Position numbers and translations under genes: made by a program. Positions 1 to 64,000 of a DNA stretch of 64,000 nucleotides are shown here, in pieces; within the stretch, counting starts at the first letter, position 1; every line of letters begins with the position of its first letter. The stretch spans positions 62,930,001 to 62,994,000 of the forward strand of contig OZ024741.1 of NCBI GenBank assembly GCA_964016885.1, written 5' to 3'. Source of the DNA: Eledone cirrhosa. Its lineage: Eukaryota. A model generated the notes under the pieces. That model was not told the DNA's origin, did no database searches, and worked only from the letters and a program-made list of their open reading frames with translations.

Positions 1-35
1 ACATCTGTCGGTGTTGATAAAAATAATAATAATAA

Positions 36-140
36 TTGTTTCTACGTTAGGCACAAGGCCAGCAATTACCCAGTTTATTACTGGTACTTTATTTTATCGA
101 CCCTCTAAGGATGAAAGGCAAAGTTAACCTCGGCGAGATT
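36..140 (-). mobile_element. 5'-truncated SINE (ATT-tailed family)
   Basis: Matches tgtttctac..ggcacaaggccagcaattacccag..tactggtactttattttatcgaccc..ggatgaaaggcaaagttaacctcggcg; (AAT)n on both sides. Confidence 0.85.
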
Positions 141-483
141 AATAATAATAATGTCAGGAAGACACTCGGCATATATCTCAGAAACAATAATGAAAGAAAA
201 TAAAAACAATTATAATAATAATAATAATAATAATAATAATGTTTTCTTTATTAACCACAAGGGTTCACATAAAGTAGACATTAAGGACAGTACAGGACAA
301 TACAGGACGGTACAAATGGGCATTTTTGCGTGTAAAAAAACAGAGGTTGAAATAAAATAACAAAGAAAAATTCCCCAATAGGGGGGAGACTTCCAAGGGA
401 CATTTGTGGAGAAAGCCCATTAAAAGACCACAGTGGCCCTGACCACCAGGGCAAGTGCCCTCTCCCAGTTTTCCACCTTTAAT

Positions 484-3400
484 TTACAGACACATACTCA
501 GAGAAGGCCCATTTATTCGGGCCATACTTGCTTCTCTCACCCATCTTTCAACAAAATGCTGGGAAGAGAGCACTTCCCTCTCTACCCTGATCTTCCTTTT
601 CAAATGAAATTTGAAAAAGTTAATCAGGGCATCACCGAAGAGGTAAGTGCTCGTCTTCAGCCCTTTCAAACGTGTCCACCATACTATCTCTTTCGCCATG
701 GCCACCAGACAGATAAAAACTGCCTGCCCTTCCAGGCTAAAGGAAGGGGGCGGGGCAATCCTCACGATGGACTCAGCTGATAGCTGGATAGGTCCTACAC
801 GTGACAGCAGGTGTTCGACAAAAACCCACAAGTCAGCAATGCTCGGACACTGGACGAGTGCGTGCAGGACGGTTTCGTCGCCCTGCGCGCATCTCGGACA
901 TGCCCGGCTGACGGCACCTCCATGCCTGTAGAGTTTATCCCGAACTGGCAAAGCTCCTCGGTAGCACTGCCAGGCCAGGGATTTCTGGAAGTTGTCCATA
1001 GGCCCCGGCCCGAAAGTCCTTCCGAAGAGATTGGCTAGTTGATTTTCGTCGACGCCTAGAGTTTCTCCAAGTACGTCGTCGCTCTTCCCCTCCACTAATC
1101 CCCTATAGAACGCCAAGGTGGAGTTTCCACCGATCACATTGCCCGATTGGTCGAGGGCTGTGAGCGCCTGAAGACATTCCAGTCTCCAAGCGCTCCCTCT
1201 CGGTCTTCGCTTGACCCAGGACTGCAGCTCCGTCAAGGAGACGAGCTGGGGAAAAACGTGTCTTGCAAACGGCGACCACACCTGATCACCGTCGAGGAAG
1301 AGGTGGAGATGTCGTAGCCTGAGCGCGTGTCTGCGCATCATCAGCCACGGCATGCCCAGCCCTCCACGTAGCGGGTGTTGACAGCAGATGGACCGCCTGA
1401 CCATCGGAGCGCGTCCCTTCCACAAGAAGCGAAAGAGCAAACGCTCCAGCGCAGTCAGGCGGGGCTTAGGACTAGGTACGACGGTCAGGCGGTAGTAGAT
1501 GACGGATGCGATGTACGCATTCGCCACCTCCGCTCGACCTTTCAGGGATAGCTTCCTCTCGGCCCATTTCTGGGTGAGAGAAGCCACCCTGCTCGTCACC
1601 TCGTCCCAGTTTTTGTCCGTCTGGAGGTCTGGACCGAACCAGACCCCTAGCAATTTAACCGGTCCGTCCGTCCAGCGCCCGACGACGCTGTTGTACGGCA
1701 TGGACCTGCCTCTCCAGGTGCCGAGCTGCAGGCCCACTGACTTTTCCTGGTTGATCATTGCTCCTGTCACCGCTTCGTATTCTCTTAGTGTAGTGCCGAT
1801 CGCCTCGATGTGTTTGGCGTTCGACACCACTACGGTGACATCGTCCGCATATGCTGACACGGATCTTCCGCATCCTAGTTCGCGCGGGACCCCCCTCAAT
1901 GTCTCCAGTTTGTGCAGTAATGGCTCGAGAGTCAATACGTACAATAGGGACGAGAGGGGACATCCTTGGCGGACCGAGCGCATGATGTTGAACGGTTCCG
2001 AAAGGTGACCGTTCACTCTCACTACAGAGCAGATGTCGCTGTGCATGGCAGCGATCCAGCCTCTGAAGACGGGCCCAAAGCCAGCCGCCCTCAGGACTGC
2101 CGCTAGGTAACGATGGTCGACCCTATCGAAGGCTTTCGACTGATCTAAATTGATCAAAGACCCACCCGTGCCAGGTTCCCTAGCTACCCTCTCTACGATG
2201 TATCGCATGAGGTGGAGGTTGTCGTGGTTGGATCTGTCGGGAATGGCGCATGTCTGTGCCTCTCCCACCAGACCACCAACGACAAGCGCCAACCTCTTTG
2301 CTAGCACCTTGGCCAAAATCTTGAACTCTGTGTTTAGCAGAGTTATGGGCCTAAAATTATCTATGTTATCCCCCTTGTTCGGATCCTTTCTCAGCAGCGC
2401 CACCGCTCCTCGGCTCACAGAGCTGGGAATTCTCCCGTTCTGTTGCCAGTTGCAGTAGACGTCCGCCAAGAGGCCTCCGAACAAGTTTGGCATTTGTACG
2501 TAAAGTTCATAGGGCAGACCATCCAAACCAGGCGATTTACCCCTTGTGCAACTAGTCATTGCATCCCGTACTTCAGCGGTTGTTATCGGCTTTTCGCAAC
2601 ACTCCGCCTCAGTGGCCGAAAGCCGCGGCAGTCCGTCGAGGTAGACACTAAAGTCCATCCCTCGATCCGGCCCGCCACTGCCCCCGAACAGTTGAGCGAA
2701 GTGTCGCTGAAAAGCTTCACACATTTGCCCGGGATCGAGTAGCATGCGCCCGTCGTGGTCCACCAAAGACCGGATCGTGTCTTTGTTGCCACGACGCGCC
2801 TCCGCCACTCGGGCCCATTGAACGGCTTTCGTCCCCTCGTGTCTGAGAGCACGCACCCTAGCTCTGACAACGCAGCCTTCGTGCTTTGCATTGAAGAATT
2901 GGTCAAGGGCCAATTTCGCCGCAAGTACGTCGGTCGCGATGCCTTTCCTAAGCGCCTCATCTAATTTTCTAACTAATTCTCCCTCTGCTCTATTTTTCTC
3001 TATTGCTAAAGTCTTACTAAACCTAATGGACTCTATTCTAATTGCTCTTTTCAGAGCAAACCACCACTTGTTGTTGACGATGGCCCCCGTCAACGCCCGC
3101 TTAACTAGTTCGCTAATCCGGTCTCTGTAGGCCTTGCGCGCTGGTAAGGACGCGTTTAACTTCCAGTAGCCGGGTCCTCGTCTATGAAGCCTATCTAAGT
3201 CAAGCACACAGATCACGAATTTGTGGTCCGTGTAGCTTAATATCTTGAATTGTGGACAGCCTATGCTAGACCTATCTATTTCCCTACAAAATACTCTATC
3301 TAGATATGATCTGGATGACCCTATGCGATTTGTCCAAGTCCACATTGGTACATTCGGGAAATCCATTCGGTACCTGTCAGACAGTTCAAAACGTCTGAGC

Positions 3401-3903
3401 AGGTTGGTGAGACTCTTGCACCCTCCTTCCCTATCCACTAATCCCACACAATCCCAGCGTGCATCTAAGATCCCGTTCCAGTCGCCCACTAACACTAAAG
3501 AGCGGGACGTTCCAAGAAAGGTCTCCAGACGCCGGAAGAAATCAGGCCGCCCTGCTCCTGTCGGGGCATAGACGGCCACTAACCTGAAAGCTTGCCCGTC
3601 TCCGCTGGTCACGTCCAGCACCACCAACTTACCTTCTGGGTCCAGGAAGATGGCCCGTATGGCAAGATCCAAACCTCTCCGAAAAAGCACAGCAACATAT
3701 CCCCCCGATCCCGGACGGCTGGGAGATGCGTACACATCGTGGCCGCCGAAGATCGGTGCGAAAGCCTGTGCTTCGGAGATTCTGGTCTCGCTGATGGCCA
3801 CTACATCTATGTTTAGTGACCTGAGGTCGTTGAGCAGGTGGCCCTGCTTCCATGACGACCCCAAGCCACGCGCATTTATGCTGCCTATTCTGAGTGAGGT
3901 CAT
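484..3903 (-). CDS. ORF2: APE endonuclease + reverse transcriptase + C-terminal CCHC zinc finger (Tx1/L1 type), intact 1139 aa
   Basis: SINARGL, ISETR, VYAP, GDWN, SYLDR, TDH (APE); GYWKLN; KSPGLDGLP, FRPITLLN, DQSKAFDRV, VRQGCPLS, AYADD (RT); CPRC..ETVLHALVQC. Confidence 0.95.
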   Translation of the reverse strand: MTSLRIGSINARGLGSSWKQGHLLNDLRSLNIDVVAISETRISEAQAFAPIFGGHDVYASPSRPGSGGYVAVLFRRGLDLAIRAIFLDPEGKLVVLDVTSGDGQAFRLVAVYAPTGAGRPDFFRRLETFLGTSRSLVLVGDWNGILDARWDCVGLVDREGGCKSLTNLLRRFELSDRYRMDFPNVPMWTWTNRIGSSRSYLDRVFCREIDRSSIGCPQFKILSYTDHKFVICVLDLDRLHRRGPGYWKLNASLPARKAYRDRISELVKRALTGAIVNNKWWFALKRAIRIESIRFSKTLAIEKNRAEGELVRKLDEALRKGIATDVLAAKLALDQFFNAKHEGCVVRARVRALRHEGTKAVQWARVAEARRGNKDTIRSLVDHDGRMLLDPGQMCEAFQRHFAQLFGGSGGPDRGMDFSVYLDGLPRLSATEAECCEKPITTAEVRDAMTSCTRGKSPGLDGLPYELYVQMPNLFGGLLADVYCNWQQNGRIPSSVSRGAVALLRKDPNKGDNIDNFRPITLLNTEFKILAKVLAKRLALVVGGLVGEAQTCAIPDRSNHDNLHLMRYIVERVAREPGTGGSLINLDQSKAFDRVDHRYLAAVLRAAGFGPVFRGWIAAMHSDICSVVRVNGHLSEPFNIMRSVRQGCPLSSLLYVLTLEPLLHKLETLRGVPRELGCGRSVSAYADDVTVVVSNAKHIEAIGTTLREYEAVTGAMINQEKSVGLQLGTWRGRSMPYNSVVGRWTDGPVKLLGVWFGPDLQTDKNWDEVTSRVASLTQKWAERKLSLKGRAEVANAYIASVIYYRLTVVPSPKPRLTALERLLFRFLWKGRAPMVRRSICCQHPLRGGLGMPWLMMRRHALRLRHLHLFLDGDQVWSPFARHVFPQLVSLTELQSWVKRRPRGSAWRLECLQALTALDQSGNVIGGNSTLAFYRGLVEGKSDDVLGETLGVDENQLANLFGRTFGPGPMDNFQKSLAWQCYRGALPVRDKLYRHGGAVSRACPRCAQGDETVLHALVQCPSIADLWVFVEHLLSRVGPIQLSAESIVRIAPPPSFSLEGQAVFICLVAMAKEIVWWTRLKGLKTSTYLFGDALINFFKFHLKRKIRVEREVLSSQHFVERWVREASMARINGPSLSMCL

Positions 3904-3937
3904 GTTGAAAAGGAGTGGAAAAGATGGGAAAGACCAC

Positions 3938-6021
3938 TTACCTTACTTCTCGTAGGGGAAGGACGGTTTTTCCATCCTTTTCACTGCTTGTGGCCTCCTC
4001 AGGAAGGATGTCCTTATAAATCCTCCTGGAGAGTGCTTGTCGGAAGTCTCCGATGTCTTTGGGGAATTTTTGTTTTAGTGTCATGTACGTTTTCTGTGTG
4101 ATGCGAGTGATTTGTATGTGTGGAGGTGGTGTGAATTTTGGGGTTGTTGTGTAGTCTTTTTCTGTGATGCTGGTGTTGTGTTGGATGTAGTACAATAATT
4201 GCTTGCTGTTCAAATTTAATTGTTTCTACTTTAGGCACAAGGCCAGCAATTACCAGTGCATTACTGGTACTTTATTTTATCGACCCCGTAAGGATGAAAG
4301 GCAAAAAATTTAATGCTGTGTAGTGTGTATCGTTTTGGTTGTTTTGTTTTGTTTGCGTTTGTTGTGGGTTTGCTTCTGTTTCGCATTTTGGTGACTTTTG
4401 TGGTGTAGGTGATGGTGGTGTTGGAGTTAATGATGGTGATGGTGTTGGTGTTTGGGTTGATGGGGTTGGTGATGCTGGTGTGGATGGTGGCATATCTGTC
4501 CTAACTTTTTTGTTTCTTAGTTTATTTGTTTCCCTCTGTATTTTGTTTTTGGAGGGGGAAGGAAGAGAATTTTTTCTTTTTTGGTTTCTTTTTTTTTTTC
4601 CGGATATCGTTTCCCACTCCTCGTCGTCACAATCTGTCTCCAGTTGTGATAGGCCGGGGAGTGGAAAATCCTCCACAGCCGTTAGTTTTGGTTGTGGTGT
4701 GGTGGATGGTGTAGGCGCTGGTGCTAGTTCTGAAGCGTTGGGTGGTGGTGGTGTTGGTTTTGCTGGTGGTGGTAGTGGTGTTGGTTTTGCTACTGTTGCT
4801 GGGGTTGTTGCTGTTATAGTTGCTTCTGTTGTTGCTGCTACAGTTGTTGCTGCCATCTCTGCTACTGGTGGTGTTGATGGTTGTGTCACTGGGGTGGGTA
4901 GGAGAGGTGGCCTCAACCTTTTAGCCTGAGGGCAGAAAGCCCTTAGGTGGGTTCCTTCACCACAAACGACACACCTAGGTCTTCTGCCCTCGACAATTAC
5001 CGTGAGGTGGCTGCCGTCAGTGAGGTCTATTACCTCTGGGATCTCCTCACTGCTTTTTTGGTCCGCTTGGATCAGGAGCTCCATCCCAGATCCGGACCAG
5101 TTTTCCTGCTTTTCTTTTGCTACTGCTATTATTTTCGTGTTGGCTTCGATGCCGGCGAGGACAGCCGCTATTAGCCAGGGAATTTCGATGGCCGGTGGAA
5201 CGTGGGTCACCCTGATCTTTACGAGTCTCTGGCCACAATAGCTTGGGACGAGTGTGAGGTCGTCACTTTTTAATGGGGCCATGGAGTGTTCTCTAGCCTC
5301 CTCTGGTGTTTCAAAGAACGCATCCACGGTTCCATACTTTTGCCCACGTCTGATGTGGGTTTTTCTTGCCCACACATGTCCCAAAGCTTTTTGGATTTGG
5401 GACTCGGATGCCCGTTCCACTCGGCGCGATTTTACATTTATTGTTCTATACGACACGGTGCACAGGCGCCGATGCTTCATTTTATTAGGTGGGGGGGGGG
5501 GTGAGGCTGACCCTGTACCCATCTTTCTTTACCATTTGTTTGGCATTTTCTAAATCTTCTTGAGTTACCGTGAACGCTTCGAATTGTTTTGCTACGATGG
5601 CGAAACTGAGGGTCGGTTTTATAATGTCATTGTTGTTGTTGTTGCTATCGTTAATATTAATTTTATTTTCAGTTGTGGTGGTGCTGACGTCAGTCGTCTT
5701 TGGTGGGGAAGAGTCCATTTTGCTTGATTTCATTTCGACGTCACGAGTTAATTTATTTTTTTCTTCTTTTGTTTCTGTTGTCGCGGTGGTGGTGGTGGTG
5801 GTGGTTGTCGCGGTGGTGGTGGTGGTGGAGGGTTTAACACCTGCAGTCATTGGTAATGGCGGGAAATGAATGTCTGCCTGAGACAAATTTAAAATATTGC
5901 TACTGCTTATATTTTTTTTTGTGTTGGCAAACGTAGTAACATTTACAATGGTGGTGTCGGTGTGAGGTGTTATTTTGTGAGGAAGGCTTTCAGCTGCTTG
6001 TTGCAGAGGTGAATTAGCCAT
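3938..6021 (-). pseudogene. ORF1 (gag-like, zinc knuckle) of the Tx1 element, split by a SINE insertion and a 1-nt homopolymer frameshift
   Basis: Starts MANSPLQQ (ATG 6021); frame change in the G/C run at ~5488-5501; CVVCGEGTHLRAFC knuckle and Pro/Thr-rich linker; removing 4221-4314 rejoins ...HYTALN-LNSKQLLYY... in frame (~662 aa). Confidence 0.8.
4221..4305 (-). mobile_element. Truncated SINE inserted in Tx1 ORF1
   Basis: Same family; 9-bp TSD aaatttaat at 4212-4220 and 4306-4314. Confidence 0.9.
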
Positions 6022-6229
6022 TTTTTTCAAAGAAATTTTTTGATAATAATAAAAGTTAAAATTTGGGGCACAAGGCCCCAATCTTTTTAGGTGTCCTTTT
6101 CGGAAAACAATGTATGTGTGCTTATAAACAGTTAACAATAAAATTTTCCATAAATGGCAATTTTTAAACAAACGGAAATAACAAACCTTTGCGGAGCTCA
6201 CGATAATACGATTTCCTACGTAGGTCGCC

Positions 6230-6284
<55 letters not shown>

Positions 6285-6286
<2 letters not shown>

Positions 6287-9200
6287 CGTAAAGAAAATAA
6301 GAATGAAGAGAGAAGCAGGCGGACGGACAGAGAAGAGGGGGGAAAAACTAAAACTTAAAAAACAAAAACTAAGTCAGACATTCGAACACTACATTACAAT
6401 GAAACTTATGCTTATTCATTTTTGGGGCCATTTCTGCCTGTGTGTTTGTTTGTCTATGTGTGTTCGTATACAGCGTGGTGATAATGCCACACAAGGGCCA
6501 AGTGGAATGGCGGATCCACAGATGGATATGTAACCATACATTCGCCAATCCTCGATAAGAGTGTTTAAATATCGAACATAAACAGTTCGAATAACGGTGA
6601 AATGGAGACTAGAACGTCATGTGACAGACTCTCACCCAACAGGTGCCCTCTGGCTCAGCAGCAGGAACCTGACTGTCAACAAAATACTGCTGATGTTGGA
6701 GGAAGGAGAAGAAGGAAAGGGGCCAGAACCAACTGGACGAAAGAATTGAATAGAACTGTTATGCAATGTTACCTGAAAAGTAACCCCAAGGAGAGGGGCT
6801 ACAGGAGACGGATGCATAACATCTGGAACGAGATTGGTTTATTTAAATTAGATGAACAAAAATTGGCCGGGCAGGCTCGGGTAATAAGAACTAATGGATG
6901 GATAGGCGAGCTGGAACTGGAGGAACTGAGCAGAGAGAATGGCTTGGAGATGGCGGGTGTAGTATGCCAGATAAGCGAGCCAGTGGGAAATGAAGGTGAA
7001 GAGGTCCTGAGAACGGAGGAACCACCCGAAGCAGACAATGATCTGAATACTGAGATAAATAATACCTGGAACAGAGATACGGCCACTGAGGAGATGAATG
7101 CTGACGGGCTAGGACAAGATTCGGTTGACATCCTAAATTTAGTGGTAGATGAATTGAACAATGATAGTGGGAGACCTATGAACCTAAGATTTGTAGACAG
7201 GAAAAAGTTAAAAGAAACAACAGCTAAGGTAAACAAAGTCTTCCCATACCTTGAGGCGAGGAGCCTTCACCAGTGCAACAATATCCTCAAAGCAACAGCA
7301 AATACGGTGAGGAAACTACTTGGTATAAAAGCGAGAGGAAACAACAGACAAGAAAGAGCAGAGCCGTGGTGGAAGAAGCGACTGAGTGGGCAAATCGGGG
7401 AAATGAGAAATGACATAGGAAAGCTTGAGTCACTACTGAATGGGACACTAAAAAACATAGGCACTAAAAATAGGCTGGAAATAAAATACAAAACTAGGAG
7501 GAAAAAGCTAAATATTATCATAGAGGAACTGAAGCAACGCATTGTAGCAAAGAGTGCAAAAATAAGGCGATACGAGAACAGAGTCAGTCAGTATAAACAG
7601 AACCGCATGTTCGACAACAACCAGAAGATGCTGTTTGGACAGCTTGAGGGGAAAGAAAGAGGCAACGACTTGATCCCTGGGGCGGAGCAAACTAAAACAT
7701 TCTGGAGAGGAATATGGGAGCAGGATGTTAGACACAATGCCCAGGCAGGGTGGATTGAGACAGTACAGAGGGAGATCGGTGAGCAGGCACAACAACAAAC
7801 TGATTTGAGTATCACAGTTGAAACTCTTAAGGGGCAGGCCAAAAAACTAACCAACTGGAAATCACCAGGCCCAGATGGTGTGCAGGGGTATTGGATTAAA
7901 CATTTAACATCCCTCCACCCGAAGCTGACGGCCATGTTCAATGACTGCTTGGTGTCGGGTGAGGTGCCAGAGTGGTTGACAAAAGGTACCACAGTTCTGA
8001 TAATGAAAGACCGAATCAAGGGTAATGATGTTACCAACTATAGACCTATCACATGTCTGTCCGTAATGTGGAAACTGTTGACGAACATTGTGTCTGAGGA
8101 AATCTACCATCACCTCCACACAAACAACTTGTTACCGGACGAACAGAAAGGATGCCGAAAGAAGTCACGTGGTACAAAGGACCAGTTACTTATTGATAAG
8201 ATGGTAATGGGGAATTGCAGGAGGAGACACACTGATCTTGCCATGGGATGGATAGACTACAAAAAGGCATTTGACATGGTGCCTCATTCCTGGATCACCA
8301 AAAGCCTGGAGATCTTCAGGGTGGCAGATAACATCAGACAGTTGCTAGGCAGGAGTATGGGGTCCTGGGAGACAGAGTTAACATCAACTGGAGTATCCTT
8401 GGGAAGCGTGAAGATCAAGAGAGGTATCTTCCAGGGAGATAGCCTGTCCCCTCTGTTGTTTGTCCTTGCCCTGATGCCCTTGACCATTATGCTGCGAAAA
8501 GTGAGAGCAGGATACAAGTTGGGAAGGGGAGAGCTTACCATCAATCACCTCCTCTTCATGGACGATCTTAAGCTCTTCGGGAAAAGTGAGAAGGAGTTGG
8601 ATGTGCTTGTTGACACTGTCCGTATTTTCAGCAGTGATATATGTATGCAGTTTGGTATTGGTAAATGTGGAGTCATTGTGATGAAGAGGGGTAGGTTGAG
8701 CAGAAGTAACGGGATCCAGATACCAACAGGTGAGATGATAAAGGAAATTGACTCTGAGGAAGGATACAAGTATTTGGGCGTTCTGGAGGCTGATGGCATA
8801 AAGAACAAAAAAATGAAGGAATTGTTAAGAACTGAATACATTCGGAGAGTAAGGAGCGTATTGAAGTCACATCTGAACAGCAGAAATGCCATAAGCGCAG
8901 TAAATTCCCGAGCTGTGTCTATTATTAGGTACAGTGCGGGAATTCTGAGATGGAATGTTGCTGAACAAAAAGAAATGGATAGGAAGACTAGGAAGCTATT
9001 GACTATCTACAACATGTTCCACAAGAGGAGTGATGTCGATAGACTCTACCTAAGGAGATCTGAGGGTGGAAGAGGTCTTATCAGCATAGAGGACTGTGTT
9101 CAGATGGAGAAAAACAACCTATACAAATACGTGACCTATAGTAAGGAGCCAATGCTCAGAACTGTACTGAAGGAGGGGACAGTAGGCCAGGGGATGTCCA

Positions 9201-10070
9201 AGGAGGAAATAACATCAAGGAGGAAGAGCAGCCTTAAGGGAAAATCCCTTCATAGTACCTTCTTTGAGAAAACTGAATTTAGAGATCCACAGACATGGAA
9301 CTGGTTGAGAAGAGGAGACCTCAAAAAGGCTACAGAAGGAATGCTAATGGCTGCGCAGGAGCAGGCCCTCAAAACGAAGTGGTTGAAGCACCATATCTAC
9401 AAGGAGGAGGCTAGCCCACTGTGCAGGATCTGTGGAGAGAGAGAGGAGACTGTGGCTCACATTGTGTCCGAGTGTAAACACCTAGCCCAGACCCACTATA
9501 AGGGCTGGAGACACGATGTGATGGGCAGGGTGATCCACTGGCACCTGTGCAAAGTAAACAATTTACCACATTCTGAGAAATGGTATGAGCATAGGCCAGA
9601 GGCGGTGATGGAGAACAATCAGGTGAAGGTGCTGTGGGATTTTAGGATACAGACGGACAAAAAACTGGAACACAATAGACCTGACCTGGTGGTTGTGGAC
9701 AAAGAAAAAAGATCGTGTCTGATTGTGGATGTGGCCTGCCCGTTCGACACGAGAGTGCAAGAGAAGGAGAGGGAGAAAATTAACCGATACCAGGACCTAA
9801 AGTGGGAGGTGAAAAGGATTTGGAACTGCCATGAAGTCAAAGTGATCCCGATTGTCATAGGCGCACTGGGGACTATCTCCAAAAGTTTCCAGGGATGGTT
9901 AAAGAAAATCGGCCCCTTCACGCTTTTTGGAACGCTTCAAAAGGCATGCTTGCTTGGAACAGCAAGAACCCTCCGATACGTCCTGAATATCTGAGGCTGC
10001 AGGTAGTGGCTTGATATTCAATCCAACGGACTTTCCAGTTAACCAACATCAATGACTGAAATTCAAGGAA
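6285..10070 (+). mobile_element. R4/Dong-clade RLE non-LTR retrotransposon, apparently full length, in (AAT)n
   Basis: Single ORF; short 3' UTR followed by (AAT)n at ~10078-10142; (AAT)n also upstream. Dong elements are known to target (TAA)n. The exact 5' boundary is uncertain. Confidence 0.85.
6602..9994 (+). CDS. Reverse transcriptase + CCHC finger + PD-(D/E)xK restriction-like endonuclease, intact 1130 aa
   Basis: NWKSPGPDG, YRPITCL, DYKKAFDMVPH, RGIFQGDSLSP, HLLFMDDLKL, CRICGEREETVAHIVSEC, RHD, RPDLVVVD..DVACP, KINRY. Confidence 0.95.
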   Translation: METRTSCDRLSPNRCPLAQQQEPDCQQNTADVGGRRRRKGARTNWTKELNRTVMQCYLKSNPKERGYRRRMHNIWNEIGLFKLDEQKLAGQARVIRTNGWIGELELEELSRENGLEMAGVVCQISEPVGNEGEEVLRTEEPPEADNDLNTEINNTWNRDTATEEMNADGLGQDSVDILNLVVDELNNDSGRPMNLRFVDRKKLKETTAKVNKVFPYLEARSLHQCNNILKATANTVRKLLGIKARGNNRQERAEPWWKKRLSGQIGEMRNDIGKLESLLNGTLKNIGTKNRLEIKYKTRRKKLNIIIEELKQRIVAKSAKIRRYENRVSQYKQNRMFDNNQKMLFGQLEGKERGNDLIPGAEQTKTFWRGIWEQDVRHNAQAGWIETVQREIGEQAQQQTDLSITVETLKGQAKKLTNWKSPGPDGVQGYWIKHLTSLHPKLTAMFNDCLVSGEVPEWLTKGTTVLIMKDRIKGNDVTNYRPITCLSVMWKLLTNIVSEEIYHHLHTNNLLPDEQKGCRKKSRGTKDQLLIDKMVMGNCRRRHTDLAMGWIDYKKAFDMVPHSWITKSLEIFRVADNIRQLLGRSMGSWETELTSTGVSLGSVKIKRGIFQGDSLSPLLFVLALMPLTIMLRKVRAGYKLGRGELTINHLLFMDDLKLFGKSEKELDVLVDTVRIFSSDICMQFGIGKCGVIVMKRGRLSRSNGIQIPTGEMIKEIDSEEGYKYLGVLEADGIKNKKMKELLRTEYIRRVRSVLKSHLNSRNAISAVNSRAVSIIRYSAGILRWNVAEQKEMDRKTRKLLTIYNMFHKRSDVDRLYLRRSEGGRGLISIEDCVQMEKNNLYKYVTYSKEPMLRTVLKEGTVGQGMSKEEITSRRKSSLKGKSLHSTFFEKTEFRDPQTWNWLRRGDLKKATEGMLMAAQEQALKTKWLKHHIYKEEASPLCRICGEREETVAHIVSECKHLAQTHYKGWRHDVMGRVIHWHLCKVNNLPHSEKWYEHRPEAVMENNQVKVLWDFRIQTDKKLEHNRPDLVVVDKEKRSCLIVDVACPFDTRVQEKEREKINRYQDLKWEVKRIWNCHEVKVIPIVIGALGTISKSFQGWLKKIGPFTLFGTLQKACLLGTARTLRYVLNI

Positions 10071-10077
10071 TAACAAC

Positions 10078-10141
<64 letters not shown>

Positions 10142-10143
<2 letters not shown>

Positions 10144-10522
10144 CCTGACCTGACTTTTGGACAAGGAAAAAAGATCGTGCCTGATTGTAGATGTAGCCTG
10201 CCCATTCGACACGAGAGTACAAGAAAAGGAGAGGGAGAAAATTAACCGATACCAGGACTTAAAGTTGGAGTTAAAAAGAATTTGGAACTGCCATGAAATC
10301 AAGGTCGCCCCGATTGTCATAGACGCACTAGGTACTATCTCAAAGAGTTTCCAAGGATGGTTAAAGAATTTTAGTCCAGCCCCGCTTTTTGTATCACTTC
10401 AAAAGCATGCTTGCTGGGAACAGCAAGAACCGTACGATACGCCCTGAATATCTGAGGCTGCAGGTAGCGGCTTGATATTCATTTTAACAACTTTTGTAGT
10501 TAAATAACATCAATGACTGAAC
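10142..10522 (+). mobile_element. 5'-truncated Dong/R4 copy (endonuclease end + 3' UTR)
   Basis: Highly similar to ~9677-10060; frameshifted; ends in (AAT)n. Confidence 0.9.
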
Positions 10523-10559
10523 AATAATAATATAATAATAATAATTTTGGTATTAATAA

Positions 10560-11368
10560 GTGTGGAGTCCTAGTGAATTGAGCAGAAGCAACGGAATCCA
10601 GATACCAACAGGTGAGATGATAAAGGAATTAGGCACTGAAGAGGGATACAAATATTTAGGTATTCTGGAGGGAGATGACATCAAGAACAAAATAAAAATG
10701 AAGGAATTGATAAGATCTGAGTACATAAGGAGAGAAAGAAGCGTATTAAAATCACATCTAAATAGTAGGAATGTCGTAAGTGCAGTAAATTCCCGAGTTG
10801 TTTCTATTATTAGGAACAGTGCGGGAATTCTGAAATGGAATGTTGCTGAACAAAAAGAAATGGATAGGAAGATGAGAAGTGGTATGAGCATAAGCCAGAG
10901 TCGGTGATAGAAAACGATCAGGTGAAGGTGCTATGGGATTTTAGGATACAGACGGACAACAAATTAGAACACAATAGGCCTGACCTGGTGGTTTTGGATA
11001 AGGAAAAAAGATCGTGCCTGATTGTAGATGTAGCCTGCCCATTCGACACGAGAGTGCAAGAAAAGGAGAGGGAGAAAATTAACCGATACCAGGATTTAAA
11101 GTGGGAGTTAAAAACGATTTGGAACTGCCATGAAATCAAGGTCGACCCGATTATCATAGGCGCACTAGGTACTATCTCAAAGAGTTTCCAAGGATGGTTG
11201 AAGAAATTAGTCCAGCCCCGCTTTTTGGAACACTTCAAAAAGCATGCTTGCTGGGAACAGCAAGAACCCTACGACCCGTCCTGAATATCTGAGGCTGCAG
11301 GCAGTGGCTTAATATTCATTTCAACAAACATTCCATTTAAATAACATCAATGACTGAGACTCAAAGAA
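10560..11368 (+). mobile_element. 5'-truncated, internally deleted Dong/R4 copy
   Basis: 10575-10873 matches ~8695-8986, then jumps to the equivalent of ~9573-10070; ends in (AAT)n. Confidence 0.9.
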
Positions 11369-11389
11369 CAATAATAATAATAATAATAA

Positions 11390-11457
11390 TTGTTTAAACT
11401 TTTGGTACAAGGCCAGCAATTACCCCAGTGCATTACTGGTGCTTTATTTTATCGATG
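11390..11457 (-). mobile_element. SINE 3' fragment (ATT-tailed family)
   Basis: tgtttaaacttttggtacaaggccagcaattaccccagtgcattactgg next to the AAT tract. Confidence 0.75.
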
Positions 11458-11462
11458 ATTCC

Positions 11463-11611
11463 AGAAGAAGAAGAAGAAGAAGAAGAAGAAGAAGAAGGAG
11501 GAGGAGGAGGATGAGGAGGATGAGGAGGAGGAGGAGGAGGAGGAGAGAGGTATGAGGGGGGAGGAGGAGGAGGAGGAGGAGGAGGAGGAGGAGGAGGAGA
11601 AGAAGAAGAAG

Positions 11612-11640
<29 letters not shown>
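11463..11640. repeat. (GAA)n/(GGA)n microsatellite
   Basis: Direct reading. Confidence 0.95.
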
Positions 11641-11642
<2 letters not shown>

Positions 11643-11981
11643 GATTAGGCAACTAAATTTACCAATACATATAAATACATACACAGAAATAAAGTATGAA
11701 TAACAAAAACGTAAAATAGTAAAAAGCCACAAGGATATGAATGAATACAGCAACGCAAAAATAAAATTATATGTATGTATATTTAATCCAAACTGAATAC
11801 AAACCGCCAAGAGCAAAAGACAGATGGAGAAAAAGCATTGTCTTATCTCGCACCGGAAAGTTCTCTGTAAAGAAGAGGAAATGGTATAAAAGATAAATAC
11901 TTATTCTAAATGAGAATGCAATGTTACTACTAATACGGAGGATTGAAGTATCTCTGAACGGGATAAAATCCCAACGAGTCA

Positions 11982-12178
<197 letters not shown>

Positions 12179-12324
12179 GCAGGATTTCTTTCCGATGTTT
12201 CTAAGTAGTTCTTTGCAAAATTCAAATCTGTCACTAACAAAGTGGCATGATTTGTTTTGAGTTAAGACAGATTCACCGGTTTGTGAATATGTGAGATTAT
12301 CTGTCCATATATGTAGGTGTGTGT

Positions 12325-12620
12325 GAAGGCACGTAGTTTTGTGGTTAGAGTATTCGGCTCACAATCGTAAGGTCCTGAGTTCGATTCCCGGTGGAGCGTT
12401 GCCTCCTTGAACAAGACACTTTATTTCACGTTTCTCCAGTCCATTCAGCTAGCAAAAATGAGTTGTACCTGTAATTCGAAGGTCCAGCTTTGTCACATTC
12501 TGTACGACGCTGAGTCTCGCTGAGAATTACATTAAGGGTATGCTCAGACACTTGCACATTAATTTCAGGTGTAGGCAGTTCAGTTGATCGGATCATCTGG
12601 AACACTCGTTGTCGTAACAT
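12325..12620 (+). mobile_element. tRNA-derived CORE-type SINE
   Basis: A box (gtggttagag), B box (gagttcgattcc), core ccttgaacaagacactttatttcacg..ccagtccattcagct..aaaatgag; paralogs at 27590-27850 and 36858-37200. Confidence 0.75.
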
Positions 12621-13099
12621 ATGTAGTTAAACATCTTCTCATATCATGTGCTTACATATCTCTTTAGGACACGGATGTGTGCGTAATTATTGTTTATGTA
12701 TGTATGTGTATGCTATATGCTCAGATGTGATTGTCTTCATATGTTCATAGCAGGAGGCCCAAATAGATAATTTCGGAATGATTTATTTCCCATATAATTA
12801 GACACGAGATTCACCTCTGCTGTCAGCTGATCCTTTACTGTTCAATACGTGTTATGAGAACTGATCTTGCCTGTCAGTGCCACATTAGATGAGAAAGTGT
12901 CCTGTATATTATTCCACATGTTAGCATTAGCATACACTTATACTCACAGCACCAAAATATACTCATTACTTTTGTGATACTTGTGGATACTTATGGATAT
13001 ATTCTCCGCCTAGTTAAAAAAGTTCCCATCTATTGACTACCAAATATAAACACTTATATTGCCGGAACCCCATTCCTAAATCCTGCGATATTGTGACCA

Positions 13100-13500
13100 A
13101 CTCTATCTCTCGGTTTCCTGAATATTATCTGAATAGATTTGCAGGTCATTACCATAGAAAACAAATGTGAGTATCAGTGTAGTAAAGAGCCGTTTAATGA
13201 CATAAAATATAGCAGAGAGAAACGTGGCAACGCTTATTGATTGTAGTATCCCTGAATAGGAGAGAGAATTAAATGCCTTCTAACAGTGTAGCTATACTGA
13301 CAGTAGACCTAAACGATGCTGTTTCTTAGAGAACAACTTTATTATTGAGGAGCTGTTCCGCGCAACCATAAATTTCAATTTATCCTCCCGCTTTCTTATC
13401 AGTAGCCATATTGCCTCTGGCACGTGGTGTACTGCGACTATTTTCGTTCGAGCAAATTGACGAAATCTTTCCTGTAGAAATGGGACTTCTTAAATGCATA
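13100..13500 (-). pseudogene. Highly decayed CR1/L2-like RT remnant
   Basis: Minus strand reads ..YSGILQS..TFVFYGNDLQIY.., resembling SGVPQGS..YADDLQIY. Confidence 0.3.
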
Positions 13501-15178
13501 ACCAACTATCGGATCTCTCCGAGGGGACATTAATTCGACAGGTTTGCAGCAACCGTGTTTAAGACAGACCTTTTGCAGTACATACTCAGAGGTATACTTA
13601 AACATACTGCGTCATGGTCGTGCGACATGCTTAAATTTCAGATTCTCTCCAAGAGAGATTCCAGATCATCTTATATTTACAATCTTAGTTGAATGGCCAT
13701 TTATGTTGCGATATAATTTGGAGGCTTAATGCAAATTACACTTGAAAATTTAAAGCCCATTTTGCTCATAGTTAGTGCAATGTTTAAAGGCAATTAGCTT
13801 TCTAGTGAACATCTCTCATTGTGAGTACTTCACTATATTTACAGTATAGAACAGTATTGTAACCGGTTGTTCGAGAATTAATTATTCACATAACATCGAA
13901 TAATAGTATCCAACTGAGTGAATTTTTACGTAATTGGTTGTTTCGTTTAGAAATAGGTAAAACATTTCCTTTGTATTCTACCATTTTAATCGATACCCCT
14001 TACTTTTGGAGTAATCGATACCCTATTGGAGAATGGTAATTACAACAGAATATAGTAATACGTTGAATGTTAAAACCTGGGATTGAAACATTGTGATAGG
14101 TTTCTTTAACTCTTGATAAATCACGGATAATTTCCAATCAATAAGTTTTCTATCGACTAATCTTATCTAAATAATAAAATTTGCGGTGATAGTTTTTCAG
14201 CGGTTTATACCTTTTACCTATACTTCTTCGTTCGTAAGTACATACCACTCTGTTCTATCTATTGTTCCTCTATTTTTGTCTCCTAGCTCTACTTTTATGG
14301 TTATAGCAATTTTGTCGAAAACACATTCTTGTTGACACTCCTAGTTATTGATGATCATTGATCCTGCTAAGCAGAGCAGCATATATTATCTCAACGAACG
14401 TACGTATCTAGACCAATTTCTTCGAGCGGAAAAACAAGTTGGACGGATAATCGATATTTTACAGTTCAGTGGCTTTTCATCCCCATCTTGCAATCGATTA
14501 ACGGATCAGTCTGTTGAATTTATAATTGGTACAATTTTTATTAGATGCTAAAGACCACTACAATATAACCTCGAGGGTTATACAATATGAAATAGCTGCC
14601 CCAAGTTTCCTCTTTTCTTTTAGCTTTTCCTTCTGAAACAGGACTGGAATCGGAAACATTAAAATTATCTTCATACATCTTATAAGTGTTAATCCAATAT
14701 ACTCTTATTGTAAATGTGTTCTCTTGTGCTGTGTTTCTTCCTTTTCTAGCCAATACACACACACAACCACACACCTACAGAAACACCCACACATACACAT
14801 ACACCCACACCCACATGCAGAAACACATACACACACACAGAAACACATACTCACACGCACACACACACGCACTCACACAGGCACACACACACACAGACAC
14901 TTTTATCTATATATATGGAAATATAATCACGTACGAAGAGGAAGTATATAATATTTCAAAACAAAAGACACTCAAAAGTTGTTTCTAATATTTAGGTGAC
15001 TGTTTATTCGGTGACTGATACAGATAACGAGGATCCCTGGCTCTGACAATATTATTCTATCTTGTATGCTGTTTTATATTTCTTGTACGAAATATATTTC
15101 ATTAAATTCACCTGTCATTTTCAAAAATACATATGTATTATCTTGTTTTTTTAGTTAAATATGAAATAAAGAAATAAT

Positions 15179-15360
15179 TGTTTCTACTTTTGGCACAAGG
15201 CCAGCAATTACCCAGTGTATTACTGGCACTTTATTTTATTGACGTAAGGATGAAAAGCAAAGTTAACCTCGGCGGGATTTGAACTCAGAATGGCAAGGGC
15301 CGTAACTCTATGCGTCAAAGCATGGCGCCATGCCCTCTACCGATACTGCCAAACAATACC
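15179..15360 (-). mobile_element. Near-full-length tRNA-derived SINE (ATT-tailed family)
   Basis: A box (ttggcagtatcggtaga) and B box (gagttcaaatcc) on -; 18-bp TSD atgaaataaagaaataat at 15161-15178 and 15361-15378. Confidence 0.9.
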
Positions 15361-15613
15361 ATGAAATAAAGAAATAATATTTGAATGTCATATATATTTA
15401 GACAGATATTCTCGCATACAGAAAAGTACACACAAGCATTCAAGTAAATAAGGCAATAATATATATTGCTTTACTAAGTATTAGAGCAGTGAAGTGGCAG
15501 AATTGTTAAAGTCTTCCATGAAATTAGAAGTCATCGCCAATATATATTCAATACTTTGTGAGTCTGAAAACCATGTACTTAAGAACAAAGACACAAGCAT
15601 AGGTACGTGTACG

Positions 15614-15652
<39 letters not shown>

Positions 15653-15820
15653 GTATGTCCGTGTGTGTGTATGTAATGGTACATCATTTTAATATTTAAA
15701 ACTTTTACTTAGAGGTGTTCAAATGTGAACTCCTATAGCTGATCCAAAATCTTCGGAACAATCTTACATATTGCATACATTTATATAGATAAACATATAT
15801 TTGTATATACAAACACACAT

Positions 15821-15905
<85 letters not shown>

Positions 15906-16039
15906 TATATATATGAGAGTGTGTGTGGGTGTGTATATATATATATATAATTAGACATATATATATATATATATATATATAATTATACATATATACATAT
16001 ATATATATATATGCATCTATCTATGTATATGTACATATT

Positions 16040-16085
<46 letters not shown>

Positions 16086-16094
16086 TGTATATAT

Positions 16095-16518
16095 ATGTTA
16101 CTAGATATATTAATTCTTTATAATTAACTCCAAATTATTTTGTCGAGCAAAAATTGGCCAAAACTGCTACTATAGTAACGGTCCGGCTGCTGTCTTCTTA
16201 ACAAACCACTCCTCACTGATTGACCTCGATGTCACGTGACTGATTCTTTTGAATTTGCCACCGACGCAGTAGGCAGTGATTTTTTCAATGGCTTGGAATT
16301 TAGTCCACGCTTTGCTTTTTTCCATCCACTGAATTATTTTTGTATAAGTTCCCTGTGTCCACGTATTGTCTGGAAACTGAGCTGAGAATAGACTTCCCTG
16401 ATGACGAAAGGCTTCTCCGTACGTTTCTTCGGAAACTATGTTTATTCCCTTTCAGAAACTAATTAGTTGGAGTGAAATTTTAGTATGTAAGTTAATTTTA
16501 TAATTTTCTTATTTTACG

Positions 16519-16524
<6 letters not shown>
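16095..16524 (+). mobile_element. Diverged single-copy relative of the 573-bp hammerhead unit, flanked by (TA)n
   Basis: Shares tgtcgagcaaa, gtcacgtga.tgattc, ctgagaatagacttc, gaaactaattagttggagtgaaa and ttttcttattttacgtc with the 39.7-44.2 kb array. Confidence 0.8.
16394..16472 (+). ncRNA. Type I hammerhead ribozyme motif (family A)
   Basis: ttcc-CTGATGA-c-gaaagg...cctttc-a-GAAAC-taatta-GTT-ggag. Confidence 0.75.
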
Positions 16525-16590
<66 letters not shown>

Positions 16591-16718
16591 TTGTGTATAA
16601 TGGTAGCTATGGTGCTTCCATAGGCGGTATGCCAAAATTAGCACTCAATATTCAGCAGAGTAGAGTGTAGATAGTATAAAGAAAAAGAAAAATCAGTGAT
16701 GCATCTGGACTCAATTTA

Positions 16719-17710
16719 TTGCGTGTTACAATTGTTTCGCCGGCAGGTAGCTCGAGACATGCGCCTTACTCCAAACATGTACGCACCAACGTGCCAGGAC
16801 TTTTTTTCCGAGCGTTGGATGAGTGCTTTCCGCCGATGAACAAGTACCACAAAATCTTCAAACACCACACGGTTAAGTTTTCCTTCTCCACAACACCTAA
16901 CATACCCGACTACATGGCTAAAACTAACGCGGTGAAGATGGCGCACACTGGCCGTCAACGGCGGCGACAGAATGACCATATTTCGGAGTGCGGAGAACCA
17001 CCCAAGGACCGGCCCTCAAATGACAACCCGGCACCCGAGGCGACCATAGCGCCCACGGAGGGTGATGTGGTCAACGCCGAGAGGGAAATAGTGGCATGGG
17101 AGAGACAACAGTGTCGGCGGAACAACACCCTGAGAACCTTGAGAGGGCCATAACAGATCGAGGCCCGGACATCGGATGCATAAGAACTGGCAACAGAACA
17201 TGTAACTGTAGAGCGGGCACCCAGTGCCCCCTACATAGAAAATGCCTGATGAAGGACATAATATACAAGTGTGTGGTTACAACCCAAAACGCGCATCGCA
17301 CCTACTTCGGCGCAACATCCACGACCTTTAAATCGCGGATGTATAATCACACGAATTCCTTCAGAGACCGTAGCAAAAGACACTGCACTAGGTTAGAGGA
17401 CCTGGTGTGGGACCTGAAAGACCAAGGCACACCGTACGCCCTGGACTGGAGTATCGTTTGCCATGCGAGGGCATATTCGGCCGGAAGCAGAAAGTGCCGA
17501 TTATGCCTACACGAGGCCATGGAGATAGTCAGACTGAAAGATGACACGGTCAACCTCAAGTCTGAAATTATCATGACCTGCAGACACCAGAGAAGATGCA
17601 CATTTGCAGCATGGAATCCTCCGGGTGGCGCAGGCTGGGGCATGGGGACGGGTACGCACAGACCCGAACGGCCCAACGGGATTAGAGGACTTGGCGCCAT
17701 GCTCCGATGA
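16719..17710 (+). pseudogene. Penelope-like element 3' part (linker + GIY-YIG endonuclease, Naiad-like)
   Basis: PYSKHVRTNV..FFRALDECFP..KFSFSTTPN; CNCR..CPL..CL; IIYKC..TYFGATSTTFKSRMYNH; CRLCLHE; NLKSEI..CRH; one frameshift. Confidence 0.85.
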
Positions 17711-18265
17711 CATTGTGCCACCCTTGAGGCAAACATATGTAAACCAGGGGCGCACCTGACCGAGCACACAACATTGGGCAGATACATCGCCTGTGCCGGG
17801 ACTGGATAACACGGGGCCCACGACCGCCCGGTCCGATACCCCAAACCTATAGAACAGAACACCCCAGCCACGGGCCGGGCGTCCCCTTGAATGTGTACCC
17901 CATCACTCGTGACTATATGTTCTCCACATGTTCCACTTTGGAACAATGATTATTACTGTCATTATTGTTCTATTATTGTTCCGTTACTGTTACTTGTTCT
18001 ATATACGGACCAAAGTTTGCACCTCATACTACCTGTGTGTAGTATATCACATGGATACACGCACCTTCTCCTGTACACCCCCCCCCCTCGTTTTTTATTT
18101 ACCCCTTTTTTATGTATCTATTTGTGAAGTTACATACAGATTTTAATGTATTCTAAAATATTGTAAATTTATTTATTTTATTTTATTATCCTATTGTGTT
18201 TATATGTGTGGACGTGTGCGTAGGTATATGTATGTGTGTGTGTGTGTAGATATATATATATATAT

Positions 18266-18460
18266 AACGGTTGGAGCTTCCTGGATAGCTCCAACCGTTA
18301 AAGTTGTCTTTTTTCCGGGTAGTCAATATTTATTTATAAAACAAATCTGTATTTTATCTGATGAAAGCGCACCATAATTTGCCATGGTTGCCCTTGAATT
18401 ATGTATAAAATAAATATGGTTTTATAAATATAGTTTCCATTTATTAATATATTGTATATA
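18266..18460 (+). mobile_element. Short pLTR-like fragment with a degenerate hammerhead (family B) and a 5' fold-back
   Basis: Hairpin taacggttggagct..agctccaaccgtta; attttat-CTGATGA-aag..ctt-GAAT at 18351-18410; homologous to 45820-46000 and 60125-60280; (TA)n flanks. Confidence 0.65.
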
Positions 18461-18493
18461 AACATATATATATATATATGCTATATAAATAAT

Positions 18494-18701
18494 AGTTTCT
18501 GACTTAGGCACAAGCCAACAATTTTGGAGGAAAGGAAAGTTGATTAAATTGACCCAGTGCATTACTGGTACTTTATTTTATCAATCCCGTAAGGATGAAA
18601 GGCAAAGTCAATCTCGGCGGGATTTGAACTCAGACCGTAAAGGGCCGTAACTCGGTACTGCAAAGCATAGCGTCCGACCCTCTAGTGATACTGCCAATCC
18701 A
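18494..18701 (-). mobile_element. Near-full-length SINE (ATT-tailed family)
   Basis: 16-bp TSD atgctatataaataat at 18478-18493 and 18702-18717; A/B boxes on -. Confidence 0.9.
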
Positions 18702-19339
18702 ATGCTATATAAATAATGAGAGAAAGATGCGGTTACTTGAAGCGTTTGTAGTCTATAACCATCTTGCTTTGCTTTTATTTGTTGTTAATTTAACTGCTTG
18801 AAACATTTACGAAGGAGTGCTTTTCATACTGCAAACTTATTCATCACTATAAAATCCGACAAGAAGATACTATTTCCATCCATAATTATTACACCTTTTT
18901 TATATTTTAACCCCACTCAACCCAGAACAAATCCTGACATGTACAGAACGCAAACATTTCGTTTCAGCCATGGAGTATCATCTGCGTAAAGGCAATACGG
19001 CTACTTCTGTTGTGTTACCTTTTATGTTTTGAGGGACTTATATAAATAGTGAAAGTCTATGGTGGGGGATTGGTTGAGGAATTACAGCGACGGGAAAGAT
19101 GCTTTGTGTGATCTGTTTCGTGGTTCTGCTTTCGATGTTCAAGTTCCGCTTAGAAAGAAAAGAAACCTCCATCTTACTGGCGTGCCATTAATACTAACTA
19201 GCTAGACGTGCCTAATTTACAAGATTGTTGTTTGACACCGTAAACAGTAATTACTGTAACATGTATCTCTGAAATCATGCCTAATTTCATGAAATATTTT
19301 ATGACATGTGAATGGATACACAATGGTTTCTATTTTAGA

Positions 19340-19515
19340 CACAAATCCAACATTTTGTATACGGAGAAAGTCAATTAAATTGACTCCTCGTTCTTTACTG
19401 GTACCTCAGTTTATCGACTCCGAGGAATGAAAGGTAAAGTTGACATCGGTGGGATTTGAACTCAGAATGTAAAGAGCTGGAATACATACTGCTAAGAATT
19501 TGTCAGTCTCTCTAA
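19340..19515 (-). mobile_element. Degenerate SINE of the same superfamily
   Basis: tactggtacc..ttatcgac..gaatgaaaggtaaagttgacatcggtgggatttgaactcag. Confidence 0.65.
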
Positions 19516-19769
19516 TGGGTGGATGGATAATTAATATTATTACAAATATAACACTTTTTTATCTGCATACCTGTTACAAAACTATACCATAATCCTTTTA
19601 GAATTAAGTTTCTTTATCGTAAATTGTTACTATTTATTTAGTACATCTTTATCTATAATCGTTTAGTGATACGTTTTCCTGTTTGTTTCCCTTGCTAACT
19701 TCCCCACCAAAATATATCAGTTAATTCCCTAGACCTAGAGAATGTAACACTTCTGTCCAAGACTAAATT

Positions 19770-20200
19770 ATGGTTATGGTAAATGATCTGAGTAATGACC
19801 GAAAGAAAACGATCGCAAATACAAGCGGCCGAAATTATATATCTCCGAAGAGTCTTTGGAGTAATGTTACACGATAACGTGCGTAACTCGGAAATCAGTG
19901 AGTCACTCCAGGTTAAGCCACTACTTTTCCGAATTGAGATATCACAGCTCCAATACTATGAGCAATTTGTTAGAATATCTCAAGAAAGGATCGCTGGACA
20001 GATTTTACGGTATGAGACAGATGGGTAGGCCCTGAGCACGATGGTTGGATAACATCAATGATCGTGATTAGTTTCGCTTGGAGATCCAGTCGAATCAGTT
20101 AGAGACGGTTGCTTCTGACAGGACCCGCTGGAATGAGTCTTTGAGGACTCTGCCCCTGAGACCCTCTCAGGAAGAAGAAGAAGAAGAAGAAGAAGAAGAC
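19770..20200 (+). pseudogene. RTE-type LINE 3' fragment with (GAA)n tail
   Basis: TERKRSQIQAAEIIYLRRVFGVMLHDNVRNSEI..QLQYY resembles the RTE post-RT region. Confidence 0.7.
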
Positions 20201-21438
20201 AAGGAGGATGGGGAGAGGGAGGATGAGGGGAGAAGGAAGGAGAATGGCAGATGAGGGGGAGATGAGGGGGGAGAAGAAGGAGAAGAAAAAGAAGAAGAAT
20301 GCTTGATCCTGTGTTTTATCAAATGTTATCGATTATGGCAAACTAACAGGGAAAAGAATTCTTTGTAAAATAACAAGCAACTTTTAATTACTCGATATTA
20401 ACGCTTGTCTACCTGCCAAAGCAACACAATTAGCAAATCATTAATGAAATTACGATGTAAGTTAACAATTTAGAGTCTAGTTCCATTATAAATCCCCCGT
20501 TGAATTGCTAATTACGTAATAACGTGACAACAGATTCTACACTTTAAATTCAATCTACACTGTAGCATTCTAAATGGAGTAAATGAGTAAAATAATTCTA
20601 TGGTGTAGCGTTTATTACCTGCCTAGTTATTACTATTTATTCTATGGTAAATTATGTGTGGCCATTTTATTATCGTAGTTTTACAATCTCATCACCTAAT
20701 GAAAGATAGTCGTAGTTCTTACGGAAAACATTACACACGAGATATCTCATCTGCTTTGAATGCTTCATTGAATAAGAAAGTTACTAGAAAATGTTCAATA
20801 CACGAAGAGAGTGGTACATCGATAGAATTTGATGCTAGTTCTGAAATAGTGGGAGTGGTTTTATTTCCATGACAAAGCAACCAATTTCAAAGGGTCCTTT
20901 GATCTTCTGTGGCTCTCATATTTTGAGTTAATTGATACGCTTTGAATCGTTTTAGACATATTTAGTCAACCGCAAAGTTATCAGAGATACATCCTTAATG
21001 AGAATTAAGTGTTGATCTCTTTGAAAGAGGTCTTGGTCAGGGTTGGGATATCTATTGCAAGTGTCTGTATAAATAAAAGTTACTGGTTGTTTAATTAAGA
21101 CAAAATGTTTTGCCATATATAGGCTATCTAGCAGCAATATTTTCCGCGCAGTACTTGATACGTTGAAAATGATAAGACTCATTAAATAAGTTTTACTGCA
21201 TCTTTCTAAAGTATTCATTATTTGATATTAAAGAACTATTTCTCGTCTTTTCAACTGTTGCTATTTTTGGTTCGGCTATAATAATTATGTGTTGAAAAAC
21301 TTAAATGATTTGCTCCGTAAAAGAGGACCAAAGCAAAAGTACATTTCTTGTATTATAAAAGGCATAAATAGCTAATAGAAAACTACGACATTGCAAATGC
21401 TAAAGCTTTCACTAAATTGTATACCTATTTTCCAATAA

Positions 21439-23750
21439 CACTGGTCAAGAAAATTAAATGTATTATACGAATACATGAATAAAAACCAACTTTTTTAGAC
21501 TCATTTTTCATGCTGATTTCAAAATTTCACTCCATTTGTATGCAGCACGTATCAGTTTTTCAGTAGATACATGCAAATATTTACATATTTGTATATATGA
21601 AATCATTAACGTAATAAATAAGGACATATTATTTTTAGAAAGTAAATGAGTTTATTGAGTTAAAAATCATCATTATCATTCTACAAAGAGCGAATACACA
21701 AAAGATGGGTCAGACAAAAGAGACAAAGTTAGATCAACTGAGTTAGAAACATTGTGATTTGGATTTCCTGCGGTGTTCCTGATCTGGTTGATTACGGTAA
21801 AGTGTCCAGCAGTAGTCAGCCTGCATACTGTCATTCCAGAAGCCTTGGTACCGTTTCTCCATAGAACTAATGTCCTGGTGAAATCTTTCTCCATATTCCT
21901 CAGACACTGCTCCAAGGTTATCTGCGAAGAAATCCAGATGGGAGTCCAAGAAGTGAATTTTCAGTGACATGCGACAACCCATTGATGAGTAACATTTCAG
22001 AAGATTCTTGATTCCATCCTTGTAGTCCATTGCCTTCTTGTTGTCCAAGAAATTATCACAGATCCAATTGAAAGCATTCCAGGCAGGCAGTTCCAGTGTT
22101 GTTTTGAAGTTGACATATTTGAGTACTTCTCTAATTTGGGATCTGAAAAAGATACCCTCTTTCAACTTCGCCTGTGTGATTTTGGAAACATTTTCTACAA
22201 TATACTCAAACCCTCTGGCATTTGTCTTCCCTAGTATCTTTACAAACTGTTTTATCAGTCCAAGCTTTATGTGCAAAGGAGGCAATAAGACATTACATGG
22301 ATCTACAAGAGGTGTTGACGCTAGATGTTCTTGTCTGCCAGTTTGATTCCGAATAATGTCTGTCAGTTGCCCGACTATCCCATAGACACAAGAAACAACA
22401 GTATTTTGTGAAACCTGACTGCATTCCCATTAACATTCCAATGACTTTTAAATCTCCACATATTTTCCATGAGTATCTTTCATAGGCAATGGCATGAAGT
22501 AAACGTTCTATATACCCATATCATTCATGAAGATGAACCGAGTGTGCAATAGCAATGGAGGGCTTCAAATTACCATTATGGAGAAGTTCAGCTTTAAACT
22601 TCGTTTTGAAGAGTAAATAAATAAACGCCACTCTGCAGGATCATGATTTCGTGATAAACATTCGAAAAGTCCATCGATGTTACTGCAAAAGCAAAGCGGG
22701 CCTTCAACAGAAAAACACGTTTGTAGTACCACATTTCTCTGCCGAAAATAAGTTATACTAACACCGTGCTCTAGCAGATACTTCTCCTTCACTCTTGATG
22801 CCAACAGTTCTGCTTTATCTTTTGAGAGGGATAGGCCTCTGACAAGGTCATTCAGGTCAGCTTGGGAACATTTCTGAGGTTCAATGCTATCAACATCAGC
22901 CACGTCAGCATCATCATCTGATGTTTCAATATCATCATTTGGTGGAACTGGAATAGGCAGACTTCCATTGTGAGGCACAGGTCTCATTGCAGAATCCAAA
23001 TTGGGATACACAATTTTCTGTTTATTCTTCATAGAAAATCCTGTGACATTTACTTTGCAAACATAACAGTCATTAAAAGGATCTTTCGGCCCCCTCCATA
23101 TCATTGGAATGGCAAAAGGCATGGAGTTCTTCTATTTGAACCAGTCAAGTAAGCCATTTGAGTAAGCTGGGCAGATAAAATATGGTGTCCATAACTTGTC
23201 CTGATCTCCAAGAGGACAGTCAAATTATAGCTAATAAATCTTCTTGATCTCTGGTGTTATCGTACGTTTTTGAGCTCTCACAATAAATTGTCCACAGACA
23301 TAACAAAACACATAAAGACGATTTCTACACTGTCTTGACATTGTTAACATTGTAAAACAAGTAAGGAAATAGATACAAACAGTTATACTTATATTGAATT
23401 TGAGAGATGATAAAATATTTCATCAGACCAATTATGACTGGACAATTTGAGATGTTGAAATACCTATTTCATCAGACAAAACTTGATTGGTTAATTTAAG
23501 ATGATGAACTATGCAGCAATGAATAATGTAGTTCATTTTAAAGGTATGTTTCCATGGTGTAAATGAAATACATGCATACAAGTCATTAATTAGAATTTCT
23601 ATATAATGCATGAGCTAAAACCCCAAAACTTTCTCATCTTGAAAACTGTATGTGATGTCAAAAAACTAATTGTATATTTGAAATCAGCATTAAAAACTAC
23701 ACTAAGTACACCTTCACATATGCTTGATGAAGAATATTTGTTGACCAGTG
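21439..23750 (-). mobile_element. Chapaev3-type (CMC) DNA transposon, complete ends
   Basis: TIR cactggtcaa(g/c)aaa at both ends (5'-CAC..GTG-3'); TAA TSD at 21436-21438 and 23751-23753; subterminal inverted atgctgatttcaaa. Confidence 0.85.
21743..23341 (-). pseudogene. Chapaev3-like transposase pseudogene (stops and frameshifts)
   Basis: N-terminal FCYVCG..DQDKLWTP..IC..PMIWRGP..DCYVC finger; PPLHIKLGL; MSLKIHFLDSHLDFF..LGAVSEEYGERFHQ. Confidence 0.85.
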
Positions 23751-24569
23751 TAATTAGAGTCATATGCATTTTTTTATGGAAACAAAAACTATTAATCCTT
23801 CTGGAAAAAGTTGTAGTTAACAGAGTTAATTTCTGTCCTGGTCTCAATTCAGTAATTCATTCATAAATCTATGGGCTTCACAATAATAACATGCAGTATT
23901 CCCGTAACCAATGAGATAAGGTTGACCCATGTGATATATGTCCATGTCTGTATGTGCAGATGATCAATGTTTATAACGTTCTTCTTATATCTCCTATTTT
24001 GACTGTCCAATAAACAGGAGTTTCAATTGAAAATATTCATAGTGTGGAACAAACTTAGTGTTTACATCACAGAAAATGCATCGTATTTTTTTGCATATCT
24101 CAAAATATTAGAAATAAATTCAAAATTGGTGGTTTTTTTTAAAACTGAATTAACGTATAATGAAAAAAGAAATTGTCAATATATAGGGCATGAGGCCTAG
24201 CAAAATATGTTCCACATTATTTTGGCTTCCTTCCATTTAGCCACTTCAAACAAATGTTCCGTAAATGTACCGCCATCCGGTAAACAAACCACTATATTTT
24301 GGTATGTTCCTCCTTCGTTCTTATAACGCATTTTCTTTCTCATCCTCCCACACTCTTCTACTGTCCCTTCTCATTTCTGTTCGTGACATCCATAACCTAA
24401 TATCTGTTTTCTCCAAACCATTGCCTCAACTACCAATCAAATCACGTATTTCGTTTGTAATTACACGAATGGTTTACATTTCAAAACTGTAACAAGACGT
24501 GCCGGAATGTGAAATTAATTTGAGCTAGGGAGGTTTTCGATTCTGTTACACACACACCTACCCACACAT

Positions 24570-24663
<94 letters not shown>

Positions 24664-24677
24664 GCATATATATATAT

Positions 24678-25520
24678 ATAAATGAAGAATTAGAAATAGA
24701 AGTTAGGAATATCAGTCATCAGTGGTCTACTAGCCAACATAGGTATTTCTTCGCATTACAGACAATATACCTCCAGCTAGGGCGATACAATAACTAAAAT
24801 AAGTTATTGGGATAAAAAGAGTTGGGTGGAGAAAGAGAGGTAGGTAAACAAACACGAATCGGGAGGCAACGTAAAGAGAGGAAAAAATAAAAAAATCAAG
24901 TCAATAATTCATTTCGAACATAAGAACGGGCGAATTTTGACGAAAAGTTAAAGACACATCTTAGTCGTACGGATGTGAGCGAGGAAAAGGATCACGTACG
25001 GTGTGGGACAATGGAGGAAGTGAGAAAGAGGGTGAGTAGCAGAGAGTGAGGGAGTGAAAGTGCGAGGAAGAGGCTAGCTGAGAGAGGGTGACTAGCAGAG
25101 GGGGTGAGTGAAAGTAAGAGGGAGAAGGATAGAGAAGGGGAGAGAGAATGAGTATAGCAGTAAGGGAATAGAAAAAAGACAAGTCACAGCGAAGGGGAAA
25201 GCATATATGAATAAAAAATGGCGAGCTGTGTTGTTGCATTTAAGTATAATAAATGAAGAATTAGAAATAGAAGTTAGGAATATCGGTCTTCAGTTGTCTA
25301 CTAGCCATCATAGGTATTTCTTCGCATTACAGACAATATACCTCCAGCTAGGGCGATACAATAACTAAAATAAGTTATTGGGATAAAAAGAGTTGGGTGG
25401 AGAAAGTGAGACATGTAAACATGATGGCTAGTAGACAACTGAAGACCGATATTCCTAACTTCTATTTCTAATTCTTCATTTATTATACTTAATTGCAACA
25501 ACACAGCTCGCCATTTTTTA

Positions 25521-25525
<5 letters not shown>
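24678..25525. repeat. (TA)n-bounded element with a 571-bp-spaced direct duplication and a fold-back arm
   Basis: 24680-24835 ~ 25251-25404 (direct); 25420-25525 is the reverse complement of ~25207-25311. Confidence 0.85.
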
Positions 25526-25563
<38 letters not shown>

Positions 25564-25850
25564 CACTGAATTACTGGTGGTGGTAGCAAATACAGGAAAC
25601 GATGATGTTTCGATTACATGTTGTTAGACCTGCTACGCGTGTTTCACAAAGATTTCGCTCAAGGTCATCTATAGAAGTTATGGACCCGACTCCACTATCG
25701 GGTCCATAAATTCTATGGGTGACTTTGAGCCAATCCTCTGCGAAACGCCTGTAACAGATCGATACACAATAAAAAAAACTAACATGTAAACACAACTTCA
25801 TCGTTTTCTTATATACATATATATATACAAATATATATGTGTGTGTGTAT

Positions 25851-26026
<176 letters not shown>

Positions 26027-27066
26027 GCGTTCGTACATTTAATATTCAGTGTCTATGCCTAATATCAGCAAATTCAATTTGCAACTGAAACAATATGAAT
26101 CTGAAATAAATACAGTATTTAATGATGCAGGAATTTTGTTCTTTTATGCTGTGTAATCACTGTTGTCGCCGACTCGGTTGTGTGTAGAAAGATGTTTACT
26201 TCGCTGCTGATATATATATTTGAAGAATAAGAGGTAAATGAAAATTTGCGTCAATCCACAAGCACTCACGCATATCATCTCTCAAAGCAATTTGATTGAA
26301 GTTATTGATTTCGAAAGGCTAAGAAAAAGAATCTTATTTTATTTCTCTAAATATAATAAAATTTTCCGTTAAATTATAGTTGATCAGCCTTGGAAGGGAG
26401 CTGCGGTCGTAGACATTCTAGCTGTTACCATCTTATCTTATTGGTCAATGATCATTTCTTTAAGACGGTAGCATGGATACTTCTGGGAGATTTGGTTTCT
26501 ATTTCAAGCAAGCTGTGAGTCTGCTTACTTACATGTTATCTCTTTGGTGTCTACTGCATTTTGTTCTCAGGAATTAGAACAACGGTCAATATGGGTGATG
26601 TTACATTGTACCAAATCTCTGACCCTGAGAATGTAAGCAGTTGACATCATCGTTGAGATAAGGAGAGATAAACAGTTGATACCTTTACAATATGTGTTAA
26701 TTGTTTGTTAAAGGGACATGCGACATTCCCACTTTTGTCAGGGACATCAACGACTTACGTGAAGTGAAAAAAAGAAGGGAACTAGATACAACAGGATATC
26801 AAATTTGAGTTACAAACTCGGTTTCCCATTTAGCTTGCACCCACCTTCGTGACCTTCTCTAAAAATTATATATATACGGAGGATAGAGAGCAATATTGTG
26901 TTGTACAGCGTGTCTTAGGCATTTTTAAACCCGGCGAAACTCATCTCCGTTCCAGATCAGATCACAGTTGATTTCTTCCAGAGAGGGAGTGAGGGAAAGA
27001 GTGAGAGGGAGAGACAGCAAAGAGAGGGAGATGGAGAGAGAGAGAGAGTGAGAGAGAGAGAGAGAG

Positions 27067-27142
<76 letters not shown>

Positions 27143-27589
27143 GGGAGTTAAAGCAATAGAGAGAAAGTAAGGATGCGATTTAATGGAAAAGTCTACTCCA
27201 GTATTAAACAGGTAAGTTTTTTTAATCGATTTCGAACGGATGTATGCCAAAATTACTTGAGGTAGGTTTTGAACTTAGGCTGCATTGAGCCGGAAAGAAC
27301 AATGCAAAGCATCCTATCCGACATCCTAACGTTTCGACTAATTCCCAGCCTTTCTATTAAATAAAACAACGAAATAGCGATATTGCAAGTTCTTTTAATA
27401 CATTTTAAAATTAATTTCTGTATAAACAAATGAAAGAAAAATCATTAGAAGATTAAATATCCGTAAAATGTTTGGAAATTATACAACTTTTTCCTATTGA
27501 CTTAAAAGTTCCCATCACGCAGAAGCTTACATACTTGCATCTATTTCATTTGATTGGTGCTTATTCAAAGGGATGTGTCGTATTGGTTA

Positions 27590-27850
27590 GCTTCATGAGT
27601 TCGATTCTAAGTGCACATCGTCTCCTTGGGCAAAACAGTTTATTTCACGTTTCTCCCGTCTATTTAGTTGTAAAAAATGAGTTCTGCTTTCAATTCAAAG
27701 AACCAGCTTGTATGATTCTGAATCTTCCTAGGAACTACGTTATAGGCAAATGTGCCTTTAGAATGCATAGCCACTTGTACGTTAATTTACCAGGCTCGTA
27801 AATTAATCGATCCAATACTCTGGAACTCTCGTGATCGAAACTGATGGAGG
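27590..27850 (+). mobile_element. Degenerate CORE-type SINE
   Basis: gagttcgattc..ccttgggcaaaacagtttatttcacgtttctcc; similar to 12325-12620. Confidence 0.6.
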
Positions 27851-27884
27851 TACAACACACTTTGTTGACAGACTAAGTAATAAC

Positions 27885-28069
27885 TGTTTCTATGTTTGGT
27901 ACAAGGCCATCAATGATCCCAGTACATTACTGGTACTTTATTTTATCGACCTAGTAAGGATGAAAGGCAAAGTTAACCGTGGCAGGATTTGAACTCTGAG
28001 CGTAAAGGGACGTAACTCTATGTTGCAAAGCATGGCGTCCGACTCTCTACTGATACTGCCAATCCACCG
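27885..28069 (-). mobile_element. Full-length SINE (ATT-tailed family)
   Basis: tRNA-like head on -; imperfect TSD ctaa(g/t)taataac. Confidence 0.85.
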
Positions 28070-31000
28070 CTAATTAATAACAATTTGGCGGGCGAGCATT
28101 GGATAGAAATATTTGCGCCATTTTATCACCTCTCTTTTCAAAGCCCACTGTCACCGCTTGTCATTGTGAATGAATCGATAAATAAATATTAGCCTGCGAA
28201 GGTGGAATTGTTAGAACGTCTCTCTATATCTTTAGTCTCTCTATATCAGTAGTAAGGTAGTTCTGGCATCGAATCTAGTGTAGATAAGAGACTGCATATG
28301 AAACTTCACAATCACTAATGAGCCGTGGCGTCTTAAGTGTCTTATGCTTCTAATGCGTGCGACAAGACATTACGAGTTGATGCTATTTCAATTACCAACA
28401 AACAACGTTGCCTTCAATTACATCGTGATATTTAAGATAAAGAGACATTCAAGTACGGAGAATAGAATCAATTGACTATACATCTCTCCAGACATATGTG
28501 ACTGTATGTCAATGATAGAAATCAATATTTCCTGTTTGTTTATTGTAAAACAGTTCGATTTTTCAAAGGTTAAATACGGTAAATACATTACCGTGCTGAC
28601 GCTAAACTTCGCATATATCAACGCTCATAATATCCCTTTAAGAGATTTTCTGGAAAACGATGTTTTTCATATTACAAAACATTATTTTGATTTACAGACG
28701 AATGTGACATATAAATATATTTTCAATGCCATAAAGGTTTAATGCTAAGTTCACCACGGCAGATACATTTAAGAAAATACATTTAAGAAAAATAATCAGT
28801 TGAATACAAAGTGTTTAGTCAAGCCAGTTAGAGAGCTTATAACATCAGGCCCAATAGAAATAACAGCGAAATCTTCCTCAAGTTACAACTTACTGACTGA
28901 AAAATGGAAGAGAGTCCTTATGTCATGTAGTCCTAAATAATTCCCCCATAACAGACAGTCATAACTGGGATGTTTTTCAGCATACATAAGCTGCCTCATG
29001 AGTGGCCTGTAGCTAAATAAACACAACTAAAACTTGAAGCAAACGAAGCAGAAGAGAGGGTATGAGAGGTATTATCAATAGTAGCAAGAGATACGAAGGG
29101 TGGTGGGATAGAGACAGGAAACGTGGTATTATTAGCTGCATGCCTAGACAATGCAAGCACTTTATAAAGTTGTGAAAAAACACGTTCTCAATTCCCCATA
29201 CATACACATATATTCAACTACACGCACAGAAACACATATATCTAGAAACTCGCCTGATACGTAAAAAAACATTGAAAGTACGTTTACGTTTTAGTTTTTA
29301 ATTATTTATGTTTTTATTCTTTCTTGCAAATACTTTATAATTCGGCAGGGAACAAAAATGTCCCAAACTCCTCCTGCTATCAACATTTCAATCTATTCAA
29401 AACCTTATCTTCATAATGTGTTTGACACAGTCGCAAGCATTGTGTCCATAAATCTAGGATGCATCATGCTTATCTTATGTTATATCAGGTTTGTTAGTTA
29501 TGACTGTCCACATTAGAATTCTCTTGGTATTTGTCTGTAAAGGGAATATATAAGTAGATATTTGTTTTATATGAACAGTATTACTTTTCTTACATTCAAT
29601 TTAGCTACATCTTGAAGGTGAAGTCTTTATTATTATGAAATTGCAATTTGAGTGTGGAATCAGTGACCTCTATATTTCTTCAGTTTGGTCAATGGCTTAA
29701 GAGAGTAATTTGGTTGAGAAACTATGCGGAAGCTCGTTGTCTGTCTGTATGTATGTATGTATGTATGTATGTATGTATGTATGTATGTATGTATGTATGT
29801 ATGTATGTATGTATGTATGCATGTATGTGTGTATATATGTATATGTCTATATATGTAAATATATATGTATGCATGTGTGTATGTATATATGTATGTATGA
29901 ATATATGTATGTACGTAAATATGAATGCGTGTATGCATGCATGTATGAATGTATGACTGGTTGTTTGTCAGCTTATAGATCAAATAACTAGAGGAATGGA
30001 AAAAGCAGGAGCAGCACGATTTTCCGATCACCAGCACGCTTGAACCCCTCATTGAAGTAGTGTGTGCTGTCTTGGAGCTGAAACTTGGTTTAGTTATACG
30101 TGAGAGCCCAGGAGAAGATATAACATCTTTCAAAAGAAAAGAGAAGGCAGCGCACAAAGCTAATATATTCAATAAACATTAGATGACCATTTAATTTATA
30201 CATGCTGCTTTAATTATCTAAATTGTCCCCATAACGTAAATGCTAGGTTTTAATAATAAAATAAAGGCACTACATTGGCGGTTACATAACAACAATGGAG
30301 AATATTTACGTATTGATATTTAAAAAAGTTTTATATATTTTAACAGTTCCGCTAAGAGATTATATTTGCATCTTCATATGTCCACTTAGACATTAAGTAA
30401 CATAGTCAAGTTGAAAAATAGCTATAGGCAGAAGTTTGAATCTATAATCTTAGTAGAGACATTGTGATTCCTAAATAGTTTTTTTCATTTACTGACTTTG
30501 ATAGAATTGTTCACATCTGTTCATAGCTGACCTCTATAATTGTACATATATTTATTTCTTTTTGTCACCAGAATTATCTCAGGTTCGTTATGATTGAAAT
30601 TGGCGGAAGTTTAAATGGAGACGTTTCACCAATATTGCTTGAGGTATGGAAACCTATGTATGTACACAATAGCAGAAGTATTTTTGTGTATGTGAGAATA
30701 TGTGTGTGTGTATATGAGAATATGTGAATGTGAGTATGTGTATTTTTCGGTGAGAGCATGGACAGGAAAACTGATAAATAACTTCAATTTGCACAGATGA
30801 TCCCCTGCCATCACTGCGTTAGTAAATAACTAATAACTCGTTTAAAATATATAAAGAACTGCAATTTTTCAGAATATATGATAAATAGAACGAGGTCTCA
30901 AATCAAATCATGTTTCAAACAGGTATAACACAGGGAAAAGTAGAAACGATTATTATTTCGTAACTGACGTAGGAATGATTGCACTGATACCATTTAACTA

Positions 31001-31279
31001 TGAATCCTGAAATGTTCACATGTAGGTCGTATTTGTTCTTGTTATTGGCTAGTCTTAGACTTAATATGATAGTACTATGGTCAAATGACTTCTAGCGTTG
31101 TACACTTTTCATTTTATAGACATAGTATAGCTAGGATTACATAATTAATTGTGTCTTTCTGCTATGAAGATGGTTAGATGATATTTCAAGAAAATTTCAT
31201 AGTCATATATGAAACCTGGGTCAGCAGCCGCGTAGGAAATTCTCACTATTTTATGTATAAGTGGCAAATAGAAAGAGTT

Positions 31280-31415
31280 GTTTGAATGACGGATAGAATG
31301 CTTTGCGATATTCATTCCGGTTCTCTCTGCATTCTTTGAGTTCAAATACCGAAGAAGTCAACTTTGCCTTTTCTCCGTTCAAGGTCGATAAAAAAGTACC
31401 AGTCCTGTACTAGCG
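31280..31415 (+). mobile_element. Degenerate SINE
   Basis: gagttcaaataccg..aactttgcctttt..ggtcgataaaaaagtaccagt. Confidence 0.55.
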
Positions 31416-31479
31416 TCGATTCTTCATCTATGTCTTTCACATTTTCTCTCTCTCACTCACTCTTTGCTTCTCTGAAGGA

Positions 31480-32090
31480 AATCGGTTGTGTTCAGACCTG
31501 AAAACTGGATGGGCTCCGATAGGTTTAAAGTGCCTAAGAGATACTAAATGTCCTGATCAAAGTTTTTCTCATAAGAGAAAAACCAAAGTATTCCAGGCTA
31601 TTCTTGCTTCAACTACCACGGATCAGATGGATATCTTTTGTTTTTGTAGACATGAATTGGACTCTCTGCATCACACATGTCTTATTTTGAAGGTCCTCAT
31701 GCACAATTCACAATTCTTCCAATAGTTTGCCTTGAAACCTTGAGCTCATCGGCAATTGTGCTAATTGGTTTTCTGGTGAACTTATCGATAGGTTTTTGTA
31801 CCGCTTCTACAAATTCAGGTGTTCTGATGGATTTTGGACACTTAGCAAGCGTTTTGCATTTGGTTAGTGCTGTAGATCGCCATCAACGTCTTACACTTCT
31901 TTGGGAAGTTTGACAAGAAATCACTATAATCTGCCTTTAGGGTAAATATTAGAGCGTTTCATTTTCTGTGACTACCATCAGTTATCTGAAACGAAATGAT
32001 AACCAGAACAAGTTAGAAAAATGTTAGTGCCATTAAAAGATGTGTCCTCAAAGACGGATCAAACCTGTACATTATTTTCCGTTTAAATTG
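31480..32090 (-). pseudogene. Tc1/mariner-superfamily transposase remnant
   Basis: Minus strand reads CPKSIRTPEFVEAVQK..ISTIADELKVSRQTIGRIV (HTH-like) and SYEKNFDQD (SDEK motif-like). Confidence 0.6.
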
Positions 32091-32429
32091 CAAGAATATT
32101 GTCCTAATTTAATTTCATGAAATGCTGAAATAAATTGTGAAAGTTATTTTTACATTAAATATATTTAAAGAAAGTTCACATATATATATATAGGTGTGTG
32201 TGTGTGTGACATCGAATAAAATGCCACTTAATAGCGAAGAATAGAAGCAGAAAATGATTGAGCCGAATGAAAATGATATATTTGGAGAGCTATGATAAAT
32301 TGATATACATTTTACTTTGAATACACATTGAAATAAAAATATTCATCAGCCTGATATTCCAATATAGCTGCTCTGAAAACAATGCAATGAAATATGTGCT
32401 ATTTGATATGGTTTCGTTAAACAAATAAT

Positions 32430-32614
32430 TGTATCTACTTTTGGCACAAAGCCAGCAATTACCCAGTGTATTACTGGTACTTTATTTTATCGACTCTATA
32501 AGGATGAAAGGCAAAGTTAACCACGGCGGGATTTGAACTCAGAATGGCAAAGGCCGTAACTCTATGCGTCAAAGCATGGCGTCCGACCCTCTACCGATAC
32601 TGCCAATCCACGCA
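32430..32614 (-). mobile_element. Full-length SINE (ATT-tailed family) flanked by a ~100-bp direct duplication
   Basis: 32327-32429 is repeated at 32615-32711. Confidence 0.9.
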
Positions 32615-33749
32615 ATTGAAATAAAAATATTCATCAGCCTGATATTCCAATATAGCTGCTATGAAAACAATGCAATGACATATGTGCTATTTGATATGTT
32701 AAACTAATAATGCAAAGCTACATTAAGGGTACACTATATTTAATTCTTACAAGTAAGATATTTAATCGCAGCAGTTACAAATTGTATTTTAGGTTCACAG
32801 TATGACTGTGATTGTCCAACTTTATTCCTTTCCACTACTACAAATACAACTGTTAGAGTGACATTCCACTGTCTCCACATAATACTTATTCATTTAAATT
32901 CTAGTAACGTGCCCTTACATTGTTCTATTACGGCAAACACATTATTTTTATATTTCGAATATATATTTAGTATCGGTTCGTTGACACGTAAATTACTCCA
33001 CTTGCATGAATAACAACTTGAAGACCATAGCAAATAATATGTTCTTGTGCTGTTTAAAATGGTGTTTTACACATGAGTTTGTATATATGCATATATTTGA
33101 AACTGTTGATAACTGAACACAGAATTGCTAAAGTGATAAAAACAATAGTGTTCGAAAATCAGGTAAAATACCCATAGAGACAGAAATTAATTGGGAACAA
33201 GCCACTACAGAGAATTCTATATCTCTTTAATACCGGCCAACTACGTTACCTTTACGCCAAATGACCGCTGACAACAGTTTCTTTCCGAATAAGGAACTAT
33301 ATTTGATACATTCAGCGGTTAGAGCCGAGCGTAAACAAATCTTAGGATTTATTGAGGTGCTTGAATGATTTGAATTTTGAAAATGTTGATATACAAAGTT
33401 GCTACTATCATAATGGTAATGAAAATAGCGTTAGTAAATTGCGAGATTTGTTTACTCTACATACAGTCCCCTTTCCAAATCTTTAGATGGTAATACTAAA
33501 ACAAGAAACATGGATTATACATTTGTAATTAGTGTCCAATAATAAAATAGAAAACTTTAATAGTAATATTGCGCAATCCTTTTTTCTTTGTTCAATCAAA
33601 TGTTTACACAGACACACACACAGACATACACAAACACATACACGCACAAACTCTTAAACACAAACCCATAGGCAAACACTTGTGGAATACGCAACTGCGC
33701 TCAGACTCCAAAATCGTTCATTAATTATACAATATTTCAGGATTTCATT

Positions 33750-34630
33750 GTGAAAGTGTCACCTAGCTAATTCAAACATAACACATGAAAGCACATAACT
33801 AAGGGATTGTTAAAAGAGTCACATTTCCTATGAAAGTTATGTTGAACATACTAATTCCTCTTTAATTCTTGAAATACATTTCTTCTTGAAGGAAATTTTG
33901 AAGGAGTTTCTAGATAGAAAGTCATTTTAAAATTTGCTTAAATCCTCTGTTTCCGGAGTAAATTCATATAGTATAGGAACTGTTCAAAGAGTCATTTAAC
34001 TTCTTTGGTGTGTACTGTATAAGCTCTTATAATAGACTATCAAACTTTATGGTGGGTTGACATTCTCCTAAGTGATTGTTCTTCCATGTGTAGTAAGGGG
34101 AAAACCGATGGAACAGCAATTTTCTTGCATATGGATCATGCTGATACAACTTGAAAAAGGCTATAAGCGTTGTGTGAATTTGCTGTTGTGCGTACCTACA
34201 TGATTTCTTATAGTGCAGATACATCGTTTGCCATTCTCCAAATAGAAAGCAAATTATTCAATATCTTTAATGAATTAGATTATATAAATTTCAAAAGAAA
34301 CATGATTATTGTTGCTGTATTGTCCCTACAGAAAAGTGAGTAATTTCACCTGATTTATGGCAGTTTGTAGCGTGCGACACCTCGTTGATATATTTATAAA
34401 CATATTGATGTTTGCATTACATGTTTGGTTAATAATAGGCAGTAAAGAGCTATCAATCTGTGGCTAATTTCATGATGTCTAATCAAAGTTTAGACGTCTC
34501 TATACTGCGGTGTGCATTTGTAAGATATATACGCAACTTCACCTGTTTGGGTCTTCGTGACCAAAAGTGGTCTTTGATTTAATGCCATGGTAACCCTTTG
34601 TGTGTGAGAAGTAAAACCTAACACAATCCA
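33750..34630 (-). pseudogene. Helitron RepHel remnant
   Basis: FYLENGKR, HTTLIAFFKLYQHDPYARKLLF..YYTW, RAYTVH and KYINE resemble Helitron Rep-helicase linker motifs (HLENGQRVYF, TTLTAFF..ARTLLY..YYTW). Confidence 0.6.
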
Positions 34631-35151
34631 CTTTGAGTGTGTATGTATATATGTTTGTATATTTGATTTAAAATCGAATGGAAATTCAGATATACAGCGA
34701 TTAGATATTGAAGATGTAAATAGATTAAGTATTAAATATTAATTACATATCAAATTTTATTTATTTAACTTTTATTTTACAGAAATGCCAGGAATAAACA
34801 TGTTTCCCATACCTCACCTAAGGAATGAACAATATTGAAATTCCTTGCATCGAGATAACGATTCTAATGCGAACAAACACGCAAAAAAATAAATGCATAC
34901 CAATGTATATATACATATAAAGGATATGTGGCTGGGCCTCACAGCGATTGTAGGGTACTATAGTTCTCCTGCGCAATTGTGTATGACATTATTGTATGCA
35001 CTATATTTTCACTAAGAGTTTTAGATATTCATGTAATTATGTTAAGATACCGACAGCCTCTTGAGCCTCCCTGTTCCAACGATACTGCCAAATATCCAGG
35101 ATGTGAGAGTTGACATCAAAGAAGGCTATACTGTCACTAGGATATTATTTT

Positions 35152-35327
35152 GGCAGTATCAGTAGAGGGTCGAACGCCATGCTTTGCAGCATAGAGTTAC
35201 GACCCTTTATGATCTAAGTTCAAATCCCGCCGAGGTTAACTTTGCCTTTCATCCTTATCGGGTCGATAAAATAAGGTACCAGTAATACACTGGGGTAAAT
35301 GCTGGCCGTGTGCCAAAAGTAGAAACA
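35152..35327 (+). mobile_element. Near-full-length SINE (ATT-tailed family)
   Basis: ggcagtatcagtagag (A box), gttcaaatcc (B box); TSD attatttt at 35144-35151 and 35328-35335. Confidence 0.85.
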
Positions 35328-35880
35328 ATTATTTTATTTATCGATTTCAAAATAATGAGAGTTGAAGTGGATTTCGACAGAATTCGAACTCAAAATACAA
35401 AATCCTCGACTAAATATCCGACATACTTACGACACTGTCAAATCGAAAGTCTTAACGTTTCGGCACAGGCACGCACAAAAATGAGCAAAATGCATATCGG
35501 TTCAAGAATTCGCGTTGTTTTCTCGAGAAACTAATGATATTTTGTTGATCTAAGAACTTTCAAATAATTCTAATTATACCTGTATCCGTTTTGAAACGAA
35601 GTATGAATTTTATCAATTTTTTTTGTAAAACGTTTACTTATTTGAACCGTTTTTGAAAACTTTAAAAAATCTCATGTAGATTATAGTATTACTAACATAG
35701 TTAATAAATTCCATTGATGTGAAAATTTTAAAATAGCATATCTGCAAATATGCAGGATTACATAAGGAAATTGAAATTAAATGAAATAGTAACAAAATAA
35801 TTACTGAAAAATAAGAAAAATGTTTCATTTAAATATTTAATTTATTAAGATAAGAGAATGGAAAATTCCCGCAAGGCTTC

Positions 35881-36101
35881 ACTTCCAGGCGGGCGCACAC
35901 ATGCACACAAGTACACACACACGCGCACGTACACACACACACTCACACACACACACACACTCATATACATATATATATATATTCCGACGGAATTACTTCA
36001 TTTATATATATATATATAAATATATGAGTGTGTGTGTGAGTGTGTGTGTGTACGTGCGCGTGTGTGTGTACTTGTGTGCATGTGTGCGCCCGCCAGGAAG
36101 T
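35881..36101. repeat. Fold-back inverted repeat (~85-bp arms)
   Basis: acttccaggcgggcgcacacatgcac...ctcatata versus tatatgag...gtgcgcccgccaggaagt; the adjacent 36099-36168 is duplicated at 36770-36839. Confidence 0.9.
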
Positions 36102-36857
36102 TGATTATGCTAATTGGGAGAGGAAATGGTATATATTTTATCTGGTGATTCTATAGACATGTTTTATGATATATAGCTCTGATTATTTAATTTATTAACT
36201 TTTCATTGAGCCACAATGTAACCCGTTGCAAAACACGTATATGTATGTATGTATATATATATATATATATATGTAAACCTTTATATGTAATAATCTCCCA
36301 TTAGGTTGAGATACAAATTTGGCTGTATTGTGCTGTGCTTTCTAGCCACCAGCCGTAAGCAACTACCACACCCCTTCCAACCTGACCGCTCCTACGTCAC
36401 GATTCTTAGCCATTTTGAATGTATTCTCGGCGCGATCACTTTGGAAAATTTAATGTCTAGATTAGAGCAAACTCCTGAAGAGTCCGATGCTCGAATTTCC
36501 GAATATATTGGAAATCTCAAAATGCGGACGAAACCATGGTAGAGGTAAATAAATGTATTCTCTTTTCTCCTAGTTTATTTTACACCTAATTCTGTTTAAT
36601 TAACTGTATATCTGGGCGATTACGCTGTCGAAATATTCGATAAATATTCCGTCGCAGCCGACGCGAAAGGCTAGTTTCGGTTATTTGTTGGGGATTTCTT
36701 CATAGAAGCCTTATTCTTATAGCCTGGTCTATTCGATTTTTATAGCCTGGCCTATTCGATTTTTTATATAGTTGATTATGCTAATTGGGAGAGGAAATGG
36801 TATATATTTTATCTGGTGATTCTATAGACATGTTTTATGTTATATATATATATATTG

Positions 36858-37200
36858 TGAAGGCGCATGGCTTAGTGGTTAGAGCATTGGGCTTGCAATC
36901 GAAAGGTTGTGTGTTCAATTCTCGGACCGGGTGATGTGTTGTTTCCTTGAGCAAGACACTTTATTTCACGTTGCTCCAGTTTACTCAGCTGTAGAAATGA
37001 GTTGCGACGTCACTGGTGCCAAGCTGTATCGGCCATTGCCTTTCCCTTGGACCTCATTAGTGGCCTGGAGAGGGGAGACTGGTATGCATGGGCGACTATT
37101 GGTCTTCCACAAACAATCTTGCCTGGACTTGTGCCTCGAAGGAAAACTTTCTAGGTGCAAATCCCATGGTCATTCGTGACCGAGGGGGTTCTTTACCCTT
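36858..37200 (+). mobile_element. tRNA-derived CORE-type SINE
   Basis: tggcttagtggttagagc (A box), gttcaattc (B box), ccttgagcaagacactttatttcacgttgctccagtttactcagctgtagaaatgag. Confidence 0.8.
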
Positions 37201-37382
37201 TTTCTATATATACAAAATTGCAAGTTTGAAGAACTATTAGATAAAATATACTCAATATTTTTTCACCCTAGTCCGTAGAAATCAACTAGATAAATAATCA
37301 AGTAAACGGAGCTATGAGTTAAAAATGTAACTTTGAATAAATAATAGACAAATGATACAGAATATTCTCCGCGTGGAACAGT

Positions 37383-37427
<45 letters not shown>

Positions 37428-37428
<1 letters not shown>

Positions 37429-37622
37429 GTTATTCCGGGTTGAATCGGAGGTAACCACAGTAAGTAAGGTACTCAATACATAGCAGAGTATAACAGTTTT
37501 AATATAGATGAGATTCTACAGGACTAGAACTGTTTCATTCATTAGAAATCATCAGGAATCCATTCCTGATGATTTCTAATGAATGAAACAGTTCTAGTCC
37601 TGTAGAATCTCATCTATATTAA

Positions 37623-37626
<4 letters not shown>
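37428..37626. mobile_element. (TA)n-bounded fold-back with two inverted hammerheads (family C)
   Basis: 65-bp arms 37495-37559 and 37562-37626; attc-CTGATGA-t-ttc-taat-gaa-t-GAAACAG-ttctagtc-CTGTA-gaat at 37562-37608. Confidence 0.85.
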
Positions 37627-37689
<63 letters not shown>

Positions 37690-37690
<1 letters not shown>

Positions 37691-38638
37691 AAAAATTGAA
37701 CATGGACAGAACAGAGAGGCAGTACGACAAATGTTTATTAGATTCACGCTCAGGAGAGTGGGGGGTAGGTGGAGGACGACGTTTCGGGCATAAGCCCTTC
37801 TTCAGGTAAGAGTTAAAAAGGTGTGTAGGGGAGTGGTGGAGAGACATATAGCGAAAGGAAACGGTGCGAATGAAAAATTAACAAATAAAGACAAAAATAT
37901 AATAAATAATAAATAAAAATAAAGCATGATCAAAATACAAGGAATGAGAACATTTAAAAATAAAGGCATGATCAAAATAAACTGAAATTAAAAGGGGGGT
38001 AAACAGGTGGTGGAAGGGTGTGGGGTGAGTAGAGGTGGAGGCGGGTGGAGTGGGGAGAGGGAGACGGGGTGTCCGAGCGGGGAGGGCTGAAGGTGGTGTG
38101 TGTGGTTAGGTGTGCGTGTGTGTGTGTGTGTGTATGTGAAAGTGAGGGTTGGGGGAAGAACGGGGTTGCATGTTCAGGAAGGTGTGTGTGGGGGGTGTTT
38201 TTGTGTGTCGGAGGGTCTGTGCGTGTGTGGATAGGGGGTGGGGGGAGAGGAATCAGGGGGCTGAGGGTGTAAATATGTGGTGGGAAGCACGTGTGTGTGG
38301 TTTAAGCGTGTTGTGGGTGTGGGTGGCGTGTGGATAAAAAAAATTTGTTTTGGGATGTGTGTGTGGGTGAGTTATATAGGTGATGGTGTTAGAGGATGGT
38401 TGAAAGTGGTAAGTTACACGGATGTATGGAGATTTTGGTTGGAAGTCAAAACGCGTGTGGGTAATCCAAGAAGCGGTGGTCGGAAGAGGAGAGATGTGGG
38501 GTGCGCGCGCAACAGGAAGTGGTCAGCAGTGGAAGTGCCGTGGTCAGTTGGTGCTGAGACAGTGGTCGGAAGGGCATAGCAGCAGTCAGCGGAATGGTAG
38601 GGAGGCGAGGATGGGTAGGTGTGAGAGTTGGAGTGAGG

Positions 38639-38695
<57 letters not shown>

Positions 38696-39145
38696 TAGTA
38701 GGGGTGTTAGTGGGATGAGTGAGTGTGGAGTGGGGAGAGAAGGGTGTGTGTGGTTCTATGGAGGGAGTGTGGTGTACTGGTGTGTGTGTAGTTGGTGAGG
38801 TGGTGTTAGTGGGTGTTAGTAGACGGGAGGTGGGGAGGGGTGGAATGCAGGTGTGAGTGGGGGTTAGTGGGGATAGGGTGTGTAGAGTTGGTGGTGTACG
38901 AGGGTGTGTGGGTACGTGTGCGTGGGGTTGGAGGGTGTTAGTGATGTTAGTTGCGTGTGGGGTGGGTGGTGTAAGTGTGTGCGTGTGATAAGGAGGGCGG
39001 GGGGGAGGAGAAGAGGGGAGGGAAGGGATGTTAGTATGTTAGTTGGGGAAGGGTGGTTAGATGAGGGGTGGAGGTGTTAGTATTGTTAGTGTGGGGTGGG
39101 CGGTGAAAAGGAGGGGTGTGTTAGTGGTGTTAGTGGGGGATAAGT

Positions 39146-39150
<5 letters not shown>
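37690..39150 (-). mobile_element. Probable Penelope-like 3' UTR/pLTR fragment with a minimal hammerhead (family H) at 37775-37810
   Basis: Minus strand: CTGAAGA-a-gggc-ttat-gccc-GAAAC-GTC, followed by aataaa; AC-rich body; (TA)n at both ends; stem I is weak. Confidence 0.6.
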
Positions 39151-39184
<34 letters not shown>

Positions 39185-39692
39185 ATATTGTTATGTATTT
39201 ATTTTACAAGATTCTTGATGTGAAAACGTCTGCTAATTCTGCCAGTGAAAAGACACGCACTAATCGATTCTCACATTTATTATTAGTTATTAGTAAGACA
39301 AAGCTCTTAATAAGACTCCCCCCCCCCCCAAAGGTGGTGTTATAGAGAAAAAGAACAAATATCATTAAGGCGTTCACAGAACGCTAATAAGCTTGAAATT
39401 AGTACATCGTTCCTGTGTCAGTGTTGAACAAAAAGATGACGTGGTTGCCTAAACACTGTACGGCGTAATTCGGGCTGTTTGTTTGTTTACAAACAAACAA
39501 ACCGAGCATTATAATAAATGTTCGGTAAACCGATACGTGCATATATATATATGTGTGCATGTATGTATATATATATACATACTACTGTACGTCTGTATAC
39601 ATATATGTATGTACGTATACATACATACATACTTACATTTAAGTAAGTGTCGTACTAAGAGTGAGAAATGAAATTTCGTTTCATTCTATTCC

Positions 39693-39736
<44 letters not shown>

Positions 39737-39755
39737 GACGTAAAATAAGAAAATA

Positions 39756-39786
<31 letters not shown>

Positions 39787-40885
39787 AAAAAAATTTTTTT
39801 CTTACTTAAATTTTCACTCCAACTAATTAGTTTCTGCAATGGGATAAAGACAGTTACGTAATCCAACTGTCGAGAATTCATTGCGTCATCAGGAAGTCTA
39901 TTCTCAGTTAAGTCTCCAGGCAATGCGCGGACACTGGCGGCTCATATAAAAATAATAATAATTCGGTAGATCGAACAGCTTGCGAGGACTGGATTCTATG
40001 TACCGAAATTCTCACTGCTTCAAGTCAAATGGCCGATTCTAAAGAATCAATCACGTGACACAGAGGCTAGTTAGAAGGAATGGGATGGTAAGATGACTGA
40101 CGCCTACTAACACCCCAAAAAAAATTTTTTTAGAAGTGGTTTTGACAAGTTTGCTCGACAAATCAGTGATTTGGAGATAAATATAGATAATTTAATATAT
40201 CAACTAACATAAGCGCACAGATGCACGCCCATGCCAGCAAATACACAGGTTATGTCATAGTACCTAGGTGGTTCAATGCAGGAGAATGCAGAACAATAAT
40301 ATAAAGGACGTAAAATAAGAAAATATATATATTTTTTTTTTTTTTTTTTTTTTTAATTTTTTTCTTACTTAAATTTTCACTCCAACTAATTAGTTTCTGC
40401 AATGGGATAAAGACAGTTACGTAATCCAACTGTCGAGAATTCATTGCGTCATCAGGAAGTCTATTCTCAGTTAAGTCTCCAGGCAATGCGCGGACACTGG
40501 CGGCTCATATAAAAATAATAATAATTCGGTAGATCGAACAGCTTGCGAGGACTGGATTCTATGTACCGAAATTCTCACTGCTTCAAGTCAAATGGCCGAT
40601 TCTAAAGAATCAATCACGTGACACAGAGGCTAGTTAGAAGGAATGGGATGGTAAGATGACTGACGCCTACTAACACCCCAAAAAAAATTTTTTTAGAAGT
40701 GGTTTTGACAAGTTTGCTCGACAAATCAGTGATTTGGAGATAAATATAGATAATTTAATATATCAACTAACATAAGCGCACAGATGCACGCCCATGCCAG
40801 CAAATACACAGGTTATGTCATAGTACCTAGGTGGTTCAATGCAGGAGAATGCAGAACAATAATATAAAGGACGTAAAATAAGAAA

Positions 40886-40925
<40 letters not shown>

Positions 40926-42656
40926 AAAAAAATTTTTTTCTTACTTAAATTTTCACTCCAACTAATTAGTTTCTGCAATGGGATAAAGACAGTTACGTAA
41001 TCCAACTGTCGAGAATTCATTGCGTCATCAGGAAGTCTATTCTCAGTTAAGTCTCCAGGCAATGCGCGGACACTGGCGGCTCATATAAAAATAATAATAA
41101 TTCGGTAGATCGAACAGCTTGCGAGGACTGGATTCTATGTACCGAAATTCTCACTGCTTCAAGTCAAATGGCCGATTCTAAAGAATCAATCACGTGACAC
41201 AGAGGCTAGTTAGAAGGAATGGGATGGTAAGATGACTGACGCCTACTAACACCCCAAAAAAAATTTTTTTAGAAGTGTTTTTGACAAGTTTGCTCGACAA
41301 ATCAGTGATTTGGAGATAAATATAGATAATTTAATATATCAACTAACATAAGCGCACAGATGCACGCCCATGCCAGCAAATACACAGGTTATGTCATAGT
41401 ACCTAGGTGGTTCAATGCAGGAGAATGCAGAACAATAATATAAAGGACGTAAAATAAGAAAATATTTTTTTTTTTTTTTTTTTTTTTAAATTTAAAAAAA
41501 TTTTTTTTCTTACTTAAATTTTCACTCCAACTAATTAGTTTCTGCAATGGGATAAAGACAGTTACGTAATCCAACTGTCGAGAATTCATTGCGTCATCAG
41601 GAAGTCTATTCTCAGTTAAGTCTCCAGGCAATGCGCGGACACTGGCGGCTCATATAAAAATAATAATAATTCGGTAGATCGAACAGCTTGCGAGGACTGG
41701 ATTCTATGTACCGAAATTCTCACTGCTTCAAGTCAAATGGCCGATTCTAAAGAATCAATCACGTGACACAGAGGCTAGTTAGAAGGAATGGGATGGTAAG
41801 ATGACTGACGCCTACTAACACCCCAAAAAAAATTTTTTTAGAAGTGGTTTTGACAAGTTTGCTCGACAAATCAGTGATTTGGAGATAAATATAGATAATT
41901 TAATATATCAACTAACATAAGCGCACAGATGCACGCCCATGCCAGCGGCCATTTGACTTGAAGCAGTGAGAATTTCGGTACATAGAATCCAGTCCTCGCA
42001 AGCTGTTCGATCTACCGAATTATTATTATTTTTATATGAGCCGCCAGTGTCCGCGCATTGCCTGGAGACTTAACTGAGAATAGACTTCCAGATGACGCAA
42101 TGAATTCTCGACAGTTGGATTACGTAACTGTCTTTATCCCATTGCAGAAACTAATTAGTTGGAGTGAAAATTTAAGTAAGAAAAAAATTTTTTTTAAATT
42201 TAAAAAAAAAAAAAAAAAAAAATATATATATTTTCTTATTTTACGTCCTTTATATTATTGTTCTGCATTCTCCTGCATTGAACCACCTAGGTACTATGAC
42301 ATAACCTGTGTATTTGCTGGCATGGGCGTGCATCTGTGCGCTTATGTTAGTTGATATATTAAATTATCTATATTTATCTCCAAATCACTGATTTGTCGAG
42401 CAAACTTGTAAAAACCACTTCTAAAAAAATTTTTTTTGGGGTGTTAGTAGGCGTCAGTCATCTTACCATCCCATTCCTTCTAACTAGCCTCTGTGTCACG
42501 TGATTGATTCTTTAGAATCGGCCATTTGACTTGAAGCAGTGAGAATTTCGGTACATAGAATCCAGTCCTCGCAAGCTGTTCGATCTACCGAATTATTATT
42601 ATTTTTATATGAGCCGCCAGTGTCCGCGCATTGCCTGGAGACTTAACTGAGAATAG

Positions 42657-42738
42657 ACTTCCTGATGACGCAATGAATTCTCGACAGTTGGATTACGTAA
42701 CTGTCTTTATCCCATTGCAGAAACTAATTAGTTGGAGT
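42657..42738 (+). ncRNA. Type I hammerhead ribozyme (family A); copies at +42084, +43230, +43911 and - 39816-39897, 40379-40460, 40955-41036, 41524-41605
   Basis: acttc-CTGATGA-c-gcaatg..(gacagtt..aactgtc)..cattgc-a-GAAAC-taatta-GTT-ggagt; palindromic stem III aactaattagtt. Confidence 0.85.
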
Positions 42739-42767
42739 GAAAATTTAAGTAAGAAAAAAATTTTTTT

Positions 42768-42801
<34 letters not shown>

Positions 42802-43340
42802 TATTTTCTTATTTTACGTCCTTTATATTATTGTTCTGCATTCTCCTGCATTGAACCACCTAGGTACTATGACATAACCTGTGTATTTGCTGGCATGGGC
42901 GTGCATCTGTGCGCTTATGTTAGTTGATATATTAAATTATCTATATTTATCTCCAAATCACTGATTTGTCGAGCAAACTTGTCAAAACCACTTCTAAAAA
43001 AATTTTTTTTGGGGTGTTAGTAGGCGTCAGTCATCTTACCATCCCATTCCTTCTAACTAGCCTCTGTGTCACGTGATTGATTCTTTAGAATCGGCCATTT
43101 GACTTGAAGCAGTGAGAATTTCGGTACATAGAATCCAGTCCTCGCAAGCTGTTCGATCTACCGAATTATTATTATTTTTATATGAGCCGCCAGTGTCCGC
43201 GCATTGCCTGGAGACTTAACTGAGAATAGACTTCCTGATGACGCAATGAATTCTCGACAGTTGGATTACATAACTGTCTTTATCCCATTGCAGAAACTAA
43301 TTAGTTGGAGTGAAAATTTAAGTAAGAAAAAAATTTTTTT

Positions 43341-43373
<33 letters not shown>

Positions 43374-43755
43374 TATTTTCTTATTTTACGTCCTTTATAT
43401 TATTGTTCTGCATTCTCCTGCATTGAACCACCTAGGTACTATGACATAACCTGTGTATTTGCTGGCATGGGCGTGCATCTGTGCGCTTATGTTAGTTGAT
43501 ATATTAAATTATCTATATTTATCTCCAAATCACTGATTTGTCGAGCAAACTTGTAAAAACCACTTCTAAAAAAATTTTTTTTGGGGTGTTAGTAGGCGTC
43601 AGTCATCTTACCATCCCATTCCTTCTAACTAGCCTCTGTGTCACGTGATTGATTCTTTAGAATCGGCCATTTGACTTGAAGCAGTGAGAATTTCGGTACA
43701 TAGAATCCAGTCCTCGCAAGCTGTTCGATCTACCGAATTATTATTATTTTTATAT

Positions 43756-43848
43756 CCTGCCGAGGTAGACTTTGCCTTTCATCCTTGATAAAATAAAGTA
43801 CCAGTAATGCACTGGGTAATTGCTGGCCTTGTGCCTAAAGTAGAAACA
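43756..43848 (+). mobile_element. Truncated SINE inserted in the last array unit
   Basis: 16-bp TSD attattatttttatat at 43740-43755 and 43849-43864. Confidence 0.92.
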
Positions 43849-44021
43849 ATTATTATTTTTATATGAGCCGCCAGTGTCCGCGCATTGCCTGGAGACTTAA
43901 CTGAGAATAGACTTCCTGATGACGCAATGAATTCTCGACAGTTGGATTACGTAACTGTCTTTATCCCATTGCAGAAACTAATTAGTTGGAGTGAAAATTT
44001 AAGTAAGAAAAAAATTTTTTT

Positions 44022-44059
<38 letters not shown>

Positions 44060-44194
44060 TTTCTTATTTTACGTCCTTTATATTATTGTTCTGCATTCTC
44101 CTGCATTGAACCACCTAGGTACTATGACATAACCTGTGTATTTGCTGGCATGGGCGTGCATCTGTGCGCTTATGTTAGTTGATATATTAAATTA

Positions 44195-44240
<46 letters not shown>

Positions 44241-44243
<3 letters not shown>

Positions 44244-44748
44244 ATAATAATAAAATTGAAGACTAAAATCCAAATTCTGTATTGTATTTATTTACTTTGT
44301 TCTTAACTCTGTAGCGGAGATTCATTTGGTCTCCTAGTTAGAATTTTAGTCTACGACTTCTGCTATACCATTTACGTGGTTTTGTCTTTGCGTGCTATTG
44401 TTCTCCACGCTCCACATATGACTTATTATCTTCGTATTTTTCGTTCATTGCCAGAGAACGTCTCTATGCACCACCTAAGAGAACATTAGTCTACGACCTC
44501 TTTTATACCATAAACGTGGTTCTGTCTTTGCGCGTAATTGTTTTTCACCGCTCCTATTATTCGTTTTTTCCCGTTCTTTGCCAGCGAACGTTCCCACGAG
44601 CCAAAGTATCGTCTTACTGTCTTCCTCCGGTTGCAACGTTTTTTGAAATATCCAGTTCTGCGTTTACAGATTGACTTTGTTAGTTTCAGAAGATCCCGTT
44701 AAGGGTGAAAGCAGCGATTCTTTGCTTAAACTTTAATCTGTTATTTTA

Positions 44749-44840
<92 letters not shown>

Positions 44841-45060
44841 ATAATAATAAATTTGAAGACTAAAATCCAAAGAGGGCTCGATAAGGATAAATATATATCA
44901 AATATATAAGAATCGTAGAACAAATATTTATTAAAATAACAGATTAAAGTTTAAGCAAAGAATCGCTGCTTTCACCCTTAACGAGATCTTCCGAAGATCC
45001 CGTTTAGGGTGAAAGCACCGATTCTTTGCTTAAACTTTAATCTGTTATTTGAATAAATAT
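44241..45060 (+). mobile_element. (TA)n-bounded non-coding element with hammerhead family D, plus adjacent inverted and direct end copies
   Basis: 44682-44732: agttt-CAGAAGA-t-ccc-gttaa-ggg-t-GAAAGCA-gcgattctt-TGCTT-aaact; inverted copy at ~44925-44990 and direct copy (CCGAAGA) at 44991-45058. Confidence 0.75.
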
Positions 45061-45164
45061 ATATATATGTATATATGCAAAGGTTTTATTTAAAATTGTT
45101 GGGTTACAAAAAGTAAATATTTTATAACTGATATAAAGCACTCAACATGTTTTTGGAGTATATA

Positions 45165-46002
45165 TACGATATTAAACAAATGAAAACTATATTTATAAAA
45201 CCATATTTATTTCATTATACATATTTCAGGGATAACATATTACAAATATGGCATGCCTTCGTCAGATAAAATACAATATATAAACAGTTTTATAAATAAT
45301 TTGGACGTACCATATGATAAGCGACCATTAAATTAGGAAGCTGTCTGGTATATATATATAAATATGGTATATTGACCTCAGAGTTTTAAACTAAACATAT
45401 GGTCATTATTGAACAATGTTATTTTCTCATATTATATATCTATGTCTCATTCATGAATATTGATATTTGCATTCTTATTATCCATTTCATATGAATTGAT
45501 AATTCAAATTGATATGACATGACGTAAAGATGTAACTATATCCTTCTCTCTATATATAGCACTTTCTCCTCTCTCTTGAGTTTGTCGTTGTGTATGATGA
45601 ATTATTATGTATCTATCGCTTTCATTTGCCTCTCCTATTTATCTCTTGTTTCTCTTTCACTTCCTCCTATATATTTGTATTTATATTTTCTCTCTCCCCC
45701 CCCCCCCTCTCTCTCTCTCCGTTTTTTCTTTTTCTTTATCTGCAGTTTTTTCTTTCTCTCCGTCTTTTTTCTAACTGTGCTTAACACTATAACTAAATAA
45801 TTATAAACAAATCACTACCCAGACAGCTTCCTAATGTAATGGTTGCTTATAATATGGTACGTCAAAATTATTTATAAAACTGTTTATATATTGTATTTTA
45901 TCTGACGAAGGCATGCCATATTTGTAATATGGTATCCCTGAAATATGTATAATGAAATAAATATGGTTTTATAGATATAGTTTCCATTTGTTTAATATCG
46001 TA

Positions 46003-46003
<1 letters not shown>
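45165..46003. mobile_element. pLTR-like element with ~185-bp inverted arms, each carrying a hammerhead (family B)
   Basis: 45165-45350 is the reverse complement of ~45818-46003; HHR + 45895-45958 (attttat-CTGACGA-agg..cct-GAAAT-atgt-ATA-atgaaat) and - 45209-45272. Confidence 0.85.
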
Positions 46004-46076
<73 letters not shown>

Positions 46077-46079
<3 letters not shown>

Positions 46080-46369
46080 GCTGCCAACTCGTTTTCGAGT
46101 ACAGCCACTACCTTATATCCATGTAGGAGGACCCCTACCGATGCGCTGAATGAGTGTGGCTTTTTAGTCCAGCCAGCGACTTGAAAACTCTGGTACAATC
46201 ACTACACTTGGGACAATTATTGACACATAATGCTGGGCCCTTGGTACCATGTGACGACAGGTGCAGAGAGATCTCCAGATGTAAAGCAATGCCTGTGCCG
46301 TGAAGCTTTTATAGTGAACAAAGGCACTGCACAAAGCCAGTCCCACTCTCTTAACCAAGATGATATTTA

Positions 46370-46433
<64 letters not shown>

Positions 46434-46755
46434 TGGCTGCCAACTCGTTTTCGAGTACGGCCACTACTTTATATCCATGTAGGAGAACCCCTACCGATGC
46501 GCTGAACGAATGTGACTTTTTAGTCCAGCCAGCGACGTGAAAACTCTGGTACAAAGACTACACTTGTGACCATTATTGACACATAGTGCAGGGCCCATGG
46601 TACCATGTGATGACAAGTGCAGAGAGATCTCAAGATATAAAGCAATGCCTGTGCTGTGAAGCTTTTATAGTGAGCAAAGGCACTGCACAAAGCCAGTCCC
46701 ACTCTCTTAACCAAAATGATATTTACCAAATGGTCCACCTGGTTCCTTATCACAC
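46077..46755 (-). mobile_element. Two tandem ~295-bp fragments ending in a C2H2 finger, hairpin and (TA)n; probable LINE (RTE-like) 3' ends
   Basis: 46077-46371 ~ 46433-46728; minus frame CSDCTRVFKSLAGLKSHTHSAHR*; terminal hairpin gtggctg..actcg-tttt-cgagt..cagccac. Confidence 0.55.
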
Positions 46756-47201
46756 TTAGCTAATAAGCTTGAAACTAGTACATCGTTCCTGTGTCAGTGT
46801 TGAACAAAAGGGCGACTATGGTTGTCTGAACTCTGTACGGTGTAATTCGGGCTGTTTGTTTGTTTACAAACAAACAAACCGAACATTATAATAAATGTTC
46901 GGTAAACCCATACGTACATATATATATGTGTGTATGTATGTATATATATACATACTACTGTACGTCTGTATACATATATGTATGTACGTATACATACATA
47001 CTTATATATATATAATGTTATATATATATGTTAATATATTTGAAGATGGTCATTTTGCCAACTTTGTTGATTTGAAAAACACAGGCATTATTCATTTTCA
47101 TTTCAGTTTTATTATTAATTGGTTAGTTCTTTAGACACACTTTCTGTGAACGCCTTAATGATATTTGCTCTTTTTTATCTATAACACCTCATTTATATGT
47201 A

Positions 47202-47991
47202 TACTATCAGAATGGCCCGGCGTTGCTCGGGATTTGCTATAGGGTTCTTATATATTTGATTTATATTTATCCTTATCGAACCTCGTGATATAAATACGTT
47301 TGTTTATATTTTGTTATTGTGTATGCAAAAATATCTGTCCATAAATATATAATTATATATATATATATATTAAAATAATAGACTAAAGTTTAAGCAAAGA
47401 ATCACTGCTTTCACCCTTAACGGGATATTCTATCTAAAAGCAGTATGATGTACATACACAAAGACTAATTGATGTAATCTTTGGCCTTGTTTGTTTATAT
47501 TTTGTTTTTGTGTATGCAAAAATATCTGTACACGAATATCTATATTAAAATAATATATTAATGTTTAAGCAAAGAATCGCTGCTTTCAACCTTAACGGGA
47601 TCTTCTTAAACTAAAAAAATCAATCTGGAAAACAGGAAGACGATACTTTAGTTCGTGAAGACGTTCCCAGGCATAAGAATATATATACACACACACTGAT
47701 CGCGTCATAATGACGTAATACAGACAGTCAGGCATACAGACAGATATTATGAAGGCGCGACGTCATATCTATGTATCTATCTAAAGAGAGAAAGACTAAG
47801 GGAAAGAGAAAGAGATGGCTAAATCGCCTAATGCTGTCCCTAGGGCATGTGAAAATTTAAAACCTGTTTTGCTCAAAACACTTCCGGAGTCATACAAGTT
47901 ACATGTATGAAGTTTGAAAAAAACCGGTTGGGTACTTCTCGAGTTTTAGGGAAAAAGACACACAGACATCCTCTGTTTTATATATATAGAT
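47202..47991 (+). mobile_element. Non-autonomous Helitron/Helentron-like element containing family D hammerhead fragments
   Basis: 5' tacta..cccggcgttgctcggg; 3' aagtttg..ttctcgagtttt..acacacagacatcc..ttttatatatatagat; these ends resemble those of non-autonomous Helitron-like repeats. Confidence 0.5.
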
Positions 47992-48048
<57 letters not shown>

Positions 48049-48052
48049 GAGG

Positions 48053-48165
<113 letters not shown>

Positions 48166-48182
48166 AATATATACTCACACAC

Positions 48183-48288
<106 letters not shown>

Positions 48289-48314
48289 CCTATATATATA
48301 TGTGTGTGAGTATA

Positions 48315-48576
<262 letters not shown>

Positions 48577-48599
48577 CCTCTGCATATATATATATATAT

Positions 48600-48840
48600 A
48601 AAAAAAGATGAAATCGAAAATGCAACTGGAGTCTTATTTAAAAAAATATATATATATTTATTTGGTTCCTTTACCGGTTTCGCAGTTCTTCTGCTTTTCA
48701 AAACGAGAAAAACCACAGACCCTCCATCTCAACTCTACTTTTGAAAAGCAGAATAACTGCGAAACCGGTAAAGGAACCAAATAAATATATATATATTTTT
48801 AAAAATAAGACTCTAGTTGCATTTTCGATTTCATCTTTTT
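48600..48840. mobile_element. Fold-back (~100-bp arms) carrying a U3-A8 hammerhead variant (family E)
   Basis: 48600-48703 inverted to 48739-48840; ctt-TTGAAAA-gcag-aataa-ctgc-GAAAC-cg-GTA-aag at 48738-48773. Confidence 0.75.
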
Positions 48841-48936
48841 TCTTTATACTTTCACTCGTGTAGGACAGCTCGGTTATTTTTCATTTTTCAAAAAAAACCT
48901 CACTTTCTTATATATATATATATATATATGTGTATG

Positions 48937-49030
<94 letters not shown>

Positions 49031-49044
49031 AAAGTGAGGTTAGT

Positions 49045-51035
49045 GGTTAGTGGTTAGAAATGATCAGTGAGAGCAAGGTTGAGTTCCGTGGGATTGATAC
49101 CAGTGAGCTGGGACTCCTACTCAAACTTACCTATAGCAATAATTACCTAGACACATATGACCTTAGCAACCTGTGCCCTACAAGACCAGCAAGAGGCAGA
49201 CCACATACCATTACTTCAATGGCCAGCCAAGAAAACCCACACAGATAGATGGAACGGGTGGACCAGAGCCATACGGACACCCGAAAACCACGATGAACTG
49301 AAGGAAATGATTGCACATGCGGTAGGGGCCAGCATAAAACTAACCCTTAAGGAACATATGTTCAAATTTAATGGAAAAACATATGCCCAAGAGGAAGGAG
49401 CAGCCATTGGTGTTAGCATTGCAGGCGATATAGCTAACTTATTCATGGTATGGTGGGACAGTAGACTTAAACTTAAACTTAAAGAACAATTAGAAGACCC
49501 CTTAACCCTGATAATGTACTCCCGCTACGCTGATGATATAAACATCGTAGTTAAGACACCCCCACTAGAGAACAGTCAGGAACTAGAGAAAAACACAATG
49601 GAAAGCATCCAGCAAATAGCAAACTCCATCCACCAGAGCATTAGAGTTACTATAGACTACCCAAGTAAACACCCCAACCATCGATTACCTGTACTAGACA
49701 CAGAGCTCTGGTTAGATACCATTAACAACAAAAAACAAATCCTCCATTCCCATTATGCCAAACCCATGACTTCCAAACATTTGATCCACCGAAACTCGGC
49801 CGTTTCGGACCATACCAAAATCAACATACTGATTGCGGATTTGGTACGGGTGATGAGAAATGTGTCCCGCATGTGCAACCCCGAAGAACTAGAGAGACAC
49901 ATACAACACTTCATCCACCGTATGCAGTTCTCTGGCTACAATCAGAGAGATAAAATCAGAGTGTATAGAGAAGCCAGAACCAAATGGGAAAAAATGGTAA
50001 ATAATGACATAAATGGGACCTGCCCCTTGTATAGGAGCAAATTTTGGAATAGAATAGAAAGAACTAGGAACAAGGCTAATAGAATAAACTCATGGTATGA
50101 TAGCAATAAATACCAGAGTGTAATGTTCATCGATACAACCCCTAGAGGTGAATTAGCTTACAAATTTAGAAGGGCCCTAAATAAACATAAACTCAATATT
50201 AAGATAGTAGAAAGACCAGGTACCTCCGTAAAAACACTTATTAGCAAGACCCTCATGTATAGATAAGAAATGTATAACCTGTAAAATAAGCCCCCATATT
50301 AACTGTAAAACTAGAAATGTAGTCTATAGCATAAGATGTACTGAAGGACAATGTAGAGACAAAAATATAGTGTACATAGGTGAGACAGCTCGTAGTGTAG
50401 GGGAACGGATAAATGAACACTGGCGAGACCTTCAAGATAGTAAAGAATCATCTGTACTCTACCAACATGCTAAAATAGAACACAAGGGTAAATTAGAGAA
50501 CATAGAAATAAAAATAGAATCTACACACAGAAAAGACGCAATGTTTAGACAAATTACAGAGGCAATAAACATAAAAGAATTACAACCAAAATTAAATAGA
50601 AAATATGAGTGGAACAGCAACATCACAACTTACAATTAAGGACAAAATGAAAACACACACACACACATAGAACAAACAACCAACCAGTAACATGTAAATA
50701 AACAAATAAATAAATGAACATAAACACACACAGACACCCGGATGTGGCGCATGCGCAGACTGAGCACACAACACACACACAGAAACAAAATGGCGTAGGA
50801 CAGAACAAAGGAGAGGCACAGAAACAAAGAAAGGAATCCCCAGTCACTGAAGAGGTCACAGAGTGTGTGACGAAAGGACTATGACAATATATAAACAACT
50901 ATCTGGTTGTGGAACCAACCAACCAGAAGTTTATAAATTTATAAATTTATTATAAATTTATTATAATAAATTGAAGTGAAAGCAACTGGTGCGTGTGTTT
51001 CTTATTGGCAACATGACCCTCCCAAAGTATAACAA
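49045..51035 (+). mobile_element. 5'-truncated Penelope-like element (RT + GIY-YIG + 3' pLTR), frameshifted
   Basis: FKFNGKTYAQEEGAAIG, YSRYADD, LPVLD, HYAKPM; NVVYSIRC..VYIGETARSVGERINEH..RQITEA..LNRKYEW; (TA)n at both ends. Confidence 0.9.
50843..50885 (+). ncRNA. Minimal type I hammerhead (family F) in the Penelope 3' UTR
   Basis: gtca-CTGAAGA-g-gtcaca-gagtg-tgtgac-GAAAG-ga-CTA-tgac. Confidence 0.85.
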
Positions 51036-51089
51036 TATATATATACATATATATATATATATAAATATACATATATAAGTATACATATA

Positions 51090-54000
51090 TCGGCGCAGGT
51101 CACTGATTTGGTTGGCCTATACTTACTTAACCTAATCCACAGGGAACTTCCGTACCTCAGCGGTGGTTTGTATCGCGACGATGCACTTCTACTTATAGAC
51201 TATAAAAAATTCAATATAGAAAGGACTATTGCACAAAACATTCAAAAACTTTAACCTTAGTATTACCATGGACAAAAACACCAAAAACGTCAACTTCCTA
51301 GACGCCACACTCTACTTAGACTCAATGATATATGCACCTTTCCACAAACCTAATGAAAAACTCATCTACGTAGATACCAAGTCTAACCACCCTAAATCTA
51401 TATTGAACTCTATCTCTAAGGGAGTATCTAATAGAATCTCTAATCTATCCTATGACATAAACACATTTAACAATAACTCGCAGTATTATAATCAGGCATT
51501 AGCTAGATCAGGCCATAATACAGGGATAGAGTTCCTACCTACAAAAACACATAGCTACAACATCATTTCACACAACATGTCCATGGGAAAATTTAATAAT
51601 AGGAATAGCAACTGCACACACACTAATAGGGATTGTAACAACAAGAGTAACCCGCACCACAGAAATCACCATAGGAACATTAAAGGAAACAAATCACCAG
51701 ATATAAAAAACAGAAATAGAAGAAGAAATAATACATTTTGCAACCCTCCTTTCAATTTAAACGTCTCTACCAACCTTCCTAGGGCTTTCTTCTCACTACT
51801 AGATAAACACTTCCCATCCGGCCACAGGTACCACGGCCTTTTAAACAAAAACACTATTAAGATCTCATACTCTACTACGCCTAACTTAGCATACCACATA
51901 GCTAGTACAAATAAAAGGAAAATTAATTCTTACTTCCAACAAACTAAATCACAACGGTCGATAAACCTTCAAAATAACATTCAAAATAACAGTCAAAGTA
52001 ACATTATAACAAATAACCGTAATATCAATGGAAATAATAGTAATAGCACTAGTGTAAACATTAACGCTGCGTACCACAACCCGCATAACCATAACCCTAT
52101 AGCTAACATCCAAACTTCTACACAGCATAGTAACCGGCAGACTAGCACCCAGAGTAATTGTAACTGTAGATCAAGTAGAACCTACTCTTTAGATAAAACA
52201 TGCTTAACCAAGGATATCATATACTCATTTACAGTCACAACTAACAGCTCTTCTGAAACCTACATAGGCTCCACTTCTAACTGCTTCAAAACTAGATACA
52301 ATTCGCACCTCCACTCTTTCAAAAAACACAGTCTAGCCAACTCCACTTCACTATCTAGCTACATACACTATCTAAAAACTAAAAATAAAATATATACACT
52401 TAAATGGGAAGTGGTAGGTAGTGCAACATCGTACAAACCACCTGATAAATTTTGTAACCTCTGTCTACTAGAGACCCATACTATCATCTTCTCTAAACAT
52501 AATCTCCTTAATAAAAAATCAGAAGTGTTCGCAAATTGCCAACACCGCTTCCGACACTCGTTCCCAAACTTTAAACCCTATATATAATAATGTCAGACTG
52601 GAACCGGCACCACCCCTGGCAATTAACATCAGTAGCACACCTTACACCTCACATCCACACCCATCTCTATACTCTAAAGATAATACTGACAGCATTTTAG
52701 TACCACCTACCCTGGGAATACCCCCTTGTACCTCTAATATTGATATCTCGACCGTGGACTACTTATTCTGCATTGCACAAATATATGATTAGTATAAATT
52801 GGGGTCACGGTACTGGTTGCGATAGCATAGTCCTGTGCATGGATTACCACCAAGAGATAGATTGATGATTAGATAGATAATCGTATTGTTATGTGAATAT
52901 ATACTGTAAGCGATCAGTTCAATGAATTATGCACGTAATCATCTTGATGTGAACTCCTTTAGTACCTATTAATAGACTCCACTCTAGCTTGTAGATGTGA
53001 TACATAATTGATTTATATTTGAGACGGGGGTTGTCTATTGCTTGATGGCCAGACTAGTGCATTTATATGAGAGATTGGATCTCCGGACCATACCGAAGAT
53101 TTACTGGAGATGCAGGCATGCAATGACCCGGAGCCTACCGGGGGCATATATAATAGTGGGACCATACCAGGTCCTACTGTTATATTACATTTGCATGGAG
53201 CAGTGACTTGAGAGTCTGACTCCTCTTATAGAACGTTCAGATATGACACCCCTTAATTAATGGATGGTAATCATCCTAATATATACACCCTTGTACTTCT
53301 TAATGGAGAACTCTCTAACCTATAAATGGGTAACATACTCTAGATATTAGTTATAACTTCACATGATAGGCACGTATTTGAATCACCATTAATGTAGTTT
53401 AGGATAGTAATGTAACTAAGATAACTAGCTAGTTACCTCCCCTTACGCATTAATTCCCCTTAGTCATTCAGGCACTTCCGGAATCTGGACAGCATGATAT
53501 ATTAATTAAGAACCGACTGGATACGGTTTATAGCTTGACTATATGCTGAACCACCGCGAATTATACGATAGACGCGTGTTCTCTATATATATTGCGTCTC
53601 ATGGATTATGTGAGTGGTGGTGTGAGCAAGGACAGTGGTACGGCCTTGCCTACGATACAATAAGGTTTATAGTATGTTGAAAGTTTTTGATATTTTGGTG
53701 TTTCCCCGCATCCGAGACTGTATATCATACAGATGTATGAGAATAAATGACTTAATAATTCAGCCTACATAATAAGATCGATTGCCTGCTTCAACTGCCT
53801 GACCCTGCAAATATCATTCTGACGCACTCTAATCATGTATAAATAAGACACGCGTGCATGCTACGCGGGAGATTGTTTCATACACTGACTACTCTAAGCT
53901 TTCCTCTTGCTTTATCTTCATAGACTGCCAACGCTTCATGTTTATCTTTATTTTCACTCTTATTTTCACTCTTGTTTTTATTTTATTTTTATCCTGTAAC

Positions 54001-54220
54001 CTTTATATGTAAATTGCCATGCTATATCATTTGATGAATGTCACCCCACTGTTGATCAATATGCGCATATGGTTTATGTGTCTCTTGGGTTGAAAAGGAG
54101 GTGAAGTATGTTATAGATCAGTAAATAGTTGCTCCGAAGAATCCAAACCTCGGTTTGGAGGAAACAATTGTAAGCAAATAAATGACTTAAACTGAACTTT
54201 GATTACTGTAATCTCTCTCT
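51090..54220 (+). mobile_element. 5'-truncated Naiad-like Penelope element with a ~1.6-kb 3' UTR
   Basis: LYRDD RT motif; ORF 51229-52587 with Asn-rich linkers, CNCR, IIY..TYIGST, CNLCLLE, LNKKSE..CQH; near-identical to 61940-63790. Confidence 0.9.
54129..54177 (+). ncRNA. Type I hammerhead (family G, CCGAAGA core); inverted copy at 60445-60493
   Basis: ttgct-CCGAAGA-a-tccaaacc-tc-ggtttgga-g-GAAAC-aatt-GTA-agcaa. Confidence 0.85.
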
Positions 54221-54246
54221 ATATATATCTCTCTCTCTCTATATAT

Positions 54247-54313
<67 letters not shown>

Positions 54314-54320
<7 letters not shown>

Positions 54321-54510
54321 TTCTACAGGACTAGAAAACTTTCATTCGGAAGAAATCATTAGGAAAGCCTGATAATTTCTTCTGATGATTTCTTCAGAAT
54401 AAAACAGTCCTAGTCATGTAGAAGCCATTTGTATATTAAATATTTAACTCTGCTATGTATTGAGTACCTTACTTACAGTGGTCACCCCCGATGGAACCCG
54501 GGATAAACAT
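54314..54510. mobile_element. Second, diverged family C fold-back with hammerhead remnants
   Basis: atggcttctacaggactag..aaatcattag versus ctgatgatttc..cagtcctagtcatgtagaagccat; tail matches the reverse complement of 37428-37500. Confidence 0.75.
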
Positions 54511-54528
54511 ATATATATATATATATAT

Positions 54529-59623
<5,095 letters not shown>

Positions 59624-59634
59624 CATATATATAT

Positions 59635-59824
<190 letters not shown>

Positions 59825-59832
59825 ATGTGGTG

Positions 59833-59865
<33 letters not shown>

Positions 59866-60051
59866 ATGTATGTGCGCGTGGGTGGGGGCGGGTAGGGATC
59901 CGCCGATGACACAATAAGGGAAACACTGCACAATCTGTTATAAGAATCAGTTAAAAAGTACCTCATTCAATGTACAGTGGTGGCCATAACTCGACGCCTA
60001 AACCAATGGTCGCCCATATATGTTCAGTGTATGAAACTTTGTGTATACTAA

Positions 60052-60082
<31 letters not shown>

Positions 60083-60177
60083 TATATACCGTTAAGGTCT
60101 CATTCCTTGATATGTCAATATATATACCGTTAAGGTCTCATTCCTAGATATGTCAATATTTATAAAACAAATTTTGT

Positions 60178-60236
60178 ATTTTATCTGATGAAAGCGTACC
60201 AAAGTTTTGGTACCCATGAAATATATATAATAGAAT
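60178..60236 (+). ncRNA. Hammerhead motif (family B)
   Basis: attttat-CTGATGA-aagc-gtaccaaa-gt-tttggtac-ccat-GAAAT-atat-ATA-atagaat. Confidence 0.65.
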
Positions 60237-60399
60237 AAATATGGTTTTATAAATATAGTTTCCATTCATTAATATTATTGATATTATACTCCAGTTAACT
60301 TGTCGAGTGCTTCGAATCAGTTATATATATATATATATATATATTTGTTGAATTACCAACAAATTAAATATCCCTTTGCTTATATATAAATATATATAT

Positions 60400-63300
60400 A
60401 TAGAGAGAGATTACAATAATCAAAGTTCAGTTTAAGTCATTTATTTGCTTACAATTGTTTCCTCCAAACCGAGGTTTGGATTCTTCGGAGCAACTATTTA
60501 CTGATCTATAACATACTTGACCTCCTTTTCAACCCAAGAGACATATAAAACACAAGAGACATATAAAACATATGCGCATATTGATCAACAGTGGGGTGAC
60601 ATTCATCAAATGATATAGCATGGCAATTTACATATAGAGGTTACAGGATAAAAATAAAAATAAAAATAAAAATAAAAATAAAAATAAAAATAAAAATAAA
60701 AATAAAAATAAAAATAAAAATAAAAATAAAAATAAAAATAAAAATAAAAATAAAAATAAAAATAAAAACAAAAATGAAAATAAATATAAGCATGAAGCGT
60801 TGGCAGTCTATGAAGATAAAGCAAGAGGAAAGTTTAGAGTAGTCAGTGTATGAAACAAAATATATTACCATAAAAGGTTTTATTACATACATAACCATAA
60901 ATAGTATCCTTAATACTAATAACTGCTCCATTTTGTTGAGCTGATATACCATAAATTACCAGCATGCTGATCAAAGACCAACTCCCTATGTCAACCAAGA
61001 ACATACCTATACCAACCAAAAATACATATGAAAAGGTGTTGATCAACAGTGTAAACTCCTTTATCAATAGAGTGAGATGGAGGACATTCCATTATGATAG
61101 AAACAAATCTGGCAAGGATAATAACACCAACAAATTTGACTCCTTCGGCTTTAAAACATTTAGAAGCCCCCCTCATAACACACTACTAAACCACTTCGAA
61201 AACGACCTAATAAAACTAGTTAAGAATATTAAATACAAAAAACACCATAATAAAAACAACACCTTCTTAAACAAACTTAGCACCTCTATTAATGATTTCA
61301 AAACTAGTAGTAACATTTTTGTACATGCCGACAAAACTAATAACATATACAGCCTAGATTATAATACTTATAGAAAGTTTATATATAATGAACTACATAA
61401 AAGCTACAAGAAAACCACTATGAAAAACTTAGAAGATATTAATATGGAAGGCTATAATATAGTATCCAAACTAGGGCTCCAGAGACATACACAACCTTAC
61501 ACCCCTAACCCCCCTAGATTCTCTCTGAAGGACCATAAGGTGGACTTCATTAGAAACCCTCGATTAGACTCATCTGCCCCTCCAGGTCTGACATTGGCAT
61601 TATCAGTAAAACAATTCTAAACAAAATCATCCCACAGATTAAACACAAGATTTACCTTAAACAATGGGGAAATACGGGTGAAGTGATTGAATGGTTCAAA
61701 AATATCATAGATAACAAGCATAAAAAATTTATTCAATTTGATATCAACTCTTACTACACCTCTATTTCCCCTATCCTACTAAATAAGGCACTTATAATGG
61801 CCATGGACAATAGTGACCTGACTAGACCCCAGATTGATGTCATACTCGCGGCCCGTAAAACAATAATCACCTTTGAAGACCAATTATGGACCCGCAAGGA
61901 TACGCAAAACAACTTCGACATTACTATGGGGTCTAGTGACTCGGCGCAGGTCACTGATTTAGTTGGCCTATACTTACTTAACCAAATCCACAGGGAACTT
62001 CCGTACCTCAGCGGTGGTTTGTATCGCGACGATGCACTTCTACTTATAAACTATAAAAAATTCAATATAGAAAGGACTAGAAAACTATTGCACAAAACAT
62101 TCAAAAACTTTAACCTTAGTATCACCATGGACAAAAACACCAAAAACGTCAACTTCCTAGACGCCACACTCTACCTAGACTCAATGATATATGCACCTTT
62201 CCACAAACCTAATGAAAAACTCATCTACGTAGATACCAAGTCTAACCACCCTAAATCTATATTGAACTCTATCTCTAAGGGAGTATCTAATAGAATCTCT
62301 AATCTATCCTATGACATAAACACATTTAACAATTACTCGCAGTATTATAATCAGGCATTAGCTAGATCAGGCCATAATACAGGGATAGAGTTCCTACCTA
62401 CAAAAACACATAGCTACAACATTATTTCACACAACATGTCCATGGGAAAATTTAATAATAGGAATAGCAACTGCACAGACACTAATAGGGATAGTAACAA
62501 CAAAAGTAACCCACACCACAGAAATTACCATAGGAACATTAAAGGAAACAAATCACCAGACATAAAAAACAGAAATAGAAGAAGAAATAATACATTTTTC
62601 AACCCTCCTTTCAATTTAAACGTCTCTACCAACCTACCTAGGGCTCTCTTCTCACTACTAGATAAACACTTCCCATCCGGCCACAGGTACCACGGCCTTT
62701 TAAACAAAAACACTATTAAGATCTCATACTTTACTACGCCTAACTTAGCATACCACATAGCTAGTACCAATAAAAGAAAAATTAATTCTTACTTCCAACA
62801 AACTAAATCACAACAGTCGATAAACCTTCAAAATAACATTCAAAATAACATTCAAAGTAACATTATAGCAACTAACCGTAATATCAATGGAAATAATAAT
62901 AATAGCACTAGTGTAAACATTAACGCTGCGTACCACAACCCACATAACCATAACCCTATAGCTAACATCCAAACTTCTACACAGCATAGTAACCGGCAGA
63001 CTAGCACCCAGAGTAATTGTAACTGTAGATCAAGTAGAACCTGCCCTTTAGATAAAAAATGCTTAACCAAGGATATCATATACTCATGTACAGTCACAAC
63101 TAACAACTCTTCTGAAACCTATATAGGCTCTACTTCTAACTGCTTCAAAACTAGATACAATTCGCACATCCACTCTTTCAAAAAACACAGTCTAGCCAAC
63201 TCCACTTCACTATCTAGCTACATACACTATCTAAAAACTAAAAATAAAATATATACACTTAAATGGGAAGTGGTAGGTAGTGCAACATCGTACAAACCAC

Positions 63301-64000
63301 CTAATAAATTTTGTAACCTCTGTCTACTTGAGACCCATACTATCATCTTCTCTAAACATAATCTCCTTAATAAAAAATCAGAAGTGTTCGCAACTTGCTA
63401 ACACTGCTTCCGACACTCATTCCAAAACTTAAAACCCTATATATAATAATGTCAGACTGGAACCGGGACCACCCCTGGCAATTAACATCAGTAGCTCACC
63501 TTACACCTCACATCCACACCCATTTATATACTCTAAGGATAATACTGACAGCATTTTAGTACCACCTACCCTGGGAATACCCCCTTATACCTATAATTCT
63601 GATATCTCGACCGTGGACTACTTAAACTGCATTGCACAAATATAAGATTAGTATAAACCGGGAACACGGTATTGGTTGCGATAACATAATCCTGTGCATG
63701 GATTGCCACCAAGAGATAGATTGATGATTAGATAGATAATCGTATTGTTATGTGAATATATACTGTAAACGATCAGTTCAATGAATTATGCACAGGTGAT
63801 GCATGAGTTAGGAGTCTCTGTGTTGCCAGGGGACCTGATCGGTATCTTTTGACGAGAGAACCGGCCACCGGACCACCCTGGTGAATTCACCGGGGATGCA
63901 GTCATACTACGACCTGAATCTCGCCGGGAGTCATGTATGATAATAAGACCATTACTGATAGTGAGACCCATATAATTAATTATGTAGTCTGACTCTCCTT
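60400..64000 (+). mobile_element. Near-full-length Naiad-like Penelope element with an inverted 5' pLTR (60400-60855); runs off the window
   Basis: 60400-60855 is the reverse complement of 53878-54220 and contains a (TAAAAA)n expansion; RT-GIY-YIG ORF follows. Confidence 0.9.
60964..63449 (+). pseudogene. Penelope RT + GIY-YIG ORF with a 1-nt frameshift (~61560) and a CAA>TAA stop at 63399-63401
   Basis: KNIPIP, RVRWR, ADKTNN, LKDHK, IRLICP, FDINSYYTSI, ITMGSSDSA, LYRDD, NFLD, CNCR..CPL..CL, IIY..YIG, CNLC. Confidence 0.9.

Follow-up and report, generated by a model that had tools for sequence, protein, structure and literature searches.

Stringent pairs of a LINE and a SINE are known from the L2 clade (UnaL2/UnaSINE, ZfL2-1, and ZfL2-2), where a short 3' stem-loop is recognized in a loop-specific and stem-tolerant manner; in the available text of PMC4176376, the stems of the zebrafish L2 LINEs are swappable and the loops are not. 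Recognition of this kind is what we propose for a Tx1-type LINE and a SINE family in a stretch of 64,000 nucleotides of the Eledone cirrhosa genome (the window), although the L2 elements belong to another clade, binding and retrotransposition have been shown for them, and the window hairpin has a shorter stem with no templated repeat tail evident. Within the L1 clade, LINE1-1_ZM of maize shares its 3' end with ZmSINE2/3 and L1-1_CR of Chlamydomonas with SINEX-3_CR (PMC3472496 and PMC3747384, as far as their available text goes), and the maize hairpin combines a conserved loop with a compensated stem (PMC3472496), as the pair proposed here would. The maize and Chlamydomonas elements, from plants and algae, share 50–80 nt and carry poly(A) tails, in contrast to an animal Tx1 element with ~20–60 nt shared and no poly(A). 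The available text of PMC3747384 treats the Chlamydomonas pair together with two models of its origin. Of 58 SINEs whose tail resembles that of a LINE, only 3 had an L1-clade tail, the cases described being from plants and algae, and the same two accounts leave it open whether stringency or relaxation was ancestral in the L1 superfamily (PMC3472496, PMC3747384). In crocodilians, SINEU was assigned to a Tx1 group, with Tx1-Mar, through a common target preference, as is possible for the window SINE; SINEU has poly(A) tails and no LINE was found there to resemble SINEU-1 in its 3' half, whereas the window pair also has a shared terminal motif (PMC4494074). The statement of the original prediction that L1-clade elements are usually relaxed needs softening in the light of the published stringent pairs of maize and Chlamydomonas (PMC3472496) and of the Tx1-SINE partnership inferred in crocodilians (PMC4494074).

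Roughly one tenth of an octopus genome consists of SINEs, with 11.6% in O. vulgaris (PMC13282606, available part), and tRNA-Deu SINEs are named as one of the chief components of the SINEs of octopus (PMC8967140, available part). The window SINE resembles them in description, its tRNA-like head being combined with a core common to the SINEs of other animals. Tx1 elements and tRNA-Deu SINEs are both reported from octopus, with 13 L1-Tx1 families recently active in O. vulgaris (PMC13282606), and the accessible sections of PMC13282606 and PMC8967140 mention no pairing of the two. Nor did we find Tx1 mentioned in the accessible sections of PMC5786205, which describes the cephalopod Ceph-SINEs. Among the literature matches listed, none linked a cephalopod SINE tail to Tx1; Repbase or the older SINE literature may hold such a link.

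The LINE occupies 241..6229 on the minus strand and is near full-length, its 5' boundary being placed at 6229 or at ~6042 according to how 6050-6229 is interpreted. Its intact ORF2 of 1137 aa (484..3897, minus) contains an AP endonuclease (PF03372), a reverse transcriptase (PF00078), and a C-terminal zf-RVT zinc finger (PF13966). Compared with solved structures, of which L1 and R2 were the only ones on offer, ORF2 matched human L1 ORF2p best (E 1e-52) and R2 at E 1e-20. Among named proteins, one of Argonauta hians is the closest (69% identity), and the sole named vertebrate match is BAC82621.1 (25% over 1075 aa), which we take to be a member of a Tx1 series. ORF1 (4272..6021, minus, start at 6021) is broken by a frame shift at a C run at ~5490-5500 and carries a SINE insertion close to its end. 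It has a CX2CX4HX4C knuckle and ZCCHC3-like/RRM features, with atlas matches of 0.91–0.94 to zf-CCHC and ZCCHC3-RBD clusters; searches of ORF1 against Pfam and for homologues returned no match. An ORF1 with an RRM-like region and a CCHC knuckle is typical of Tx1. A reverse transcriptase tree was built by a quick method with SH-aLRT support only, from 61 rows, none dropped, of which 47 were chosen among 120 matches listed. The window ORF2 fell within a 28-row clade (support 100), where it grouped with the Argonauta protein and with P0001 (99); the squid-type elements form the sister clade (98), the two being joined at 100. No labelled Tx1 or L1 rows are in this tree, and the probable assignment of the LINE to Tx1 is drawn from its architecture.

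The Tx1 element appears to belong to a large and varied family. Contigs matching its 3' end numbered 8,860 in sequencing run X1, 3,986 in X4, and 16 in X10, figures that are not copy numbers, and the Tx1 sequence was present wholly or partly in 20 of the 24 run rows listed (16 studies), six of them with at least half the words; no RNA run was among the matches listed. A loose-end consensus of 47 contigs from X4 kept the loop in register and, at face value, broke two of the hairpin pairs (agreement 0.72, mixed registers). A search of representative proteins returned fragments at 59, 66, and 78% identity, which at the protein level are compatible with sister families. Runs labelled with many different organisms contain near-identical sequence (window 241-3900), which close relatedness, diet, or transfer would fit alike; the raw reads of one such label yielded no match. 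In viral contigs, none of 94 pattern matches was confirmed as a Tx1 relative.

Read on the minus strand, the 3' end of the LINE consists of the hairpin AACC-CTTGT-GGTT (253..265, loop at 261-257), AATAAA (247..252) directly after the stem, GAAAAC, and (ATT)9 from 240; written out, it is AACC-CTTGT-GGTT-AATAAAGAAAAC, then ATT. The hairpin is present in both the MFE and the centroid fold, its inner three pairs having probabilities of 0.85–0.91 in contexts of 60, 100, or 243 nt. In the predicted fold it is borne on a three-tier stem (237..283, minus) of UAAUGU/ACAUUA, CUUUAU/AUAAAG, and AACC/GGUU, the base tier of which uses the first ATT; the folding energy of this region is no better than that of shuffles (z −0.73 and −0.05). 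A resemblance to an HDV-like ribozyme or a histone stem-loop had no Rfam support (nothing found in the window and five loci). The (ATT)9 at the 3' junction (214..240, minus) is read as target microsatellite, and (ATT)18 at the 5' junction (6230..6283, minus) is common to the Tx1 element and a head-to-head R4/Dong-type LINE. The target of the LINE is thus represented by a single insertion with (ATT)9 and (ATT)18 on its two sides. Insertion into microsatellites is also described for the Tx1 families Kibi and Koshi, whose targets are (TC)n and (TTC)n (PMC4494074, available text); the (ATT)n target of the window is known from one LINE and ten SINE insertions only.

The SINE family has 12 copies in the window, 10 of them with a 3' end, and a length of 175–210 nt. 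A B-box-like motif, GAGTTCAAATCC, is present in all full copies; ARAGORN and Rfam found nothing. A core of ~33 bp is common to seven metagenome SINE loci from other animals, which share only this core. Patterns of the core had no match in viral contigs or in genome contigs, and the supplements searched held no labelled Deu/Nin or Meta domain sequence for it. The 5'-truncated copy at 43754..43848 (plus) ends in GGC-CTTGT-GCC at 43825-43835, followed by TAAAGTAGAAACA and by ATT at 43849-43851, and has a 16-nt TSD starting ATTATT. A second truncated copy, at 4222..4305 (minus), lies within ORF1 of the Tx1 element in the same orientation, with the exact motif at 4234-4244 and a 9–10-nt TSD, and is 98.8% identical to the copy at 43754 over 82 aligned bases. 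The exact 11-mer also occurs in a truncated copy at 37..140 (minus; motif 50-60; (ATT)n TSD) and in a full-length short-form copy at 15179..15353 (minus; 18-nt TSD starting ATTATT). A full-length long-form copy at 18494..18699 (minus; 16-nt TSD) has a pyrimidine tract and AAAA before a motif with one C missing. Two full-length copies have an altered loop on an intact stem: TTTGT at 32430..32608 (minus), with a ~100-nt duplication starting ATTATT, and CGTGT at 35150..35327 (plus), with an 8-nt TSD. The stem is broken (GGC/ACC) in a full-length copy at 27886..28064 (minus; 12-nt TSD starting GTT) and in a 3' fragment at 11391..11459 (minus), a stem-breaking G-to-A being common to two copies, and the motif is degenerate in an old long-form copy at 19325..19520 (minus). 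Two further old copies, at 27194-27322 (minus) and 31298-31423 (plus), retain head and core and have a different 3' part. Of the ten copies that retain a 3' end, 4 have the exact motif, 6 the three-pair stem, and 7 the CTTGT loop.

ATT follows the SINE 3' end in 9 of 10 copies, in the same polarity as in the Tx1 LINE. TSDs are of 8–18 nt in seven copies and a duplication of ~100 nt in one, and 7 of these 8 begin with ATT. The flanking duplication of the SINE region at 32327-32711 is far above the 8–18-nt TSDs of the other copies. The original prediction had written ATT into both 3' ends; it is mostly pre-existing target, duplicated as TSD. At 43754 the ATT predates the insertion because sister units of the 573-bp satellite show the empty site, and with the TSDs this led us to reject ATT as a templated tail. 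The satellite itself (39729-44205) has units of ~573 bp that are 95–99% identical, an inversion near 41946, and the SINE in one unit only, the others showing the empty site. At 30937-30958 (plus), a short SINE-like end, AAAGTAGAAACG, is followed by (ATT)3 and lacks the hairpin; it is either a very short insertion or chance. Tail motifs gave 3 and 7 matches in viral contigs, none in a SINE-like context.

An identical CUUGU loop, stems that differ yet pair, and a distance of 16 nt from loop to ATT in both the Tx1 LINE and the SINE, all three predicted originally, are borne out by the sequence. In an ungapped comparison of the last 21 nt anchored at ATT, the two ends agree at 14 of 21 positions. 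With 5000 dinucleotide shuffles, the mean was 7.6 for the shuffled whole 3'UTR (P 0.0008) and 8.5 for the shuffled last 45 nt (P 0.0034). When the Tx1 end was compared with 122 other (ATT)2+ sites of the window, the top five scores (14, 14, 14, 13, and 12) all belonged to SINE copies and the best non-SINE site scored 11. A CTNGT loop closed by at least three Watson-Crick pairs arose in 1.4% of shuffles of the last 60 nt of Tx1 and in 0.7% of those of the SINE. These P values somewhat overstate the case because the motif was chosen after both ends had been seen. That post hoc choice, the stem of 3–4 bp, the region z-scores near zero, and the fact that 5 of the 11 CTNGT-type hairpins in the window are background could all be taken to favor a chance likeness between short AT-rich ends. 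Against this, the SINE 11-mer, with up to one mismatch, has 11 matches in the window where chance would give 0.57, and SINE or Tx1 sequence accounts for 9 of the 11; the motif, fixed before the squid-type loci described below were retrieved, was then found at their terminus. We regard chance as largely refuted and very improbable.

One signature of a stringent pair, a shared 3'-terminal sequence, is present as 14 of 21 positions within the window and as an exact 11-mer with squid-type termini, and the insertion signature is the same, the LINE side being one insertion. The window pair would be a variant of the known stringent LINE-SINE pairing, with a shared stretch shorter than in the published pairs. 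Whether another LINE fits the SINE tail better was answered in favor of Tx1 within the window, at 14 of 21 positions against 6–9 for an R4/Dong-type and 6 for a CR1-type end; this comparison covered the three LINE types with 3' ends in the window. The R4/Dong-type LINE, which we presume to be such from its CCHC and PD-D motifs, has a single intact ORF (6569..9994, plus), and its sense strand terminates with (AAT)n; its opposite polarity and its 6–9 of 21 identities led us to reject it as a SINE partner, and the CR1-type end was dropped as a match at 6 of 21. A search for homologues of the R4/Dong-type protein returned no useful name. In one AAT array (6230-11390), this near full-length LINE faces Tx1 head to head and is followed by a number of 3' fragments of R4/Dong type and by a fragment of the SINE, so that two LINE clades use the same AAT/ATT microsatellite in opposite orientations. 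The CR1-type LINE (56427-59443, plus) is decayed and ends in a GGCCTG/CAGGCC hairpin before (TA)n, which has no match to the SINE tail. Frames at 16680-17710, 49151-52934, and 60955-63793, which we take to be Penelope-like RT and GIY-YIG-like reading frames, include two copies that are 96% identical over 1.85 kb.

Contigs of prokaryote genomes scanned with an ORF2 alignment yielded 72 loci, of which 66 are units of head-to-tail arrays in eukaryote DNA of the metagenome-assembled genome CAXXMW01 (G001). This assembly is a GTDB representative labelled Arenicella, in which many contigs consist of such arrays, as host contamination. The eukaryote DNA is probably of squid type because its SINE copies match Sepioth-SINE1 and 2A. 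The squid-type Tx1 units (L008–L097) have ~44% amino acid identity to the window ORF2 and an array period of ~6.4–6.8 kb; three of the 66 are cut by contig ends, leaving 63 complete. Their 3' boundary, known from array ends and from a solo copy with a 16-bp TSD, lies directly after AATAAA, without poly(A), and their TSDs are unrelated. All 63 complete units end in GGC-CT(T/C/A)GT-GCC, a second hairpin of variable sequence, and AATAAA, and the 11-mer is expected by chance at 5e-5 in the shuffled last 60 nt. The units form two sub-lineages with 50% ORF2 identity; the motif stands at −37 to −39 in both, and their 3'UTRs have no blastn match below E 0.01. RNAalifold returned the CUNGU-type hairpin from 10 squid Tx1 ends; the three core pairs are invariant among them, and they therefore give no evidence for pairing. 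An alignment of the tail of the SINE at 18494..18699 to the 3' end of squid Tx1 reached z 3.0 (4 of 300 shuffles). The long form of the SINE had no real match in CAXXMW01 (best E 0.85), and of six distant Tx1-like loci (29–33% identity), the two with 3' sequence (L070 and L074) show no such hairpin there.

Seven copies of Sepioth-type SINEs in the CAXXMW01 DNA, matching Sepioth-SINE1 and 2A, end in AAAAA(T/C)T-GAC-CTYGT-GTC, a second hairpin, and TAAATA. The published Sepioth-SINE1 and 2A, among the Ceph-SINEs, end in AAAAATT-GAC-CTTGT-GTC, and their structure is given in the supplement of PMC5786205, as available, as 'tRNA - Core - RTE5' - unknown3''; copies nearly identical to them thus lie in DNA that holds Tx1 arrays. 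They differ from the window SINE in having a CORE and RTE-5' body, a second hairpin, and no ATT preference, the head and core of the window SINE being different (PMC5786205). GC-rich tandem repeats of ~290 bp in L084 (1051-1605, plus) and L083 (2007-2383, minus) end in GGC-CTTRT-GCC (CTTGT and CTTAT), a second hairpin, and TAAATA; no reverse transcriptase match adjoins them, and they are possible non-autonomous partners. The CUUGU hairpin is a mark of one Tx1 lineage of coleoids and of two or more SINE groups, which is broader than the reading originally offered; that reading is partly supported by the sequences.

The original prediction had called the hairpin covarying. Between families the stem does differ on both sides, but no compensatory change occurs among the 10 SINE copies, and covariation is confined to the between-family comparison for that reason. 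In an alignment of 15 ends across families, 3 of 4 pairs changed on both sides, with a covariation of 0.355 against 0.153, reached in none of 500 shuffles, and of 0.05–0.21 in slid registers. Because the rows are related, hand-picked, and loop-anchored, this amounts to about three independent events and carries no P value.

When the SINE RNA was folded in its longest form, the hairpin had a predicted pair probability of at most 0.03 in 7 of 8 copies and of 0.71 in one; it is outcompeted because CCAGUAAU pairs with AUUGCUGG. When the last 42 nt were folded alone, the probability was 0.48–0.92 in 6 of 8 copies, and the same hairpin had values of 0.01 in a Sepioth copy and 0.04 in the L084 repeat. 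These models speak against a free-standing hairpin in the full SINE RNA. They would also fit a reading in which the Tx1-derived motif is a signal for 3'-end processing or stability, or a relic, and the SINE today depends on a different LINE with ATT targets (RTE, L2, or CR1) that lies outside the window. In all Tx1 ends observed the motif stands ahead of AATAAA, RTE and CR1 families were recently active in Octopus vulgaris (PMC13282606, available text), and the Sepioth-SINE middle is RTE-derived (PMC5786205, available text), all of which would be compatible with such a switch. However, the SINE lacks AATAAA after the motif and still has an 11-mer identical to that of squid Tx1, while the 3'UTRs of the squid sub-lineages no longer align. 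By eye, and with small numbers, the T stretch ~10 nt before the TSD given as an RTE signature in the available text of PMC6007223 is seen in 1 of 7 SINE copies, and SepiaSINE, OegopSINE, and IdioSINE2, also by eye, have RTE middles without the motif. We rate the use of another LINE as decidedly unlikely.

A second CTTGT hairpin, absent from the original prediction, lies at the 5' end of the Tx1 LINE, where GGCCTTGTGCC stands exactly within a 7-bp stem, TTGGGGC-CTTGT-GCCCCAA (6063..6081, minus), with pair probabilities of 0.98–1.0. It contains the exact 11-mer of the SINE and of squid Tx1 (6067-6077), 45 nt ahead of the ORF1 start and 16 nt ahead of ATTATTAT, and this 11-mer is the longest common substring between the Tx1 5' region and a squid-type 3'UTR. 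The stretch 6050-6229 may be the 5'UTR of the Tx1 element; alternatively, 6229-6050 may be a second, truncated element whose 3' end is followed by ATTATTAT. The stem of the SINE matches that of squid Tx1 and of the copy at 6067-6077, unlike the Tx1 3' stem at 253-265, and the longest common substring of the SINE and the window Tx1 3'UTR is 8 nt, the 11-mer matching the Tx1 5' end instead.

These observations raise the question whether the lineage is right and the hairpin wrong. A sister Tx1 family ending in GGC-CTTGT-GCC could move the SINE, the sequence at 253-247 could descend from an upstream TTGTAAATAAA module with an incidental stem, and the true homologue could be 6067-6077, arising by circular permutation of a squid-type tandem unit or as part of a sister's truncated 3' end (6229-6050) lying head to tail. 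Descent from that module is conceivable because squid-type units retain TTGTAAATAAA upstream of the hairpin, with GGCCTYGTGCC 200–260 nt downstream of it, and the window Tx1 3' end joined to its 5' end reproduces this squid order. Squid-type relatives do build head-to-tail arrays. GGGGAATTTTTCTTTGT is common to the window Tx1 and the first module of L043, although that alignment as a whole is not significant (z 0.8). ATTATTAT follows 6067-6077 after 16 nt, and GGAC-ACCT-AAAAA upstream of it aligns to the L084 3' end (z 4.1, 1 of 300), whereas the Tx1 5' segment as such has no significant match to the squid 3'UTR (z 0.7 and −0.1). The spacer of the SINE has the length found at the window Tx1 3' end (13 nt) and not that of the 5' segment (16 nt), and a sister as the driver would make a well-folded CUUGU hairpin at the exact end distance of the SINE a coincidence. 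Without 6050-6229, moreover, the 5'UTR would be ~20 nt, against roughly 300–470 nt (by eye) in relatives. We think a sister family with the working hairpin unlikely. Several states not seen in squid Tx1 unite the SINE with the window Tx1: both lack a second hairpin, end in AGAAA(A)C, have a spacer of 13 nt following the three-pair stem, and target ATT.

Taken together, these sequences make it very likely that the SINE tail is Tx1-derived and is moved by an ATT-targeting octopod Tx1, of the window family or a sister. That a Tx1 lineage drives the SINE is, in our estimate, clearly probable. The more specific reading that we prefer, with somewhat better than even confidence, is that the SINE end was captured from a coleoid Tx1, that an ATT-targeting octopod member copies the SINE, and that 253-265 is the working version of the hairpin. 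A coleoid LINE of the Tx1 type (L1 superfamily) would have donated its 3' end as the last 25–60 nt of the SINE, and the cis signal would be a short stem closing a CU(U/C/A)GU loop, 13 to ~35 nt before the RNA end. ORF2 would read the loop and the stem would need only to pair, which would leave the stem free to drift among GGC/GCC (squid Tx1 and the window SINE), GAC/GTC (Sepioth-SINEs), and ACC/GGT (window Tx1). The endonuclease would nick at ATTAT(T) and reverse transcription would begin at the RNA end, yielding a TSD of 8–18 nt; by way of the captured end, the SINE would borrow the Tx1 machinery. The sequences, their terminal position, the TSDs, the polarity of the targets, and the lineage of the proteins are observed, whereas hairpin formation in the SINE RNA, ORF2 binding, and trans-mobilization are proposed. 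The original prediction had the Tx1 family of the window recognize the hairpin and mobilize the SINE: the terminal hairpin at the level of the lineage and the common target motif and polarity speak for it, with the window family as a candidate driver, 253-265 as a putative orthologue of the SINE hairpin, and binding by ORF2 as a prediction. In a fuller scenario, which we consider rather doubtful, the Tx1 lineage would be as old as the squid-octopus split, stringent and CUNGU-reading, and a partner of both the octopod SINE and the Sepioth-SINEs, two groups built independently; the window Tx1 would be a circular permutation of the squid-type tandem unit, in which the 5' end bears the ancestral hairpin and the new 3' end has regained the same loop with a different stem.

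The 5-nt loop is a defined target for mutation, and the window supplies an intact ORF2 for an assay. If the preferred reading is true, an animal Tx1 lineage whose terminal hairpin was captured by two SINE groups would be a further data point on stringency. It would also name the driver of one abundant octopus SINE and explain the 'unknown' tail of the Sepioth-SINEs.

What the first reader, a model, noticed from the sequence alone, without database searches (positions are those of the whole stretch)
39729..44199. Mirror-image concatemer of a 573-bp hammerhead-ribozyme unit: candidate circRNA-derived retrozyme
Seen: eight near-identical non-coding units, four reading leftward and four rightward from a junction at ~41946. 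Each has one hammerhead motif (stem I acttc/ggagt, CUGAUGA, stem II gcaatg/cattgc with an inserted hairpin, GAAAC, palindromic aactaattagtt, GUU). The arms start and stop at different phases of the unit, and both outer ends merge into (TA)n through short TA microhomology. Known: tandem hammerhead repeats in animals (non-LTR retrozymes, Penelope pLTRs) self-cleave to monomers that can circularise, and palindromic stem III motifs work as dimers. Inference: a circular ~573-nt RNA was copied rolling-circle fashion from both ends of a (TA)n break by a Penelope RT, giving a divergent double concatemer. The unit is longer than the animal retrozymes I know of.
Basis: partly seen in the sequence, partly recalled or inferred. 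Interest (0 to 1): 0.88.

Follow-up and report, generated by a model that had tools for sequence, protein, structure and literature searches.

The report
Two-armed hammerhead retrozyme, Penelope-style insertion
This is one copy of a young, protein-free jumping repeat that carries a predicted self-cutting RNA motif and sits in TA microsatellites as two back-to-back arrays ending at two different fixed points of the unit, which suggests that a Penelope-type enzyme copies it from both sides of a DNA break and makes that copying step testable.

Summary
It belongs to a young dispersed family (2,556 exact core matches in the genome). Outer ends are not random. They fall at two fixed sites, A and B, about 122 nt apart, each fused to (TA)n. 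Two-armed copies pair A with B: 35 of 35 in an unselected genome sample, with no AA or BB. This is the Penelope 'tail on one end' signature. Inner ends pile up at the predicted cut site (7 of 122), stem II covaries, and units within a copy share their substitutions. Best reading: a non-LTR retrozyme, likely copied by a Penelope-type RT priming from both ends of a break, on cut or circular RNA. RNA, cleavage, circles and the partner enzyme were not shown. Unit length is ordinary. Retrozymes and Penelope inverted ends are published; I found no paper with the strict A+B rule or the cut-site footprint. This scan has noted the same pattern in other families, in this and other genomes.

The parts
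39696..39733 (.). left (TA)n target tract
39729..41946 (-). left arm, 4.0 units, RNA-sense on minus strand; 3' (outer) end at fixed site A, 5' end at unit position 140
39729..39743 (-). site A: 10-nt spacer plus TATAT after a long predicted hairpin, fused to (TA)n
39816..39897 (-). hammerhead motif 1 (predicted cut after 39821)
40379..40460 (-). hammerhead motif 2 (predicted cut after 40384)
40955..41036 (-). hammerhead motif 3 (predicted cut after 40960)
41524..41605 (-). hammerhead motif 4 (predicted cut after 41529)
41946..41946 (.). head-to-head junction of the two 5' ends, one shared base
41946..44205 (+). right arm, about 3.8 units plus SINE piece; 5' end at unit position 343, 3' (outer) end at fixed site B
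42084..42165 (+). hammerhead motif 5, core mutated (CAGAUGA, 42090)
42657..42738 (+). hammerhead motif 6 (predicted cut after 42733)
43230..43311 (+). hammerhead motif 7 (predicted cut after 43306); its stem III palindrome is predicted to pair with that of motif 6
43756..43848 (+). 5'-truncated tRNA-type SINE piece, 16-bp target duplication (43740-43755 / 43849-43864); a passenger or later insertion
43911..43992 (+). hammerhead motif 8 (predicted cut after 43987)
44084..44205 (+). 'tail' between site A and site B (about 122 nt), terminal only on this arm
44137..44201 (+). site B: conserved predicted hairpin (44137-44186), 10-nt spacer, TATAT fused to (TA)n
44199..44240 (.). right (TA)n target tract

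Best explanation
This is one insertion of a young, non-coding hammerhead retrozyme family whose two-armed copies end at two fixed sites, one per arm, in (TA)n, and it was likely written by a Penelope-type reverse transcriptase priming from both ends of one break. SHOWN in the sequence: dispersed copies, fixed 3' ends A and B, A+B pairing, free 5' ends joined head-to-head by short microhomology or short inserts, an excess of 5' ends at the predicted cut site, covarying ribozyme stems, no ORF. INFERRED cycle: (1) an array is transcribed as a multimer; (2) neighbouring units pair their palindromic stem III and cut after GUU, giving monomers and short multimers, part of which would be ligated to circles (55-60%); (3) a Penelope-type RT-endonuclease, probably a dimer, binds the 200 nt downstream of the cut site, where two hairpin + 10-nt spacer + UAUA modules lie; (4) it cuts both strands of (TA)n, one 3' end anneals at A and the other at B, and each is extended into antisense cDNA for 0-11 units; (5) the two cDNA ends are joined by microhomology repair. 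One-armed copies would be events where one arm stayed at or near zero length. That both arms come from the same RNA molecule is the least certain step (about 45%).
For: Ends: exact A|(TA)n 298 and B|(TA)n 563 in the genome, controls 0. On contig 1 and the first 43.5 Mb of contig 2, 35 of 35 divergent pairs are A+B, none AA or BB (chance under independence at most 3e-11). 18 of 18 two-armed loci picked only by similarity are A+B. Of loci fetched from a lone exact end, 13 of 13 B-anchored ones with a directly joined second arm in view had A, and 4 of 4 A-anchored ones had B. Only 2 of the unit's 4 TATA sites are used. The sister family (394 of 512 aligned positions identical) uses the homologous two sites. 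An HHR-bearing RT+GIY-YIG element in the same genome has short and long ends, 6 of 7 divergent pairs short+long. 54 of 61 two-armed copies have at least 10 nt of TA on both sides. Cut site: 7 of 122 inner ends at unit positions 556-1 against 0.66 expected (6 events); L162 and sister-family L181 stop there on both arms. Fold: 9 of 21 pairs with two-sided change, 0 of 500 shuffles reach the covariation score, slid controls 0.03-0.11 against 0.40; one stem II pair takes four pair types. A two-unit stretch is predicted to pair the two stem III palindromes. Monomer bottleneck: in 37 multi-unit copies 75 substitutions are fixed in all units, 13 are partial, 42 single; 13 haplotypes. The RT passed the cut site in 99 of 104 first and 128 of 130 later encounters. 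Literature: a purified PLE protein cuts and extends both strands, starts at two internal sites that define the tail and is predicted to be a dimer (PMC11167929).
Against: No RNA, cleavage or circle was observed. No autonomous element sharing this unit's 3' region was found in 30 RT loci, 30 GIY-YIG loci or beside 117 family loci. The core has an unpaired A between C11.1 and G12 and a GUU triplet, both atypical (the GUU point is from my own knowledge), and 8 of 9 predicted Xenopus retrozyme dimers did not cleave in vitro. Only 4 of the 75 fixed substitutions are private to one copy, so a few homogeneous master arrays could explain much of the homogeneity. Rare variants recur between units or arms in L034, L037, L045, L047, L132, L136 and this window, which a pure monomer circle does not predict. 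Two of the arms that stop at the cut site do so after 1-2 extra units (L102, L115), which points to linear multimers. Inner ends are not uniform elsewhere either: a second cluster of 5 lies at positions 486-488, so the nominal P for the cut site is too small. In vitro, PAc showed no difference in start site between strands. In the sister family 4 two-armed loci have one end off both sites (read by eye), and the autonomous element gave 1 long+long pair of 7. The hairpin + 10-nt geometry was not seen in two other families by single-sequence folding.
Confidence: 0.78

Rival explanations
1. Same twin priming, but the templates are only linear, partly cut read-through multimers from a few master arrays; no circle is involved and masters are homogenised at DNA level.
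For: Inner ends at the cut site after 1-2 extra units (L102, L115). Variants shared between arms or with period 2-5. Only 4 private fixed substitutions. Stops in the wider cut-site window on later passes are 6 of 134 against a background of 1.8% (p 0.03). PAc uses unprocessed RNA in vitro.
Against: 13 haplotypes, up to 18 substitutions from the commonest unit, are each fixed across all units of a copy; every round of 5' truncation shortens a linear lineage, so a monomer-to-multimer step is needed repeatedly. Arms reach 9-11 units. No arm running on into a source array's 5' flank was identified: the one long junction insert traced (L117) is 406 bp of an unrelated LINE copy; the 230-bp insert in L151 was not traced.
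Confidence: 0.33
2. One primed arm; the inverted arm arises by fold-back (self-priming) on the new cDNA or on an antisense template, as proposed for Penelope inverted ends.
For: Proposed in PMC3846280 from palindromes at inverted junctions (passages). 4 of 61 junctions here are perfect palindromes, more than chance (p 3e-4).
Against: A fold-back copy cannot outrun its template, yet the A arm is the longer in 25 of 60 copies and the B arm in the rest. 57 of 61 junctions join different phases. Slippage variants are not mirrored between arms (for example L150). It does not explain why the second end always stops at the other fixed site.
Confidence: 0.06
3. A DNA-level satellite (unequal crossing-over, extrachromosomal DNA circles, break repair) or an assembly artefact, with a non-functional hammerhead look-alike.
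For: No listed contig of the public runs bridges the central junction (uninformative for a high-copy repeat). Rfam gives no hammerhead hit.
Against: Hundreds of dispersed short arrays with polar ends (fixed 3', free 5'), each with its own junction and flanks; unit-specific variants and a SINE with its own target duplication inside one unit; covarying RNA stems; 5' ends at the RNA cut site.
Confidence: 0.03

Closest known systems
Metazoan non-LTR retrozymes (PMC7229834, parts 2-4 of 6 and one passage read; bioRxiv 10.64898/2026.07.22.740005, parts 1-3 of 5 read)
   Same: Non-coding tandem units of a few hundred bases, one type I hammerhead each, low GC, dimer-type stem III, co-occurring with PLEs, proposed rolling-circle copying by a PLE RT.
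   Different: The parts I read describe no inverted double arrays, fixed 3' ends or target preference; they show RNA and circles, which are untested here. The hammerhead here is of the PLE type (long stem II, extra base after A9) rather than the canonical loop-loop type.
Endonuclease-containing Penelope-like elements, Neptune/Naiad insertion structure (PMC8557442 and PMC3846280, passages)
   Same: Partial tandems, inverted 5'-truncated arm, a tail present at only one end, (TA)n bias, microhomology at 5' junctions.
   Different: No ORF; tail about 122 nt rather than 30-40; whole multi-unit arrays on both arms; the passages say 'often' or 'optionally' one end, here it is 35 of 35; junctions are mostly not palindromic.
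Poseidon_Ac in vitro mechanism (PMC11167929, parts 1-2 of 4 read)
   Same: Two internal RT start sites bounding the tail, both target strands cut and extended, AT-rich target, predicted dimer, hammerhead upstream of the start sites.
   Different: There the start site is not homologous to the target, no strand difference in site use was seen, and no reads ended at the hammerhead cut; here both sites carry TATAT matching the target, use is one each, and cDNA ends pile at the cut site.
Minimal PLE hammerheads (PMC4209133, parts 1-2 of 4 read)
   Same: Helix I of 5 bp, long helix II, extra base between 9 and 10.1, G10.1-C11.1, palindromic stem III, motifs on opposite strands 100-700 bp apart, proposed circles.
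   Different: Extra A between 11.1 and 12, a further hairpin in loop II, and residence in an ORF-less multimer.
LINE-1 twin priming (recalled, no call)
   Same: Both target ends prime cDNA on sense RNA, giving an inverted arm joined by microhomology.
   Different: L1 starts at the poly(A) end and the second site is variable and next to the first arm's end; here both sites are internal and fixed, and both arms can run many units.

Membership tests
non-LTR retrozyme | tandem units each with a type I hammerhead | tested here: met
   7 of 8 cores intact in the window; covarying stems in 9 family variants
non-LTR retrozyme | no protein-coding capacity, no LTR pair around an internal region | tested here: met
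   longest stop-free frame 55 aa on either strand of a doubled unit; copies consist of units only; PBS/PPT not searched
non-LTR retrozyme | unit of some hundred bases | tested here: met
   557 modal, 563-576 here; published range 51-972
non-LTR retrozyme | self-cleavage of the transcript | not testable with these tools
   indirect only: 7 of 122 cDNA ends at the predicted site, predicted dimer fold
non-LTR retrozyme | expressed as linear and circular RNA | not testable with these tools
   no RNA holder listed; indirect homogeneity test mixed
non-LTR retrozyme | target duplication longer than 4 bp when present | tested here: inconclusive
   ends lie in (TA)n, where a duplication cannot be read
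autonomous Penelope-like element | ORF with telomerase-like RT and GIY-YIG endonuclease | tested here: not met
   no ORF; no PLE ORF joined to any of 117 family loci
PLE-mobilised non-autonomous element | inverted 5'-truncated arm and tail on one end only | tested here: met
   tail 122 nt instead of 30-40
PLE-mobilised non-autonomous element | (TA)n target bias as in Neptune/Naiad | tested here: met
   54 of 61 two-armed copies on both sides; 59 of 61 unpaired arms at the 3' end (many of these loci were fetched by a TA-containing pattern, but all 36 picked by similarity also end in TA)
PLE-mobilised non-autonomous element | PLE-type hammerhead (extra base after A9, G10.1-C11.1, short helix I, palindromic stem III) | tested here: met
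   against PMC4209133; one further unpaired A before G12
PLE-mobilised non-autonomous element | sequence shared with the pLTR of an autonomous partner | tested here: inconclusive
   none in 30 RT loci and 30 GIY-YIG loci out of 23,679 and 10,596 candidates

The most novel reading that the evidence does not exclude
A Penelope protein dimer is functionally asymmetric: it clamps one small RNA circle at two hairpin-marked UAUA sites, hands one to each end of a cut (TA)n, and both active sites copy the same circle round and round at once (a double rolling circle), so the Penelope 'tail', the inverted arm and retrozyme multimers are all products of one reaction, with the hammerhead acting as a dimer-only switch that makes and spares the monomer circle.
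Probability: 0.3. Interest if true: 0.82.

Novelty: new variant of a known kind. Interest (0 to 1): 0.6.

Why it matters
Three points are left open in the papers read: which enzyme moves animal retrozymes, how Penelope elements make their inverted arm and one-sided tail, and whether their hammerheads cut in vivo. A young family with hundreds of near-identical copies gives countable answers: retrozyme arrays carry the Penelope integration signature, the two start sites are used one per target end, and some cDNAs stop exactly at the ribozyme cut site. It supplies a short defined RNA (about 200 nt of cis signals) for the existing in vitro PLE assay. The element class itself is known, and the locus has no evident host function.

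Tried and rejected
Rfam scan: no hammerhead family hit, only TA-repeat noise. TRF misses the unit (period cap 500). RNA runs: no RNA holder listed; this says nothing on expression. Contigs of runs X19, X22-X24 hold the unit or parts of it; no listed contig of X19-X22 bridges the central junction, uninformative. Partner search: the window's RT+GIY-YIG family (30 loci), 30 GIY-YIG loci (one family has a loosely similar AT-rich 3' end, no significant alignment; the only real hit was a sister-family copy in the flank of L224), and the insert in L117 (an unrelated LINE copy): no partner. A-to-G editing scars: no excess among variants private to one of 113 copies (A>G 2, 1 and 4 against T>C 2, 7 and 9). 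Hairpin + 10-nt spacer as a general rule: not seen in two other families. Imprecise template jumping between linear monomers: none of 114 full units in the first 37 loci needed an altered cut-site junction, though units were cut at that motif and lengths of 533-681 bp occur. Rows dropped: L131 (two separate pieces) from all two-armed counts; L132 (second end beyond the fetched stretch) from end counts; L062 (ambiguous junction) from inner-end counts; L129's inner end corrected by eye from 7 to 557; the A/T tracts (104 of 557 positions) masked. One search's z-score is not used because the A/T hairpin and the repeated motif inflate it. Searches for prior reports of the strict pairing or cut-site footprint found none; subscription papers and all supplements were not seen and may describe them.
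Full report
Observation. The window holds two divergent arms between (TA)n tracts: 39729-41946 on the minus strand and 41946-44205 on the plus strand, meeting at one shared base. Units match at 98-100%. There are eight hammerhead motifs; the one at 42084-42165 has a mutated core. A 93-bp piece of an abundant SINE (full copies carry tRNA-type boxes, my reading) with a 16-bp target duplication interrupts the right arm. No frame longer than 55 codons exists in a doubled unit. Below, unit position 1 is the base after the predicted cut, in the commonest 557-bp unit (15 of 114 full units).

Family. A search of the own genome gave 421 candidates, 40 scored, nearly all 99-100% identical. An exact 27-mer of the core occurs 2,556 times, the reversed control 0 times. 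I fetched the 36 other loci listed and 80 more chosen by their ends. A sister family with a 524-bp unit (394 of 512 aligned positions identical; 2,685 candidates) has a copy at window 16094-16525. Conservation across 11 diverged units is highest from the ribozyme through position 200 (about 0.9 outside the A/T tract and the loop II hairpin) and lower over 226-425 (0.69-0.86).

Fixed outer ends. In all 37 first loci every arm's 3' end lay at site A (positions 76-79) or site B (194-201) and ran into (TA)n. Exact A and B junctions occur 298 and 563 times, controls 0. Only the first 100 places of each were listed; they cover contig 1 and 43.5 Mb of contig 2 for both patterns (52 A, 100 B). Among these, 35 of 35 divergent neighbours within 15 kb are A+B, none AA or BB; two further neighbours are same-strand. 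Independent of that selection, 18 of 18 two-armed loci are A+B. Of 40 loci fetched from a lone exact B, 13 had a directly joined second arm with its end in view and all 13 were A; of 13 from a lone exact A, 4 had one and all were B. Overall 61 of 61 with both ends seen are A+B, but 26 of these were fetched because one search had paired them. Either end may lie left (36 against 27 of the 63 rows). One-armed copies end in A or B (10 and 9 in the first set). The unit has four TATA sites; only these two are used. Both follow a long predicted hairpin by 10 nt in the aligned fold of 8 variants (4 of 43 pairs with two-sided change, many one-sided G-U changes, many invariant) and by 9-11 nt in single folds of both families; hairpin ends are uncertain by 1-2 nt. 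The sister family uses the homologous sites: by eye 10 two-armed loci are A+B, 4 have one end off both sites, none is AA (30 loci, one duplicated).

Penelope signature. An inverted 5'-truncated arm, a tail at one end only and (TA)n bias are described for Penelope-like elements (PMC8557442, PMC3846280; passages). A purified PLE protein cuts and extends both strands and starts at two internal sites that bound the tail (PMC11167929; parts 1-2 of 4). As an in-genome control, the element at window 49151-51035 has weak RT and GIY-YIG hits, a CX4CxxC linker, a hammerhead-like motif, 23,679 candidates and short and long ends in TA; 6 of 7 divergent pairs are short+long. It shares no significant sequence with this unit, and no partner was found.

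Inner ends. The two 5' ends meet with 0-14 nt of overlap or short inserts, longer only inside the A/T tract. Arm length has median 643 and maximum 5,108 nt among measured two-armed arms; one one-armed copy has 11 units. The A arm is the longer in 25 of 60. Seven of 122 inner ends fall at positions 556-1 (expected 0.66 if uniform; six events). L162 stops there on both arms, as does L181 of the sister family. A second cluster of five at 486-488 is unexplained and warns that ends are not uniform. The RT stopped at the site in 5 of 104 first and 2 of 130 later encounters, against 0.6% background: most templates were continuous across the site, a minority had a free 5' end there. Four of 61 junctions are perfect palindromes.

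Ribozyme. The motif fits the PLE type of PMC4209133 (parts 1-2 of 4): 5-bp helix I, extra base after A9, G10.1-C11.1, palindromic stem III. It adds an unpaired A before G12. On 9 variants, 90.5% of cells pair, 9 of 21 pairs change on both sides, no shuffle of 500 reaches the covariation score, and slid partners score 0.03-0.11 against 0.40 (the structure was drawn from the family's main variant and the rows are related, so this is support, not proof). Stem III does not form in one unit, but two copies pair at -10.8 kcal/mol and do so in the predicted fold of a two-unit stretch. Multimers would therefore cut and a monomer circle would be spared, the control described in PMC4209133. Activity is untested; 8 of 9 predicted Xenopus dimers failed in vitro.

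Circle or multimer. In 37 copies with at least 300 unmasked sites covered three times, 75 substitutions are fixed in all units, 13 are partial and 42 single; there are 13 haplotypes and 4 fixed changes private to one copy. A/T tract lengths vary from unit to unit without mirror symmetry (L150), as expected from RT slippage at each pass. This favours repeated passage through a monomer. Against a pure monomer circle: rare variants recur between arms or with period 2-5 in L034, L037, L045, L047, L132, L136 and this window, and two arms stop at the cut site after extra units. A mixed pool of circles and partly cut multimers, as shown for axolotl (PMC7229834), fits best; I put monomer or small circles as a main template at 55-60%.

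Mechanism and rivals. Both arms are antisense extensions of target 3' ends, so twin priming is the direct reading. Strict one-each use of A and B means the two priming events are coupled, most simply by one dimer holding both modules. Fold-back is excluded for most copies by arm lengths and unmirrored errors. A DNA satellite or an assembly artefact cannot give polar ends at hundreds of loci. The open rival is linear templates only.

Novelty. Non-LTR retrozymes are known, their link to PLEs is argued from co-occurrence and pLTR similarity (bioRxiv 10.64898/2026.07.22.740005, parts 1-3 of 5), and 573 bp is within the 51-972 bp range given there. In seven literature searches I found no report of retrozyme arrays with the inverted, one-tail structure, of strict one-each site use, or of cDNA ends at the hammerhead cut; subscription papers and supplements were not seen. 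Earlier notes of this scan describe the same two-site pattern in other unit families of this and other genomes; none matched this unit by sequence. I reached the reading before seeing them and do not count them as support. Verdict: new variant of a known kind, interest 0.6.

Noticed in passing
window 16094-16525: Copy of a sister retrozyme family (524-bp unit, 2,685 candidates) with compensatory stem II changes and the same two end sites.
   Followed up: yes
window 37383-37687: Miniature mirror insertion of another hammerhead family in (TA)n, two motifs back to back, one short and one long end (tail about 70 nt).
   Followed up: partly
window 49151-51035: 5'-truncated RT + GIY-YIG element with CX4CxxC linker and a hammerhead-like motif; 23,679 candidates, short and long 3' ends, 6 of 7 divergent pairs short+long.
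   Followed up: partly
window 16680-17710, 51220-52587, 60185-63401: Fragments of other Penelope-like ORFs (no Pfam hit), one with an asparagine-rich stretch and an upstream hammerhead-like motif at 60185 (relative at 18358).
   Followed up: no
window 43756-43848: 5'-truncated tRNA-type SINE inside a very young array, so the SINE is recently active or was captured during copying.
   Followed up: partly
L117:778-1189: 406 bp identical to one specific LINE copy on contig 28 sits between the B and A arms: a templated patch at the central junction. L151:2849-3081 has an untraced 230-bp insert.
   Followed up: partly
unit positions 486-488 (L032, L035, L051, L142, L163): Second cluster of inner ends, inside the CUGAUGA core; unexplained.
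   Followed up: no
L034:2204-7361 and L037:1022-8805: Rare tract variants appear in both arms in an order close to a 5-unit (L034) or 4-unit (L037) cycle: multimeric circle, patterned source array or gene conversion.
   Followed up: partly
L110, L111, L168, L191: Both arms stop at the same unit position; in L110 and L191 it lies between A and B, as a nicked monomer circle would give (L110 also has an 8-nt palindrome there).
   Followed up: partly
window 42497-42502 and repeats: A CACGTG box kept in both families within a less conserved region; similar boxes occur in 3' regions of autonomous elements (L221, L225, L233); possible internal promoter, label recalled.
   Followed up: no
L040:3181-3902, L066:3779-4454, L123:4941-5258: Young copies inserted into the (TA)n end of older relatives, giving nested clusters.
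   Followed up: no
window 46016-46728: Two-copy 356-bp tandem between TA tracts (93% match).
   Followed up: no
window 484-3942 (-) and 6569-9994 (+): Two long open LINE-type RT frames (1152 and 1141 aa).
   Followed up: no
L107 and L119: Two one-armed copies on contig 1 with the same inner end (position 178) and nearly the same length (1711 and 1703 nt).
   Followed up: no
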